From positions 104,055 through 162,662 of the forward strand of contig MIAA01000016.1 of assembly GCA_001830425.1 (NCBI GenBank): a stretch of 58,608 nt of DNA. The letters run 5' to 3'. This DNA comes from Rhodospirillales bacterium RIFCSPLOWO2_02_FULL_58_16 (GTDB lineage Bacteria > Pseudomonadota > Alphaproteobacteria > Rhodospirillales > 2-02-FULL-58-16). The notes below the pieces were generated by a model. That model did no database searches, was not told the origin of the DNA, and saw nothing but the letters and a program-made list of their open reading frames with translations. Below are positions 1 through 58,608 of this stretch, one piece after another; within the stretch, counting starts at the first letter, position 1, and each line of letters opens with the position of its first letter. The position numbers were made by a program, and so were the translations under genes.

Positions 1-1
1 C

Positions 2-763
2 GAAAAGCCTCCGGGGCGGAATGTTTCCGATGTCGCCGAGGTCATCGCCTGTGAAAGCCGCCATCCCGGCCTTAAACTGAAGTACGGCTTTAATCACCGC
101 TATCACGATTCGGTGCGCGACGCCCTGCGGATCGCCCACTCGGGAGAGCTGGGCGAAGCCATCAACCTGCGCGGCGTTTACGGCAAGTCCAAGCTGATCA
201 CCTTCGGCCAGTCATCCTGGCGCACGGAACGCGCCCTGGCGGGCGGCGGCGTGCTGCTCGACCAGGGCATTCACATGGTTGACCTGCTGCGTTTGTTCGC
301 CGGAGAATTTGAACAGGTCCACAGCTTCATCGCCAATGATTTCTGGCGTCATGACGTAGAGGACAACGCCTACGCCCTGATGCGCACCAGGGACGGCAAA
401 GTGGCCATGCTGCATTCATCGGCCACCCAATGGCGCCATCAATTCAATCTGGAGATTGCCTTTCAGCGGGGATCGATAACCCTTAGCGGCATTTTGTCGG
501 GATCAAAAAGTTACGGTGACGAAACAATGACCGTGGCCCGGGCCGCCGAAGACGAATCCGGCGAACCCAAAGAGCAGATCACCCGCTATGTCGATGATCC
601 GTCCTGGGCCGATGAGATCGCCGAATTCGCCGACGCCATTCTCAGCGATGCGGCGATTATCCACGGTTCGTCCGAGGATGCGCGAAAGACCATGGAACTG
701 GTTTACAAGATTTACTGCGCCGATCCAAAATGGAAGGCGCAGTGGGGATTAAGGGAAAACTGA
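2..763 (+). CDS. Gfo/Idh/MocA-family NAD(P)-dependent oxidoreductase, C-terminal part (5' end outside window)
   Basis: The frame is open from the window edge into the listed 113..763 ORF (in-frame upstream residues ...LKYGFNHRYHDS). GGGVLLDQGIHMVDLLRLFAG is the typical C-terminal domain pattern of this family. Stop TGA 761-763 overlaps the next ATG. Confidence 0.7.
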   Translation, partial: EKPPGRNVSDVAEVIACESRHPGLKLKYGFNHRYHDSVRDALRIAHSGELGEAINLRGVYGKSKLITFGQSSWRTERALAGGGVLLDQGIHMVDLLRLFAGEFEQVHSFIANDFWRHDVEDNAYALMRTRDGKVAMLHSSATQWRHQFNLEIAFQRGSITLSGILSGSKSYGDETMTVARAAEDESGEPKEQITRYVDDPSWADEIAEFADAILSDAAIIHGSSEDARKTMELVYKIYCADPKWKAQWGLREN

Positions 764-1527
764 TGAAAACCATCGGCATCGTTCCCGCCCGCATGGCGGC
801 AAGCCGCTTTCCCGGCAAGCCGCTGCACAACATCTGCGGACGACCGATGCTGGAGCATTGTTTCCTGCGCGCCCGGCTCTACGAAGGGTGGGACGGCCTT
901 TTCATCGCCACCTGCGATGAGGAAATCCGCCAATTCGGCGCCGCCCGCAGTTTCCCGGTGATCATGACCGCTGACACCCATACCAGGGCGCTGGACCGGG
1001 TGGCCGAGGCGGCGGAAACCTGCGGCATCAATATTTCCGCAGATGACATAGTGGTCTGCGTTCAAGGCGACGAGCCGCTGCTGGGGCCTGACGTCATCGA
1101 GGCGGTGATAAGGCCGCTCAAGGAAGACGACGACATCAATGGAACCATGCTGGCGGTTCCGATTATCGACGAAAAGACGTTCCTCAACCCGGATATCGTC
1201 AAGATCGTCCACGACATCAAGGGCGACGTGCTTTACACCTCGCGCAGCCCCATCCCCTATTGCAAAGAATTTTCCGCCGAACCGGGCGCCCTGCGGGTGG
1301 GAGGCATTTTCGGATTTCGCCGGAAGTTCCTCAAATGGTTCACCTCCACTCCTGAATCGCCCCTGGAAATCAGTGAATCCTGTGACAGCAACCGCATTTG
1401 CGACAACGGCTTCCGGCAACGCATCGCCCCCGTTCCCTACCGCGCTTATGTATCGGTGGACAGCCCGCAAGACATTGCCCTGGTTGAAGCCGTGATCAAG
1501 GACGACCCCTTGTGGGGACGGTACTGA
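763..1527 (+). CDS. KdsB/NeuA-type cytidylyltransferase (CMP-sugar/acid synthase family)
   Basis: N-terminus MKTIGIVPARMAASRFPGKPL is the cytidylyltransferase signature. ATG 763 overlaps the upstream stop (TGATG). The track start at 730 is probably an over-extension. Confidence 0.8.
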   Translation: MKTIGIVPARMAASRFPGKPLHNICGRPMLEHCFLRARLYEGWDGLFIATCDEEIRQFGAARSFPVIMTADTHTRALDRVAEAAETCGINISADDIVVCVQGDEPLLGPDVIEAVIRPLKEDDDINGTMLAVPIIDEKTFLNPDIVKIVHDIKGDVLYTSRSPIPYCKEFSAEPGALRVGGIFGFRRKFLKWFTSTPESPLEISESCDSNRICDNGFRQRIAPVPYRAYVSVDSPQDIALVEAVIKDDPLWGRY

Positions 1528-2477
1528 TGAGCGGTCTTTTAACGGATGATGACGCCCTTGCTTTTTTGGCGTCGCAAGTCGAGGCCCCGGAAAGCAGCCG
1601 GTCCGCCTATTGGGAGGAGGAGGCCAAGACCTTCTCCATAGCAGCGGACGGAAGCGTAAAAGGCCCGACCGTGCTGGGCAACATTTCGACCAAGATGAGT
1701 CCCCTTCACAACGCGGCGCACCGGATTTTGCAATGGCCTTTCCGGCGCATGGGGCGTCATTACGAAACCTACAGAGAGTGCGAACAATTAGGAAGAATGA
1801 TCGCCCGCCGCCAAGGCCGTCAATTTACCCATGACCTGATCCGTCAGGTTCTTTCCCTGGCTCTCATCCGCCACCATGTCAATCTTGACAATCCGACAGA
1901 CTGCAATCTTGTTATCGGCGATGGACTGGGCGTCTTGTCTTCCCTTTTCCTTCTGGCGACCCCTCATCGCCGAACCATTCTCGTTAATATCTCCAAGCCT
2001 CTTTTGCTGGACCTGCTTTATGCGAAAAAGGCCGTTCCCGGCTTACGACTGGCCCTTGTCGCCGCGCCGAATGAAATGAAAGAGGCCCTGAGCCTTCCTG
2101 AAATCAACCTTATCGCCGTTCAGGCCGATAATGCCTCCGTCATCGCCCATGCCCCTGTCGGCGTTGCGGCAAATGTCGTTTCCATGCAGGAAATGGCCGC
2201 GCCGGCGATTGCGGAATACTTCTGCATCCTGCGCGTCAATAACGCCGAAGAAACGACATTTTATTGCTGTAACAAACTCTATAAACGGTTTCATGACGGC
2301 GCCGAATCCCGCTTTTATGAATACCCGTGGCGGCCTTCCGACCGCATCTTGCATGATTCCATCTGTCCGTGGAGCCAGTGGCTTTATTCCAAAAGACCGC
2401 CGTTCTGGAGCTACCGGCGGGGTAAAAACCGGATCATATGGCATCGTCTGGCGCTTATGGCCAAGGAATCCCCATGA
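1527..2477 (+). CDS. Hypothetical protein, possible Rossmann-fold (SAM-dependent methyltransferase-like)
   Basis: 316-aa ORF coupled on both sides (TGATG at 1525-1529, ATGA at 2474-2477). The only motif I can read is a glycine-rich VIGDGLGVL segment. I recognise no confident family. Confidence 0.55.
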   Translation: MSGLLTDDDALAFLASQVEAPESSRSAYWEEEAKTFSIAADGSVKGPTVLGNISTKMSPLHNAAHRILQWPFRRMGRHYETYRECEQLGRMIARRQGRQFTHDLIRQVLSLALIRHHVNLDNPTDCNLVIGDGLGVLSSLFLLATPHRRTILVNISKPLLLDLLYAKKAVPGLRLALVAAPNEMKEALSLPEINLIAVQADNASVIAHAPVGVAANVVSMQEMAAPAIAEYFCILRVNNAEETTFYCCNKLYKRFHDGAESRFYEYPWRPSDRILHDSICPWSQWLYSKRPPFWSYRRGKNRIIWHRLALMAKESP

Positions 2478-3163
2478 AGACCGGCATCAACGCCCTTGTC
2501 CTTGATCTTGACGGAACCCTTATCGACAGCGTTCCCCAGGTCCATATGACCATGAATCAAGGCCTGAAACAAATCGGCCGCCGCGCTCTTTCGCTAAACG
2601 AAACGAAAAACCTTATCGGGGAAGGCGCCACCGCAACAATCGAAAAGGCGTTAAAACTTACCGGAAGGGCCGGAACTTCGGAGCAGGTGGCGGAATTTCT
2701 TCAAAAATATCTTTCCGACTACGCAACGAACCCCGCGTCTCACACCGTTATCTATCCGGGAGTGATAGAAACCCTTGAAACTCTGGACGCCTGCGGCGTG
2801 TTGATGGGCTTATGCACCAACAAGCCGCAAGCCGCCACCCTGCCCGTGCTGAAAGCGCTTGATCTGGAACGCTTTTTTTGCGCGGTGACTTGCGGCGACA
2901 GCGTGCCTTACCGCAAGCCCGACGGCCGGCATGTGACATTAACCCTGGAAAGAATGGGGGCGTCCCTACGATCCGCCGCCATGGTCGGCGACAGCGAGAC
3001 CGATATCGCCGCCGCCCATGATGCTGAAATCATCTCCATTGCCGTCAGCTACGGCTATTGCCATGCGCCTGTGGCCGAATTGTGCGCCGATGCCGTCATT
3101 GACACCTTTTCCGACCTGATCCCGACCCTGCAACGAATCACCAAAAAGGTTAAAACCGCATGA
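2474..3163 (+). CDS. HAD-superfamily phosphatase (phosphoglycolate phosphatase-like)
   Basis: HAD motif I is LVLDLDGTLIDS, followed by CTNKP and a late GDSETD motif. ATG 2474 overlaps the upstream stop. Confidence 0.8.
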   Translation: MKTGINALVLDLDGTLIDSVPQVHMTMNQGLKQIGRRALSLNETKNLIGEGATATIEKALKLTGRAGTSEQVAEFLQKYLSDYATNPASHTVIYPGVIETLETLDACGVLMGLCTNKPQAATLPVLKALDLERFFCAVTCGDSVPYRKPDGRHVTLTLERMGASLRSAAMVGDSETDIAAAHDAEIISIAVSYGYCHAPVAELCADAVIDTFSDLIPTLQRITKKVKTA

Positions 3164-4107
3164 GCCGCGTTGCCGTCACCTCCCGCTCATTTTCAAGCAA
3201 TTCAACGCTTTGCGCCGAACTGCGCAAGCGTTACGTTAACGTAACATTCAACGACGCCGGCCTGAAGCTCGACGGCGAACGATTGATTGCCTTTCTTAAG
3301 GGACATGACAAAGCCATTACGGGCCTGGAAACACTCGATGATGCCGTCTTTTCTTCACTGCCCGAATTAACAACGATCTCCAAGTATGGCGTCGGCCTCG
3401 ATATGATTGACTTGCCGGCCATGGCGCGGCGCGGGATAAGGCTTGGCTGGACCGGCGGCGTCAACAAACGTTCCGTATCCGAACTTGTTATCGCCTTCGC
3501 CATCGCCCTGCTTCGCAACATCCCCTTGCTGCATAATGAGGTTGCGGGCGGAGGCTGGCGCGCCCTGACCGGAAAACAACTAACCGACCGAACGGTCGGT
3601 ATTATCGGCTGCGGCCATATCGGCAAGGATTTAGCCTGCCTGTTGCGGGCTTTCGGCTGCCGGGTGCTGGCTCACGACATCCTCGATTTTGCCGAATTTT
3701 ACGCCGAACACGGCATCGAGGCGACCTCATTGGAAAAGCTCCTGAAAACGGCCGATGTAGTCACCCTGCACCTGCCGCTGGACAACTCTACCGAAAATAT
3801 CCTGAGCGCCGAGCGGTTATCGATGTTGAAGCCGGAGGCGATTCTGATCAACACGGCGCGGGGCGGCCTGGTTGACGAAGCGGCGCTGAAAACCATGCTC
3901 AAGGAGAACCGTTTGGCCGGCGCCGCCTTTGATGTATTCGCCGTCGAGCCGCCGGAAGACGCGGAACTGCTCGCCCTTGCCAATTTTCTGGCCACGCCCC
4001 ATATCGGCGGCAGCTCCGAAGAAGCGATTCTCAGCATGGGCCGCGCCGCCATTAACGGACTGGACGATAATTGCGTACCCGAAATTAATCCGGTTTCTCG
4101 GCGCTGA
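3160..4107 (+). CDS. D-isomer-specific 2-hydroxyacid dehydrogenase (phosphoglycerate dehydrogenase-like)
   Basis: NAD-binding GIIGCGHIGKDLA, INTARGGLVDE and TPHIGGSSEE motifs. ATGA overlap with the upstream gene. Confidence 0.8.
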   Translation: MSRVAVTSRSFSSNSTLCAELRKRYVNVTFNDAGLKLDGERLIAFLKGHDKAITGLETLDDAVFSSLPELTTISKYGVGLDMIDLPAMARRGIRLGWTGGVNKRSVSELVIAFAIALLRNIPLLHNEVAGGGWRALTGKQLTDRTVGIIGCGHIGKDLACLLRAFGCRVLAHDILDFAEFYAEHGIEATSLEKLLKTADVVTLHLPLDNSTENILSAERLSMLKPEAILINTARGGLVDEAALKTMLKENRLAGAAFDVFAVEPPEDAELLALANFLATPHIGGSSEEAILSMGRAAINGLDDNCVPEINPVSRR

Positions 4108-4978
4108 TGAACCAGGCGAACCCGATAAAGCGGCCCAGCCATAATTCAAGAGGCGACTGGATGGGCCATGGCTCGCCGTAAACAAGGACGCCCCCCGGAT
4201 GCTTTCCATAGCGGCTGATCTGGTAGCGGCGATAAATCCGGCCCAGCTTGGGAATCAGATAAAAGTAGAACTCTCCCTTACGCAAGGTAAGCCCCTGAAA
4301 ACGACCGAACAATTTCCTGACGCCGCCCGCCGTGTAGCATCGAGTAATGGGGTTCTTTACGGTTTGCCGGTTCTTTCCGCCCCACTCCGTTGCTTTGCCG
4401 AGCCAGTCGGCGTCCCTGAACGCCTTGCCGCAAAGCAGGCCTTGGCAAAACAGCATGTTGATCCAGTAATGCCAGGAACTCTTGCAATAAAGCAGAATTA
4501 CCGCTTTTCCTCCGGGCTTGAGCACGCGAAACACTTCGTTGACGGCAAGCGACGTATCATCGGTGTGATGAAGAACGCCGTTGGAATAGACGATATCAAA
4601 ATGGTTGTCGGCGAAAGGCAGGTTTTCGGCATCGGATTGCACGGCGTAACAGCCCTTGGCCCCGTCCCCCAGCAAGCGGAACTTGGCGGCGGTCGAGCAG
4701 GCGCGCTTCCAGGTGATATCGGCGGCGATGACCTCTGCGCCGTGACGAGCGAACAGCGCCGAATGGCCGCCGGCGCCCGGCCCGACCTCAAGGACTCGCT
4801 TGCCGGCCAGCCGCTCCAGCGGCATTTCCACTACGGCCATGTGATTTCGCAAGCGGAACATGTCTTCCGTGTCGTCAATGGCCTTAAGCAGGGCGTCGTG
4901 CGTCAAATCCCTGTCCATGTCCTCATAAAGAGACTCATAAAGGGAATGCCAAAAGGCCTGAATATGTTGCTTGGTCAT
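4085..4978 (-). CDS. Class I SAM-dependent methyltransferase
   Basis: SAM motif I is VLEVGPGAGGHSALFARHGAEV, with FDIVYSNGVLHH further on. It is the only minus-strand gene in the glycan locus. Its 3' end overlaps the convergent dehydrogenase by 23 nt. Confidence 0.8.
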   Translation of the reverse strand: MTKQHIQAFWHSLYESLYEDMDRDLTHDALLKAIDDTEDMFRLRNHMAVVEMPLERLAGKRVLEVGPGAGGHSALFARHGAEVIAADITWKRACSTAAKFRLLGDGAKGCYAVQSDAENLPFADNHFDIVYSNGVLHHTDDTSLAVNEVFRVLKPGGKAVILLYCKSSWHYWINMLFCQGLLCGKAFRDADWLGKATEWGGKNRQTVKNPITRCYTAGGVRKLFGRFQGLTLRKGEFYFYLIPKLGRIYRRYQISRYGKHPGGVLVYGEPWPIQSPLELWLGRFIGFAWFISAEKPD

Positions 4979-5030
4979 AAAATATGCGCCGCGAAGAACA
5001 AGGAATATGGTCTACTTATAGCAAATCGCC

Positions 5031-6746
5031 ATGTTTGACAGTTTAATCCGCAAAGCCCGTCAGTTAATAACCGATCCCGTATTGCGGCGCTGGCTTATCG
5101 CCAGGGCGCTCGGCGCGTCGCCCAAAGCGCCGGACTTCACGGCGCATCATCCGCCTTACCTTAAGAATATGCCCCCCCTTGCAAAGGAGGCCGCCGCGCC
5201 GCCCGTCGCTTTCCGGGAACTTGCCTGCCCGCCCCCGTCTTCCTCGATCAGTATCCGACTGCCGGGACAATCCATAGAGCTGACGCCGGGCGGCGAGGAA
5301 ACCCTGTTCAACAGGCCCCTGAATGACACGGAAGCCCTTTTGGCCGTGCATCGGTTCGCCTGGCTGCCGCTGCTTGGAGACGATGTCGACCCCGCCTGGG
5401 TTCAGGCAATCTGGAGTGCTTGGCGCAAGCAATACGGAACGCCCGCCGCCGGTTGGCCCTGGCATCCGTACACGGCGGCCGAGCGGGCCGTCAATATCCT
5501 CGATTTCGGCCGTCGGCGCGGACTGCCGAAGCCCTTGGAAGATACGCTGGCGGTGTTAGCGGCCCACGGCCCGGCCATCGCCGCCCGCCTGGAATACTTC
5601 GGCGATCACCATACCTCCAATCACCTGTCCAACAACGGGCGCGGACTTTATCTTCTCGGCCTCGCCCTCGGGCTGGAGGCTTGCGCCGAGAGAGGAGCGT
5701 TGATCATGCTGGAGGAGGCGCCGCGCATCTTTCATGCGTCAGGCATCCTCTGCGAGGGTTCCAGTCATTATCATCTGCTGGCGACGAGAAACTACGCCGA
5801 CGCATGGCTGGCGGCCCGTTTCCACAAGAGAGCGGAGGAAGGGCCTTTCCGAAAAATTACCGGCAAGGCGCTGTCGGCAGTTCCTCACCTCGTTCTGCCG
5901 GGGGGATTTCCCCTGATCGGCGACATCTCGCCTGATTGTCCGCCTGATTTCCTGTCGGGGCTGATCGCCGGAGAAGGCGGCTGGGTTTCCCTGCTGGACG
6001 AAGATTCAAGAGACGCCCTGATAAACCTGCGGGAGTCCTGCCTCGGCGCCTTCAGCGAAGACCTCCGGGCCGCCGGCTGGCTGAAGGCCGGCTTCGGCCC
6101 ATGGAGCGGACTGTGGCACGCCGCCCCCGGCGGCTGGTCGCAAATGCCCGGACACGGCCATCAGGATTGCGGCGGATTCGAACTGCATTACCTGAACGAG
6201 CCGCTTTTCGTCGATCCGGGCCGGGGAGCTTACGGCGACAGCGGCGAAGCCGCCCTCTACCGTTCCGCCCGCGCCCACAATACCTTGCTGGTGGATGATA
6301 AAGACCCCTATCCTCCCAACAAGCCCTTCTACGACAGCCGTTTCAGGCGACTCGTCGGCGGACCGCCCCCCGAACTGCACCGCGACGCAAACAGCGTAAC
6401 CCTAAATCATCACGGATTCACCCGGCTTGGAGGCGTCGGCGCCCTCACCCGAAACTGGCGATTCTCCGACTCCGCCATGATCATTGACGACCGGGTTGAC
6501 GGCGTAACGGCGCGTAAAATCACCCGTCTTTTCCATACCCCCCTCGCCGCCGCAAAGGACAAAAGCAGCGTTATCCTCACCGGCGACAACCGCCGGTTCA
6601 GATTGTCCGCCGGGGAAGCCGACCCGGTTCTGCGACCGGCGACTCAATGGTCGGCCTACGGCAAGGGGCGATTGATCGCCGTTATCGAAATCAACGACGA
6701 AGCCGGACTGCCCTGGTCTTCCACCCTCACCGTGGAGGCTTTGTAG
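5031..6746 (+). CDS. Heparinase II/III-like family protein
   Basis: 571 aa. PGHGHQDCGGFELHY followed by ARAHNTLLVDD is the typical heparinase II/III C-terminal region. It lies directly upstream of an AsnB-like gene. Confidence 0.65.
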   Translation: MFDSLIRKARQLITDPVLRRWLIARALGASPKAPDFTAHHPPYLKNMPPLAKEAAAPPVAFRELACPPPSSSISIRLPGQSIELTPGGEETLFNRPLNDTEALLAVHRFAWLPLLGDDVDPAWVQAIWSAWRKQYGTPAAGWPWHPYTAAERAVNILDFGRRRGLPKPLEDTLAVLAAHGPAIAARLEYFGDHHTSNHLSNNGRGLYLLGLALGLEACAERGALIMLEEAPRIFHASGILCEGSSHYHLLATRNYADAWLAARFHKRAEEGPFRKITGKALSAVPHLVLPGGFPLIGDISPDCPPDFLSGLIAGEGGWVSLLDEDSRDALINLRESCLGAFSEDLRAAGWLKAGFGPWSGLWHAAPGGWSQMPGHGHQDCGGFELHYLNEPLFVDPGRGAYGDSGEAALYRSARAHNTLLVDDKDPYPPNKPFYDSRFRRLVGGPPPELHRDANSVTLNHHGFTRLGGVGALTRNWRFSDSAMIIDDRVDGVTARKITRLFHTPLAAAKDKSSVILTGDNRRFRLSAGEADPVLRPATQWSAYGKGRLIAVIEINDEAGLPWSSTLTVEAL

Positions 6747-6747
6747 A

Positions 6748-8640
6748 ATGTGCGGCATCGCCGGACTTTTTCTGCCCCGCCGAGCGCCCATAGCCGAGGC
6801 CGCCATCGACGCCATGCTTGCCGTCATGAGACACCGGGGGCCGAACGGAACGGGGCGTTTCACCGGCGCTGACTGGCGATTTCAGTCCGGCTTCACGCGC
6901 CTCGCCATCATCGATCTGGCGACCGGCGACCAACCTATTGTCGAAAACGGCGGGGAGCGCGTCCTTCTCGGCAACGGCGAAATCTACAACTACATCGAAT
7001 TGCGCCGGGAAGAAGCGAATTATCCTTACCAAACCAACGGCGACATGGAAACCGTGCTGCCTCTGGCCACTCGTTACGGCGTCGATTTCGTTCACCGCCT
7101 CAACGGCATTTACGCCTTGGCCCTTTATGATCGCAAGGACCACCGCTTGCTGCTGGTCCGCGACCGCCTGGGCGTCAAGCCGCTCTACTGGACGCGCCTT
7201 GCCGGAGGCGGCATTCTTTTCGCGTCGGAAATAAAGGCCCTGTTCGCCTCCGGCCTGATAAAGCCAGAGGTGAACGAGGCCGCCGTTTCTTCCTATCTGG
7301 CTCACGGCTACGTTCCCGCCCCCCAAACCTTGTTCCTGGGCGTCAACAAGCTCAGTCCCGGACATATGATGACGGCGGCGGCGGACGGCTCTATCAAAAC
7401 AGAACGCTATTGGCGGGCGACGGCGGCGAATAATATGCCGACATCGCAACCCGAAGCCGGCGAGCATCTGCTCGGCCTGCTCCGCGACAGCATTCGTCTC
7501 CAGTTAAGAAGCGACGTTCCCCTGGGAGCGCTGCTGTCGGGCGGCATCGACTCCGGGCTTATGGTGGCCCTGGCCGCCGAACAATCCGCCGCCCCCCTCA
7601 ACACCTACACGGTCAGCTTTGAAGGATCATGCGTTGACGAAGCGCCGCTGGCCGAAAGCATCGCCCGGCGCTACGCCACCAATCACACCCGGTTCCGATT
7701 ACCGGCGGGCGCGGCGGCCGACTATCTGCCCAAGCTTGTCTGGCATTGCGAAGAACCGTTGAATGACGCGGCTCTTCTGCCCAACTATCTGATCGAGAAG
7801 TTTCTCAGCCGGCATGTAACGGTGGCCCTCAACGGCACCGGCGGCGATGAGTTGTTCGCCGGCTATGGCCGCTATTTCCGCCTGCCCGTCGAAGCCCGCT
7901 ATCTGCGGCTGCCCGAATGGTTAAGACAGGGCGTTATCGAGCCTGTCGCCAGCCTCGTCTCGCCGATGACCGCCTGGAAACTTCAACGGGCGGCTTTGTT
8001 CAACGACAATCGCGGCGACTATCTCCACCAGCACGGCGCCCACTTTCCCCGCCCCATGCGCCGCCTTATCGGCAATAAAATGACGGCGCCGACCCCGGCG
8101 CAGAATGAATTTTTCGCCGAATTCCAAGGCCCCCCCCAATCAGCGGCGCTTTATGCGGAGCTTAACACCTATCTGCCGGAAGATTTGCTGACCCTGCTGG
8201 ACAAGACATCAATGGCGGTAAGCGTCGAGGGCCGGGTGCCGTTCCTGGATCACCGGCTGGTGGAGGCGGCGCTGGCGGTTCCGCCCGAATTACGCACCCC
8301 CGGAGGGCGACAAAAAGGCCTGGAGCGCGCCATCGCCGCGCCCTTCCTGCCGGAAGAAGTCCTTAACGCCCCCAAGCAGGGTTTCGCCTCGCCGGTTCCC
8401 GCCTGGCTGAAAGCCGGTCTGGCCTCATCGGCGCGAAGGATATTGACCCGGCGCGAGACCCTTGATCGGGGATGGTGGACGGCGCAAGGCATAGAACGGC
8501 TGCTGGCGAAGCCGGACCTTCACGGTTTCAGGGTCTATTCCCTGCTGATGCTGGAATTGTCGATACGAATTCATATAGAGGGGCCTTTCCTCGCCGAGCC
8601 TCCCGAAGATGGTCTGGAGGCCCTGGCCGATGCCGCCTGA
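6748..8640 (+). CDS. Asparagine synthase-like glutamine amidotransferase (AsnB family, WbpS-like)
   Basis: MCGIAG N-terminal nucleophile (class II GATase) and the PP-loop LSGGIDSGL. 630 aa. Confidence 0.85.
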   Translation: MCGIAGLFLPRRAPIAEAAIDAMLAVMRHRGPNGTGRFTGADWRFQSGFTRLAIIDLATGDQPIVENGGERVLLGNGEIYNYIELRREEANYPYQTNGDMETVLPLATRYGVDFVHRLNGIYALALYDRKDHRLLLVRDRLGVKPLYWTRLAGGGILFASEIKALFASGLIKPEVNEAAVSSYLAHGYVPAPQTLFLGVNKLSPGHMMTAAADGSIKTERYWRATAANNMPTSQPEAGEHLLGLLRDSIRLQLRSDVPLGALLSGGIDSGLMVALAAEQSAAPLNTYTVSFEGSCVDEAPLAESIARRYATNHTRFRLPAGAAADYLPKLVWHCEEPLNDAALLPNYLIEKFLSRHVTVALNGTGGDELFAGYGRYFRLPVEARYLRLPEWLRQGVIEPVASLVSPMTAWKLQRAALFNDNRGDYLHQHGAHFPRPMRRLIGNKMTAPTPAQNEFFAEFQGPPQSAALYAELNTYLPEDLLTLLDKTSMAVSVEGRVPFLDHRLVEAALAVPPELRTPGGRQKGLERAIAAPFLPEEVLNAPKQGFASPVPAWLKAGLASSARRILTRRETLDRGWWTAQGIERLLAKPDLHGFRVYSLLMLELSIRIHIEGPFLAEPPEDGLEALADAA

Positions 8641-9538
8641 AGTCAGCGTGATCATCCCCGCCTATCGGGCCGCAAAGACCATCGCCAGGGCGCTGGTGAG
8701 CGTCGCCGCCCAGACTCTCAAGCCCTATGAAGCAATCGTCGTCGATGACGGCTCGGATGACGGAACCTGTGAGGCGGCGCTGGCCCTGGAACCCCGGATG
8801 AACGGCGTCCGGCTGAAAGTGTTTCGTCAATCCAATCGGGGGGCGGGAGCGGCCCGCAACCGGGCCGTGGCCGAAGCCTCCCGGCCCATACTCGCCTTCC
8901 TTGACGCCGATGACGAATGGCTGCCTGAAAAACTCGCCCGCAGTCTGGCCCACATAGAGGACGGCCATTACCTGCTGGTCGCTCACAACGGTTTGATCGT
9001 CGAAAACGGCAAGGAATCGCTGATCGACGGCGCCCGCCGCTTCCGGGAGGGAGGAGCGCCTTTTGTCTCCCTTTACCGCAAGGGCTATCTCGATACCTGT
9101 ACGGTCGTCACCCGGCGCGACGCCGTTATCGCCGCCGGAGGCTTCGATCCCACCTTAAAAAACGGGCAAGATTTTGAAATGTGGCTGGCCCTGCTGAAAC
9201 AGCCGGGCACCCGCTTTCTGGTGTTTGACGAACCCCTGTCGCGCTACCACGTCACCCCCGGCGGCATCATGAGCAATACCGAACGCCGCCTCGCCTGTTG
9301 CCTGAAAATCGCCGGGCGCTATGCCCCGGACCTGAAAAAACATCCCGGCTCGGCGATTTACAGCCTGTGGTTTCGCATTTTCGCCGTGCATTACGAAGCC
9401 GTTCAGGTTTATGTGAAACAACGAAAATTCACGGCGCTGTTGGTTTTATTACTGAAATTACCTTTTTTACTGTTCTCTATGACGGTGGCCTTTGTTTTTG
9501 TTCCGCCGCCGCAACGTCCTCGCTTTCTGGAAAAATGA
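8630..9538 (+). CDS. Glycosyltransferase family 2
   Basis: VSVIIPAYRAAKTI...VVDDGSDDGT...FLDADDEW are the GT-A fold motifs. I prefer the ATG at 8630 (MPPEVSVII), though 8609 is also possible. Confidence 0.8.
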   Translation: MPPEVSVIIPAYRAAKTIARALVSVAAQTLKPYEAIVVDDGSDDGTCEAALALEPRMNGVRLKVFRQSNRGAGAARNRAVAEASRPILAFLDADDEWLPEKLARSLAHIEDGHYLLVAHNGLIVENGKESLIDGARRFREGGAPFVSLYRKGYLDTCTVVTRRDAVIAAGGFDPTLKNGQDFEMWLALLKQPGTRFLVFDEPLSRYHVTPGGIMSNTERRLACCLKIAGRYAPDLKKHPGSAIYSLWFRIFAVHYEAVQVYVKQRKFTALLVLLLKLPFLLFSMTVAFVFVPPPQRPRFLEK

Positions 9539-9660
9539 TGAATCGGGAAAAACTGACCGCCGTCTTGCTTTGGCTTTGGCTGGGGATCGCCTTCGGCGCC
9601 TATCTTTTTCAGTACAGGGACATGGCCGGTCCGCTTCTCAAACTTTTAGGGCTGATCTGA
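9535..9660 (+). CDS. Small (41 aa) single-pass membrane peptide, unannotated in the ORF track as such
   Basis: It translates as MMNREKLTAVLLWLWLGIAFGAYLFQYRDMAGPLLKLLGLI, with one clear hydrophobic helix. Its ATG overlaps the GT2 stop (ATGATG at 9535-9540). Its TGA overlaps the ATG of the next gene (TGATG at 9658-9662). Confidence 0.5.
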   Translation: MMNREKLTAVLLWLWLGIAFGAYLFQYRDMAGPLLKLLGLI

Positions 9661-11546
9661 TGGCCTTCGGCGTCATTACGCTTGAGATATTGTGTTGCCT
9701 GGGGCTGGGCGCCGTTGTCTTGAAGCTGCTTAGAATCGGTGATGAGTTTACGCCCGGCGAACATGCCGCCTTCGCCTTCGTCGCCGGCTTCGGCATGTTG
9801 GGCTGGCTGATCTTTCCGCTGGGTCTTTTGGGGTTACTGGACAAAGGTTGGTTGTTCGGTCTGCTGATCGCCGGCTCATCGGGCATTATTTTATTAAAGC
9901 AAAAAGGATTGCCCCGACCGACCGGCCGTCTCGACGGCGTCGGCCGGGGATTGTCGGCGCTGATTCTGACGGCATTGCTTTTTGACCTGGCTGAAGGCCT
10001 TTCCCCGCCGGGAGATGCCGACTCCCTGGCCTATCATTTTACGGCGGTCAAACATTTCCTCGAAGCGGGACGGATTGTCTTTATTCTTCGTCCCGGCGAC
10101 GGGGCCATTCCCTACCTGACCCAAATGACTTATCTGCCCGCCCTGGCCCTCGGCGGCGAACAAGCCCTGACTTTATGGACCATGGTTTCCGGCTGGGCGG
10201 CGACGGCGTTGCTGTTTGTTCTTTGCCGCCATCACCTCAACCGCAACTGGTCGCTGGCTGTAACACTGATTTTTTTAACAACGCCGGCGATGATTTACGG
10301 CGCCGGAACCGGCCAGATTGAAGCCCGATTAGCCATGTTCGTCATGGTTGCCGCCTGGGCGGCGGCCCGCGCCCTGGAAAGCGGACGCCTGAATTACGCC
10401 ATGCTCGCCGGTCTCGCCGTCGGCTTCTATGGAGGATCGAAATATCTCGGTCTGCTGTTCGCCGTCGCTTGCGGCCTGACCCTTCTCGCGCAACGACGTT
10501 GGTTGATTCATGGCCTTGTTTTCAGCGCCGTCGCCTTGACCGCCGGCTTCCAATGGTACGCCTGGAACGGATTAAATACCGGCGACCCCTTCTTTCCGAT
10601 GTTTTTCCAATGGCTGGGACGGGACGATCTGCTTCTTTGGTCAAAGGAGCAGAATCTTTTCTACCGGCAGGTCTTTATGAATTATGACCGTCCGTTGCCG
10701 CGAACGCTTTTTTGGTTTTTTCTTTTTCCCTTTCAGGCAACTCTTGATTCCCCTTCCATAATTGAAGCCAAATTCGTCGGCCTCGGACCATTCGCGCTTC
10801 TTGTTTTACCCTTCGCCGCGTTGGGAATTTGGAAATTCCGTAGCCGCGTCCTCGGCAGCCGCTTACTGATTTACGGAATCATCGCCTTTCTTTTTTATGC
10901 CCTGTGGTTCTTCAGCGGCCCTTCGCAACGGGTTCGCCACCTGCTGCCGGTCCTGCCCTTGTTGTTGATCTGTCTAACCGTCGCCGCCGAGCGGTTTTCC
11001 TCGCAAGGTCGTTTTCGATGGCCGCTTGCCGCCGCCGTTTCAGCGACCGTTTTATTTCAAATGTCCACAGAAGTCGTTTTCTCGATCAAGTACCTGCGCT
11101 ACGTTATGAGCAACGAGAGTCGTGAATCCTTTCTGTTCCGAAATGTCAAAAACTATGCGCCCGTCCCTTGGATAAACGCCCATCTTTCCAGATCAGACAA
11201 GTTGTTTATCGGCGAACGGCAACTGTTTTATTTTCTTGAAATGCCTTATCTGTTCAGTTCTCCCCACACCCAATCCGCCGTCAACACGCGGGAAGAACAA
11301 CAAGACCCCGCCATCCTGTTCCGGCAATTGAAGGCCGCCGGGATCACCCATGTGCTCGTCGGCCGAAGCAATGATGGAGAAAAAAAACTTTCCCCCCGAT
11401 CCCTTGATCTGTTGAGTCACACAAATTGTCTTGAACTGTTGAACAGGTTTGAGACCCAAGGCATCGGTTCCAGAACATTTTCCGAAACCATGTCTTCCAA
11501 GGCCGCCTTTGACCTTCTTAAACTTAACGCGGATTGCCTCCCGTGA
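9660..11546 (+). CDS. Large polytopic membrane protein, GT-C-like (ArnT/PMT-type) glycosyltransferase candidate
   Basis: 628 aa from MAFGVITLEI. There are many hydrophobic segments, an acidic first-loop motif (SPPGDADSLAYHF) and a soluble C-terminal domain. The Arg-rich 9492-9659 extension in the track looks non-coding. Confidence 0.55.
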   Translation: MAFGVITLEILCCLGLGAVVLKLLRIGDEFTPGEHAAFAFVAGFGMLGWLIFPLGLLGLLDKGWLFGLLIAGSSGIILLKQKGLPRPTGRLDGVGRGLSALILTALLFDLAEGLSPPGDADSLAYHFTAVKHFLEAGRIVFILRPGDGAIPYLTQMTYLPALALGGEQALTLWTMVSGWAATALLFVLCRHHLNRNWSLAVTLIFLTTPAMIYGAGTGQIEARLAMFVMVAAWAAARALESGRLNYAMLAGLAVGFYGGSKYLGLLFAVACGLTLLAQRRWLIHGLVFSAVALTAGFQWYAWNGLNTGDPFFPMFFQWLGRDDLLLWSKEQNLFYRQVFMNYDRPLPRTLFWFFLFPFQATLDSPSIIEAKFVGLGPFALLVLPFAALGIWKFRSRVLGSRLLIYGIIAFLFYALWFFSGPSQRVRHLLPVLPLLLICLTVAAERFSSQGRFRWPLAAAVSATVLFQMSTEVVFSIKYLRYVMSNESRESFLFRNVKNYAPVPWINAHLSRSDKLFIGERQLFYFLEMPYLFSSPHTQSAVNTREEQQDPAILFRQLKAAGITHVLVGRSNDGEKKLSPRSLDLLSHTNCLELLNRFETQGIGSRTFSETMSSKAAFDLLKLNADCLP

Positions 11547-11592
11547 CTAAAAAGTCTAGTAATCAGTTCATTGCCGTCGAAGAGAGCATCCC

Positions 11593-12306
11593 ATGTCCGT
11601 CAAATCCCTGAGCATCGTGATCCCTTGTTACAATGAAGCGCCGACCCTGGAATCCCTGGTCAAGCGGGTTCTTCGCGCTGATTGCTGCGGGATGGAGCCG
11701 AACCTGATCATCGTTGATGACGCCTCCAAAGACGGCTCCCGCGAAAAAGCCGAAGCCCTGGCCGCCGAAGATTCCCGCATTCAAGTGATTTGCCACGAGA
11801 AAAATCAGGGAAAGGGCGCGGCGATGCGCACCGGGTTCGCTGCGGCTCGCGGCGATGTGGTCCTCGTCCAGGACGCCGATCTGGAATATGATCCGGGCGA
11901 ATATCCGAAGCTGCTGCGGCCGATACTCGATGGAAAAGCGGATGTGGTATACGGGTCGCGCTTTCGCGGCGGAGAATGTGTTCGCGTCCTCTATTTCTGG
12001 CACACCGCCGGCAATAAATTTCTGACCTTTTTATCAAACATGTTCACCGATCTCAGCTTTACCGACGTGGAAACCTGTCACAAGGTCTTTCGCCGCGAAG
12101 TCCTGGAAAAAATATCAATCGAGGAGAACCGGTTCGGTTTTGATCCGGAAATCACGGCGAAAATAAGCCGGCTCAAACCGGCGCCCCGGATTTTCGAGGT
12201 AGGCATCGGCTATACGGGCCGCACCTATCAGGAAGGTAAAAAAATCGGCTGGAAAGACGGTTTTCGGGCGATTTTCTGCATACTTCGCTATAATATCTTC
12301 CGCTGA
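11593..12306 (+). CDS. GT2 polyprenyl-phosphate glycosyltransferase (DPM1/GtrB/ArnC-like), lacking C-terminal TM helices
   Basis: LSIVIPCYNEAPTL, IIVDDASKDGS, NQGKGAAMRTG, VQDADLEYDP and VYGSRF match the DPM1/ArnC-type signature. The protein is 237 aa and ends without a hydrophobic segment. Confidence 0.75.
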   Translation: MSVKSLSIVIPCYNEAPTLESLVKRVLRADCCGMEPNLIIVDDASKDGSREKAEALAAEDSRIQVICHEKNQGKGAAMRTGFAAARGDVVLVQDADLEYDPGEYPKLLRPILDGKADVVYGSRFRGGECVRVLYFWHTAGNKFLTFLSNMFTDLSFTDVETCHKVFRREVLEKISIEENRFGFDPEITAKISRLKPAPRIFEVGIGYTGRTYQEGKKIGWKDGFRAIFCILRYNIFR

Positions 12307-12318
12307 CAGATCCCGAGT

Positions 12319-13860
12319 ATGGCGAACGTCCTGTTGATCAATCCGTCCTATGAGCCGTCCTATGGCGGGACCAAGGTCGGCATCATTAATCCCATCCACC
12401 CTACCCTCGGCCTGGCCACCATCGCCGCCGTCGCCAAGCTGCAAGGACACCATGTCGGGATTCTGGATCTTTCCTGGCGACCCTACGATTACCGGCTGAT
12501 CCGCGCCAAAATCCTGGAATCAAAAGCGGATATCGTCGGCATTACCGCCACCACTCCCTTGATGAACCAGCTTCGCGACATCAGCGTGCTGGCAAAGGAT
12601 ATTTCCAAAGACATTAAAGTCGTCGGCGGCGGTCCCCATATTTCCGCTCTTCCCATGGAAACAATGAAAGAATCGATGCTGGACGCCGTTTTCGTCGGCG
12701 AGGCCGATTACTCTTTCGCCGACTACTGCGACGCCTCGAACCCCGCCGACGTTAAGGGAATTTACTATCGATCCGGGGATGAAATCATAAGCACCGGACT
12801 GCGGCCGTTGATCCAGGATCTGGACGATCTGCCCATGCCGGCGTGGGACCTTTATGATACCAACGACTATCACCGCATTTCCCGCATCCTGGTCAAGCGC
12901 CGGCCGGTAACAATCGCCGAATTTTCACGCGGCTGCGTTTTCACATGCGACTTCTGCGCCAGCAAAAACACGACGGGACTGGGATATCGGAAAAAGTCTC
13001 CCGAACGTTGCGCCGAAGAAGTCAAACGCATGAGGGACCTGGGCTTCAGGGAATTCTGGCTGGCCGACGATATTTTCACCTCGGACCAGGACTGGGCGAC
13101 GGCGGTAAGCGAAGCCATCATCAAGGCCGATACCGACATGATCTGGACCTGTCACAACGGCATTCGCGTCGAAAGCGCTGACGATCATATGTTCAAGGTA
13201 ATGAACAAGGCGGGATGTTACCGGGTCAACTTCGGTTTTGAAAGCGGCAACGACGGCATTCTAAAATCATTCGGCAAGGGGGGGCGGGCCTCGATCGAAC
13301 AAGGCCAGATCGCCGTCAACAAGGCGCGCAAGGCGGGCATGGACACCTGCGGATCAATGCTTTTAGGGCTTTCCCATGACACCGAGGAAACGATGATGGA
13401 CACCATCGAATATGCCCGCAGCCTTCCTCTGGATATGATGAAGTTCGGAGTAACCATCGCCTTTCCGGGAACCGCCATGTTCCAGAATTACGCCGATAAG
13501 GGATTGGTCAAGACCTTCAATTGGGACAGTTATTTCTTCTACACCGACGAATCGCTGTTCGCCCATCAATACCTGACTTACGACACGATCCGCAAATACA
13601 TGGATATCGCCTACAAGCGGGCCATTTTCTATAACCCCGCCTTCGCCCTCAGGCGTCTGATCCGGGGCTTCAGAACCGGAGAATTCTTCTGGGACGTTTA
13701 CTACGCCATGAAGTTTTTCATGATGCCGGCGTCGCGCTCGACGCTGATGTCTCAATATTACGCCAAGGACCGCTGGCCGCAGTATGATTTTATAAATAAC
13801 CCGCCCCGAAAAGCCGCCTACCAGAAGGCCAGGAAAGGACCGTCGGAAAATGACCATTAA
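12319..13860 (+). CDS. B12-binding-domain radical SAM enzyme (class B)
   Basis: The N-terminal domain is Rossmann-like (ADIVGITATTPL). The radical SAM cluster motif GCVFTCDFC (CxxxCxxC) reads directly from the translation. 513 aa. Confidence 0.8.
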   Translation: MANVLLINPSYEPSYGGTKVGIINPIHPTLGLATIAAVAKLQGHHVGILDLSWRPYDYRLIRAKILESKADIVGITATTPLMNQLRDISVLAKDISKDIKVVGGGPHISALPMETMKESMLDAVFVGEADYSFADYCDASNPADVKGIYYRSGDEIISTGLRPLIQDLDDLPMPAWDLYDTNDYHRISRILVKRRPVTIAEFSRGCVFTCDFCASKNTTGLGYRKKSPERCAEEVKRMRDLGFREFWLADDIFTSDQDWATAVSEAIIKADTDMIWTCHNGIRVESADDHMFKVMNKAGCYRVNFGFESGNDGILKSFGKGGRASIEQGQIAVNKARKAGMDTCGSMLLGLSHDTEETMMDTIEYARSLPLDMMKFGVTIAFPGTAMFQNYADKGLVKTFNWDSYFFYTDESLFAHQYLTYDTIRKYMDIAYKRAIFYNPAFALRRLIRGFRTGEFFWDVYYAMKFFMMPASRSTLMSQYYAKDRWPQYDFINNPPRKAAYQKARKGPSENDH

Positions 13861-14284
13861 GCCGCCCACCGAAGAAGAAAAGGCCGCTTGGCCTAAAACC
13901 GTCATCGTGCCTATGGAAAAGCCGTTTGCCGACGCACGGGGCGAAATTCAGCCTCTGGTCGATCTGCCCATGGAGAGCGCGGTGCTCATCAGCTCGAAGA
14001 AAGGCACGGTGCGGGCCAACCACTACCACAAGACCGATTGGCATTTTTGCTACGTTATTACAGGGATGATTGAATATCACCATCGTCCGCACGGCGGCGG
14101 CGGGAAACCGGATAAGGTTATCATCAGGCAAGGACAACAGTTTTTCACCCCGCCCCAGGTTGATCACACCATGGTCTTTTTGGAGGACACGGTGTTCCTG
14201 ACGCTGGGCCGCAATTCCCGCCGACAGGAAGTTTACGAGGCCGACATCGAACGCATCGAATTGGTAAGCCCGGCAGCGACATAA
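13850..14284 (+). CDS. Cupin-fold protein (NDP-keto-sugar epimerase/isomerase-like, WbuC/FdtA-like)
   Basis: 144 aa. VRANHYHKTDWHFCYVITG and PPQVDHTMVF are cupin motifs. Its start overlaps the radical SAM stop by 11 nt. Confidence 0.55.
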   Translation: MTIKPPTEEEKAAWPKTVIVPMEKPFADARGEIQPLVDLPMESAVLISSKKGTVRANHYHKTDWHFCYVITGMIEYHHRPHGGGGKPDKVIIRQGQQFFTPPQVDHTMVFLEDTVFLTLGRNSRRQEVYEADIERIELVSPAAT

Positions 14285-14288
14285 TCAC

Positions 14289-15533
14289 TTGAGCGATCTT
14301 TGTCATCGGCGTGAAACTTGCCGTCTGTGCGGTTCCGGCAACCTTGTCCCCGCCTTCAAGCTGACGCCGACGCCCCCCGCCAACGCCTTCGTCACGGCGG
14401 ACAAGCTGAACGAGAAACAGGAATGTTTCCCGCTGGATGTGTTTTTCTGTAACGATTGCGCCCATGTGCAATTGCTTGACGTGGTCGATCCCAAGGCATT
14501 GTTTGAGAACTATGTCTACGTTTCGGGAACCTCGCCGGTCTTTGTCGCTCATTTTTGTGATTATGCCGCCGATCTTCTGAAGCGGTTTGCGCCCTCGCCG
14601 AAAAGCCTGGCGGTGGATATCGGCTCCAATGACGGAACCCTTCTGAAATTCTTCAAGGAAGCGGGAATGCGGGTGCTGGGCATCGACCCGGCCACGGACA
14701 TCGCACGACGCGCCGCCGAAGACGGGATCGAGACGATAGCCGGATTTTTCACCCCGGATCAGGCTTTGCGCATCCGTGAAAAACATGGGCGGGCGGCGAT
14801 AATTACCGCCAACAATGTGTTCGCCCATATCGACGACCTGACGGGCGTCGCCGCCGGCGTCCGGGAACTCCTCGACGATAACGGCGTTTTTTCATTTGAG
14901 GTTTCCTATCTGGCGGATGTCGTCGACAACACCCTGTTTGATATGACCTATCACGAACATCTAGCCTATCATTCGGTAAAACCGCTCAGGCGTTTTTTCA
15001 CGGCCAACGGCATGGAGATGATTGAAGCCCTGCGCACCGACAGCCACGGCGGATCGCTTCGCGGCATCGCCCGACTTAAAAACGGCGGACATCCGGCGGG
15101 AGCGTCGGTCGGCGAAATGATCGCCCTGGAAGAAGAAAAGAAACTGGATCGCGTCGAAACGCTTGTTGATTTCGGCGACAAAATAGAAGAAAAAAAGAGA
15201 GAATTGGGTTCCCTGCTGCGCCGCTTGAAAAGCGACGGAAAAACCATCGCCGGATTCGGAGCGCCCGCCAAAGCCACCACGTTGATGTATCACTTCGGCC
15301 TGGGTCCGGATATTATAGACTTCATCGTCGATGACAGTCCTTTGAAACAAGGCCTTTTTTCGCCGGGATTTCACATTCCGGTTCTTCCTTCGGCGGCTAT
15401 TTATGAACGTAAGCCCGATTATCTGTTGATACTTGCCTGGAACTTCGCCGAACCGATAATAAGCAAACACCAATCATTCTCCCGCGAAGGGGGGCGTTTT
15501 ATCATTCCTCTTCCCGCAATCAGGATCATTTAA
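14289..15533 (+). CDS. NDP-hexose C-methyltransferase (TylC3-like; Zn-ribbon + class I MTase + C-methyltransferase C-domain)
   Basis: N-terminal CRLCGS...FFCNDCAHVQL four-Cys ribbon, followed by the SAM motif AVDIGSNDGTLL. 414 aa. The TTG start at 14289 is uncertain. Confidence 0.75.
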   Translation: MSDLCHRRETCRLCGSGNLVPAFKLTPTPPANAFVTADKLNEKQECFPLDVFFCNDCAHVQLLDVVDPKALFENYVYVSGTSPVFVAHFCDYAADLLKRFAPSPKSLAVDIGSNDGTLLKFFKEAGMRVLGIDPATDIARRAAEDGIETIAGFFTPDQALRIREKHGRAAIITANNVFAHIDDLTGVAAGVRELLDDNGVFSFEVSYLADVVDNTLFDMTYHEHLAYHSVKPLRRFFTANGMEMIEALRTDSHGGSLRGIARLKNGGHPAGASVGEMIALEEEKKLDRVETLVDFGDKIEEKKRELGSLLRRLKSDGKTIAGFGAPAKATTLMYHFGLGPDIIDFIVDDSPLKQGLFSPGFHIPVLPSAAIYERKPDYLLILAWNFAEPIISKHQSFSREGGRFIIPLPAIRII

Positions 15534-15535
15534 AA

Positions 15536-16597
15536 ATGACCGATTTTATCATTCCATCCGATGTCGCCGAAATCGCCGGGAGTCTGGGAGATTCCGCCGA
15601 GGCCTTTACCGGCAAAACCGTCCTGCTGACCGGAGGTCGCGGTTTCCTCGGCCGCTACTTCATGGAAGTCTTTGCCCACCTGAACGACAACGTCCTGAAA
15701 AAACCCTGCCGTTTGATCGTTCTCGACAATTTGATTACCGCCGGCAAGGAAGGTTCCATCATCCCGGATATGCAAAACGTCAAGTTCATCAATCATGATG
15801 TGGCGAAGCCGTTGGAAATAAAGGATAAAATAGACTACGTCATTCATGCCGCCGGCATAGCGAGTCCGTTCTACTATCGCGCCTTCCCGCTGGAAACCCT
15901 CGAAACAGCGGTGGCCGGCGCCAAGAACATGCTGGAGTTGGCCGTTCATAATCAGGCCCGCTTTACATTCTTCAGCTCCAGCGAAATTTATGGCGATCCG
16001 GACCCGAAGCATGTCCCTACATCCGAAAGCTACCGGGGCAATGTATCGTGCCAGGGGCCGCGAGCCTGCTACGATGAAAGCAAACGTCTGGGCGAAACCT
16101 TGTGCCATATTTTCCATGAAATGCACGGCGTCTGCACCAACACCATCCGTCCGTTCAACGTATTCGGGCCGGGCATGCAGGAAACGGATTATCGCGCCAT
16201 GCCCAACTTCGCCAGCCGCATCAAGGCGGACAAACCACTGAGCATCTACGGCTCCGGCGATCAAACCCGCACCTTCTGCTACATCACGGACGCCATGAAC
16301 GGTTTTTTGCGGGTGATAGTTCACGGCGTGCCGGGAGAGGCTTACAATATCGGCAATCCCAAGCCCGAAGTGTCCATGATCGATTTGGCCGGGCGCGTGG
16401 AAAAAGTCATCGGTCGCAAGATTAAATACAATATCATCGAATATCCGGACAGTTATCCTGCCGATGAACCCCAACGCCGTTGCCCCGATATTCGCAAGGC
16501 AACGCTACAAGTCAGGTATGAACCCAAAATAGCCCTGGATGAGGGATTGCGCCGTTTCTTCGCCTGGACTGACGCAACCTATAGCGGAGAGGCGTGA
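15536..16597 (+). CDS. UDP-glucuronate decarboxylase-like (UXS/ArnA C-domain type) extended SDR
   Basis: VLLTGGRGFLGRYF, SSSEIYGDP, YDESKRLGE and YGSGDQTRTFCY motifs. Confidence 0.75.
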   Translation: MTDFIIPSDVAEIAGSLGDSAEAFTGKTVLLTGGRGFLGRYFMEVFAHLNDNVLKKPCRLIVLDNLITAGKEGSIIPDMQNVKFINHDVAKPLEIKDKIDYVIHAAGIASPFYYRAFPLETLETAVAGAKNMLELAVHNQARFTFFSSSEIYGDPDPKHVPTSESYRGNVSCQGPRACYDESKRLGETLCHIFHEMHGVCTNTIRPFNVFGPGMQETDYRAMPNFASRIKADKPLSIYGSGDQTRTFCYITDAMNGFLRVIVHGVPGEAYNIGNPKPEVSMIDLAGRVEKVIGRKIKYNIIEYPDSYPADEPQRRCPDIRKATLQVRYEPKIALDEGLRRFFAWTDATYSGEA

Positions 16598-17538
16598 AAA
16601 TCGTTCGGCTCGGGTTAATCGGCGCCGGCCCCTGGGGCCGCAATTATATTCGCACCATCAGAAAGATGAAGGGGATTCGTCTAGCCGGATTGGCCAGCAG
16701 AAACCCTGAAAGCAGAACCCTGGTCGATAGGGACTGCATAATTTCCGAGGACTGGCGCGAAGTGATCGACGCCGATGACCTGGACGGCGTCATCATCGCT
16801 ACGCCGCCGAACACCCATGCGGAAATAGCAAAAGCGGCGATATCGGCGGGAAGGCCGGTTCTGATTGAAAAGCCGTTGACCGTCGACCTTAGAGAGGCCG
16901 AAGAACTTCTGGCTTTATGCGAGGCCGTCGGCGGCCTGGTCATGGTCGATCACATCCATCTTTTCAGCGCCGCGTGGGAAGCCTTGAAACAAGAAGCATT
17001 AGGCCTCGGACCGATACGCGCCATTGTTTCTCTGGCCGGCAAGCAAGGCCCGTTCCGCGAGAAAACGTCCGTCTTGTGGGATTGGGGGCCTCATGACATC
17101 GCCATGTGCTGCGACCTCCTCGGCCGGCCCCCGGAAGCGATCACGGCAACCAGAACGGAAACCCGTCAACTCAAAGAAGGCGTCGGCGAAACACTGAAAC
17201 TTGACGCTGATTTCGGACAGGGACTTTCCGCCGGGATTGTCATCAGCAACCTGCTTGTTACGAACCGGCGCTATTTTTGCGTATATTTTGATGATTGCGC
17301 CTTGGTCTATGATGATACGTCCGCCGACAAGTTGACGCGCCATTCCCTGCCGGAAGGGGCCAAAGGAACCCTGGGGCCGAAAGAACCGCTGACGGTAAAG
17401 AATGAAGCGCTGTTGAACAGGGTCATCAATAAATTCAGAACCGCCATCGTAACCGGGTCGCGCGATATATCCGGCTTGCGGCTCGGCGTCACCGTTGTCG
17501 ATGTCTTGACCAGGGCGCAACAATCATGTGTGGAATAG
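16594..17538 (+). CDS. Gfo/Idh/MocA-family oxidoreductase
   Basis: LGLIGAGPWGRNY and ATPPNTHAEIAKAAISAGRPVLIEKPL motifs. GTG start in a GTGA overlap with the upstream stop. Confidence 0.8.
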   Translation: MKIVRLGLIGAGPWGRNYIRTIRKMKGIRLAGLASRNPESRTLVDRDCIISEDWREVIDADDLDGVIIATPPNTHAEIAKAAISAGRPVLIEKPLTVDLREAEELLALCEAVGGLVMVDHIHLFSAAWEALKQEALGLGPIRAIVSLAGKQGPFREKTSVLWDWGPHDIAMCCDLLGRPPEAITATRTETRQLKEGVGETLKLDADFGQGLSAGIVISNLLVTNRRYFCVYFDDCALVYDDTSADKLTRHSLPEGAKGTLGPKEPLTVKNEALLNRVINKFRTAIVTGSRDISGLRLGVTVVDVLTRAQQSCVE

Positions 17539-19376
17539 CCGGCGGCACGCATATTGAAGCCGAGACCCTTGGCGTCATGCGTGAAAGACTTAGCCATCGC
17601 GGTCCTGACGGCAACGGCGTGTGGCGGGACGACGGCGTCGGCTTCGCCCATACCCGGCTGGCCGTTATCGACACCGGTCCCGGCGGCGCCCAACCGATGG
17701 TTTCCGATTGCGGTCGATTCGTCCTGACCTATAACGGTGAGATCTACAATTACCGCGAACTGCGCGTCGAACTGGAGGCCGAAGGAGACCGCTTCCGCTC
17801 GACGAGCGATACCGAGGTATTGCTTAATCTGTTGCGTCGTTACGGCCCGGACGGAATCAGCCGCCTGACCGGCATGTTTTCTTTCGCCTTCTGGGATTGC
17901 AAAACCAAAGAGCTTTTGCTGTGCCGTGACCGTTTAGGCGTCAAGCCGTTGGTTTATGCTCATCTGAATGACGGTCAATTGGCTTTTGCCTCCGAGATCA
18001 ACGCCCTTAAGAGTCATCCCGGCATTGATCTTGCCGTAGACAACTCGGCGTTATCTGAATTTCTGGCCTGTCTTTATGTTCCGGCGCCCCGCACCATATA
18101 CTGCGGGATCAAAAAACTGCCTCCCGGTCATTTGTTGCGATGGCAAAACGGCAAAATTACGCTGGAGCCGTACTGGCGCCCTTCGATTAACGGAAGCCGC
18201 CTGCTTGCCGTGGACGATGCGATTGATGAACTGCTGCCGTTAGTGAAAAAAGCCGTTGTGTCGCACATGGTGTCCGATGTGCCTGTCGGGTGTTTCCTTT
18301 CCGGAGGCATCGACAGTTCGGTAATCGCCGCCCTCATGGCCGAAGAGGCGCGCCGGCAAGGGGCGGCGCCCATTCACACCTTTACCATGACCTTCGATGA
18401 AGCGGCCTACGACGAGCGAACGGCGGCGCGCCGTGTTGCCTCGCATATAGGAAGCCGTCACGCCGAGCTTCCGGCAAGCTCCCGATTAGTGAATCTGCTG
18501 AGTGATTGCGTCGCCGGCTTCGGCGAGCCTTTCGGCAACCCGACGGCGCTGCTGATTCATGACTTGTCGCGCAAAGCGCGGGAACATGTCACCGTCGCCC
18601 TGGTCGGGGATGGCGGCGACGAAACATTCGCCGGCTATCCCCGCTACGAAGGAGGGCTGCTTGCCCAAAAGTACCGACGCCTTCCGAAATGGCTTAGACG
18701 CGGCATTATCGAACCGGCGTCATGCCTTATCCCCGAAAGCGCCGACGGTCGTCATTTCCTGCGCCGGGCGCGGGAGTTTTTAACCGGCGCCAACCATCCC
18801 GACGGCGAAATGTACGCCTCATGGGTTGAGTATTTCAGCCGTGAAGAACGCCGCCTGCTCCTCGGAGCGGACGAAGCGCCGCCAAGCCCGATCAACGATC
18901 TGTTCCTGCAGGCGCCGTCTTCCCATCCCCTGGACGCCATGCAGCAAACCGACCTGCTGTCATTTCTTCCCGGCAATCTTCTTGCTTACGGCGACGCCAT
19001 GAGCATGAGACACGCGCTGGAACTGCGACTGCCGTTGATCGATCATCATTTGGTGGAGCATATCGGAATGTTGTCCCCATCCCTTCGCGTAAACGGCGGA
19101 ATGAAAGGCCTGCTGAAGGCCGTCGCCCGCCGCCTTTTGCCCAATGAAATCGTTGACGCTCCGAAAAGAGGGTTCAATCCTCCCATGGGAGTTTGGCTCA
19201 AGACCGACCTGAAGGAAATGGTAAAAGAGCGGATCACCCCGGCCAACATGGCGGCGCTGGGTCTTGAATGGGGGCCGGTGGAGACTCTTCTTTCCGAGCA
19301 TCGGCGGGGAAACCGCGACCATTCCTTGAAAGTTTGGGCTTTGCTTGTGCTTGATGTATGGCGAAGCGCACAATAA
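17526..19376 (+). CDS. Asparagine synthase-like glutamine amidotransferase, second paralog
   Basis: MCGIAGG N-terminus and the PP-loop LSGGIDSSV. 616 aa. It is clearly diverged from the 6748..8640 copy. Confidence 0.85.
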   Translation: MCGIAGGTHIEAETLGVMRERLSHRGPDGNGVWRDDGVGFAHTRLAVIDTGPGGAQPMVSDCGRFVLTYNGEIYNYRELRVELEAEGDRFRSTSDTEVLLNLLRRYGPDGISRLTGMFSFAFWDCKTKELLLCRDRLGVKPLVYAHLNDGQLAFASEINALKSHPGIDLAVDNSALSEFLACLYVPAPRTIYCGIKKLPPGHLLRWQNGKITLEPYWRPSINGSRLLAVDDAIDELLPLVKKAVVSHMVSDVPVGCFLSGGIDSSVIAALMAEEARRQGAAPIHTFTMTFDEAAYDERTAARRVASHIGSRHAELPASSRLVNLLSDCVAGFGEPFGNPTALLIHDLSRKAREHVTVALVGDGGDETFAGYPRYEGGLLAQKYRRLPKWLRRGIIEPASCLIPESADGRHFLRRAREFLTGANHPDGEMYASWVEYFSREERRLLLGADEAPPSPINDLFLQAPSSHPLDAMQQTDLLSFLPGNLLAYGDAMSMRHALELRLPLIDHHLVEHIGMLSPSLRVNGGMKGLLKAVARRLLPNEIVDAPKRGFNPPMGVWLKTDLKEMVKERITPANMAALGLEWGPVETLLSEHRRGNRDHSLKVWALLVLDVWRSAQ

Positions 19377-19407
19377 TACCGATGGCCGTAAAAAATGACT
19401 CTGAAAA

Positions 19408-19490
19408 ATCCTCCCCCTTGCTTCAAGGGGGAGTTAGAGGGGGTCGTTGCAGCAACCTCCCCTGGCCCCTCCTTGGTAAGGAGGGGAAAT
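19408..19490. repeat. REP-like intergenic element with two perfect 9-bp-stem hairpins
   Basis: Hairpin 1 at 19411-19433 (ctccccctt/gcttc/aagggggag). Hairpin 2 at 19466-19486 (cccctcctt/ggt/aaggagggg). A ttgcagcaa palindrome lies between them. The element sits between the AsnB-like stop and the ligase-like start. Confidence 0.6.
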
Positions 19491-19514
19491 GGCATTTCAG
19501 GATTTGGAATTGAT

Positions 19515-20756
19515 ATGAAGATACCCCGGATTCATACAGGTCACGTTCTCGGCGCATCGTCATTGCTGATGATCCCCTTTGCTCTCTTCATGTCGAAAGC
19601 CGTGGCGGCGCTGTTTGTCGCAACCGCAATTTCCGGGTTGACGTTATTTTTCATCAAGGAACGCTCATGGCCTGATTTGCCGAAATCTTCCCTGGTGTTT
19701 TTTGCCGTAGTTGTTATTTGGGGGATCATAAGCTCGATCTGGTCCATCGCTCCGGAAAATAGCCTGCATTTGTCTCTACCGCTTGCCGGAACATTTCTGG
19801 GCGGACTGGTTTTGATTTCCCTGGCAACCCGGCTGCGTGATGATGAGCGGCGCTTTTTTGAAGGCGCGTTGATCATCGGCGCCTGTGTCGGCTACGCCGT
19901 GTTAGCCATAGAAATTTTCACCCCCCTGGCATTGACGCACGCCTTCTGGAAGATCACAAAGGGACGCGAGGTTCTTATCGATTACACTCAAGCCAATTAC
20001 TATAAAAGCGGCATGACCGTGGCGGCGCTGATGCTGTGGCCGGCCATGGGGGCGCTGTGGAAAAAAGGCGCCGGAACCGGCGCGGCCCTTCTTTTCGCCT
20101 CGGCCTTGTTCATTAACTTTCAAAGCGGCAGCGGATCATCAACGCTTGCCGGCATTGTCGCTTTTTCCGCATTCCTGATATCCATCGCCTTTCAAAAGCG
20201 GGCCGCCGGAATTTTCTTGACCCTGGTTATCGTCAGCGTGTTCGCCATGCCGTTGTTTTCTCTCCTTCTGCCGAGCGCGAAAGACTTCGAAGTAAAGGAA
20301 TATAATTTACCCGAATCCTTATATCCTCGAATTTTCATCTGGAAATTTGCCGCCGATTATATTCAGGAAACGCCGATATTAGGCAAAGGCCTTAATTCGT
20401 CACGCGCCCTTTCTTCCGAAAAGGACAAAAAAACATACCCTGTATTAAACCATGGGTCCCGAACTCTCGAACCGATTCCGCTTCATCCGCACAGCGTCGT
20501 TCTTCAGATATGGCTGGAATTCGGCGCAGTCGGCGCAATTATGCTGGTAGTATTGCTGCGGGCGCTTATCCGCCGCCTGAGTAAATGCGACGACCTTGTT
20601 CTTCGCGCCTTCGGTTACGGCGCCTTCTTTTCCACCCTTTCTATCACATATGTAAGTTACGGCATCTGGAGCAGTTGGTGGCAGGGGTCTCTTTGGCTGA
20701 CGGCCGCCTTTGCCACGGCGTTAGTCACCGAAAAAAATATGGAGAATCCGGGCTGA
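19515..20756 (+). CDS. O-antigen ligase/polymerase family (Wzy_C-type) membrane protein
   Basis: Polytopic protein. IPLHPHSVVLQIWLEFGAVG is the periplasmic-loop motif typical of O-antigen ligase-like proteins. I prefer ATG 19515, because the 19395 extension runs through the REP element. Confidence 0.7.
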   Translation: MKIPRIHTGHVLGASSLLMIPFALFMSKAVAALFVATAISGLTLFFIKERSWPDLPKSSLVFFAVVVIWGIISSIWSIAPENSLHLSLPLAGTFLGGLVLISLATRLRDDERRFFEGALIIGACVGYAVLAIEIFTPLALTHAFWKITKGREVLIDYTQANYYKSGMTVAALMLWPAMGALWKKGAGTGAALLFASALFINFQSGSGSSTLAGIVAFSAFLISIAFQKRAAGIFLTLVIVSVFAMPLFSLLLPSAKDFEVKEYNLPESLYPRIFIWKFAADYIQETPILGKGLNSSRALSSEKDKKTYPVLNHGSRTLEPIPLHPHSVVLQIWLEFGAVGAIMLVVLLRALIRRLSKCDDLVLRAFGYGAFFSTLSITYVSYGIWSSWWQGSLWLTAAFATALVTEKNMENPG

Positions 20757-21766
20757 TGGACCGGCTTTTTCCCATCCTTCTTTTTATCGGCGTCTTCGCC
20801 GCCGCCTTGCTCGCCACTCATATCATCCTGCGTATCCTTCGCAGGCGATCCGTCTTCGACCGCCCCAATGAGCGCAGCAGTCATACGGCGCCCACCCCTC
20901 GCGGCGGAGGCTGGGCTTTGGTCATCGTCCTGGTTCCCGTCTGGAGTTATATCGGTTTAACCGGAACCGACAATACAACCGAAATATCGGCTTTAAGCGG
21001 GTGCGCCCTGGCGCTTGCCTTAATGTCCTGGCATGACGACCTGAACGGCATGTCTCCCGTTTGGCGGCTGTTAGGCCAGGCCGCCGCCGTTGCGTTGGTT
21101 CTAAGCGTCGCCCCGGATCACGGTCTTTATTTCGCCGGACTTCTGCCCCGGGCGCTTGATTCCTTCGCCGCCGGACTGCTGTGGGTCTGGTTTATCAATC
21201 TTTTTAACTTCATGGACGGAATTGACGGCATCTCCGGAATTGAAGCCGCCTGCATCGGCGCCGGCGTCGCCCTTGTCGGTTTCTTCGCCGATCTCCATGA
21301 ACCGCTCCCCTCCTACGGCCTTACCATGGCTGCCGCCGCCCTTGGGTTTCTTTGGTGGAACTGGCGTCCGGCCAAGGTCTTCCTTGGAGACGTCGGCAGC
21401 GTCACCCTGGGGTTTTTGCTGGGCTGGTTATTATTGGCGCTGTCCGCCCAAGGTCAATGGGCGGCGGCCTTGATCCTTCCCCTTTATTATCTGGCCGACG
21501 CCACCGTAACCCTTATGCGCCGCGCCCTTCGCGGCGAAAAAGTCTGGCAGGCTCATCGCGAACATTTCTATCAGCGCGCCGTTCAGAAGGGATTGAAGCA
21601 TTCCGACGTAGCCCTCATTGTTCTTGTCGCCGACCTCGCCTTGATTGTGTCGGCGGTCACGGCGGCCATGGGGTGGATATGGCCGTCGCTGTCAGGCGCG
21701 TGTATTGTCGTGGCGATGCTGTTTTATTTTTTCGGATCCGCCCGCTTCATGATTTATCAAAAGTAA
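20756..21766 (+). CDS. Polyprenyl-phosphate HexNAc-1-phosphate transferase (WecA/WbpL, MraY family)
   Basis: WVWFINLFNFMDGIDGISG and FLGDVGS motifs. ATG 20756 overlaps the upstream stop (TGATG). Confidence 0.8.
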   Translation: MDRLFPILLFIGVFAAALLATHIILRILRRRSVFDRPNERSSHTAPTPRGGGWALVIVLVPVWSYIGLTGTDNTTEISALSGCALALALMSWHDDLNGMSPVWRLLGQAAAVALVLSVAPDHGLYFAGLLPRALDSFAAGLLWVWFINLFNFMDGIDGISGIEAACIGAGVALVGFFADLHEPLPSYGLTMAAAALGFLWWNWRPAKVFLGDVGSVTLGFLLGWLLLALSAQGQWAAALILPLYYLADATVTLMRRALRGEKVWQAHREHFYQRAVQKGLKHSDVALIVLVADLALIVSAVTAAMGWIWPSLSGACIVVAMLFYFFGSARFMIYQK

Positions 21767-21772
21767 CGCCTT

Positions 21773-23029
21773 ATGAAAATTCTCTTTCTGACTGAAAACT
21801 TCCCTCCGGAAACCAATGCCGCCGCGACGCGGGTCTTTGAGCGGGCATGTTATTGGGCGAGATGGGGACACGACGTCACGATAATCACCTGCGCTCCCAA
21901 TTTTCCCCAAGGCAAGCTTTACCCCAATTATAAGAATTCCTGGCATCAGACCGAGGTTATTTCGGGCATCCGGGTGGTGAGGGTAAAAACCTTTATCGCC
22001 CCGAATAAGGGCACGATATTGCGCACTCTGGATTTTTTCAGTTTCCTGGTGACCGGAATCGGCGCCGGCCTGTTTCAGAATAAACCTGATTTAATCGTCG
22101 CCACGTCGCCGCAATTCTTTGCCGCCGTTGCCGGCTGGATGCTCGGCCTCATCCGCCGCGTGCCGTTCGTTTTTGAGTTGGGAGACCTTTGGCCGGCTTC
22201 GATCGCCGCCGTCGGCGCCATGCGTGAAAAATTCCTCCTGCGCATGATGGAGAAGCTGGAACTCTACCTGTACCGGAAATCGGCGGCCATCGTCGCCCTG
22301 ACCAACGCCTTCAAGGATGACCTGATCGGACGGGGAATCAAAGGCGATAAAATCGCCGTGGTGATAAACGGCATCGACCTCCCGCGCTATAAGCCGAGGC
22401 CGCATGACATCGAATTGGCGACTGAATGGGACTTAACAGGTTGTTTCATAATCGGTTATGTGGGAACCCACGGCATGGCTCATGGCCTCAGAAATGTGCT
22501 CAATGCCGCAGAGTTGCTCCGTAACGTTCCCAATCTACGCTTCCTTTTGGCCGGGGCCGGAGCGGAACGGGAGCAATTATTTGAAGAGGCAAAAAGTCGC
22601 CGCCTCAATAATATCGTGTTCCTGCCGCCGCAGCCCAAAGAAAATATGCCCGCCGTATGGAGCCTGTGCGACGTCGCCTTGATCCACCTCAAAAATTCCC
22701 CGGTATTCGCCGGCGTCATTCCCTCCAAGATATTTGAAGCCATGGGAATGGGCCTGCCCCTGCTTTTAGCCGCCCCCCAAGGCGAAGCCGGCAAAATTAT
22801 TACGGCGGACAGGGCCGGGATATGTGTTCCGGCAGAGAACCCGAAAGCCTTGGCCGAAGCCGCCCTGGAACTGATGAAAAACGAAAAGGCGCTTAAGGAT
22901 TATTCCCGAAACAGCCTGAAAGCCGCTCCCCTGCACAGTCGTGAGCGCCAGGCCCGCCTGATGATAGAGGTATTGGAAAAAGTCGTGCGTGGAGAGGGAG
23001 ATAAAGTCGGTTCCCCGGCGCCGTCATGA
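21773..23029 (+). CDS. GT-B glycosyltransferase (CAZy GT4, WbuB-like)
   Basis: MKILFLTENFPPETNAAATRVFE N-terminus and a C-terminal EAMGMGLPLL-type motif. Confidence 0.75.
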   Translation: MKILFLTENFPPETNAAATRVFERACYWARWGHDVTIITCAPNFPQGKLYPNYKNSWHQTEVISGIRVVRVKTFIAPNKGTILRTLDFFSFLVTGIGAGLFQNKPDLIVATSPQFFAAVAGWMLGLIRRVPFVFELGDLWPASIAAVGAMREKFLLRMMEKLELYLYRKSAAIVALTNAFKDDLIGRGIKGDKIAVVINGIDLPRYKPRPHDIELATEWDLTGCFIIGYVGTHGMAHGLRNVLNAAELLRNVPNLRFLLAGAGAEREQLFEEAKSRRLNNIVFLPPQPKENMPAVWSLCDVALIHLKNSPVFAGVIPSKIFEAMGMGLPLLLAAPQGEAGKIITADRAGICVPAENPKALAEAALELMKNEKALKDYSRNSLKAAPLHSRERQARLMIEVLEKVVRGEGDKVGSPAPS

Positions 23030-23997
23030 CCGGAATTTTAATTACCGGCGCCGACGGATTTATTGGCCGAAAGCTATGCCGTTCTTTGGTCGCCGAGGGT
23101 CATGACGTTTGCGCTGCGGTTCGCCGCTTTCCCGAAGACGAGGCCTTCGCATCCGTTAAGCTGATACAGGTTCCCGACATCGGTTCCGACATGGATTGGG
23201 CGCCGGCCCTTGACGGCGTCCGGATAGTGGTGCATTCAGCCGCCCGCGTGCATGTAATGAAAGAGCGGTCGGATGCGCCCCTCGCCGAGTTCCGCCGGGT
23301 CAACGTCGAAGGAACGCGCCGCCTTGCCCAAGCCGCCGCAACCGCCGGCGTTCAACGGCTTGTGTTTTTAAGCACCATCAAGATACACGGCGAATCCGCC
23401 GGCCCCCACGCCTTTAACGAAGACGATCCGCCGGCGCCGGACGACTCCTATGCCGTCTCCAAACAGGAAGCCGAATCGGCGCTTTTCGACATAGCGGCGC
23501 ACAGCGGACTGGAGGTAGTCATCCTGAGGCCTCCCCTGGTTTACGGCGAGGGCGTAAAAGGCAATTTTCTGTCTCTGATGAATCTTTGCCGCGTGTCTCT
23601 TCCCCTGCCCCTCGGCGGCATTGCCAACCGACGCAGTTTTATTTACGCGGGCAATCTGGTAGACATCATTATCCGCTGCCTTGATCATCCCGCCGCCGCG
23701 AATCAGGCCTTCGTGGTGCGCGATGGAGAAGATGTCTCAACCCCGGAACTCATCCGCCGCATGGCCGATGCCCTTGAAAGGCCGGCAAGGCTGTTTTCGG
23801 TTCCTGAACGGCTTTTGCGATTTGCCGGCAAAATGACCGGAAAATCGGCTATGGTCTCGCGTCTGCTTGACTCGTTAACCGTGGATGATGGAAAAATACG
23901 CCGCCGACTCGGCTGGATTCCGCCGTTTTCCATGGCCGAGGGGCTGAGCGAAACAGCGGCGTGGATTTGCCGGCCGACGGATATGAAAACACCCTAA
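23026..23997 (+). CDS. NAD-dependent sugar epimerase/reductase (WbpV/WbpK/WreQ-like SDR)
   Basis: ILITGADGFIGRKL glycine-rich loop and YAVSKQEAE (YxxxK). ATGA overlap with the upstream gene. Confidence 0.7.
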   Translation: MTGILITGADGFIGRKLCRSLVAEGHDVCAAVRRFPEDEAFASVKLIQVPDIGSDMDWAPALDGVRIVVHSAARVHVMKERSDAPLAEFRRVNVEGTRRLAQAAATAGVQRLVFLSTIKIHGESAGPHAFNEDDPPAPDDSYAVSKQEAESALFDIAAHSGLEVVILRPPLVYGEGVKGNFLSLMNLCRVSLPLPLGGIANRRSFIYAGNLVDIIIRCLDHPAAANQAFVVRDGEDVSTPELIRRMADALERPARLFSVPERLLRFAGKMTGKSAMVSRLLDSLTVDDGKIRRRLGWIPPFSMAEGLSETAAWICRPTDMKTP

Positions 23998-24000
23998 CCC

Positions 24001-25908
24001 ATGATAACCAAGCTTCCCCTTCGCGGTTATATCGTCTTCGTCCATGACATTATCATGGCGGCGCTGGCCTTCTATCTCTCCCTTTACCTGAGACTCGGAG
24101 GCGCTCTGTATTATTACTCGCCGGAGCTTCTGGTGCGGGGAACGCTCTCTTTCACGGTCATCGCCGGTGTTATATTTTTATTCATGGGCCTGTATCGAGG
24201 CGTATGGCGTTACGCTTCGCTGAATGATCTGCTGGCGATCGCCAGGGCGGCGACGCTGGCCGTTCTCGTTTTCATGCTGGTGATGTTCCTGTGGACGCGG
24301 CTTGAAGAATTGCCGCGATCATTGCCGTTCATCACCTGGTTCGTCCTGATGGCCCTTCTTGGGGGACCGCGTTTCCTGTACCGGCTGTTCAAGGACCGGC
24401 GCTACGAATTCAGGCTGGAAAGGGAAGGCCGCCGTTCCATTCCGGTGCTGCTGGCGGGCGCCGATGACGGAGCGGAGCTTTTCATTCGCTCCCTCTCCCG
24501 ATCCGGAGAAAATAATTATCAGGTAGTCGGGATTGTCGCCGACAACTCCGACCGGGTGGGACGTCATATTCATGGCGTCAAGGTTCTTGGGACCACCGAT
24601 GAAATGCATGCCGTCGTCCGCCAGTTGGCAAGATTCGGCAACCGTCCGCAGCGACTGATCCTGACCAGGGACAATATGGACAAAACCCAGGTGCGCAGAC
24701 TTCTTGACAGCGCCGCAGAGCTGGGGATGACCCTGGCGCGGCTGCCGAAGCTTACCGACTTCAAGAGCGGAGTCAGCGACAATGTGGAGGTCCGCCCCGT
24801 TGCCCTTGAGGACCTCCTGGGCCGGCCGCAGACGGCGCTCGACCGCGACGCGATGAACGCCCTCATCAAAGGCCGTCGCGTTCTGGTGACGGGAGCGGGA
24901 GGCAGCATCGGCAGCGAACTGGTCCGCCAGATTTGCGGCTTTTCTCCCTCGGCTCTTGTCCTCCTCGACAATTGTGAATTCAACCTCTACGCCGTTGATC
25001 TGGAAACATCGGAGCATCACGGCGATCTGCCGCGCAAAGCGGTGCTCGCCGACGTCCGCAATCAAAGCCGCATTGAACAGGTTTTCGCCGAGAACAAACC
25101 TGATCTGGTTTTTCACGCCGCCGCTCTCAAACATGTGCCGATGGTCGAAGCCAATATATTCGAAGGCATAACAACCAATGTCATCGGCAGCGTCAACATC
25201 GCCGACGCCTGCATCAAGAACAAAACGGCGGCGATGGTGCTGATCTCCACCGACAAGGCGGTGAATCCGACCAGCATAATGGGCGCCGCCAAGCGGATCG
25301 CCGAGCAGTACTGCCAAACTCTGGACATCGGCCGCAAGGCGCCGGGCCATACCTGTTTCGTCACCGTGCGCTTCGGCAACGTTCTCGGCTCTACCGGCTC
25401 GGTGGTCCCCCTGTTCCAGAGCCAGTTGGCGAAGGGCGGCCCGCTGACGGTGACCCACCCCGAAATGAAGCGCTACTTCATGACGGTGCGCGAAGCGGTG
25501 GAGCTGGTCCTGCAAGCCTCGGCCATCGGCGTTCGCAATCCCGCGCATGAAGGTAAAATCTTTGTTCTCGACATGGGGGAGCCTGTGCGCATCCTCGATC
25601 TGGCCAATCAGATGATCCGCCTCGCCGGCCTGGAGCCGGATGTCGATATCAAGATCGACCTTATCGGCCTGCGCCCCGGAGAAAAACTGTTTGAAGAAAT
25701 GCTTCACGCCGGGGAATCCCCGGCGCCTACCGAATATCCGGGCATCCTGCTGGCGGCGCCGCGAAGCGGCGATGCCCTTGAATTAAAGCAAGAGATCAAC
25801 CGCCTGGCCGAAGCCTGCTCTCCGGGCGATTCTGCCGGCCTGATGGAGATTATCCGCCGCCTTGTCCCCGAATATCATGTCCCCGGCGACGCCCCGCTCA
25901 AAAATTAA
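24001..25908 (+). CDS. Membrane-anchored UDP-GlcNAc 4,6-dehydratase family (CapD/WbpM/PglF)
   Basis: Four N-terminal hydrophobic helices, then [14 protein letters not shown] and [12 protein letters not shown] motifs. 635 aa. Confidence 0.85.
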
Positions 25909-25933
25909 TAATCACCCGCCAAGGAGTCCGTCT

Positions 25934-27505
25934 ATGCCGTCAAAAATTCGCCGCGCCCTGATTTCCGTTTCCGACAAGTCCGGCCTTGAGGAATTCGGCC
26001 GCTTTCTCGCCGGTTGCGGAGTAGAAATATTATCGACGGGCGGCTCGGCAAAGGCGCTGAGGGCCGCCGGCGCGCCGGTTACCGAGGTCTCCGACCATAC
26101 CGGATTCCCCGAGATCATGGACGGTCGGGTAAAAACCCTTCATCCCAGGATCCACGGAGGCCTGCTGGCGGTGCGCTCCGACCCCGCCCACCTGAAGGCG
26201 ATGGCGGACCATTCAATCGAGCCTATCGATCTGCTGGTGGTCAACCTGTATCCCTTCGAGGCGACGGTCGCCGGCGGCGCCTGCTTTGACGACTGCATCG
26301 AAAACATCGATATCGGCGGCCCCGCCCTGATCCGCGCCGCCGCCAAAAATCACCCCTTCGTCACCGTCATCGTCGATGTCGAGGATTATTCCCGCGTTAC
26401 GGAGGAAATGAACGCCAACGACGGCGCCGTCACCCATGATCTGCGTCGCCGGCTGGCGGCCAAGGCTTACGCCCGCACCGCCGCCTATGACGCCGCTATC
26501 AGCGCCTGGTTCTCGGGTCAATTGAACGAGCCTTTCCCCAAACGAGTGACCTTCGCCGGAGAACTGCGACAGGTGCTTCGCTACGGCGAGAACCCTCATC
26601 AGCAGGCGGCGTTCTACATCGGCGGCGATTCCCGGCCCGGCGTCGCCACCGCTTTGCAGCTCCAGGGCAAGGAACTCAGCTTCAATAACCTTAACGACAC
26701 CGACGCCGCCTTCGAGCTGGTCGCCGAGTTCAACAAGACGGCGTGCGCCGTCATCAAACACGCCAATCCCTGCGGCGTAGCGCTGGGCGACAGCCTTATC
26801 GACGCTTATAAACGCGCCCTGGCCTGCGACCCGGTCAGCGCCTTCGGCGGCATCATCGCCGTCAACCGGATGCTGGACGGCGAGACGGCGGAGGAAATGG
26901 CCAAGCTGTTCGCCGAGGTAATCATCGCCCCCGAAATAAACGACGACGCCCGCAAGATTCTACAGTCTAAAAAGAATCTGCGGGTGCTGACCACCGGCGC
27001 CATGCCGGACCCGACGGCCCCCGGAATGACGGTGCGCACCCTGTCCGGCGGCTACCTGTTGCAAAGCCGGGACAACATCGTTGATTGCGGCGACCTCAAG
27101 GTAGTCACCAGACGCGCCCCCACCGAAGCCGAAATGGCCGACCTGAAATTCGCCTTCACGATCAGCAAGCACGTCAAATCCAACGCCATCGTTTACGTCA
27201 AGGACGGCGCCGCCGTCGGCATCGGCGCCGGCCAGATGAGCCGCGTTGATTCGTCGCGCATCGCCGCCCTCAAGGCAAAGGAGGCCGCAACGGCCGCCGG
27301 CGAAAAGCAAAGCCGCGCCATCGGCTCGGCAGCGGCGTCCGACGCCTTTTTCCCCTTCGCCGACGGATTGCTGGCCGCCGCCGAAGCCGGAGCGACGGCG
27401 ATTATCCAGCCCGGCGGCTCGGTGCGCGACGACGAAGTCATCGCCGCCGCCGACCGGGCGGGGCTGGCCATGGTCCTGACCGGCATCCGCCACTTTAGGC
27501 ATTGA
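25934..27505 (+). CDS. purH: Bifunctional AICAR formyltransferase / IMP cyclohydrolase
   Basis: [18 protein letters not shown]...[10 protein letters not shown]...IRHFRH. AAGGAG Shine-Dalgarno at 25921-25926. The track start at 25862 is over-extended. Confidence 0.95.
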
Positions 27506-27522
27506 ATCGCTTTTTCCGGCGT

Positions 27523-27545
27523 TTGATATTAAAATATGTAATCAA
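27523..27545 (+). promoter_or_regulatory. AT-rich imperfect palindrome upstream of nadA (candidate operator/promoter)
   Basis: The sequence ttgatattaaaatatgtaatcaa has complementary ends (ttgat...atcaa). It is the only AT-rich patch in the 57-nt purH-nadA spacer. Confidence 0.3.
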
Positions 27546-27562
27546 CCATCAAGGCGCCGAAC

Positions 27563-28564
27563 ATGTCAGAAACCGTCGTCCTGCCGGGAACAGACGCCCT
27601 CACCGAGGAGGGAATGGACCCCGATATTGATCTTTACGCCGAGATCAACCGGCTTCGGCGCGAAAAAAACGCCGTCATCCTCGCCCACTACTACCAGGAC
27701 TCGGAGATTCAGGATTTAGCCGATTTCGTCGGCGACTCCCTCGACCTGTCGCGCAAGGCGCAGGAAACCGCCGCCGATATGATCGTCTTTTGCGGAGTGC
27801 GCTTCATGGGCGAGGCGGCCAAGATACTCAACCCTTCCCGCGCCGTGGTTCTCCCCGACGCCGAAGCCGGCTGCTCCCTTGAGGACTCGTGCCGGCCCGA
27901 CGATTTCCGCGCCTTCCGGGAAAAGCGCCCGGACCATCTGTCGATTACCTACATCAACTGCTCCGCCGCCGTGAAGGCGTTGTCCGACATCATCGTCACC
28001 TCGTCCAATGCCGAAGCGATCATTCGCCAAATTCCAAAGAAGCAACCGATCCTGTTCGCCCCGGATCGTTATCTGGGCGGCTATCTCAACGGCAAGACGG
28101 GACGCGATATGCTTTTATGGCCGGGAACCTGCGTCGTCCACGAGCAGTTTTCCGAAAAGGAACTGGTCAAGCTCAAGATAAAATATCCCCACGCCCTGGT
28201 GGCGGCCCATCCCGAATGCCCGGAGGCGATTCTCAATCTGGCCGACCATGTCGGCTCCACCAAGTCGCTCCTGAACTTTGTGACTGCCGCCGCCGCCGAT
28301 GAGTACATCATCGCCACCGAGCCTCACATCATCCATCAGATGCAAAAGGCCTCCCCCGGCAAGACTTTCATCCCCGCCCCCGGCGCCGACGGCGGATGCT
28401 CCTGCGCCGACTGCCCCTATATGGAGAAAAACACGCTGGAAAAAGTGTACTTGTGCATGGTCAACGAAGCCCCCTATTTTCAAATGGCCGAGCCGCTCCG
28501 TCTGGCGGCGCTGAAACCCCTGCAAAGAATGATGGATATGTCGCCATCGCCCGTTCAAAAATAA
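27563..28564 (+). CDS. nadA: Quinolinate synthase
   Basis: [22 protein letters not shown] and the downstream family pattern. It sits in nadA-nadB-nadC order. Confidence 0.95.
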
Positions 28565-30159
28565 TGGAATCCGAAACGTCTTACGACGTCATCGTCATCG
28601 GCAGCGGCGCGTCGGGACTGAGCGCCGCCCTCACCCTGGCGCCCAAGATGCGCGTCGCCTTGCTCAGCAAAGGCGCGTTAAGGGACGGCAACACCGTCCA
28701 CGCCCAGGGCGGCGTCGCCGCCGTTATGGATGAAAACGACAGCATCGATTCCCACATCGAAGACACGCTGAAAGCCGGGGCCGGCCTATGTGACCCTGAT
28801 GTCGTCCGCTTTGTGGTTGAAAACGGACGCCGGGCGGTCGAACGGCTGATCAGCCTCGGCGTCAATTTCAGCCGCCGCGACGACTGCGATAAATACCACC
28901 TGACCCGCGAAGGCGGCCACAGCCGCCGCCGCGTCATCCACGCCGCCGACGCCACCGGCGAGGCCATTGAAAAAACACTGGAAGAACGGGTCCGCGCCGA
29001 ACCCGGTATCTCCGTGCTGGAAAATCATTCAGTCATCGATCTGATCGCCGGCGAAGGCCCCGCCAAACGCTGCCTGGGCGCTTACGCCCTGGATACCGCC
29101 GCCCGTCGGGTCAAACTGTTGTCCGCCAAGACGGTGGTGCTGGCCACCGGCGGCGCCAGCAAGGTCTATCTGTATACCACGAACCCGGACTGCTCTACCG
29201 GCGACGGGATCGCCATGGCCTGGCGCGCCGGTTGCCGGGTGGCGAACATGGAATTCAGCCAATTTCACCCTACCTGCCTGTTTCATCCTCAGGCTAAATC
29301 TTTCCTGATTACCGAATCGGTGCGCGGCGAGGGCGGTCGTCTGCTGCTTAATGACGGCTCGCGCTTCATGGATCGCTTCCATAAAGACGCCGAGCTGGCG
29401 CCCCGCGACATCGTCGCCAGGGCCATCGACCACGAGATAAAGCGCCTCGGCATTGACTGCGTCTACCTGGACATCAGTCACAAACCCCGGGAGTTTATTG
29501 AAAGCCACTTCCCCACCGTTTATCACAACTGCCTGAAGTTCGGCTTCGACATGACCAGTGAGCCTCTTCCGGTAGTGCCGGCGGCCCATTACACCTGCGG
29601 CGGCGTAGTGGTTGACATGCGCGGACGAACCGACATTGACGGACTCTACGCCATCGGCGAAACGGCCTGCACCGGCCTGCACGGAGCCAACCGCATGGCC
29701 AGCAACTCGCTGCTGGAATGCCTGGTGTTCTCGGAGGCCGCCGCCAAGGACATCATTGAAAACATCCGGCAAACGCCCGCTCCCCCGCCCCTGCCCGAAT
29801 GGGACGAAAGTCTGGTCGCCAATGCCGACGAGGAAGTTGTGGTTTCCCACAACTGGGAGGAACTGCGCCGTTCCATGTGGGACTATGTGGGCATTGTCAG
29901 GACCGACAAACGCCTTGAAAGAGCGCAACGGCGCGTTGACCTGCTGCTCGGCGAGATTGCCGAATACTACGGCAATTTCCGGGTTACCGGCGACTTGCTG
30001 GAGCTTCGCAATCTGGCGCTGGTCGCCGACCTGATTATCCGCTCGGCGGCGAAGCGCAAGGAAAGTCGAGGGCTGCACTACACCCTGGACTATCCGACAA
30101 CCGATAACAGCCGCCCGCCGAAAAACACCATCCTGATCCCAAAAGGTTTCGCAAAATGA
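28564..30159 (+). CDS. nadB: L-aspartate oxidase
   Basis: [16 protein letters not shown] motif and the succinate dehydrogenase/fumarate reductase flavoprotein pattern. ATG 28564 overlaps the nadA stop (TAATG). Confidence 0.95.
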
Positions 30160-30998
30160 CCATAGACCGCAAAACCATCCGACGAATCATCAACGCGGCC
30201 CTTGATGAAGATATCGGCAAAGGCGACATCACATCGGAAACGGTGATCCCCGTGGATGCCGGCTTCGCCGGCGCGATAACGGCGCGCCAGGATTTGGTCG
30301 TCGCCGGCATCGGCTTTTCCCTTGAAGCGTTCCACATGACGGCGGATCGCATGGCCAAGGAAATCACCGTGGATATCCTGATAAACGACGGCGACCGGGT
30401 GACGGCGGGAACGGAACTGGCCCGTATCGAGGGCAATGCCTGGGCGCTGCTGGCCGCCGAGCGCACGGCGCTCAACCTGCTGCAACACCTGTCGGGCATC
30501 GCCACCCTGACCCGAACCTATGCGGACGCCATCGAAGGAACCGGCGCCGTGCTGCTGGACACCCGCAAAACCATTCCCGGCCTAAGGGATATGGCCAAGT
30601 ATGCCGCCCGCATGGGCGGCGCCGAAAACCATCGCCTGCGGCTGGACAGCGGCATCCTGATCAAGGACAACCACATCGCCGCCGCCGGCGGCATCGCCAT
30701 CGCCGTCGCCAGGGCAAAAAATATCGGCATCGTCGATATTGAAGTCGAATGCGACACTCTCAATCAAGTCGAGGAAGCAATAACGGCAGGCGCCGACGCC
30801 GTTCTGCTTGATAACATGGATATGGAAACCCTGCGCCGGGCGGCGACGCTGACCAAAGGCCGCTGCCGAACCGAAGCCTCGGGCGGAATAACCCTGGAAA
30901 ACATCCGCGCCGTCGCCGAGACCGGCGTTAACTACATCTCCGTCGGGCGCATTACCCACTCCGCCCCGGCCGTGGACATCGGCCTTGATCGGCGATGA
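30156..30998 (+). CDS. nadC: Nicotinate-nucleotide pyrophosphorylase (carboxylating)
   Basis: [16 protein letters not shown]...LLDTRKT...LLDNM motifs. ATGA overlap with nadB. Confidence 0.95.
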
Positions 30999-31005
30999 AT
31001 AAACT

Positions 31006-31626
31006 CTAAAACTTGCGCTTGGCGATGAGGTCCGGCGGCATTATGGACAGGCGGATGTACTGGGCGAGGATATGCATTAATGACTGGTGCGTATCCTCAA
31101 TGATGCCGTAGTTATCGGCTTCTACATGCAGGTTCACCGTCGCCGTTTTCGCCGTGCGGCCGCCGGAAAACCCGGTAAACGAAATCACCTCCAGCTTGTT
31201 GTTTCGCGCCCATTGGGCGGCGCGAACGACGTTCTCTGAATCGCCGGACGAGCTGATGGTCAGCAGCGCGTCGCCGGGGTCGGCGCTTGATTTAAGCTGA
31301 TAGACAAAAATGTCGTCATAGGAAATATCGTTGGAAATGGCGGTAATCATCGAAATATTGTCGTTGAGCGAAACGACGCGGGGAACCAGATCGGTATCGG
31401 TCTGGATCAGCTTGACGTGATCGCAGACAAAGGTGGCGGAAATCACCGCCGAGCCGCCGTTGCCGCAGACATAAAGGGTGGCGCGACGCCGGTAGACATC
31501 CGTCAAAATCCTTGCCGCCTCGCCCAGCTTGCCCCGGTCAACGGAAGCCGCCGCCTTGCCCAGACGCTCGAAATAGGCGTCGCCGTAGGCCGCAATGTCT
31601 TTATATTTCTCATCGGGAAATGTCAT
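31006..31626 (-). CDS. SIS-domain protein (GmhA/DiaA-like phosphoheptose isomerase family)
   Basis: YVCGNGGSAVISATFVCD and ISSSGDSENV SIS motifs. 206 aa. Confidence 0.75.
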   Translation of the reverse strand: MTFPDEKYKDIAAYGDAYFERLGKAAASVDRGKLGEAARILTDVYRRRATLYVCGNGGSAVISATFVCDHVKLIQTDTDLVPRVVSLNDNISMITAISNDISYDDIFVYQLKSSADPGDALLTISSSGDSENVVRAAQWARNNKLEVISFTGFSGGRTAKTATVNLHVEADNYGIIEDTHQSLMHILAQYIRLSIMPPDLIAKRKF

Positions 31627-31656
31627 GAAGTTTCCTGCTGTAAAAGTCGCCTTAGA

Positions 31657-34600
31657 TTACGAAGACGCCGAAGCCTCGGCCAAGGTTCTTAATTGCCTGC
31701 CGGCGACGGCAATCATGGAAATATCATTGATCTCGGTCGCCCACAATTCCGTAAGCAGTTGTTCAGCCTGATCAATGGCGGCGCAATTGCCGGCGGTCCA
31801 GATGCCGATGGCCTTTTCCGGATCGGTCATATTACCGGAGAAATCCAGGATTTGTGAAGTAAGCGCCCGCTGGTGTCCGTAAATTTCCTCCACCAGCGCC
31901 GCTACCGCCATATTCTGCCAATAGGTTTCGACAACCAGTTTTTCCGCTGCGGCGCGTAGGCGCCCCATCCTGAAACGGGCGCCGACGGCAAAATACAGTC
32001 GGGCGACATCGGTAACGGCAAGGCGACGCCTGCCGGCGAGACGGACAATGTCGCAGCCCGAAAACAAATTCACCAGCCCCGCCACCTTGATCGCCAGCTT
32101 TTCCGGCACGCCCTGATCAACGTAGATCATGGCCCGGCTTTTTACGTCTTCGCGGTAATGCCTGGGAAGCGTCTTGTTCAGGCCGCCGATAAGATCGGCG
32201 AAGCCGGCGGCGAACTCGGCGCACTGAACGCCGATCGCCGGCAGCCTGTCGCCGTTGCGCAAGAACCACAACGTGATCCACTTGATGAGATTGTTGATGT
32301 CGATAAGCATCGCGGTCTGGGCCTTGGCGGGAACCTTGTTATCCAGCGCCGAAATATCTTCCCACAAGCTGCGCAAACCCAGCACTTCCCGGGCAATCGT
32401 GTAGGCCCGCGCAATTTCGGGCGGCGTCGTTCCGGTTTTTTCCATGACATGGTGGACGAAAGCGCCGCCAACCCGGTTAATCATGGAATTGGTAATGCGG
32501 GTGGCGATGATTTCGCGGCGCAAACGATGGCCGCCGATTTCTTTCTTGTATTTATTTTTCAGCGGCGTCGGGAAATAATTAATCAAATCCTTGTAAAGAT
32601 CGGGATCGTCCGGAAGATCGGAATTCAACAGTTCGTCGTAAAGCCAAATCTTGGCATAAGACATCAGCACCGCAATTTCCGGCCTGGCAAATCCCTGCTT
32701 TGTAGTCTCACGCTCGATCAAGGTCTCGTCATCAGGCAGGAATTCGACCGTCCTATTCAGCTTGCCGACCTTTTCAAGCATCCGCATCAGCCGCGCCTGA
32801 CTGTCAAAAATCTCCATTCCTTGAGTCTGTATCAGGGTAATCGCCTGGGTCTGCGCGTAGTTGTCCTTAAGCACCAGCGCCGACACCTCATCGGTCATGC
32901 TCGCCAACAGGCTGTTGCGCTGCTTCATCGTTAAATCGCCGTTGGCGACCACCTGATCCAGCAGAATCTTGATGTTGACCTCGTTGTCGGAACAATCGAC
33001 CCCGGCGGAATTATCGATGAAATCCGTATTCAACCGCCCGCCGCCGAGCGCAAATTCAACGCGGGCGCGTTGCGTCATCCCCATGTTGGCGCCCTCGGCT
33101 ATGACATTGCATTTCAGTTCGGAAGCGTTGATGCGGATAGCGTCGTTGGCCCTGTCGCCGGCATCGGCGTGCGTTTCATGAGCAGCCTTGATGTAAGTGC
33201 CGATGCCGCCGAAGCTCAACAAATCGACATGCGTGCGCAGAATGGCGCTGATCAATTCGCCGGGAGTCGCCTTGTCCTTGGCGATGGCGAGGCATTTCTT
33301 GATTTCAGGGCTGAGAATGATCGCCTTTGCGCGCCGCTCGAACACGCCGCCGCCCGCTGAAATCAGCTTCGGGTTATAGTCGCTCCAATTCGAGCGCGGC
33401 AGGGCAAACAACCGCTTACGCTCGGCATGGCTCTTGATCGCATCCGGTTCAGGGTCGATGAAGATGTGCGAATGGTTAAACGCCGCCACCAGCCTGATGC
33501 GCTCGGACAACAACATGCCGTTGCCGAAAACGTCGCCCGACATGTCGCCGACGCCGACCACCGAGAGTTTCTTTTCCTCGGCATTGACGCCAATTTCGCG
33601 GAAGTGACGCTTCACGGATTCCCAGGCGCCGCGAGCGGTAATTCCCATCTTTTTATGGTCATAGCCGACGCTGCCGCCGGAAGCGAAAGCATCGCCGAGC
33701 CAAAACCCGTAGTCGCCGGAAACGCCGTTGGCGATATCAGAGAAAGTAGCGGTCCCCTTGTCGGCCGCCACCACCAGATAAGGATCGTCGCCGTCATAAC
33801 GAACCACGTCTGTCGGCGGCATGACCTTGTCGCCGGAAAGATTGTCGGTGATGTCCAGCAACCCGCGCATCAGGGTTTTGTAGCACTCAATTCCTTCATT
33901 CAGCAGGGCTTCGCGGCCGCCTCCCTGCGGCGGCTTCTTGACCACGAACCCTCCCTTGGACCCTACAGGCACGATGACGGCGTTTTTCACCATCTGCGCT
34001 TTCATCAGGCCGAGAACTTCGGTTCGGAAATCCTCGCGCCGATCCGACCAGCGGATGCCGCCGCGAGCAACCTTGCCGCCGCGTAAATGAATCGCCTCGG
34101 CCCTGGATGAATAGACAAAGACCTCCACCATCGGACGCGGCAGCGGCAACTCGTCTACCTTAAGGCTGTCCAGTTTGAAGGAAAGATAGGACTTGGGCGC
34201 TCCGCTTTCCGTTTTCTGAAAGAAGTTGGTGCGCAGGGTGGATTCCACGAGATTGATGAAACGGCGCAAAATTCGATCCTCGTCGGCGCCGGCCACCGCA
34301 TCCAGCCCCTCGTTCAGCTTTTTAAGGATTGAGACTGCCCGTTTATCCGTATCCTTGGAACGGTTGGGGTCAAATCTCGCCAAAAACAAATCGACGATCA
34401 AACGGGTCAGTCCCGAATTATTGGTCAGGGTTTTTTCCATGTAAGCCTGCGAGAACGTGATCCCGGCCTGACGCAAATACTTGCTGTAAGCCCTGAGGAT
34501 AACTACTTCGCGCCAAGCCAGTCCGGCGCCCAGGACCAGAACGTTAAAGCCGTCGCTTTCTATCTCTCCCCGCCATACGCGCTTGAATGTCTCCCTGAAT

Positions 34601-36501
34601 TTGTCGCCGATGACGTCAAGGTCAACGGCGCTTCCATCGCGGGTCTCAAGCCCGAAATCATGCAGCATCACCAGATCATTATCGGGACGGATGGAGTGAG
34701 GCTTTTCATCCATCACCTTCAGCCCCATATGCTCCAGCATGGGCAGGATATCGGACAGGGGTATCGCGCTTCCGGGATGGTAGACCTTAAGCCACATTTG
34801 ATTTTTCGATACATTTTCGGGACGATAAATCCTCATGCCGATTTCCCCGCTTTTCAGGGACGCTTCGGCCATGGATATATCGTCGATGGCGACGGCGGCG
34901 CTGAACCGCTCGGTGTACCCCAGGCGAAACGCCCGGCAATACCGCAGGAAAAGAGACTGTCCCCGCTCCTCGCCGTTGACCTTGATCAGCGCTTCCCGCA
35001 AACGGTCGAACCACGAACACGCGGCATCGATCAGTTGCGCCTCGATCTTTAAGACATCATAGACGGGAATGTTTCCCGGCGTCGTTTGAACGACAAAGTA
35101 CAGCCTCGCCAGCGGCGTCTCCCCCAACTGCGTGGAATGAGTCAATATTTTGCCGGCAAAGGCCTTTTCCAGTATTTCCTGGAAGCGAAGCCGAAGAGCG
35201 GTAGTGTGAGCATCACGCGGCACATAGACAAGGCAGGTGACAAAACGCTCGAATTCATCGCGACGGACAAAAATGGCGACCCGCTGCCGATCCTGAAGAT
35301 GCAAAATGCCTAAACCGGTCAGATACAGATGCTCTACCGAGGCCTGAAACAGTTCGTCGCGGGGGAACGTGGACAGGATATTCAGCAGAGCCTTGCCGTC
35401 ATGGCCGGACTCCATAAAACCGGTTCGTTTAAAGGTCAGGTCCAGCTTTCGTTTCAATAACGGAATTTCCCACGGGCTTAGGCTGTAGGCTACTGAAGTA
35501 AACAAGCCGACGAACAGGCGTTGGCCGATCACCTTGCCCTTTGCGTCAAGACGCTTGACACCGATGACGTCCAGGGGCGCCGAACGGTGAACGGTGGAAA
35601 TCTTATTGGACTTGAGAACCATCAATAAATCAGGCTTGTTGACAAAATCACGCGCCTTCGCCGACATGGAGGCCAAGTCCTGCAACTCCTCCAGCACCAT
35701 GACATTTTGGTCCCGAAGAATGCCGAGGCCGGAATTTTTAACAATCGACACGGTCGTCTTGGCGCCGCCGTCCTTGAACATGTACTCGCGGAATCCCAGC
35801 AGGGTGAAATGATCGTTATGTATCCAACTCAGAAAATCACGAACCTCGTTCAGATCGCCGGGCGTGACGTTCGCCGGCGTCTTGGCAAGTTCGCCGATAA
35901 TGTCGGCCAGTTTATTGCGCACGGGCGCCCAATCATCGACGGCGGCGCGCACATCCTCGGTCACTTTTTCAAGGCCTTCGCGGATTTCATCCGGGCGCTT
36001 GCCGGATTGCCTGTTAACCTCGATGTGCATAAACGATTCCGCGCCGCCTTTTTCTCCCGCTTTTGCCGACTCCCCGGCGGTCAGCAGCTTGCCGCCCTTG
36101 CTGCGGCTGACATTATAAACCGGATGAATTATCAGATGGGTGGTCAACCCCTGGCGGTTCAGTTCGGCAACCGTGGTATCCACCAGAAACGGCATGTCAT
36201 CATTGATTATTTCAATGATCGTATGGTCGGACTTCCAGCCGTCTTTTTCCGGCGTCGGGTTGAAAACACGGATATTGGCGTGGCGAGGAGAGCGATTTGC
36301 CGCAAGTCTCCATAAAGATTGCGCGAAACTTAAGAGATCAGCCGGACTGTTTTCAAGAATGTCGCCGGGAGGCACATGCTTGAAACATTGTTTGATAAAT
36401 CGTTCGGCATCCGCCGCCTTGTCGCCGTCAAGACCCTTGCGGGCCGCCCGGATGACCTTGTTAACCAGTTCCGCTTTTTGCTTTTCAGCTTCCCGCAGCA
36501 T
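31657..36501 (-). CDS. gdhB: NAD-specific glutamate dehydrogenase, large (~180 kDa) class
   Basis: 1614-aa single ORF. The central GGIRWSDRREDFRTEVLGLMKAQMVKNAVIVPVGSKGGF core is characteristic of large NAD-GDH. Confidence 0.9.
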   Translation of the reverse strand: MLREAEKQKAELVNKVIRAARKGLDGDKAADAERFIKQCFKHVPPGDILENSPADLLSFAQSLWRLAANRSPRHANIRVFNPTPEKDGWKSDHTIIEIINDDMPFLVDTTVAELNRQGLTTHLIIHPVYNVSRSKGGKLLTAGESAKAGEKGGAESFMHIEVNRQSGKRPDEIREGLEKVTEDVRAAVDDWAPVRNKLADIIGELAKTPANVTPGDLNEVRDFLSWIHNDHFTLLGFREYMFKDGGAKTTVSIVKNSGLGILRDQNVMVLEELQDLASMSAKARDFVNKPDLLMVLKSNKISTVHRSAPLDVIGVKRLDAKGKVIGQRLFVGLFTSVAYSLSPWEIPLLKRKLDLTFKRTGFMESGHDGKALLNILSTFPRDELFQASVEHLYLTGLGILHLQDRQRVAIFVRRDEFERFVTCLVYVPRDAHTTALRLRFQEILEKAFAGKILTHSTQLGETPLARLYFVVQTTPGNIPVYDVLKIEAQLIDAACSWFDRLREALIKVNGEERGQSLFLRYCRAFRLGYTERFSAAVAIDDISMAEASLKSGEIGMRIYRPENVSKNQMWLKVYHPGSAIPLSDILPMLEHMGLKVMDEKPHSIRPDNDLVMLHDFGLETRDGSAVDLDVIGDKFRETFKRVWRGEIESDGFNVLVLGAGLAWREVVILRAYSKYLRQAGITFSQAYMEKTLTNNSGLTRLIVDLFLARFDPNRSKDTDKRAVSILKKLNEGLDAVAGADEDRILRRFINLVESTLRTNFFQKTESGAPKSYLSFKLDSLKVDELPLPRPMVEVFVYSSRAEAIHLRGGKVARGGIRWSDRREDFRTEVLGLMKAQMVKNAVIVPVGSKGGFVVKKPPQGGGREALLNEGIECYKTLMRGLLDITDNLSGDKVMPPTDVVRYDGDDPYLVVAADKGTATFSDIANGVSGDYGFWLGDAFASGGSVGYDHKKMGITARGAWESVKRHFREIGVNAEEKKLSVVGVGDMSGDVFGNGMLLSERIRLVAAFNHSHIFIDPEPDAIKSHAERKRLFALPRSNWSDYNPKLISAGGGVFERRAKAIILSPEIKKCLAIAKDKATPGELISAILRTHVDLLSFGGIGTYIKAAHETHADAGDRANDAIRINASELKCNVIAEGANMGMTQRARVEFALGGGRLNTDFIDNSAGVDCSDNEVNIKILLDQVVANGDLTMKQRNSLLASMTDEVSALVLKDNYAQTQAITLIQTQGMEIFDSQARLMRMLEKVGKLNRTVEFLPDDETLIERETTKQGFARPEIAVLMSYAKIWLYDELLNSDLPDDPDLYKDLINYFPTPLKNKYKKEIGGHRLRREIIATRITNSMINRVGGAFVHHVMEKTGTTPPEIARAYTIAREVLGLRSLWEDISALDNKVPAKAQTAMLIDINNLIKWITLWFLRNGDRLPAIGVQCAEFAAGFADLIGGLNKTLPRHYREDVKSRAMIYVDQGVPEKLAIKVAGLVNLFSGCDIVRLAGRRRLAVTDVARLYFAVGARFRMGRLRAAAEKLVVETYWQNMAVAALVEEIYGHQRALTSQILDFSGNMTDPEKAIGIWTAGNCAAIDQAEQLLTELWATEINDISMIAVAGRQLRTLAEASASS

Positions 36502-36709
36502 GAAATCCCCCCCGTTTCCCCCGTTATAACGGCCCTTTATATATTTCTAAAAAGGCCACCCCCTTACTTTATAATCATAAAAGATAAGAAGGTAACTGAT
36601 TTTGAGACAGACTTACGCATCGAGCGATTTACGCATACGGCATAAGCGGCCCGTATGCTTATACCAGCAGCCTTACTCATTGATCCATAATGGCCCATTG
36701 CCGGGTTGC

Positions 36710-36787
36710 GATCTGTGTTCATCAGCATACATCCGTGGCTGATAACTAAGGTGAAAAAACCACGGATGAACGCCGATTAACGCGGAT
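36710..36787. repeat. Imperfect inverted-repeat (REP-like) element
   Basis: Perfect 9-bp core stem catccgtgg (36730-36738) / ccacggatg (36760-36768). The arms extend imperfectly (about 17 of 21 positions on hand alignment) to 36710 and 36787. Confidence 0.5.
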
Positions 36788-36795
36788 ATCAATTC

Positions 36796-36816
36796 AAAAA
36801 CGGCATTTTCCTGCCG
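36796..36816 (-). terminator. Weak intrinsic terminator candidate downstream of tRNA-Gly
   Basis: The minus strand reads cggca-ggaaaa-tgccg followed by ttttt. The stem is only 5 bp. Confidence 0.35.
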
Positions 36817-36951
36817 CTGATGAATCGGGAGGTCAAAATTCTACCTGACCTCCCCTTGGCAAGAGGAGGAATTTTTCACTCTACCCGCCGTCAACCACGG
36901 CGCGTCCGGCATCTCCCTGTTTATGCGGGTTTTCCGGCAACGTTTTGAAAG

Positions 36952-37026
36952 CTGGAGCGGGCGATGGGATTCGAACCCACGACTTCAACCTTGGCAAGGT
37001 TGCGCTCTACCCCTGAGCTACGCCCG
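36952..37026 (-). tRNA. tRNA-Gly (anticodon GCC), CCA encoded
   Basis: The reverse complement folds by hand as GCGGGCG-TA-GCTC-AGGGGTA-GAGC-G-CAACC-TTGCCAA-GGTTG-AAGTC-GTGGG-TTCGAAT-CCCAT-CGCCCGC-T-CCA. 75 nt with all four stems paired. Confidence 0.95.
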
Positions 37027-37055
37027 CATGTAAGGGTCTGATTTAAAGCGTCGCG

Positions 37056-37083
37056 GATGATAAGGCAAGCGCGTCGGTTTGCA
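37056..37083 (-). promoter_or_regulatory. Candidate sigma70-type promoter for tRNA-Gly
   Basis: The minus strand reads TTGCAA, a 16-nt spacer, then TATCAT, about 30 nt upstream of the mature tRNA 5' end. An alternative TTGCCT-N16-TTAAAT lies just downstream. Confidence 0.35.
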
Positions 37084-37139
37084 AGTATCATTACACACGG
37101 GTATATATCGCCGCCGGACATTCATCATAGGAGACCACA

Positions 37140-37334
37140 GTGAGCGAACGCAAAGTTGATCCTCAGCTTCTTGAAATCCTGGTCTGTCCCCTGACCAAGG
37201 GACCGTTGCGCTATGACGAAAAGGCTCAGGAGTTGATCAGCGACCAGGCGGAACTCGCCTATCCCATCCGTGACGGCATCCCCATCATGCTGGTGGACGA
37301 GGCGCGGAAGCTGGGCGATGGAGCAACCCGTTGA
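37140..37334 (+). CDS. Trm112/YcaR-family small zinc-ribbon-like protein
   Basis: [17 protein letters not shown]...[15 protein letters not shown] start 6 nt after AGGAG. Confidence 0.8.
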
Positions 37335-37705
37335 ACAGCCCCTTCGCCATTTCTCATCGGCCCACGGAAATCCGGCTGAAAAAAGAAGAAAAGACTCTGG
37401 AAATCGATTTTGACGACGGCAGTCGCTTTAATCTGCCGGCGGAGCTTTTGCGCGTTGAAAGCCCCTCCGCCGAAGTCCAGGGCCATGGCCCGAACCAAAA
37501 GAAAGTCGTCGCCGGCCGCCGCCGCGTCGGCATCCTCGGCGTTGAAGCGGTGGGCAACTACGCCATCCGCATCAAGTTCGATGACCGGCACGAATCCGGC
37601 ATTTACTCATGGGATATCCTTTACGACTTCGGCATCCGCCAGAACAAAATCTGGGACAACTACCTGAAAGAACTGGCGGCGCAGGGCCTGAGCCGCGATC
37701 CTTAA
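37331..37705 (+). CDS. DUF971-family protein (gamma-butyrobetaine hydroxylase-like N-terminal domain)
   Basis: [27 protein letters not shown]...[20 protein letters not shown] pattern. TTG start in a TTGA overlap with the upstream stop. Confidence 0.7.
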
Positions 37706-37853
37706 CTCATTTGTACGCATTGCTTATATTTTGTTCAGGCCTCTGCTATCTGCCTAATTATTAGGCGGCGACGTGGGTTTGTAAATCCGGGCAACCCCCT
37801 TATTCCAAAACATTTTTCTTTTGATTCAAGGCATTAGCCGCCGCCGCCGCTTT

Positions 37854-37869
37854 TGGCACGGTTCTTGAT
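37854..37869 (+). promoter_or_regulatory. Sigma54-type -24/-12 promoter candidate upstream of amtB
   Basis: TGGCACG-gttc-TTGAT. The -24 element is perfect and the spacing is correct, but the -12 element reads GA instead of GC. It lies 41 nt upstream of the amtB ATG. Confidence 0.35.
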
Positions 37870-37909
37870 GATCAGCAGTCACCGGCTTTTTATTATAAGA
37901 GGATCGCCA

Positions 37910-39130
37910 ATGCTGAATGATGGGAACACCGCCTGGATTCTGACGTCCACGGCGCTGGTGCTGTTTATGACCATGCCCGGTCTGGCGCTGTTCTATGGAG
38001 GGCTGGTCCATGCCCGAAACATCGTTTCGGTTCTGATGCATTGTTTCGCCATCGCCTGCATATCCTCGGTGCTGTGGCCGGCCTTCGTCTACAGTCTGGC
38101 GTTCAGCGACGGCGGCGGGGCCAATGCCTGGATCGGCGGATTGGACAAGGCGTTCCTCGCCGGCGTCGGCGTTGACTCATTAACCGGCGATATCCCGGAA
38201 ACCGTGTTCTTCATGTTCCAGATGACCTTCGCCATTATCACCCCGGCGTTGATCGTCGGCGCCTATGTCGAGCGCATAAAGTTCAGCGCCGTGGTTTTGT
38301 TCTCGGCCTTGTGGCTGGTTCTGGTCTATGCCCCGGTGGCGCACTGGGTATGGGGCGGCGGCTGGCTTGCAAAAATGGGCGTCCAGGATTTCGCCGGCGG
38401 ACTGGTCGTCCATGTAACCTGCGGCACGGCCGCCATCGTCTCGGCTCTTATGCTCGGCGGCCGCAAGGGCTTCCCCAAGGAAATCAAGCCCCCGCACAGT
38501 CCGGTTATGGTCTTTATCGGAACCGGAATGTTGTGGGTCGGCTGGTACGGCTTTAACGCCGGCAGCGCCCTGGCCGCCAACGGCTCCGCCGGCATGGCCA
38601 TGCTGGTTACCCACATCTCGGCCGCCACCGGAGCCTTTACCTGGATGACCATCGAATGGATCAAGTTCGGCAGGCCGACGCTGGTCGGCATCGCCACCGG
38701 CGGCATCGCCGGTCTGGCCACCATTACTCCGGCGTCGGGTTTTGTCGGCCCGATAGGCGGATTTGTCCTTGGTCTGGTCGCCGGGTTTATCTGCTTTTAC
38801 GCCGTTATCTTCATAAAAAATCGTCTGAAAATCGATGACTCATTGGATGTGCTCGCCATCCACGGGGTCGGCGGCGCTACGGGCGCCCTGCTGACCGCCT
38901 TTTTCGGGTCCGCCGTTCTGGGCGGCCTCGGCCTGTCGAAGACATCTGTTTTCGATCAGCTTCTGATCCAGGCAACGGGAATTGCCGCCACCATTATATG
39001 GACGGCGACAGTCACATATATAATTCTGGTCGTGGTCAGGGCCTTGGTCGGACTGAGAGTCGACCGTGAAGATGAGATCGAAGGACTTGACCTCACCACC
39101 CACGGCGAAAAGGGCTACGAGTACTTATAA
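37910..39130 (+). CDS. amtB: Ammonium transporter
   Basis: MLNDGNTAWILTSTALVLFMTMPGLALFYGG and later DFAGGLVVH and VHGVGG motifs. AAGAGGA Shine-Dalgarno upstream of ATG 37910. Confidence 0.9.
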   Translation: MLNDGNTAWILTSTALVLFMTMPGLALFYGGLVHARNIVSVLMHCFAIACISSVLWPAFVYSLAFSDGGGANAWIGGLDKAFLAGVGVDSLTGDIPETVFFMFQMTFAIITPALIVGAYVERIKFSAVVLFSALWLVLVYAPVAHWVWGGGWLAKMGVQDFAGGLVVHVTCGTAAIVSALMLGGRKGFPKEIKPPHSPVMVFIGTGMLWVGWYGFNAGSALAANGSAGMAMLVTHISAATGAFTWMTIEWIKFGRPTLVGIATGGIAGLATITPASGFVGPIGGFVLGLVAGFICFYAVIFIKNRLKIDDSLDVLAIHGVGGATGALLTAFFGSAVLGGLGLSKTSVFDQLLIQATGIAATIIWTATVTYIILVVVRALVGLRVDREDEIEGLDLTTHGEKGYEYL

Positions 39131-39182
39131 AATGAAGGCCGATGTTAAGGTCTTGTAAAGCAACTTTATTTAAAACGGCGGT

Positions 39183-41510
39183 ATGGGTAGAACCATTATC
39201 ACCGCCGAAAGAGAGCCGCTATTGCCGGAAGGCGCCGGCGATATCCTGCGCCGCCGCCTCGCCGAAGCAAGCGGCCTTGCGCTTATCGCCGCCGCCGCCG
39301 CCGTTTTGACCGCCCTGTACAGCTACAACCCCGGCGATCCCTCGCTCAACAACGCCACCGCCGCCGCGCCGCACAACTTCCTGGGCGTTCAGGGCGCTTA
39401 TATCGCTGATTTAATGCTTCAAAGCTTTGGTCTCGCCGGATGTTTGCCGGCGCTCGCCTTGACGGCATGGGGTTACAAATTACTCCGCAAGCGCCCCGTT
39501 TCCCTGTTATGGCTGCGCCTGACCATGTTGACTTCCGCCGTGATCCTGCTGGCCATGAGCCTGAGTCTCCTGACCAAGCCTCCGGCGTGGCCGATGATGG
39601 CGGGATTAGGCGGCGTCACCGGCGGCGTGTTAATGGAGCGGGTCATCGCCATAACGCATACCGGCGGCGTTACCCTTTCGTGGATGGTTTTTGACATTAC
39701 GGCAATCCTGGGGATATCGGCGTTGGTTTCCGCCCTCGGCTTTTCCGTAAATGACTGGCGTGCCGCCGCCCTGGGGCTGGGGCGCGGACTTTCCTCGCTG
39801 TTTCGTTTCCTGATGCAAAGCCGCGACGCTATCGCCGCGCTGCCGTTACGGCAGGGAGGAGCCGCCGCCGTCCTTATTGAACGCGGAAATATCAATCCGC
39901 CTTCCGCCGCCCGCTCCGATCTGGTGACGCCGAGGCTGCGTATGCCCAAAGCCGGAAAACGGGCGCGCGCCGCATCTCAAGGAACGCTCGACCTGTCTCC
40001 CGACAATAAATATTCGATGCCGCCCCTCGATTTGCTTGAAGCTCCCCTCGCCGGCGCAGGCGCCGCCGCCATAACCTGCGACGCCCTGCAACAAAACGCC
40101 CGGCTGCTGGAAACCGTGCTCGAAGATTTCGGCGTCAGCGGCGAAATTACCAAGGTCCGCCCCGGCCCGGTGGTCACCCTTTACGAACTCGAACCGGCGC
40201 CGGGAACCAAGACCAGCCGGGTTATCGGCCTGTCTGATGATATCGCCCGCTCGATGAGCGCGGTCGCGGTGCGCGTCGCCGTCGTCCCCGGACGCAACGC
40301 TATCGGCATCGAGCTTCCCAACGTCCGCCGCGAAATGGTCCACCTGCGGGAACTGGTCGCCTCGGAAGATTTTGAGCAAAGCTCCGGAAAGCTGCCCCTG
40401 GCGCTGGGCAAGGATATCAGCGGCGCTCCGGTGCTTGTTGACCTGACGCGCATGCCCCATCTTTTGATCGCCGGCACCACGGGAGCGGGCAAGTCGGTAG
40501 CCATCAACACCATGATCCTGTCGATCCTCTACAAACAGACGCCCGAAGAATGCCGACTGATCATGATTGATCCCAAGATGCTGGAATTGTCCGTCTATGA
40601 AGGCATTCCTCACCTGCTTTCGCCGGTCGTCACCGAGCCTTCCAAGGCGGTCGTGGCCTTGAAATGGGCGGTGCGCGAAATGGAAGAGCGCTATCGCGTA
40701 ATGTCCCAACTCGGCGTCCGCAACATCGCCGGCTACAACGCCCGCCTTGCCGAAGCGCGGAAGAAAGGCGAAATATTAACGCGCCGGGTGCAGACGGGAT
40801 TTGACGATCAGGGAAAGCCGCTTTACGAGGAACATCCCCTTTCCATGGAAGCGCTGCCGTTTATCGTCATTATCGTTGACGAGATGGCCGACCTGATGCT
40901 GGTCGCCGGCAAGGATATCGAAGCGGCGGTGCAGCGGCTTGCGCAAATGGCGCGGGCCGCCGGCATTCACGTCATCATGGCGACCCAACGTCCCTCCGTT
41001 GACGTGATCACCGGCACCATCAAGGCCAATTTCCCCACCCGCGTCAGCTTCCAGGTCACCTCTAAAATCGACAGCCGCACCATCCTCGGCGAGCAAGGCG
41101 CCGAACAACTGCTCGGCCAGGGCGACATGCTTTATATGGCGGGCGGCGGACGCATCATGCGCGTTCACGGGCCTTTTGTTTCCGATCAGGAAGTCGAAGC
41201 CGTGGTCAGTTACCTGAAATTGCAGGGCGCCCCTTCCTACATCGAGGCGATAACCGAGGAAGAAGACGACATCGTCCCCGCCTTTGACGACGACTCCCCG
41301 CTGAATGATACGTTATACGAAGAGGCAAGGGCTTTGGTTGCCCGCGAAGGAAAGGCCTCCACCAGCTTTATCCAAAGGCACCTGCAAATCGGATACAATC
41401 GCGCCGCGCGCATCATCGAGCGCATGGAAGCCGAAAATCTGGTCAGCAAAGCCAATCGCGTCGGCCGCCGGGAAGTCCTCATCGGCCAGAATAATCCCCA
41501 TGACCATTGA
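39183..41510 (+). CDS. ftsK: DNA translocase FtsK
   Basis: N-terminal TM helices, Walker A (LIAGTTGAGKSV), MATQRPSVDVITG, and a C-terminal gamma winged-helix (QRHLQIGYNRAARIIE). Confidence 0.95.
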   Translation: MGRTIITAEREPLLPEGAGDILRRRLAEASGLALIAAAAAVLTALYSYNPGDPSLNNATAAAPHNFLGVQGAYIADLMLQSFGLAGCLPALALTAWGYKLLRKRPVSLLWLRLTMLTSAVILLAMSLSLLTKPPAWPMMAGLGGVTGGVLMERVIAITHTGGVTLSWMVFDITAILGISALVSALGFSVNDWRAAALGLGRGLSSLFRFLMQSRDAIAALPLRQGGAAAVLIERGNINPPSAARSDLVTPRLRMPKAGKRARAASQGTLDLSPDNKYSMPPLDLLEAPLAGAGAAAITCDALQQNARLLETVLEDFGVSGEITKVRPGPVVTLYELEPAPGTKTSRVIGLSDDIARSMSAVAVRVAVVPGRNAIGIELPNVRREMVHLRELVASEDFEQSSGKLPLALGKDISGAPVLVDLTRMPHLLIAGTTGAGKSVAINTMILSILYKQTPEECRLIMIDPKMLELSVYEGIPHLLSPVVTEPSKAVVALKWAVREMEERYRVMSQLGVRNIAGYNARLAEARKKGEILTRRVQTGFDDQGKPLYEEHPLSMEALPFIVIIVDEMADLMLVAGKDIEAAVQRLAQMARAAGIHVIMATQRPSVDVITGTIKANFPTRVSFQVTSKIDSRTILGEQGAEQLLGQGDMLYMAGGGRIMRVHGPFVSDQEVEAVVSYLKLQGAPSYIEAITEEEDDIVPAFDDDSPLNDTLYEEARALVAREGKASTSFIQRHLQIGYNRAARIIERMEAENLVSKANRVGRREVLIGQNNPHDH

Positions 41511-41566
41511 TTTCATGCATCTCTAGCCGTACTAATACACAGACATAAATACAGGACTTACACTCA

Positions 41567-41656
41567 TCGTCATGGCCGGGCTTGCCCCGGTCATCCATGT
41601 CTTTGACGCGGTTCAGATTTTAAGACGTGGATGCGCGGACCAAGTCCGCGCATGAC
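41567..41656. repeat. Composite inverted-repeat element (two 36-nt arms, each with its own hairpin)
   Basis: The left arm 41567-41602 matches the reverse complement of the right arm 41621-41656 at 28 of 36 positions on hand alignment. The right arm contains a perfect 10-bp stem (atgcgcggac/gtccgcgcat). The left arm contains ggccggg..ccccggtc. Confidence 0.6.
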
Positions 41657-41705
41657 GGATGAGGAACCGATTATATATTTTGAACGAGTCTATGCACTAA
41701 CGGCG

Positions 41706-42350
41706 ATGATCCGCAAAATAAAGAAAATGCCTCGCTTGGCTGTGGTGCTGGCGCTGACGTTTTTGACGACGCCGGCAACGGCGGCGCCCAAGGCCGTGAA
41801 TCTCAGCGCCGCCGAAAAAGCCGATGTTGACCTGATAGAGAGATACCTCAACAACATCAAAACGTTGCAGGCCGACTTTCTACAGATTTCATCAAACGGC
41901 GCCCATGCCCAAGGCAAATTGTCCATCTCGCGGCCGGGCAGGCTGCGCATCGAATATGACCCGCCGACGCCCATTGAGATCATCGCCAACGGCTCATGGC
42001 TGATTTATCACGACAAGGAAATGAAACAAGCGGACCACTACCCGCTGAACTCCACGCCCGCCGGCATTCTGGTGGGTGAAAACATCCTTCTTTCATCCGG
42101 CGACCTCACCATCACCGGGTTCGAGCGCGACCCCGGCGTCATCCAGGTCACGGTGGTCAGAAACAACGATCCGGACGGGACGCTGACTCTGGTGTTCAGC
42201 GAACGTCCCCTGGCCTTGAAAAAATGGCTGGTTACCGATGTCCAGGGCGTCGTGACCTCCGTTTCTCTTATCGGAAGCCGTTCCGGGATGCCGCTTGACC
42301 CGGACATGTTCAGTTTCGTCGATCCCTATCCTTCAAGTGATCAAAACTAG
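41706..42350 (+). CDS. lolA: Outer-membrane lipoprotein carrier protein LolA
   Basis: Signal peptide MPRLAVVLALTFLTTPATAAP, then DFLQISSNG...GKLSISRPGRLRIEY. The start could be 41706 or 41727. The 41631 extension crosses the repeat element. Confidence 0.8.
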   Translation: MIRKIKKMPRLAVVLALTFLTTPATAAPKAVNLSAAEKADVDLIERYLNNIKTLQADFLQISSNGAHAQGKLSISRPGRLRIEYDPPTPIEIIANGSWLIYHDKEMKQADHYPLNSTPAGILVGENILLSSGDLTITGFERDPGVIQVTVVRNNDPDGTLTLVFSERPLALKKWLVTDVQGVVTSVSLIGSRSGMPLDPDMFSFVDPYPSSDQN

Positions 42351-43036
42351 GGCGCCAAACGATATCCGCCCTGTTCCGTGATCAGCAGCCGGGCGTCGGA
42401 CGGATCAGGCTCTATCTTCTGACGCAGTCTGTAGATATGGGTTTCCAGGGTATGCGTCGTAACGCCGGCGTTGTATCCCCAGACCTCGTCCAAAAGCACC
42501 TCGCGGCTTATGATCCTGTCGCCCGCATGATAAAGATACTTCAGGATCGCCGTTTCCTTGTCGGTCAAACGCACCTTTTTTTCATCATTACGGTCGGTCA
42601 GCAGCTTGGCGCCGGGCTGAAAAATGTAAGGTCCGATCATAAAAACGGCGTCATCGCCGCATTTGCGACGACTGATATGAGCGCGCAACTTCGCCAGCAA
42701 AACGCCGAGACGAAACGGTTTGACGATATAATCGTCAGCTCCGCCGTCCGGGCCGCAAATTATCCCGGCGCCGGCGTCAGGGCTTGTGAGCATGATGATC
42801 GGCGACAGAACGCCGTTGCGCCGCATCAAACGACATACTTCCCCGCCGTTCATATCCGGCAATCCTGCATCAAGAATGATCGCGTCGAAATGCTCCGCTT
42901 GCGCAAGCGCCAGAGCTTCGGCGCCGGTTCCCGTTCCGACCGTGGTAAATTCCTCACGCAGTTGCAATTGTTCGCCCAACATTTGCAGCAAGGTCGGACC
43001 ATCGTCAACGAGCAGAACCCGCTTGCCGGATATCAT
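42347..43036 (-). CDS. OmpR-family response regulator (receiver + winged-helix), orphan
   Basis: VLLVDDG, AIILDAGLPDMNG and GADDYIVKPF in the receiver domain. LTDKETAILKYL...GYRL in the C-terminal winged helix. No kinase gene is adjacent. Confidence 0.85.
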   Translation of the reverse strand: MISGKRVLLVDDGPTLLQMLGEQLQLREEFTTVGTGTGAEALALAQAEHFDAIILDAGLPDMNGGEVCRLMRRNGVLSPIIMLTSPDAGAGIICGPDGGADDYIVKPFRLGVLLAKLRAHISRRKCGDDAVFMIGPYIFQPGAKLLTDRNDEKKVRLTDKETAILKYLYHAGDRIISREVLLDEVWGYNAGVTTHTLETHIYRLRQKIEPDPSDARLLITEQGGYRLAP

Positions 43037-43117
43037 GGGTTAAATTATCCCCTGTGAATTTGACGCCTGATACTATAATGCGATCAGGTTTCCGGTGAAA
43101 GGCCGCAAGAGAGTTCC

Positions 43118-44302
43118 ATGCCCCGTCGTATTGAAGCAATCGCCATGCCCGCCTCGCGGGAGCCGCTTTCGCTCCTGGCGGTGGACCGCGCCGTATCGGA
43201 ATTGCGTCGAGGCCGCATCGTAGTCATTTATGGAGGAGGCGGAGCGGCCATCCTCGCCCAGGCGGCGGAGGCAGTGACCCCCGAAGGCCTGAATGAGTTA
43301 TCCGCCATCGCCCGCGTTAAGCCCGTTCTCGCCATCACCGCCAGACGCGCCGCCGTATTGAAGCCGGCCGACCATCAGGCAAAGGTAGTGTGCCTGGGCG
43401 CCGATAACGGTCTGACCGCAGAAATAATTTACGACCTCGCCGATCCTCTTTCCGGCTTCCCCCGCGCAGAACCGGACAATCGACTGGAAGCCCTCAAATT
43501 AACGATTGAGGATGCGCCTCCCCACGACTGCCGAAGCGCCGCCGTAAGCCTTGCCAAACTCGCCCGTCTGTTGCCGGCGGCGATAACGGCGAAAATCAAC
43601 GACCCGGACGCCGATGACCTTGCGCGGTGGACCGCCCGCCACGATCTTCTTATGGTTGACGCCGGAGACATTTTTCAATACGAGCACACCGCCGCCAGGA
43701 CTCTGCGCGCCATCAGCGAGGCGCGCGTTCCTCTGTCGGACGCCGAGGATACGCGGATTATCGCCTTTCGGCCCATCGACGGCGGCCTGGAGCATCTGGC
43801 CATCATCATCGGCAACCCCGCGAAGGACAAAGACAGCGCCCTCAACAAGCCGATACTGACGCGCATCCATTCCGAATGTTTCACCGGCGACCTTCTGGGC
43901 AGTCTGCGTTGCGACTGCGGCGATCAACTGCGCGGCGCCATCAAGGAGATTGCCAAGACCGGCGGCGGCGTTCTGCTCTATCTGGCCCAGGAAGGGCGAG
44001 GAATCGGCCTGGTCAACAAGCTCAGGGCCTACGAATTGCAGGACCGGGGCCACGACACCATGGAAGCCAATGAACAACTGGGCTTTTATGATGACGAACG
44101 CATCTACCTTCCCGCCGCGCAAATGCTGCGCAGCCTTGGCTTCACCAATATCCGCCTTATGACCAATAATCCCGACAAAGTCGCGGCGCTTTCACGATGC
44201 GGCATCAATATCGCCGAGCGGGTGCCTCATGCCTTCCCTTCCAACGCCCACAATGAGGGCTATCTGCGCGCCAAGGCGCGACGGGGCGGACATCTTTTCT
44301 GA
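43118..44302 (+). CDS. ribA: GTP cyclohydrolase II with degenerate N-terminal DHBP-synthase-like domain
   Basis: The C-terminal half has IHSECFTGDLLGSLRCDCGDQL and EGRGIGLVNKLRAY. The N-terminal ~200 aa keeps a RibB-like AAVSLAKLARLLPAAITAKI segment but has no RENEGD-type acidic motif. Confidence 0.85.
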   Translation: MPRRIEAIAMPASREPLSLLAVDRAVSELRRGRIVVIYGGGGAAILAQAAEAVTPEGLNELSAIARVKPVLAITARRAAVLKPADHQAKVVCLGADNGLTAEIIYDLADPLSGFPRAEPDNRLEALKLTIEDAPPHDCRSAAVSLAKLARLLPAAITAKINDPDADDLARWTARHDLLMVDAGDIFQYEHTAARTLRAISEARVPLSDAEDTRIIAFRPIDGGLEHLAIIIGNPAKDKDSALNKPILTRIHSECFTGDLLGSLRCDCGDQLRGAIKEIAKTGGGVLLYLAQEGRGIGLVNKLRAYELQDRGHDTMEANEQLGFYDDERIYLPAAQMLRSLGFTNIRLMTNNPDKVAALSRCGINIAERVPHAFPSNAHNEGYLRAKARRGGHLF

Positions 44303-44384
44303 ATCAGGGAAAATTGTGCCGACACTTTCCTCTGAACTGCCGAATAAATTTGCATAACCCCTTGATTCATCAGCATTCCAATAA

Positions 44385-44400
44385 TGGCATTGGATTTGCA
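44385..44400 (+). promoter_or_regulatory. Sigma54-type -24/-12 promoter candidate
   Basis: TGGCATtggatTTGCA has exact GG-N10-GC spacing and a TTGCA -12 element. It lies 37 nt upstream of ATG 44437, which is preceded by an aaaagggg Shine-Dalgarno. Confidence 0.5.
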
Positions 44401-44436
44401 TCTTGGAATATGAAATTTCGAGAAAAGGGGCTATTC

Positions 44437-45195
44437 ATGAACGACCAGATAAACGCCCCGGCTCTCCGGCCCGCTGTGCCGGCGCCGATTGCGCCGCAGC
44501 AAAACAACGAAGCGGAAGCCGGTGGTGGTGGCGGGTTTCAGCCGTTCGGCGCCGACGGACTTACCTTTTCCGACTTCCTTGACGTGATCAACCCCCTTCA
44601 GCATATCCCCATTGTATCGTCGATCTATAGGAACCTGACCGGCGACGCCCTGGGGCCTGTGCCTCATATCGCCGGCGGCGCTCTTTTCGGCGGCATCATC
44701 GGCGGCGCCGCTTCCCTGGTCAACGTCATCGTCAGCGAGTCAACCGGCAAGGACATGGGCGAGCATGTGTTGTCGTTTTTGGCGGATCATCGCGACGAAG
44801 ACGGCGAGGTCAAAATCGCCGGGAACGAACCCTCCGCAACCGCTTCTCCCCAAATCGCCGAATACGCCGAGGTTCTTCAATGGGCGCAAGACACCGCCAA
44901 GGCCGGACTGCCTGCGCCGGCGATCACCCCGACCCTGGTCGCGCAAGCGCCGGTTATCACCGGAGCCGAACTGGAACTGTTGCGGGCCGAGGCCGATGCT
45001 CTGAAGGCCGACGGACAAACCGCAGAGCTTCCGGCAAACCCGTCATCGCCGCCGATAGAGGAGAGCCGGGAACTTTCCGCCTTGGACATGTCTTCCCTGC
45101 TTTTCGACAATATTGACGTTAAACGCTGGGCGCAGAACGAAACAAAAGCCAGAGAGTCCGACCCCCTGATCGCCGGCGGCCTCGCCGCCCTGTAA
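44437..45195 (+). CDS. Hypothetical protein (Pro/Ala-rich, one Gly-rich hydrophobic segment)
   Basis: 252 aa from MNDQINAPAL. It contains FSDFLDVINPLQHIPIVSSIY and a hydrophobic IAGGALFGGIIGGAASLVNVIV segment. I recognise no family. Confidence 0.55.
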   Translation: MNDQINAPALRPAVPAPIAPQQNNEAEAGGGGGFQPFGADGLTFSDFLDVINPLQHIPIVSSIYRNLTGDALGPVPHIAGGALFGGIIGGAASLVNVIVSESTGKDMGEHVLSFLADHRDEDGEVKIAGNEPSATASPQIAEYAEVLQWAQDTAKAGLPAPAITPTLVAQAPVITGAELELLRAEADALKADGQTAELPANPSSPPIEESRELSALDMSSLLFDNIDVKRWAQNETKARESDPLIAGGLAAL

Positions 45196-45214
45196 TAACT
45201 GATATGATCGTTCC

Positions 45215-45781
45215 ATGGACATTGATGTATGGCCGCCGGACATATTGGAATGGCGCGGCAGGCGCCTCCGCTGCGCCTTGGGCCGCAGCGGCGTCGCCGC
45301 CGACAAGCGCGAGGGCGACGGCGCGACGCCCGAAGGAAGCTTTCCCCTGCGTCGGGTCTTTTATCGTCCTGATCGCGTGAGCCGCCCGTTGACCGGACTG
45401 CCCGCGCAGGAGATGAAACCAACCGACGCCTGGTGCGACGATCCCGACGATCCGTCCTATAATTGTTTGGTGCAATTGCCCTTTGCCGCCCGTTGCGAGG
45501 CTTTGTGGCGCGAGGACGCCGTTTACGACCTCATCGTCGAACTGGGCTATAACGACGATCCGGTAAGCAAAGGACCGGGCAGCGCCATCTTCATGCATGT
45601 CGCCGCGCCTGATTACTTGCCGACCGCAGGCTGCGTCGCTCTGGAACTGAAAGACCTGCTTTTACTGCTTGGCGACTGCGACGGATCGACGAGAATAAAC
45701 ATTCATTCCCGTTCTCCGAAAATGGCCGTACCCACCCTGATCAAGGTGGCGCCGAAGCGAATAGCAACGTCAAAGTCATGA
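45215..45781 (+). CDS. L,D-transpeptidase catalytic-domain (YkuD-like) family protein, no signal peptide
   Basis: SAIFMHVA...TAGCVAL supplies the His/Cys catalytic pattern. 188 aa. The 3' end overlaps convergent yggS by 79 nt. Confidence 0.65.
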   Translation: MDIDVWPPDILEWRGRRLRCALGRSGVAADKREGDGATPEGSFPLRRVFYRPDRVSRPLTGLPAQEMKPTDAWCDDPDDPSYNCLVQLPFAARCEALWREDAVYDLIVELGYNDDPVSKGPGSAIFMHVAAPDYLPTAGCVALELKDLLLLLGDCDGSTRINIHSRSPKMAVPTLIKVAPKRIATSKS

Positions 45782-46404
45782 CTCATGCCCATGCTTAGTT
45801 CCTTGACGCCGTTGCGCTCGGCGATTCCTTTAAGCAGGGCAAAATGAAGGGAAGGCTCTTCGTCAAGGGGCGGAATGCACATAAGGCCGCGCACGGGCAA
45901 TCCCAAATCACCCCGGCATGTTTTGATAAAAGCATCGGCGTCTCCGGGAGCGACTCCCGCCTTTTGCGACTCCTCGCCGGTATTGACCTGAATAAAGCAG
46001 TCGGAGCAACGACCGACGCGATTCATCTCGTCAGCCAAGGCGCGGGCCAGTTTAGCGCGGTCAACGGTCTCGATGACATCAAACAATTCCACGGCGCGGC
46101 GCACCTTGTTGCGTTGAAGGGGGCCGATCAGATGCAGTATGGCGTCGGGGAAATCGCCTTTAAGCGCCGGCCACTTTTCTTCGGCTTCCTGAACCCGGCT
46201 CTCGCCGAAAACCCGACAGCCGGCCTCCAGCGCCGAGCGCACCCGGTCCCCGGAATGAGACTTGCCGACGGCAATCAAGGTGATTTCTTCCGCCGAACGG
46301 CCGGCTTCCCCGGCGGCCTTGGCTATTTGCGCCTTTACGCGGACTATATTTTCCGCAATATCCGATTCCATCCGCATTCCCATACTATCCGTCAAGAGAG
46401 TCAA
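45703..46404 (-). CDS. yggS: YggS-family pyridoxal-phosphate homeostasis protein
   Basis: ITLIAVGKSH (PLP lysine), HLIGPLQRNK and IRVGTAIFGER at the C-terminus. The true start is probably one of the internal Met codons at 46383, 46377 or 46371. Confidence 0.85.
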   Translation of the reverse strand: MTLLTDSMGMRMESDIAENIVRVKAQIAKAAGEAGRSAEEITLIAVGKSHSGDRVRSALEAGCRVFGESRVQEAEEKWPALKGDFPDAILHLIGPLQRNKVRRAVELFDVIETVDRAKLARALADEMNRVGRCSDCFIQVNTGEESQKAGVAPGDADAFIKTCRGDLGLPVRGLMCIPPLDEEPSLHFALLKGIAERNGVKELSMGMSHDFDVAIRFGATLIRVGTAIFGERE

Positions 46405-46409
46405 AACCC

Positions 46410-47045
46410 ATGACGACCCTATCAGACATATCGTACAAGCTCAATTTACGGAATCGACGCCCGGCCGAGAACGTAAGGCTGCCGCCGTTGATTTTAATGA
46501 CCGACAATATCAAATTACCCGACCCCCTGCCGGTCGCCGCCGCCCTGCCCTGCGGCAGCGCCGTTATTCTTCGCCATTACGACGCCCCCGACCGCTCCGG
46601 GCTGGCCCATGAGCTGGCGGCGCTTTGCAGGCGTAAACACCTCCGCCTTTTGGTGGCCGGCGACGCCCGACTGGCCTTGGCCGTGGGGGCTGCCGGATTG
46701 CATCTGCCCGAAAAACAGGCGCGACAGGGGCCGGGGACATGGCAAGCCTGGCGGCGTCCCGACTGGATTGTCACCGCCGCCGCCCATTCTCCCGCCGCCT
46801 TGCGGCAAGCCGCCCGGATCGGCGCCGACGCGGCGCTGTTGTCTCCGGTATTTGAATCCGCCGGTCATTCGGAACTTTCTCCCTTGGGGCCTTTGCTGTT
46901 TGCGGCCTGGCGTCGCTCAAGCCCTCTTCCCGTCTATGCCCTGGGGGGAGTTTCCGCCGCCACCGCCCCTCGCCTGTCGATCAGCGGCTGTTGCGGACTC
47001 GCCGCAATCGACGGGCTGGCATCTCCTTGTTCTTTAGTATATTAA
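46410..47045 (+). CDS. Thiamine-phosphate synthase (ThiE/TenI) family protein
   Basis: LILMTD, LLVAGDARLALAVGAAGLHLPE, AAAHS, GADAALLSPVF and YALGGV fit the TMP-synthase TIM-barrel pattern. Confidence 0.65.
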   Translation: MTTLSDISYKLNLRNRRPAENVRLPPLILMTDNIKLPDPLPVAAALPCGSAVILRHYDAPDRSGLAHELAALCRRKHLRLLVAGDARLALAVGAAGLHLPEKQARQGPGTWQAWRRPDWIVTAAAHSPAALRQAARIGADAALLSPVFESAGHSELSPLGPLLFAAWRRSSPLPVYALGGVSAATAPRLSISGCCGLAAIDGLASPCSLVY

Positions 47046-47076
47046 AGTCGCCGACGATCCGGTGGAATGGACTGAG

Positions 47077-47604
47077 ATGAAAAAACAGAACAGCGCCTTC
47101 AGTCAGCTATGTATTTGCGCCATTGTTTTAATGGCCGTTATGCTTTCATCCTGTGTCGAGCCTTATACGCCCGAAGAACTGGAAGCGCAAAAGCGGGCAA
47201 AAGCGGCGCAAACCGCCGCGAATCCCGGCATTTTCAGCGACGGAGGAATGTTCGGCGGCGGCCGGGGCGGCGAGGGCAGCAGCATCGGCGTAAACAGCTT
47301 TCTGTGGCGGGCGTCGCTTGACACCATTTCCTTCATGCCGGTCAGTTCCGTCGATCCCTTCGGCGGCGTCATCATCACCGATTGGCATTCGGCCGCCGAA
47401 GCCCCGAACGAGCGCTTCAAGTTGAATATTTACATTCTAGGCCGGGCGCTGCGCGCCGACGGAATAAGGGTGGCGGTATTCCGTCAGGTTCAAGGCGGCG
47501 GCTCCTGGAAGGACGCCCCCGTCCCCGAGAAAACGGGCGCCAGCATCGAAGACGCCATCCTCGTCCGCGCCCGGCAGCTACGGAACGAAACGCTGCAACA
47601 ATAG
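47077..47604 (+). CDS. DUF3576-family lipoprotein
   Basis: Lipobox VMLSSC, then VNSFLWRASLDTISFMPVSSVDPFGGVIITDW. It lies upstream of leuS, as is common in alphaproteobacteria. Confidence 0.7.
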   Translation: MKKQNSAFSQLCICAIVLMAVMLSSCVEPYTPEELEAQKRAKAAQTAANPGIFSDGGMFGGGRGGEGSSIGVNSFLWRASLDTISFMPVSSVDPFGGVIITDWHSAAEAPNERFKLNIYILGRALRADGIRVAVFRQVQGGGSWKDAPVPEKTGASIEDAILVRARQLRNETLQQ

Positions 47605-47619
47605 GATCGGCTGATCATC

Positions 47620-50196
47620 ATGCCGCGTTATAATTTCAGGAAAACCGAAGCTAAATGGCAGTCTGTCTGGCATAAACGGGGCTGTTTTGCCGTCGGCGAG
47701 GATTCTGATCGACCGAAGTACTATGTGCTTGAGATGTTTCCCTATCCCTCGGGACGCATCCACATGGGGCATGTGCGCAACTATACCCTCGGCGATGTGA
47801 TCGCCCGCTATAAACGCGCCTGCGGCTTCAATGTATTGCACCCGATGGGCTGGGACGCCTTCGGCCTGCCGGCGGAAAACGCCGCCATCGAGAACAAGAT
47901 TCACCCGGCGAAGTGGACCAAAGACAATATCGCCGCCATGAAGAAACAGCTTAAATCGATGGGGCTTTCCTACGATTGGTCCCGTGAAATCGCCACTTGC
48001 GATCCGGAATATTACAAACACGAACAAAAAATTTTCCTGGATTTTCTCAAGCACGATCTGGTCTATCGCAAGGAATCCTGGGTCAACTGGGACCCGGTTG
48101 AAAATACCGTTCTCGCCAATGAACAGGTAATTGACGGAAAAGGGTGGCGCTCCGGGGCGAGCATTGAAAAGCGCCGGCTTACCCAGTGGTTCCTTCGCAT
48201 TACCGCCTTCGCCGAAGAGCTGCTGGCGTCGCTTCCCACGCTGACGCGATGGCCCGATCAGGTCCGGCTTATGCAGGAAAACTGGATCGGTCGTTCCCAA
48301 GGGGCGTACATTGATTTCGAGCTTGCCGAAGTTTTTGCCGACGCCCCCGATTTAAGCCGCCTTAAGGTCTACACCACCCGCCCCGACACCATTTTCGGCG
48401 CCGCTTTTTGCGCCGTCGCCGCCAATCATCCCCTGTCCCTGAAACTGGCCGAGAAAGACCCCGGCCTGGCGGCGTTCATTTCCGAATGCAACCGCCTCGG
48501 CACCAGCGAAGCCGCCATCGAAAAAGCGGAAAAGACCGGCTATGACACTGCATTGCTTGTCCGTCATCCCTTTCTTCCCGCAATTACCCTGCCCGTTTAT
48601 GTCGCCAATTTTGTGCTGATGGAGTATGGAACCGGCGCCGTTTTCGGGTGTCCGGCGCACGATCAACGGGATCTGGATTTTGCCCGAAAATACGGCCTGA
48701 AAGTAACTCCCGTCATTGCTCCCCCCGATGTCGATCCTGCTTCCTTCAAGATTGACAACATCGCCTACGCCGGCGACGGCGTCCTTATCAATTCGCATTT
48801 TCTCGACGGTTCGGATGTAGAAAAGGCCAAGGAAGCGGTGACCGCCCGCCTTGAATCTTCAGGCTCCGGCGGCAAAACCGTAAATTATCGTCTGCGCGAC
48901 TGGGGCGTTTCACGGCAACGCTATTGGGGATGCCCGATCCCGGTGATCCACTGCGCGGAGTGCGGCGTCGTCCCCGTGCCGGAAAATGACTTGCCGGTCG
49001 TCCTGCCCGAAGAGATCAGCCTGAACGCCTTCGGCAATCCCCTGGAAAACCACCCGACCTGGAAAAATGTCGATTGCCCGAAATGTCATAAGCCGGCGCG
49101 TCGTGAAACCGATACCTTTGATACTTTTTTTGAATCATCCTGGTACTTTGCGCGGTTTTGCTCACCGAAAGCAAAAACCGCGTTCACGAGGGAAGCCGTC
49201 AATTACTGGCTGCCGGTGGACCAATATATCGGCGGCATTGAACACGCCGTGCTGCATTTATTGTACTCGCGCTTCTTTACTCTCGCCATGAAGCGCTGCG
49301 GTTACCTGGATGTCGAAGAGCCGTTCGCCGGCCTGCTGACCCAGGGCATGGTTTGCCACGAGACCTACCGCGACGGCGACGGAAGCTGGCTTTTCCCGGA
49401 TGATATTACCCCCGCCGAGGGCGGAGGCTTTGAATATAAGGGAAAGGCGGTCACCGTCGGCAGATCGGAAAAAATGAGTAAATCGCGCAAAAATGTCGTT
49501 GATCCCGAAGCGATCATCAGCGCCTACGGCGCCGATACGGCGCGACTGTTCATGCTTTCCGACAGTCCCCCGGAGCGGGACCTGGACTGGACCGATGCGG
49601 GAGTCGACGGCGCCTGGCGCTATATCAACAAGCTGTGGCGCATGGTCGCTTCCGCCGGGACATATCTTTTACCCGCCGCCGCCGACATGCCGGACAACCT
49701 GAGCGACGACTGCAAGGCGTTGCGCCAAGCCGTTCACCGGACAATCGCCGCCGTTTCCGGCGATCTTGACCGGTTTCATTTCAACAAGGCGGTGGCCCGA
49801 ATCAGGGAATTGACCAATAACGTTGACGCCCTCGCCGAAAACGAGGAAGGAGCGCCCTGGGTTATCCGCGAGGGTCTGGAAACGATAATCCGGTTGATCG
49901 CGCCGATGACGCCGCATATAGCCGAAGAGTTATGGCTGACGCTCGGCCATGACGCCCTGCTTGTGGACGCCGCATGGCCCAAAGCCGATGATTCATTATT
50001 GCGCGAAGATTGTGTTACCATCGGGGTCCAGGTAAACGGCAAGCTTCGGGGAACCATTGACTTGCCGAAAGACGCCGATGAAAGCGAAGTAGAAAAGTCG
50101 GCGCTGGCGCTGCCCAATGTCGTTAAGGCCATCGACGGTAAAAAAGTGCGAAAAGTTATTATCGTGCCCAACAGGATTGTAAATGTTGTTATTTAG
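47620..50196 (+). CDS. leuS: Leucyl-tRNA synthetase
   Basis: [15 protein letters not shown] (HIGH-type motif), KMSKSRKN (KMSKS motif). 858 aa. Confidence 0.97.
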
Positions 50197-50704
50197 ATAT
50201 CTCTCCGTTTTTCTGATGCTGGCCCTGCTTGCCTCCTGCGGGTTTCGCCCCATGCACGGGAGCCGCGCCGGCGGCGAAGTCGTCGCCGACCTGGCAAGCA
50301 TCGAGGTCAAGCCGATCACTGACCGCAGCGGACAGCTTTTACGCAACAAGCTACAGGATACTCTTACCCCCGGCGGCCGCCCCGACAAGCCCCAGTATCT
50401 TCTCAACATTAAGCTTAATGAGAGTATTCAGCAGTTAGCCGTGGAAAAAGACGCCTTTTCATCCCGCGCCAATCTGATCATGTCCGCGAGCTTCTCTCTT
50501 TCCGAGGCCGCAACCGGCGCGTCCTTGTTTAAGGGATCAAGCAAAATCGTAAGCAGCTATAACATTCTGACCTCGGATTTCGGCAACCTGATGGCGGAGA
50601 AAGACGCGCGAACCCGCGCCGTCGAGATGATCGGCGATGATATTCGCACCCGCCTGTCGGGTTTCTTTTCCCTCCCCGCCGCTAAAGGAGTCCCCAAATC
50701 GTAA
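50183..50704 (+). CDS. lptE: LPS-assembly lipoprotein LptE
   Basis: Lipobox [12 protein letters not shown]. 173 aa. It sits between leuS and holA in the conserved position and overlaps the leuS stop by 14 nt. Confidence 0.8.
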
Positions 50705-50754
50705 AGATTCCGCCGGGACGCCTGAATGATTTCCTGCGCCGTCCTGATCCGGCC

Positions 50755-51723
50755 ATGCGCTGCCTTCTTTTATACGGACCTGATCAGGGTCTGGTCCATG
50801 AACGGGCCGATATATTGGCCCGAACCGTAGTCGATGATCTGCGCGACCCGTTTCGCGTCGTCGAATTAACCGGAAAAACCCTGAAAGAAGACCCGGCGCG
50901 GCTGGCGGATGAGGCAAATGCCCTGTCTTTCGGCGGAGGGGGACGGGTCATAAGATTGCAGGACGCTACGGATTCCTTGTCTGCTTTATTCAAGGAGTTT
51001 TTCGCTTCAAGCCGCATCGAAGCCCTGGTTATCGTCGAAGCGGGTCCGCTGAAGGCGCAATCATCTTTGCGCAAAACGTTCGAAGGCGCGAAAAATGCTG
51101 CGGTTATCGCCTGTTATGAAGATGAAAAAGCCGATCTTCGCAACATCGTTAAAGAATCGCTCGGCAAGCACAATATCTCCGTCTCCCCCGACGCTCTCGC
51201 CGTTTTAATCGATTGTCTCGGCGCCGATCGCTTGATGAGCCGCAGCGAACTGGATAAATTAGCCCTGTACATAGGAGGCGCCGGCGCGGTTACGGTAGAA
51301 GACGTCCGCGCCTGTATCGGCGACAGCTCCGCAATCTCATTGGATGATGTTTTAAGCGCGGTATTTGATGGCGATCGCCTTGCCCTGGAACATAGCTTGA
51401 CGCGCTCTTTCGCCGAGGGGATTTCGCCCGTAACCATATTGCGGGCCGCCGCGAATCATCTCCAGCGGCTTCACCTCGCCAAAGCGCTTGTCGCCAAGGG
51501 GCAGGCCCCCAAGCAAGCCATGAAATCCTTGAGGCCTCCCGTTTTTTACAAACAGGAAGATCGTTTCGCCGGCCAGTTACAACTTTGGACCAATAAAAAA
51601 CTGGCCTCGGCCATGGATCTCGTCACGGAGGCCGAACTGGATTGCAAAACGTCCGGACAACCGGACAAGGCTGTTTGCGGACGAACCCTGTTGCGTCTGG
51701 CCCAGGCGGCGCACCACGCCTGA
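50755..51723 (+). CDS. holA: DNA polymerase III delta subunit (coordinates from first ATG; true start probably upstream, see findings)
   Basis: LLLYGPDQGLVHERA N-terminal pattern and delta-subunit length. It occupies the position after lptE. Confidence 0.85.
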   Translation: MRCLLLYGPDQGLVHERADILARTVVDDLRDPFRVVELTGKTLKEDPARLADEANALSFGGGGRVIRLQDATDSLSALFKEFFASSRIEALVIVEAGPLKAQSSLRKTFEGAKNAAVIACYEDEKADLRNIVKESLGKHNISVSPDALAVLIDCLGADRLMSRSELDKLALYIGGAGAVTVEDVRACIGDSSAISLDDVLSAVFDGDRLALEHSLTRSFAEGISPVTILRAAANHLQRLHLAKALVAKGQAPKQAMKSLRPPVFYKQEDRFAGQLQLWTNKKLASAMDLVTEAELDCKTSGQPDKAVCGRTLLRLAQAAHHA

Positions 51724-51725
51724 TT

Positions 51726-52637
51726 TTATGATTCGCTTTCGTCGGCGTTTTCCCGCCGCGCCCCGTGCGCCCCGTGACTCAGGCGATGAAGAATGTCGTC
51801 CAGTTGATCCAAAGAATTATAGTGGATGGCCAGGGAGCCTTTCTCGCCGCGAAATTTGATCTTCACCATCAGGCCGAGAAGGTTGGTCAGGTCATTTTCA
51901 AGAGCGATGGCGTCGACATCCTTGGCCGCCGGTTTTTTGGCCGTCGTTTCGGTTCGACCGTTATCCTTGGCCAAAAGCTCGGTCTGCCTGACGTTAAGGC
52001 CGCGCTCGACCACCTGACGGGCAACCGCTTCCGGGTCTTTGACATTCAACAGCGCCCGCGCATGGCCGGCCGTCAGCTCGCCCCTTTCCATCATCGCTTT
52101 TACGGAACCGGGAAGTCCGAGCAGCCGCATCATGTTGGCGACGTGGCTTCGACTTTTACCGACGGACTTGGCCAGATTCTCCTGCGTATGTTTGAATTCT
52201 TCAAGCAGCCGGTTATAGCCCTCCGCTTCTTCAAGAGGGGAAAGGTCCTGACGTTGCAGGTTTTCCACCAGGGCGACTTCCAGAGCCTCCCGGTCATTAA
52301 GGTCCTTGATGATTACCGGAACTTCATGCGCCTTGGCTTTTTGCGCCGCCCGCCACCTGCGCTCCCCGGCGATGATTTCAAATGAATCGGCGTCACCCTG
52401 ACGGCGACGGACCAATAACGGCTGAAGAACGCCCTTTTCGCTTATTGATTTGGCCAGCTCATTGAGCGACTCCTCATCCATGATGCGCCGGGGCTGGTAT
52501 TTGCCGGGATGAAGAAGCTCAACGGGAACCATTTTGGAGACGCGAAGCCTGTCGAGAGCCGAGTAATCCTCGCCTTTCTCGCCGAGCAACGCCGAAAGCC
52601 CTCTTCCAAGGTTTTTGCGCTTGGTTTCAGCCGCCAT
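51726..52637 (-). CDS. parB: Chromosome partitioning protein ParB
   Basis: GLSALLG, GVLQPLLVR, IIAGERRWRAA and the HTH segment LAKSVGKSRSHVANMMRLL. Confidence 0.95.
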   Translation of the reverse strand: MAAETKRKNLGRGLSALLGEKGEDYSALDRLRVSKMVPVELLHPGKYQPRRIMDEESLNELAKSISEKGVLQPLLVRRRQGDADSFEIIAGERRWRAAQKAKAHEVPVIIKDLNDREALEVALVENLQRQDLSPLEEAEGYNRLLEEFKHTQENLAKSVGKSRSHVANMMRLLGLPGSVKAMMERGELTAGHARALLNVKDPEAVARQVVERGLNVRQTELLAKDNGRTETTAKKPAAKDVDAIALENDLTNLLGLMVKIKFRGEKGSLAIHYNSLDQLDDILHRLSHGAHGARRENADESES

Positions 52638-53446
52638 TATCTTGCCATCCGGTTTTCACGCCGCAAAACTTCGCTGGCCAAATGAAGATAAGCCTGCGAA
52701 CCGGCGCAAGCCATGTCATAAACCAGGACCGGACGACCATGGGAAGGGGCTTCGGAAATGCGAACGTTTCTCGGAATCACCGTTTTATAGACTTTTTCGC
52801 CGAAAAATTCACGGACATCGTTTTCAACCATCCCTGACAAGTTATTGCGTTTGTCAAACATGGTTAACACAATCCCTTGTATTTCAAGGCTTGAGTTGAA
52901 GTTTCGTTTCACTCTCTCAACGGTTTTAACCAGAAGGCTGATCCCCTCCAGCGCAAAAAATTCGCATTGCAGCGGCACCAGCACCGCCTGCGCGGCGACG
53001 AGAGCGTTAATCGTCAACAGATTAAGGGAGGGAGGACAGTCGATCAGAACATAATCATAATCGCCCGCCCCCTTGATGAGGGCTTCGCGGAGGCCGTACT
53101 CCCGGCGCTCATAATCAATCAGCTCGATCTCGGCCCCCGACAAGTCCAGGCCGGAAGGAACGATCTGAAGGCCGGGAATATCGGTATTCAGAATCGCCTC
53201 GTTGATCTCGGCCTCGCCGACCAGAACATGATACGAATTGCAATCCCGTTCGCCCCGCTCAATACCAAGTCCGGTGCTGGCGTTCCCCTGCGGGTCCATA
53301 TCTATGATAAGTACTTTTTTCTTAACCGCCGCCAACGCCGTTGCCAGATTGATGGTGGTCGTGGTTTTTCCAACCCCGCCTTTTTGATTGGCGACGGCAA
53401 AGATACGCACGCCGCCTGCTTGACTCTGTTCATTATTTTCAGCCAT
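52637..53446 (-). CDS. parA: Chromosome partitioning ATPase ParA/Soj
   Basis: Deviant Walker A, FAVANQKGGVGKTTT. DMDPQGNAS. 269 aa. Confidence 0.95.
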   Translation of the reverse strand: MAENNEQSQAGGVRIFAVANQKGGVGKTTTTINLATALAAVKKKVLIIDMDPQGNASTGLGIERGERDCNSYHVLVGEAEINEAILNTDIPGLQIVPSGLDLSGAEIELIDYERREYGLREALIKGAGDYDYVLIDCPPSLNLLTINALVAAQAVLVPLQCEFFALEGISLLVKTVERVKRNFNSSLEIQGIVLTMFDKRNNLSGMVENDVREFFGEKVYKTVIPRNVRISEAPSHGRPVLVYDMACAGSQAYLHLASEVLRRENRMAR

Positions 53447-54065
53447 GGCGTCGAGATATTTCCCCTAATTGCAGGATCGTCCCCGTCGGATCGGAAACGC
53501 TGCGGATCATCTGAGCCGACATCTTCCATCTTTTTAGTGATTCCGTCAATTCTTCTTGCGCCTTTTGCCCCTTGAGAAAGAGACATTTTCCATCGGTTTT
53601 TAAAAGCGGCCAAGCGTATTCCAGCAATTTATTCAACGACGCGCAGGCGCGAGCCGTAACATAATCGGCCTTAATGCCCTGTTTTTCTTCGATTCTCCGA
53701 TTATGAATAACGGCTCTGGTTTCCAGAACGCCGTTCAATTCACGCAAAAATGAGCATTTTTTACCATTGCTCTCGATCAAATGAATTTCATGCGTGGTGA
53801 GGACGGCAAGAACCATCCCCGGAAACCCCGCCCCGCTGCCCATATCGATAATTATTTTTTTATCGGCGGGAAGCAACGCAAGTAATTGCGCCGAGTCCAG
53901 AATATGCCTTCGCCAAATATCATTGAGGCTCCCCCGGCCGATGAGGTTCATCCGCTTTTGCCATTTCTCAAGAAGCCTCACATATGCCTCAAGGCGCGCC
54001 ATTTGTTCGTCCGTTATCGAAACGATTTCTCGCAGGTCCGTGGGCGGCGACGCTTCCGTTGTCAT
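53439..54065 (-). CDS. rsmG: 16S rRNA (guanine527-N7)-methyltransferase
   Basis: LLEKWQKRMNLIG and DMGSGAGFPGMVLAV motifs. ATG 54065 lies 1 nt after the mnmG stop. The 54125 extension overlaps mnmG. Confidence 0.9.
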   Translation of the reverse strand: MTTEASPPTDLREIVSITDEQMARLEAYVRLLEKWQKRMNLIGRGSLNDIWRRHILDSAQLLALLPADKKIIIDMGSGAGFPGMVLAVLTTHEIHLIESNGKKCSFLRELNGVLETRAVIHNRRIEEKQGIKADYVTARACASLNKLLEYAWPLLKTDGKCLFLKGQKAQEELTESLKRWKMSAQMIRSVSDPTGTILQLGEISRRHG

Positions 54066-54066
54066 T

Positions 54067-55995
54067 TCACTTCCCGCCCTCCGCCTTTTCCATTGTTTCA
54101 CGTGAAACGGCGGCGGAATGATCAATATGCGCCTTTTTGCCTTTGCGGCGAACGTAAGCCAGCAGGATCGTCAACGCCGCCGGCGTTACGCCAGGTATCC
54201 GCGCTGCGGCGCCGAGCGTCGCCGGACGGGCGCCGGCAAGTTTGGCCCGCGCCTCTGTTGAAAGTCCGGGGACGAAGGCAAAGTCCAGATTCGTCGGCAC
54301 TTCCAGCGCCTCATCGCGGCGAAACGCCGCAATATCCGCGTCTTGCCTTTCCAGGTAGGCGGCGTAGCGGGCTTCTATTTCAATCTGCTCAACAATTTCG
54401 GCGTCAAGATCGCCGATGACCGGCCATAACGTCAATAGCCGACTCATCCTGACTTCCGGATGGGCCAGCAATTCCATGCCGTTGCGCCTCAAGCCGTCCA
54501 TATTAATCTTAATCCCGCGCTCGCGAAGCTTATTAGAGGTTATTGTAAGCTTTCCCAGAACGTTACGAGCGTTTTTTAATGCTTTTTGTTTTTTAGCAAA
54601 TTCTTTTTTTCTTAACGGCGACACACAGCCGATTTCGATCCCTTTCGGCGTAAGCCGTTGATCGGCGTTATCCGCCCGCAAGCGCAGCCTGTATTCCGCC
54701 CGCGAGGTAAACATCCGATAAGGCTCAGTGACCCCATGGGTCACCAGATCATCGACCATGACTCCGATGAAGGCGTCGGCGCGATCCAAAACCAGAGGGC
54801 TTTTGCCGATGGCCGCCGTCGCCGCGTTGAGTCCGGCCATAAGCCCTTGGCCGGCCGCTTCCTCATATCCCGTCGTCCCGTTGATCTGCCCGGCAAGATA
54901 GAGTCTACTCACGCGGATGGTTTCCAGGGTGGGCTTGAGTTGTCGCGGATCAACGTAATCATATTCGATAGCATACCCCGGCCTTAACATAACGGCGTTT
55001 TCCAGGCCGGGGATTGTCTTCAGCAGTTCAAGCTGCGCATCTTCCGGCAGCGACGTGGAAATGCCGTTGGGATACACGGAAATATCGTCCAGGCCTTCCG
55101 GCTCCAGAAAAATCTGGTGACTGTCCCGTCCGGCGAATCTCACTACTTTATCTTCTATGGACGGGCAATACCTTGGTCCCACGCTTTTGATCTGCCCCGA
55201 ATAAATGGGGGCGCGCGCCAAATTATCACGAATCAATTTGTGTGAATCCGGCGTCGTCCGGGTAATATGGCAAGCAACCTGCCTCGTCCTGATTTCTTTA
55301 GTGAGAAATGAGAACGGCGTCGGCGGCGAGTCGCCTTCCTGCGCGGTGAGATTCCGGTAATCAATCGTGCGGCCATCCAGTCGCGGCGGCGTTCCCGTTT
55401 TCAGCCTCCCCAAAACAAGCCCCAGCTTGATAAAGGTTTCCGCCAGACCGCGTGACGGCGATTCGCCGATCCGCCCGGCCGGCGTCTGCGTTTCGCCGAT
55501 ATGAATCACGCCGCGCAGAAATGTCCCGGTAGTTACCACCACGCACTTTGCGCCATGCTCTCGCCCGCCCGTCAACCGGACACCGCCGAGCTTGCCGGAA
55601 GCATCGAAAAGCAAAGCGTCGACTTCGCCGGCAATGATCTCAAGATTATCCTGCTCCTGAAGAAGCAACTGAATCGCCTGCTTGTATAGTCCCCGATCAG
55701 CCTGGGCGCGCGGGCCATGGACGGCCGGCCCCTTGGATCGATTCAGCATGCGAAACTGAATTCCGCTTCGATCAATCGCCCTCCCCATCAGCCCGTCCAA
55801 AGCGTCAATCTCCCGCACGATCTGCCCCTTGGCCAAGCCGCCGATGGCGGGATTGCACGACATCTCGCCGATGGTCTCTATCTTGTGAGTGAGCAACAGG
55901 GTGCGAGCGCCCAGGCGAGCGGAAGCGGCGGCCGCCTCACACCCGGCATGGCCGCCGCCGATGACGATAACGTCAAATTTTTGATCCGTTTTCAT
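54067..55995 (-). CDS. mnmG: tRNA uridine 5-carboxymethylaminomethyl modification enzyme MnmG (GidA)
   Basis: [19 protein letters not shown] motif. 642 aa. It sits in the conserved gidA-gidB-parAB order. Confidence 0.97.
54094..54109. other. parS centromere site (15/16 to palindromic consensus)
   Basis: TGTTTCACGTGAAACG lies inside the last codons of mnmG, where it is read as V-S-R-E-T. Confidence 0.75.
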
Positions 55996-56133
55996 ATGGC
56001 GACTTTATAAATAAGTATTTCCCGAGTCAAACATCAGCAAAATTAAATAATGGTAAATATTTTATTAACGATGTTTTTTCGTTTTCCGCCATCAGTGAGT
56101 CATCAACATTTATTCCGGCTTTATCGACGGCGT

Positions 56134-56149
56134 TGTTTCACGTGAAACA
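56134..56149. other. parS centromere site (perfect 16-bp palindrome)
   Basis: TGTTTCACGTGAAACA lies in the AT-rich mnmE-mnmG spacer. Confidence 0.8.
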
Positions 56150-56235
56150 GCAACCCATAAGAACAAAACCGCCTTTTTTGAAATTTAACCCAATATTATC
56201 CGATTTGATTCTATTTCGTTCTAAAAAATAAACAA

Positions 56236-56251
56236 CGTTTCACGTGAAACA
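56236..56251. other. parS centromere site (15/16)
   Basis: CGTTTCACGTGAAACA directly abuts the mnmE stop codon (56252-56254). Confidence 0.75.
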
Positions 56252-57580
56252 TCATTTGCCTATGCAAAAATCCTTGAAAATAACATCGAGGATGTCTTCA
56301 ACATCGACGCGGCCGGTGATTCGCCCCAGCGCCCGCGCCGCCAGCCGCAAATCTTCGGCAACCAGCTCGGAAGCATCCGTTTGCCGGCAACGAATCAATG
56401 AATCCCGGCATTGTTCGAGGGCCTGACGATGCCGGGCCTGGGTCAAGGATGGGGAAGAAGAAATTTGACAGCGCCCGGCAATCATCCGTTCCAGCGCCGC
56501 CGCCATTTCTTCAATGCCTTCCCCTGTCAACACCGAGACATAACGCGGCGAATATCCCTTGATCTCCTTGGGAAAGCTCTCGAAATTGAGGTCAATCTTG
56601 TTGATAACGACCAACGCATTCTCGTTCACATATTCCGCCGCCAGGGGATCAAGGCCCCTTTTTGCGTCAAAGATAACCAGTTTAAGGTCGGCGCCTTCGG
56701 CCCAGGCCCTGGCCCGGCGCACCCCCTCCATCTCAACCTTGTCGCCGCTTTCGCACAAGCCTGCGGTGTCGGCAACCACCACCGGATACCCGGCAATGTC
56801 AAGGCGGACCTCAATAACATCCCGCGTCGTTCCCGGCAGATCAGAGACAATCGCGGCGTTGCGCCTGGTCAATAAATTCATCATGCTCGATTTGCCGGCG
56901 TTCGGCGGCCCGATAATCGCCAAATGAAGGCCATTGTGTAAAATTTCGCCGCGCTTGCCGTCACCCAGATGAGCGATAATCTGCGAAAGCAAAAAATCAA
57001 CGCCATGAATTACTTTATCGAATAAATCGACGGGCAGGTCTTCATCGGAAAAATCAATGGTCGCTTCGATATCGGCAATGATCGCCATAAGGCTTTGACG
57101 CCATGACTCATAGAGCCGCCCCAGTTCCCCCTGCATTTGCCGCAAGGCCTGACGCCGCTGCGCTTCCGTCTCGGCGTTTATAAGGTCGGCGAGTCCTTCC
57201 GCCGCCGTCAAATCAAACTTATCGTTCTCAAAAGCGCGGCGACTGAACTCCCCCGGCTCGGCAAGCCGCAACCCCTCGCATGCGCCCAAGGCGTTCAGCA
57301 TCCCGGAAAGCACCGCCCGCCCGCCATGGACATGCATTTCGGCGACGTCTTCTCCGGTAAAACTTGACGGCGCGGGGAACCAAAGCGCCAGCCCCTCGTC
57401 AACGAGAACGCCGTCAACCGGGTTATGAAACCCCGCCCTTGTCGCTCGCCGCGCCGGCGGCAATTCACGCCGACTCAACGCCTGCAAGGCTTTCCCCGCC
57501 TGCGGCCCGGAAACTCGAATTACCGCGATCCCCGCCCGCCCGCCACCGCCGGCCGGGGCGTAGATGGTGAGCGCCTTCAT
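56252..57580 (-). CDS. mnmE: tRNA modification GTPase MnmE (TrmE)
   Basis: GIAVIRVSG, the G-domain motif IIGPPNAGKSS and the C-terminal FCIGK. Confidence 0.95.
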   Translation of the reverse strand: MKALTIYAPAGGGGRAGIAVIRVSGPQAGKALQALSRRELPPARRATRAGFHNPVDGVLVDEGLALWFPAPSSFTGEDVAEMHVHGGRAVLSGMLNALGACEGLRLAEPGEFSRRAFENDKFDLTAAEGLADLINAETEAQRRQALRQMQGELGRLYESWRQSLMAIIADIEATIDFSDEDLPVDLFDKVIHGVDFLLSQIIAHLGDGKRGEILHNGLHLAIIGPPNAGKSSMMNLLTRRNAAIVSDLPGTTRDVIEVRLDIAGYPVVVADTAGLCESGDKVEMEGVRRARAWAEGADLKLVIFDAKRGLDPLAAEYVNENALVVINKIDLNFESFPKEIKGYSPRYVSVLTGEGIEEMAAALERMIAGRCQISSSPSLTQARHRQALEQCRDSLIRCRQTDASELVAEDLRLAARALGRITGRVDVEDILDVIFKDFCIGK

Positions 57581-57624
57581 ATCAATGCTGCTAAAATGAC
57601 TAACAACACAATATGTAGTATCTC

Positions 57625-57966
57625 CTATTCGTTTAAGCTCAACATCAAGTGTTTTGGCGGCTTGCCCTTCTGAAAGTGATCAACGACGATCCGGTCGATG
57701 TCTTCGCGGCTCCGGCAGTTATACCAGACGCCTTCGGGATAGACGACCATCGCCGGCGCTTTTTCACATCGCCCCAGGCAACCGGAGGAATTGATTCTTA
57801 CTCCCTCAAGGCCCAGCTCCAGCACTTTCTCGCGCAAATAAGCGAACACTTCATCGGCGCCGTGGCGTCCGCACGACGGCTTCGGATGATTTACCGGGCG
57901 CACGTTGGTGCAGCAAAAAACATGATATTTATAATATTGTCCCGAATTTTCATTGTTGGCGGTCAC
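57625..57966 (-). CDS. Thioredoxin-like [2Fe-2S] ferredoxin
   Basis: Four Cys residues in CCTN...PSCG...SSGCLGRCEKAP. 113 aa. Confidence 0.75.
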   Translation of the reverse strand: MTANNENSGQYYKYHVFCCTNVRPVNHPKPSCGRHGADEVFAYLREKVLELGLEGVRINSSGCLGRCEKAPAMVVYPEGVWYNCRSREDIDRIVVDHFQKGKPPKHLMLSLNE

Positions 57967-58029
57967 GATGATTCCTTTTCCTTTTCCTTTGTCTTGGCCC
58001 CGGCCTCAGCATAGCTGTAAGATTTACCC

Positions 58030-58473
58030 ATGCAATACCTCAGTATGAACTCGCCGTTCGGCCCGCTTACGCTGTTTGAGGAAGAAGGCCGTCTGGTCGC
58101 CCTTGAATGGGGACGGACGTCTGCTAACCGCTCATCGCCGCTTTTAACCATGGCCAGGGACCAATTAAACGCTTATTTCGACGGCCGGCTCAAGACATTC
58201 ACCCTGCCGCTGAAGCCGTCAGGAACCGGCTTTCAACACTCGGTATGGGCGCTGATGCGCGAGATTCCCTACGGCGCCTCCCGAACCTACGGCGATCTCG
58301 CCAAGGCGCTCGGCAGCGCCCCTCGCGCCGTCGGCGGGGCCTGTGGCCGCAATCCCCTCCCGATTATCATTCCCTGTCACCGGGTAATCGGCGCCGGCGG
58401 CAAAATGACCGGATATTCGGGCGGCGGCGGCATAGAAACCAAGCTCGCCCTCCTTCGTCTGGAAGCCGACTGA
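58030..58473 (+). CDS. ogt: Methylated-DNA--protein-cysteine methyltransferase
   Basis: Active-site IIPCHRVIG preceded by the YGDLAKALGSAPRAVGGACGRNP helix-turn-helix. Confidence 0.9.
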   Translation: MQYLSMNSPFGPLTLFEEEGRLVALEWGRTSANRSSPLLTMARDQLNAYFDGRLKTFTLPLKPSGTGFQHSVWALMREIPYGASRTYGDLAKALGSAPRAVGGACGRNPLPIIIPCHRVIGAGGKMTGYSGGGGIETKLALLRLEAD

Positions 58474-58484
58474 AAGGAAAAATC

Positions 58485-58608
58485 ATGAGCAACGCCATCC
58501 GCATTCATCAATACGGCGGCCCGGAAGTCCTGCAATGGGAAAAAATCGACATCGGCAAGCCCGGCCCCGGCGAGGTTCGCCTCCGACAAAGCGCCGTCGG
58601 CCTCAACT
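58485..58608 (+). CDS. NADPH:quinone oxidoreductase / zinc-type alcohol dehydrogenase family, N-terminal fragment (3' end outside window)
   Basis: Hand translation gives MSNAIRIHQYGGPEVLQWEKIDIGKPGPGEVRLRQSAVGLN. aaaggaaaaa Shine-Dalgarno upstream. The ORF is open to the window end. Confidence 0.7.
   Translation, partial: MSNAIRIHQYGGPEVLQWEKIDIGKPGPGEVRLRQSAVGLN

Follow-up and report, generated by a model that had tools for sequence, protein, structure and literature searches.

The B12-binding radical SAM protein (rSAM) and the four sugar genes behind it probably represent two separately inherited, uncharacterised surface-glycan modules which abut through a deletion, with rSAM likely tailoring a lipid-linked sugar (probability of about 0.65). 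The block lies in a 58,608-nt stretch of DNA, referred to as the window. rSAM is the last gene of a separate unit, GT-C–small GT2–rSAM, of which GT-C is the first. The cupin, the TylC3-type C-methyltransferase (C-MT), the UXS-type SDR and the Gfo/Idh/MocA oxidoreductase (Gfo) form an autonomous, widespread cassette (module B). As rSAM is inherited apart from this cassette and abuts it only by deletion, the block should be regarded as two modules and not as one pathway.

Table 1. Features in and around the block (positions are those of the window).
Feature	Position	Strand	Remarks
Single-helix micro-ORF between upstream GT2 and GT-C gene	9535-9660	+	41 aa; gene call in L081, L082, L086-L088; conserved translations
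GT-C-type polytopic membrane glycosyltransferase (PMT_2/GT87-like)	9660-11546	+	628 aa per identical contigs; Pfam PMT_2 39.4, GT87 27.2 bits
Small Dpm1/ArnC-type GT2, putative polyprenyl-phosphate sugar synthase	11593-12306	+	237 aa; Pfam Glycos_transf_2 135 bits
rSAM (B12-binding radical SAM)	12319-13860	+	513 aa
Deletion junction, rSAM 3' end meets cupin leader	13828-13837	.	10 nt matching both L081 flanks; alignment and blastn
Cupin	13850-14284	+	144 aa
C-MT (TylC3-type C-methyltransferase)	14289-15533	+	414 aa, TTG start
UXS-type SDR	15536-16597	+	353 aa
Gfo/Idh/MocA oxidoreductase	16594-17538	+	314 aa, GTG start
AsnB-type glutamine amidotransferase, directly after Gfo	17526-19376	+	Pfam Asn_synthase 281 bits

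The five consecutive plus-strand ORFs at 12319–17538 were confirmed, and the junction overlaps and motifs of the original prediction hold when re-read from the ORFs and translations. rSAM and cupin overlap by 11 nt (13850–13860), SDR and Gfo meet in the GTGA at 16594–16597, Gfo and AsnB overlap by 13 nt (17526–17538), and gaps of 4 and 2 nt separate cupin from C-MT and C-MT from SDR. The translations contain GCVFTCDFC, a Cys4 ribbon (CRLC...CNDC), SSSEIYGDP and YDESKR. The predicted families were likewise recovered by the Pfam profile check (B12-binding, Radical_SAM, Methyltransf_13/14, Epimerase and GFO_IDH_MocA). Thirteen metagenome contigs, drawn from several samples, repeat the five-gene arrangement with identical gene order and identical SDR protein, so the block consists of real genes of a stable genotype and not of chance ORFs. 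A scan of ORFs of 150 aa or more across the window turned up neither a DegT/ArnB aminotransferase nor a UDP-glucose dehydrogenase; the claimed lack of such an aminotransferase is thereby confirmed, and the absence of ArnB supports the view that this is not an Ara4N route.

The contact between rSAM and cupin is specific to the window lineage. The upstream order heparinase-like–AsnB–GT2–GT-C–GT2–rSAM is kept in L081 (94% relative), L082 (87%) and P0010 (77%), and the downstream sides differ: 9 kb of other genes lie between rSAM and cupin in L081, rSAM is about 15.9 kb away from module B on the L082/L090 contig, and a different gene set follows rSAM in P0010. DNA alignment shows that the window is without 8,961 bp that L081 has (by blastn, window 2350–13837 corresponds to L081 2–11519 and window 13828–14874 to L081 20481–21528). 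With about 9 kb deleted, rSAM abuts the cupin. The last 7 residues of rSAM (GPSENDH) come from the former cupin leader, and the protein has 513 aa as against 510 in the nearest relatives. The 11-nt overlap, taken earlier as a sign of coupling, is a deletion scar, and the deletion rewrote the C-terminus of rSAM. Nine genes were lost in this event, module B's own GT2 among them.

For the distribution of module B, 34 Gfo-anchored metagenome loci with upstream sequence of 3.6 kb or more were counted. Of these, 29 carry C-MT, 28 a cupin gene, 24 a UXS-type SDR gene and 20 the complete trio, and cupin–C-MT–Gfo without the UXS-type SDR is seen in 7. None of the 34 carries an rSAM ortholog at 45% identity or higher, nor does any of 20 loci spanning 15 kb or more. 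In L092 GT2–cupin–C-MT–SDR–Gfo stands alone amid housekeeping genes, and L162 and L171 have the gene order of the window without GT-C, the small GT2 (GT2b) and rSAM. Elsewhere module B is usually headed by its own GT2 and often trailed by AsnB, which follows Gfo at 67–78% identity in L090, L091/L093, L107, L162 and L171.

Judged by sequence, rSAM is a member of a tight, discrete and highly conserved family (80 genome loci, more than 10 phyla, 48–77% identity). Counted up to five genes away on either side, the neighbours of 74 orthologs are GT2b (26), SDR (20), a second rSAM (19), AsnB (15), GMC-like (14), class-I MT (14) and C-MT (1). The commonest of them, GT2b, is a small GT2 of Dpm1/ArnC type. 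Its link to rSAM is partial (26/74), and any of GT2b, GMC, AsnB, UbiA or MBOAT occurs at this range in 34 of the 74; we count both against the two-module, lipid-linked reading. Cupin or C-MT lies close to rSAM only in the closest clade (L001, L002 and L006). The Pfam families of 116 immediate neighbours are led by GT2 (17), Radical_SAM (9), Epimerase (8) and methyltransferases (8), with Methyltransf_13/14, cupin and GFO outside the top 25.

Of the ORFs next to rSAM, 11.1% are of GT2b type, compared with 1.9% of those 5–12 genes off in the same loci (six-fold), and polytopic membrane proteins (at least 8 TM), for most of which the label "GT-C" is putative as they have no Pfam assignment, make up 14.1% against 3.6% (four-fold). 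In 12 of the 16 adjacent GT2b–rSAM pairs both genes run in the same direction, with no more than 150 nt between them. GT2b, GMC-like, SDR and rSAM are shared by eleven loci of different phyla. The GT-C gene itself is syntenic with rSAM in L081, L082, L002 and P0010 and lies near it in L006, L007 and L008. The best NCBIfam relatives of the small GT2 (AglJ, ArnC, PgfS, PpgS and dolichyl-P hexose transferase, all under cut-offs) are all polyprenyl-phosphate glycosyltransferases. A lipid-linked sugar is the most likely substrate on which rSAM works together with GT2 and GT-C. The loci L085, L003 and L004, where rSAM and a second rSAM stand beside gdh-amt-ftsK in a non-glycan context, are counted against this reading.

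The original prediction placed all five genes in one pathway, where rSAM would methylate or rearrange the TylC3-methylated NDP-sugar by radical chemistry to give a possibly doubly branched sugar. In its favour, all five genes point the same way and are closely packed, in an arrangement stable on 13 contigs, and the small GT2 beside rSAM might now serve both gene sets, as module B's GT2 is deleted. In addition, both sets lie within the same large glycan cluster in every close relative, so the two modules may cooperate in the window lineage. Nevertheless a single pathway is very unlikely: rSAM is in 0 of 34 cassette loci and C-MT near 1 of 74 rSAM orthologs, the overlap is a scar, the gene sets are 9 kb and about 15.9 kb apart in the nearest relatives, and the methylase identity of rSAM is itself putative (HpnJ/BchE profiles, AprD4 fold). 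Co-conservation with the neighbouring sugar genes, which had been set in advance as the refuting test, is absent seen both from rSAM and from the cassette, and leaves a coupled block with a second radical methylation of the same sugar without support. The families and the C-methyl-branching reading stand, the membership of rSAM in that pathway does not. A general substrate outside glycans (membrane lipid, polyprenyl chain or cofactor), with the presence of the rSAM family in glycan clusters incidental or reflecting a shared lipid carrier, is also unlikely. The enrichment of Dpm1-type GT2 and polytopic proteins beside rSAM, the operon-like spacing in 12 GT2b–rSAM pairs and the recurrence of the GT2, GMC, SDR and AsnB set across phyla argue against this, whereas conservation of about 50–77% across phyla would be expected of a common substrate, the second rSAM is the sole partner in the gdh-amt-ftsK loci, about half of the rSAM loci are without any recurrent glycan neighbour, and the best curated-profile relatives (HpnJ, BchE, HpnR and the ladderane rSAM) act on lipids or tetrapyrroles.

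As to chemistry, rSAM matches Pfam B12-binding (70.5 bits) and Radical_SAM (71.2 bits), its CxxxCxxC is formed by C206/C210/C213, and its N-terminal domain has invariant T78-T79 and G104-G105. The best curated profiles are HpnJ (TIGR03471, 157 bits, E = 8e-46, cut-off 577.6) and BchE (146 bits), HpnR and ladderane rSAM being also among the best relatives; the AprD4 profile NF033070 gives 86 bits (cut-off 500). AprD4 is the best solved structure by sequence (E = 1.2e-18, 21% identity, rSAM core only, residues 162–398) and the best fold match in the structure search (E = 3.6e-24, TM 0.69/0.77). By analogy, our first choice for the reaction is a MoeK5-like C-methylation. A radical dehydratase like AprD4 or a rearrangement enzyme like HpnJ, which would deoxygenate or reshape a sugar ring, perhaps with one of the SDRs often found beside rSAM orthologs as follow-up reductase, is a rather unlikely alternative. 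Most characterised B12-rSAM enzymes methylate, but HpnJ and BchE do not (PMC9204698), and the best structure match is a cobalamin-independent dehydratase acting on a sugar diol, so the claimed methylase activity is not secured; SDRs occur within ±5 genes in 20 of 74 loci. On the other hand, all profile scores are far under the family cut-offs, the AprD4 sequence match is confined to the core, and AprD4 does not use or bind cobalamin (PMC12931638), in contrast to the B12-binding match and invariant residues of rSAM. This alternative touches chemistry alone and fits the two-module picture.

The proposed route of module B follows from family knowledge, as does the order of its steps. The SDR (Pfam Epimerase, 158 bits) has human UXS1 as best match (E = 6e-62, 212 bits versus 108 bits for the runner-up) with the catalytic residues T118(S)/E120/Y147/K151/R277 conserved. 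It is predicted to be UXS-type and UDP-glucuronate decarboxylase-like, a putative source of UDP-4-keto-pentose or UDP-xylose; the former would be produced by oxidative decarboxylation of UDP-glucuronate. The cupin, with Cupin_2 (27.7 bits, barely over cut-off) as its sole sequence-level family match, was modelled at pLDDT 91.5 (AF2). Its best Foldseek matches are QdtA/FdtA/WlaRA (TM 0.65–0.71), followed by RmlC-type epimerases, and in its HxH pair H58 is invariant and H60 kept in at least 90% of sequences. The model suggests an NDP-keto-sugar 3,4-ketoisomerase-like or epimerase-like protein, which would shift the keto group or epimerise the keto sugar. The C-MT (Methyltransf_13 74 bits, Methyltransf_14 184 bits) has full-length PDB matches in MtmC (4rv9, E = 2.2e-91) and TcaB9 (3ndi, E = 4.4e-77) and would then C-methylate beside the keto group in a SAM-dependent reaction. 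Gfo (GFO_IDH_MocA, 77 bits) is closest to the structure 3c1a, a "putative oxidoreductase" (E = 3e-70), and in NCBIfam to archaeal UDP-GlcNAc 3-dehydrogenase (84 bits, under that family's cut-off); it is a probable NAD(P) sugar keto-reductase or dehydrogenase and would reduce the keto group, yielding a C-methyl-branched sugar for an O-antigen-like polymer. These matches of C-MT, SDR and cupin support the NDP-sugar C-methyl-branching route predicted earlier.

The most likely role of rSAM, in turn, is cytoplasmic: its substrate would be either the sugar that the small GT2 has joined to polyprenyl phosphate or the nucleotide precursor of that sugar, and GT-C would then transfer the tailored sugar outside the cytoplasm. 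In that case rSAM would serve as an accessory tailoring enzyme in a "three-component" periplasmic glycosylation system, and such systems may carry auxiliary modifying enzymes (PMC11127046). In the literature search no radical SAM enzyme was found described in a system of this kind. The window has no identified flippase, a point counted against the three-component reading.

The Arn and three-component systems (polyprenyl-P sugar synthase, flippase and GT-C; PMC11127046, PMC12690121) are resembled by the window in its UXS/ArnA-like decarboxylase, ArnC/Dpm1-like GT2 and ArnT/PMT-like GT-C; in contrast to the Arn pathway, ArnB, formyltransferase, deformylase and an identified flippase are lacking. 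The closest solved structure, AprD4 (apramycin 3'-deoxygenation), has a sugar ring as substrate and differs from rSAM, with its strong B12-binding signature, in being cobalamin-free. In the moenomycin pathway, a lipid-phosphate-linked uronic acid is the substrate of AsnB-like amidotransferases and of a carbamoyltransferase, and both families recur around rSAM orthologs. MoeK5 is a B12-rSAM that adds one methyl group in moenomycin biosynthesis (PMC9204698) and one of three genes named responsible for its earliest monosaccharide intermediate (PMC3814723). The likeness is drawn from descriptions, and lipid carrier, organism and product class differ. HpnJ (hopanoid cyclitol-ether formation), a B12-domain rSAM that co-localises with MoeK5 and Fom3 in a similarity network (PMC9204698), has a lipid-linked amino sugar as its substrate and works downstream of the glycosyltransferase HpnI (PMC13459092, PMC9204698), in the order HpnI–HpnK–HpnJ on lipid-linked glucosamine (PMC13459092). 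The rSAM of the window differs in its score far under the HpnJ cut-off and in the absence of hopanoid genes nearby, and the ring contraction by HpnJ is itself putative.

In module B, the cupin is similar in size (about 135–144 aa) to the FdtA/QdtA/WlaRA 3,4-ketoisomerases and has the H-x-H pair in common with them, but its identity to them is just 16–20% and RmlC-type epimerases score nearly equal. The C-MT aligns full length with the C-3-methyltransferases TylC3/TcaB9/MtmC (mycarose, kijanose type), with Zn-ribbon, class-I SAM and Methyltransf_14 domains. Their pathways also pair the methyltransferase with a cupin epimerase, a Gfo-family 3-ketoreductase and an SDR. In contrast to them, the setting here is an O-antigen-like and not an antibiotic cluster, and the keto sugar would come from a UXS-type decarboxylase and not from dTDP-glucose 4,6-dehydratase and 2,3-dehydratase, which makes UDP-pentose chemistry probable in module B.

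The five plus-strand ORFs of the block coincide exactly with the boundaries and overlaps of the original prediction, and its family calls were correct, the domain assignments being borne out by Pfam. Thirteen metagenome contigs of several samples share this gene order and encode an identical SDR protein. The block belongs to a glycan cluster of ~26 kb, nearly all of which is on the plus strand (see the table). It consists of two widespread, uncharacterised glycan modules, one represented by the B12-binding-domain radical SAM protein (rSAM) and the other by the cassette of the cupin, the C-methyltransferase (C-MT), the UXS-type SDR and the Gfo/Idh/MocA oxidoreductase (Gfo).

Features of the glycan cluster and of its surroundings, in order along the window
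Feature	Position	Strand	Remark
CTP_transf_3 cytidylyltransferase, unknown 321-aa protein, HAD hydrolase (phosphatase), D-2-hydroxyacid dehydrogenase	730-4107	+	left-hand set
Class-I methyltransferase	4085-4978	−	Methyltransf_11, 79 bits
ORF overlapping the methyltransferase	4199-5038	+	no family match, probably spurious
Heparinase II/III-like protein, AsnB, GT2		+	
41-aa micro-ORF	9535-9660	+	single TM segment: MMNREKLTAVLLWLWLGIAFGAYLFQYRDMAGPLLKLLGLI
GT-C (PMT_2-type membrane glycosyltransferase)	9660-11546	+	
Small Dpm1/ArnC-type GT2	11593-12306	+	
rSAM	12319-13860	+	block
Cupin		+	block, cassette
C-MT	14289-15533	+	block, cassette
UXS-type SDR		+	block, cassette
Gfo	16594-17538	+	block, cassette
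AsnB, Wzy_C, WecA-like GT4, GT1, SDR, WbpM-like dehydratase		+	downstream of block
purH, nadABC, gdh, amt, ftsK			beyond cluster
Place corresponding to an rSAM pair of relatives	36501-37853		no rSAM gene
tRNA-Gly	36953-37027		within this place
parB, parA, rsmG (gidB), mnmG (gidA), mnmE	51726-57580	−	right end of window

The left-hand set of the cluster is conserved. It recurs in the relatives' loci L033 and L081 and partly in L019, an Actinomycetota MAG with a 66% identical dehydrogenase, pointing to an acidic substituent activated as its CMP derivative and to a module that has spread horizontally. The methyltransferase next to it, the sole minus-strand gene of the cluster, is kept in L081, L082 and the P0010 place (the locus of a 77% identical rSAM relative). 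The micro-ORF separating the GT2 from the GT-C gene is also predicted as a gene in L081, L082 and L086-L088, with a conserved protein sequence, and its product could serve the GT-C enzyme as a small subunit. The G+C content is 0.53-0.55 over the region from GT-C to Gfo (9000-17000) versus 0.60-0.63 at 5-9 kb and 25-31 kb, in keeping with a variable segment of the cluster that is subject to horizontal exchange. Promoter and terminator counts at 8-21 kb of the window were at the level of shuffled sequence and hence uninformative. The gene set at the right end is typical of the region beside a chromosomal replication origin.

C-MT is assigned by sequence to the TylC3/TcaB9-type NDP-sugar C-methyltransferases. 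It contains the Methyltransf_13 Zn-ribbon (74 bits), the class-I SAM domain (53 bits) and Methyltransf_14 (184 bits), and it aligns at full length with MtmC (4rv9, E 2e-91, residues 9-412) and TcaB9 (E 4e-77). The SDR matches Pfam Epimerase/GDP_Man_Dehyd and is classified as UXS type (UDP-glucuronate decarboxylase-like): among solved structures human UXS1 is by far the closest to it (E 6e-62, 212 bits vs 108 for the next PDB match), and its motifs SSSE and YDESK and the Arg of PQRR align with T118 (as Ser)/E120, Y147/K151 and R277 of the human enzyme. It might release either the 4-keto intermediate or UDP-xylose. The cupin gives a marginal Cupin_2 match (27.7 bits) and no FdtA-family sequence match was found for it. 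Its model (pLDDT 91.5) is closest in fold to the 3,4-ketoisomerases QdtA/FdtA, RmlC-type epimerases scoring almost equally, and the protein carries an H58-x-H60 pair. Gfo belongs to Pfam GFO_IDH_MocA, and among named proteins it comes closest to sugar 3-dehydrogenases and 3-ketoreductases. The nearest structure (3c1a, E 3e-70) is a close homolog deposited as a structural-genomics "putative oxidoreductase"; the cassette supplies genomic context for this orphan entry and likely gives it a role in branched-sugar biosynthesis.

The cassette is portable. In the Gfo-anchored sample (80 metagenome loci, 44-67% identity), 34 loci include at least 3.6 kb upstream of Gfo; there C-MT was found in 29 of the 34, the cupin in 28, the UXS-type SDR in 24 and all three together in 20. 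A gene resembling the small GT2 (~40% identity) lies within 6 kb upstream of Gfo in 13/34 loci. Such a frequent leading Dpm1-like GT2 suggests lipid-carrier delivery in many genomes. In L092 the set GT2-cupin-C-MT-SDR-Gfo stands alone amid housekeeping genes. L162 and L171 share the order of the window (HAD … heparinase-like-AsnB-GT2-GT2'-cupin-C-MT-SDR-Gfo-AsnB-GT4-GT1-SDR-WbpM) and have no GT-C-GT2-rSAM segment. Seven of the 34 loci carry the cupin and C-MT and lack the UXS-type SDR, which reduces the conserved core to cupin-C-MT-Gfo. This SDR-less variant was seen in L103, L125, L129, L130, L136, L138 and L146, as well as in L153, L154, L157, L159, L160, L163 and L165, often with an unrelated SDR on the opposite strand. 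Since the UXS-type SDR is missing in one variant, the source of the keto sugar differs between the variants, and the final sugar probably differs too. In L091, a marine-sediment contig, C-MT (5697-6940) is split into ORFs of 194 and 220 aa, through either a frameshift in a pseudogene or faulty assembly.

In the complete cassette the UXS-type SDR would convert UDP-GlcA to a UDP-4-keto-pentose, which the cupin would isomerise or epimerise. Going by the membership of C-MT in the TylC3 family, the sugar would then be C-methylated beside the keto group, and Gfo would finally reduce this group. The product is probably a C-methyl-branched sugar. A scan of the window ORFs of at least 150 aa identified neither a UDP-glucose dehydrogenase nor, as originally noted, a DegT protein. 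The Arn/Ara4N pathway was rejected for the whole block for want of ArnB, a DegT-family enzyme; an ArnA formyltransferase domain is likewise missing from the SDR.

The N-terminal domain of rSAM bears a strong B12-binding signature (PF02310, 70.5 bits with a cut-off of 32.1), and cobalamin binding is predicted; Radical_SAM scores 71.2 bits. The CxxxCxxC cysteines (C206/C210/C213) are invariant in 46 homologs, as are T78-T79 and G104-G105 of the B12-binding domain. The AlphaFold model is confident (pLDDT 87.8, pTM 0.88) and has the features of class B radical SAM enzymes, both the TIM-barrel core and the N-terminal Rossmann-type domain being matched. Foldseek placed AprD4 at the top (TM 0.69/0.77, 21% identity), followed by the B12 enzymes MgmA, TsrM, CysS, TokK and OxsB. 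AprD4 is a cobalamin-independent radical dehydratase of a sugar diol, so a similar architecture is possible without cobalamin (PMC12931638).

None of the curated NCBIfam models claims rSAM, all scores being below cut-off. The highest is that of HpnJ (TIGR03471; 156.9 bits vs 577.6), and this identity was rejected, the window also being devoid of hpn genes. An AprD4-type diol dehydratase was likewise rejected (NF033070, 86 bits vs 500). BchE (146 bits) and the methylases PhpK (96/600) and HpnR (84/650) were discarded for scores far under the cut-offs. ApyD reached 126 bits, and the other methylase models were also far short (RiPP C-methyltransferase 90/282, KedN5 41/700); the MoeK5, GenK and Fom3 models were not among the matches. 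The best 120 database matches to rSAM all have ~62% identity or more and come from many phyla. In an exhaustive search, matches of 565 and 505 bits (51% and 49% identity) are followed by a fall to ~350 bits (38%). By this comparison the rSAM family is a discrete and very conserved group.

The neighbourhoods of rSAM were studied in 80 genome loci with orthologs of 48-77% identity (Alpha- and Gammaproteobacteria, Nitrospinota, Nitrospirota, Elusimicrobiota, Actinomycetota, Planctomycetota, Binatia, Omnitrophota and others). Cultured carriers are Magnetospirillum moscoviense BB-1, Paramagnetospirillum kuznetsovii LBB-42 and Methylomonas rosea WSC-7. De novo ORF clustering of ±5 genes around 74 orthologs gave the small GT2 as the most frequent neighbour (26/74), followed by SDRs (20), a second radical SAM protein (19), AsnB (15), a GMC-like FAD oxidoreductase and class-I methyltransferases (14 each), and UbiA-type and MBOAT proteins (4 each). 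Dpm1/ArnC-type GT2s make up 11.1% of the ORFs adjoining rSAM versus 1.9% at a distance of 5-12 genes (six-fold), and large polytopic membrane proteins 14.1% versus 3.6% farther out (four-fold). The latter mostly have no Pfam match (one weak PMT_2, one faint YfhO and one MFS were obtained), and their GT-C nature is putative. Where a GT2 and an rSAM gene adjoin (16 pairs), 12 of the pairs run in the same direction and are separated by no more than 150 nt. Among 116 immediate neighbours Pfam found GT2 (17), Radical_SAM (9), Epimerase (8) and methyltransferases (8); Methyltransf_13/14, cupin and GFO were absent from the top 25 families. The combination of GT2, GMC-like oxidoreductase, SDR and rSAM, often with AsnB, is common to 11 loci of different phyla. 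In Magnetospirillum moscoviense (L014) the order is GDSL-SDR-GMC-rSAM-GT2-2-epimerase-Gfo/acetyltransferase-DegT-AsnB, a family content which we take to resemble the Wbp-type diacetamido-uronic acid pathway.

About half of the rSAM loci are without the recurrent glycan neighbours. In three Thalassospiraceae/Rhodospirillales loci (L085 6583-9587, L003 and L004) a 70% identical ortholog is paired with a second radical SAM protein of 441-458 aa, its only partner, between gdh and amt-ftsK. This placement is a non-glycan context for the family; the corresponding place of the window holds a tRNA-Gly gene. Searches of 72,556 plasmids by tblastn gave only paralogs of 26-32% identity for rSAM and no match for Gfo.

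The junction between the two modules is explained by comparison with close relatives. These keep the upstream order heparinase-like-AsnB-GT2-(41 aa)-GT-C-GT2-rSAM and diverge downstream of rSAM. In L081 (94% identical rSAM) nine other genes separate rSAM from the cupin and C-MT; in L082/L090 (87%) cupin-C-MT-SDR-Gfo-AsnB lies ~15.9 kb past rSAM on one contig; in the P0010 place rSAM is followed by SDR, an unknown gene, C-MT, GT2, Ugd and DegT. The DNA of the window is colinear with L081 at 2350-13837 (L081 2-11519) and again at 13828-14874 (L081 20481-21528). The window is therefore without 8,961 bp of L081, and the breakpoint carries 10 nt that fit either flank. The C-terminus of rSAM reads …KARKGPSENDH (513 aa) vs …KARKEKRN (510 aa) in L081, and the nearest relatives also have 510 aa; as a result of the deletion, the final residues are now encoded by what was the cupin leader. 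The alignment breakpoint and the changed tail mean that the 11-nt overlap of rSAM and cupin, previously taken as evidence of coupling, is a deletion scar and not an ancient translational coupling. The fusion of the two modules in the lineage of the window is recent. The deletion also removed the GT2 which precedes the cupin in relatives. The L081 segment absent from the window (11538-20513) encodes two GDSL-like proteins, DUF5989, a carbamoyltransferase, two methyltransferases, an SxtJ-like protein, an unknown 507-aa protein and a 332-aa GT2. This 9-kb segment is a glycan-decoration set for O-carbamoylation and O-methylation, perhaps also acylation, and it varies between strains with 94% identical rSAMs.

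The original prediction regarded the five genes as one coupled pathway in which rSAM would perform a second, radical methylation or a rearrangement of the same sugar. This inference is not supported by the conservation of the two gene sets. An rSAM ortholog is upstream of Gfo in none of the 34 loci and occurs in none of the 20 Gfo loci of at least 15 kb; a TylC3-type C-MT neighbours rSAM in 1/74 loci. By tblastn with the proteins of the cluster, a cupin or C-MT is close to rSAM only in L001, L002 and L006 of the closest clade, and no rSAM locus has a convincing Gfo or UXS homolog. Thus rSAM is not co-conserved with the neighbouring sugar genes, an outcome that the original prediction itself had named as refuting it. 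The radical SAM gene beside the cassette in L091/L093 was rejected as support for coupling, being a different paralog (26% identity) on the opposite strand.

The enrichment of GT2 and polytopic neighbours, the operon-like pairs and the lipid-linked precedents favour a role in which rSAM would work alongside the GT2 and GT-C enzymes on a sugar carried by polyprenyl phosphate; the association is a partial one. More specifically, rSAM may be a new glycan-tailoring enzyme that performs radical C-methylation, deoxygenation or ring rearrangement of such a sugar before its GT-C transfer outside the cytoplasm, and in the lineage of the window the modules may share the small GT2 remaining after the deletion, the branched sugar passing through rSAM. 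We give this tentative proposal a probability of about one in four. If true, it would be the first case of radical SAM chemistry in three-component LPS/O-antigen glycosylation.

To our knowledge, radical SAM steps in LPS or O-antigen assembly are essentially undescribed, and a defined role of rSAM would extend surface-glycan biosynthesis by a new tailoring reaction. Two well-conserved gene sets without assigned product are recognised as widespread in environmental bacteria: a discrete B12-domain radical SAM family (~50-77% identity, more than 10 phyla) linked preferentially to polyprenyl-phosphate glycosyltransferases, and the portable cassette probably making a C-methyl-branched sugar. There is also a lesson of method: a stop/start overlap taken for functional coupling was here the product of a recent deletion.

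Literature searches for radical SAM enzymes in O-antigen clusters, or with undecaprenyl phosphate or GT-C, found nothing relevant, nor did those for the cupin/C-MT/UXS combination, and no described role of a B12-domain radical SAM protein in surface-glycan assembly was found. The upstream genes are comparable with three-component periplasmic glycosylation systems. The nearest NCBIfam models of the small GT2 (237 aa) are polyprenyl-phosphate glycosyltransferases only, all below cut-off, and the GT-C protein (628 aa) matches PMT_2 with 39.4 bits (cut-off 26.1); a crude Kyte-Doolittle analysis of its 684-aa ORF counted 6 hydrophobic segments. No dedicated flippase (GtrA, MATE or similar) was found among the ORFs of the cluster, only the 41-aa TM micro-ORF. 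Auxiliary sugar-modifying enzymes are known in three-component systems (PMC11127046). B12-domain radical SAM enzymes acting after a glycosyltransferase on a lipid-linked monosaccharide have precedents in HpnJ of the HpnI/HpnK/HpnJ set (PMC13459092, PMC9204698) and in MoeK5 (PMC3814723, PMC9204698).
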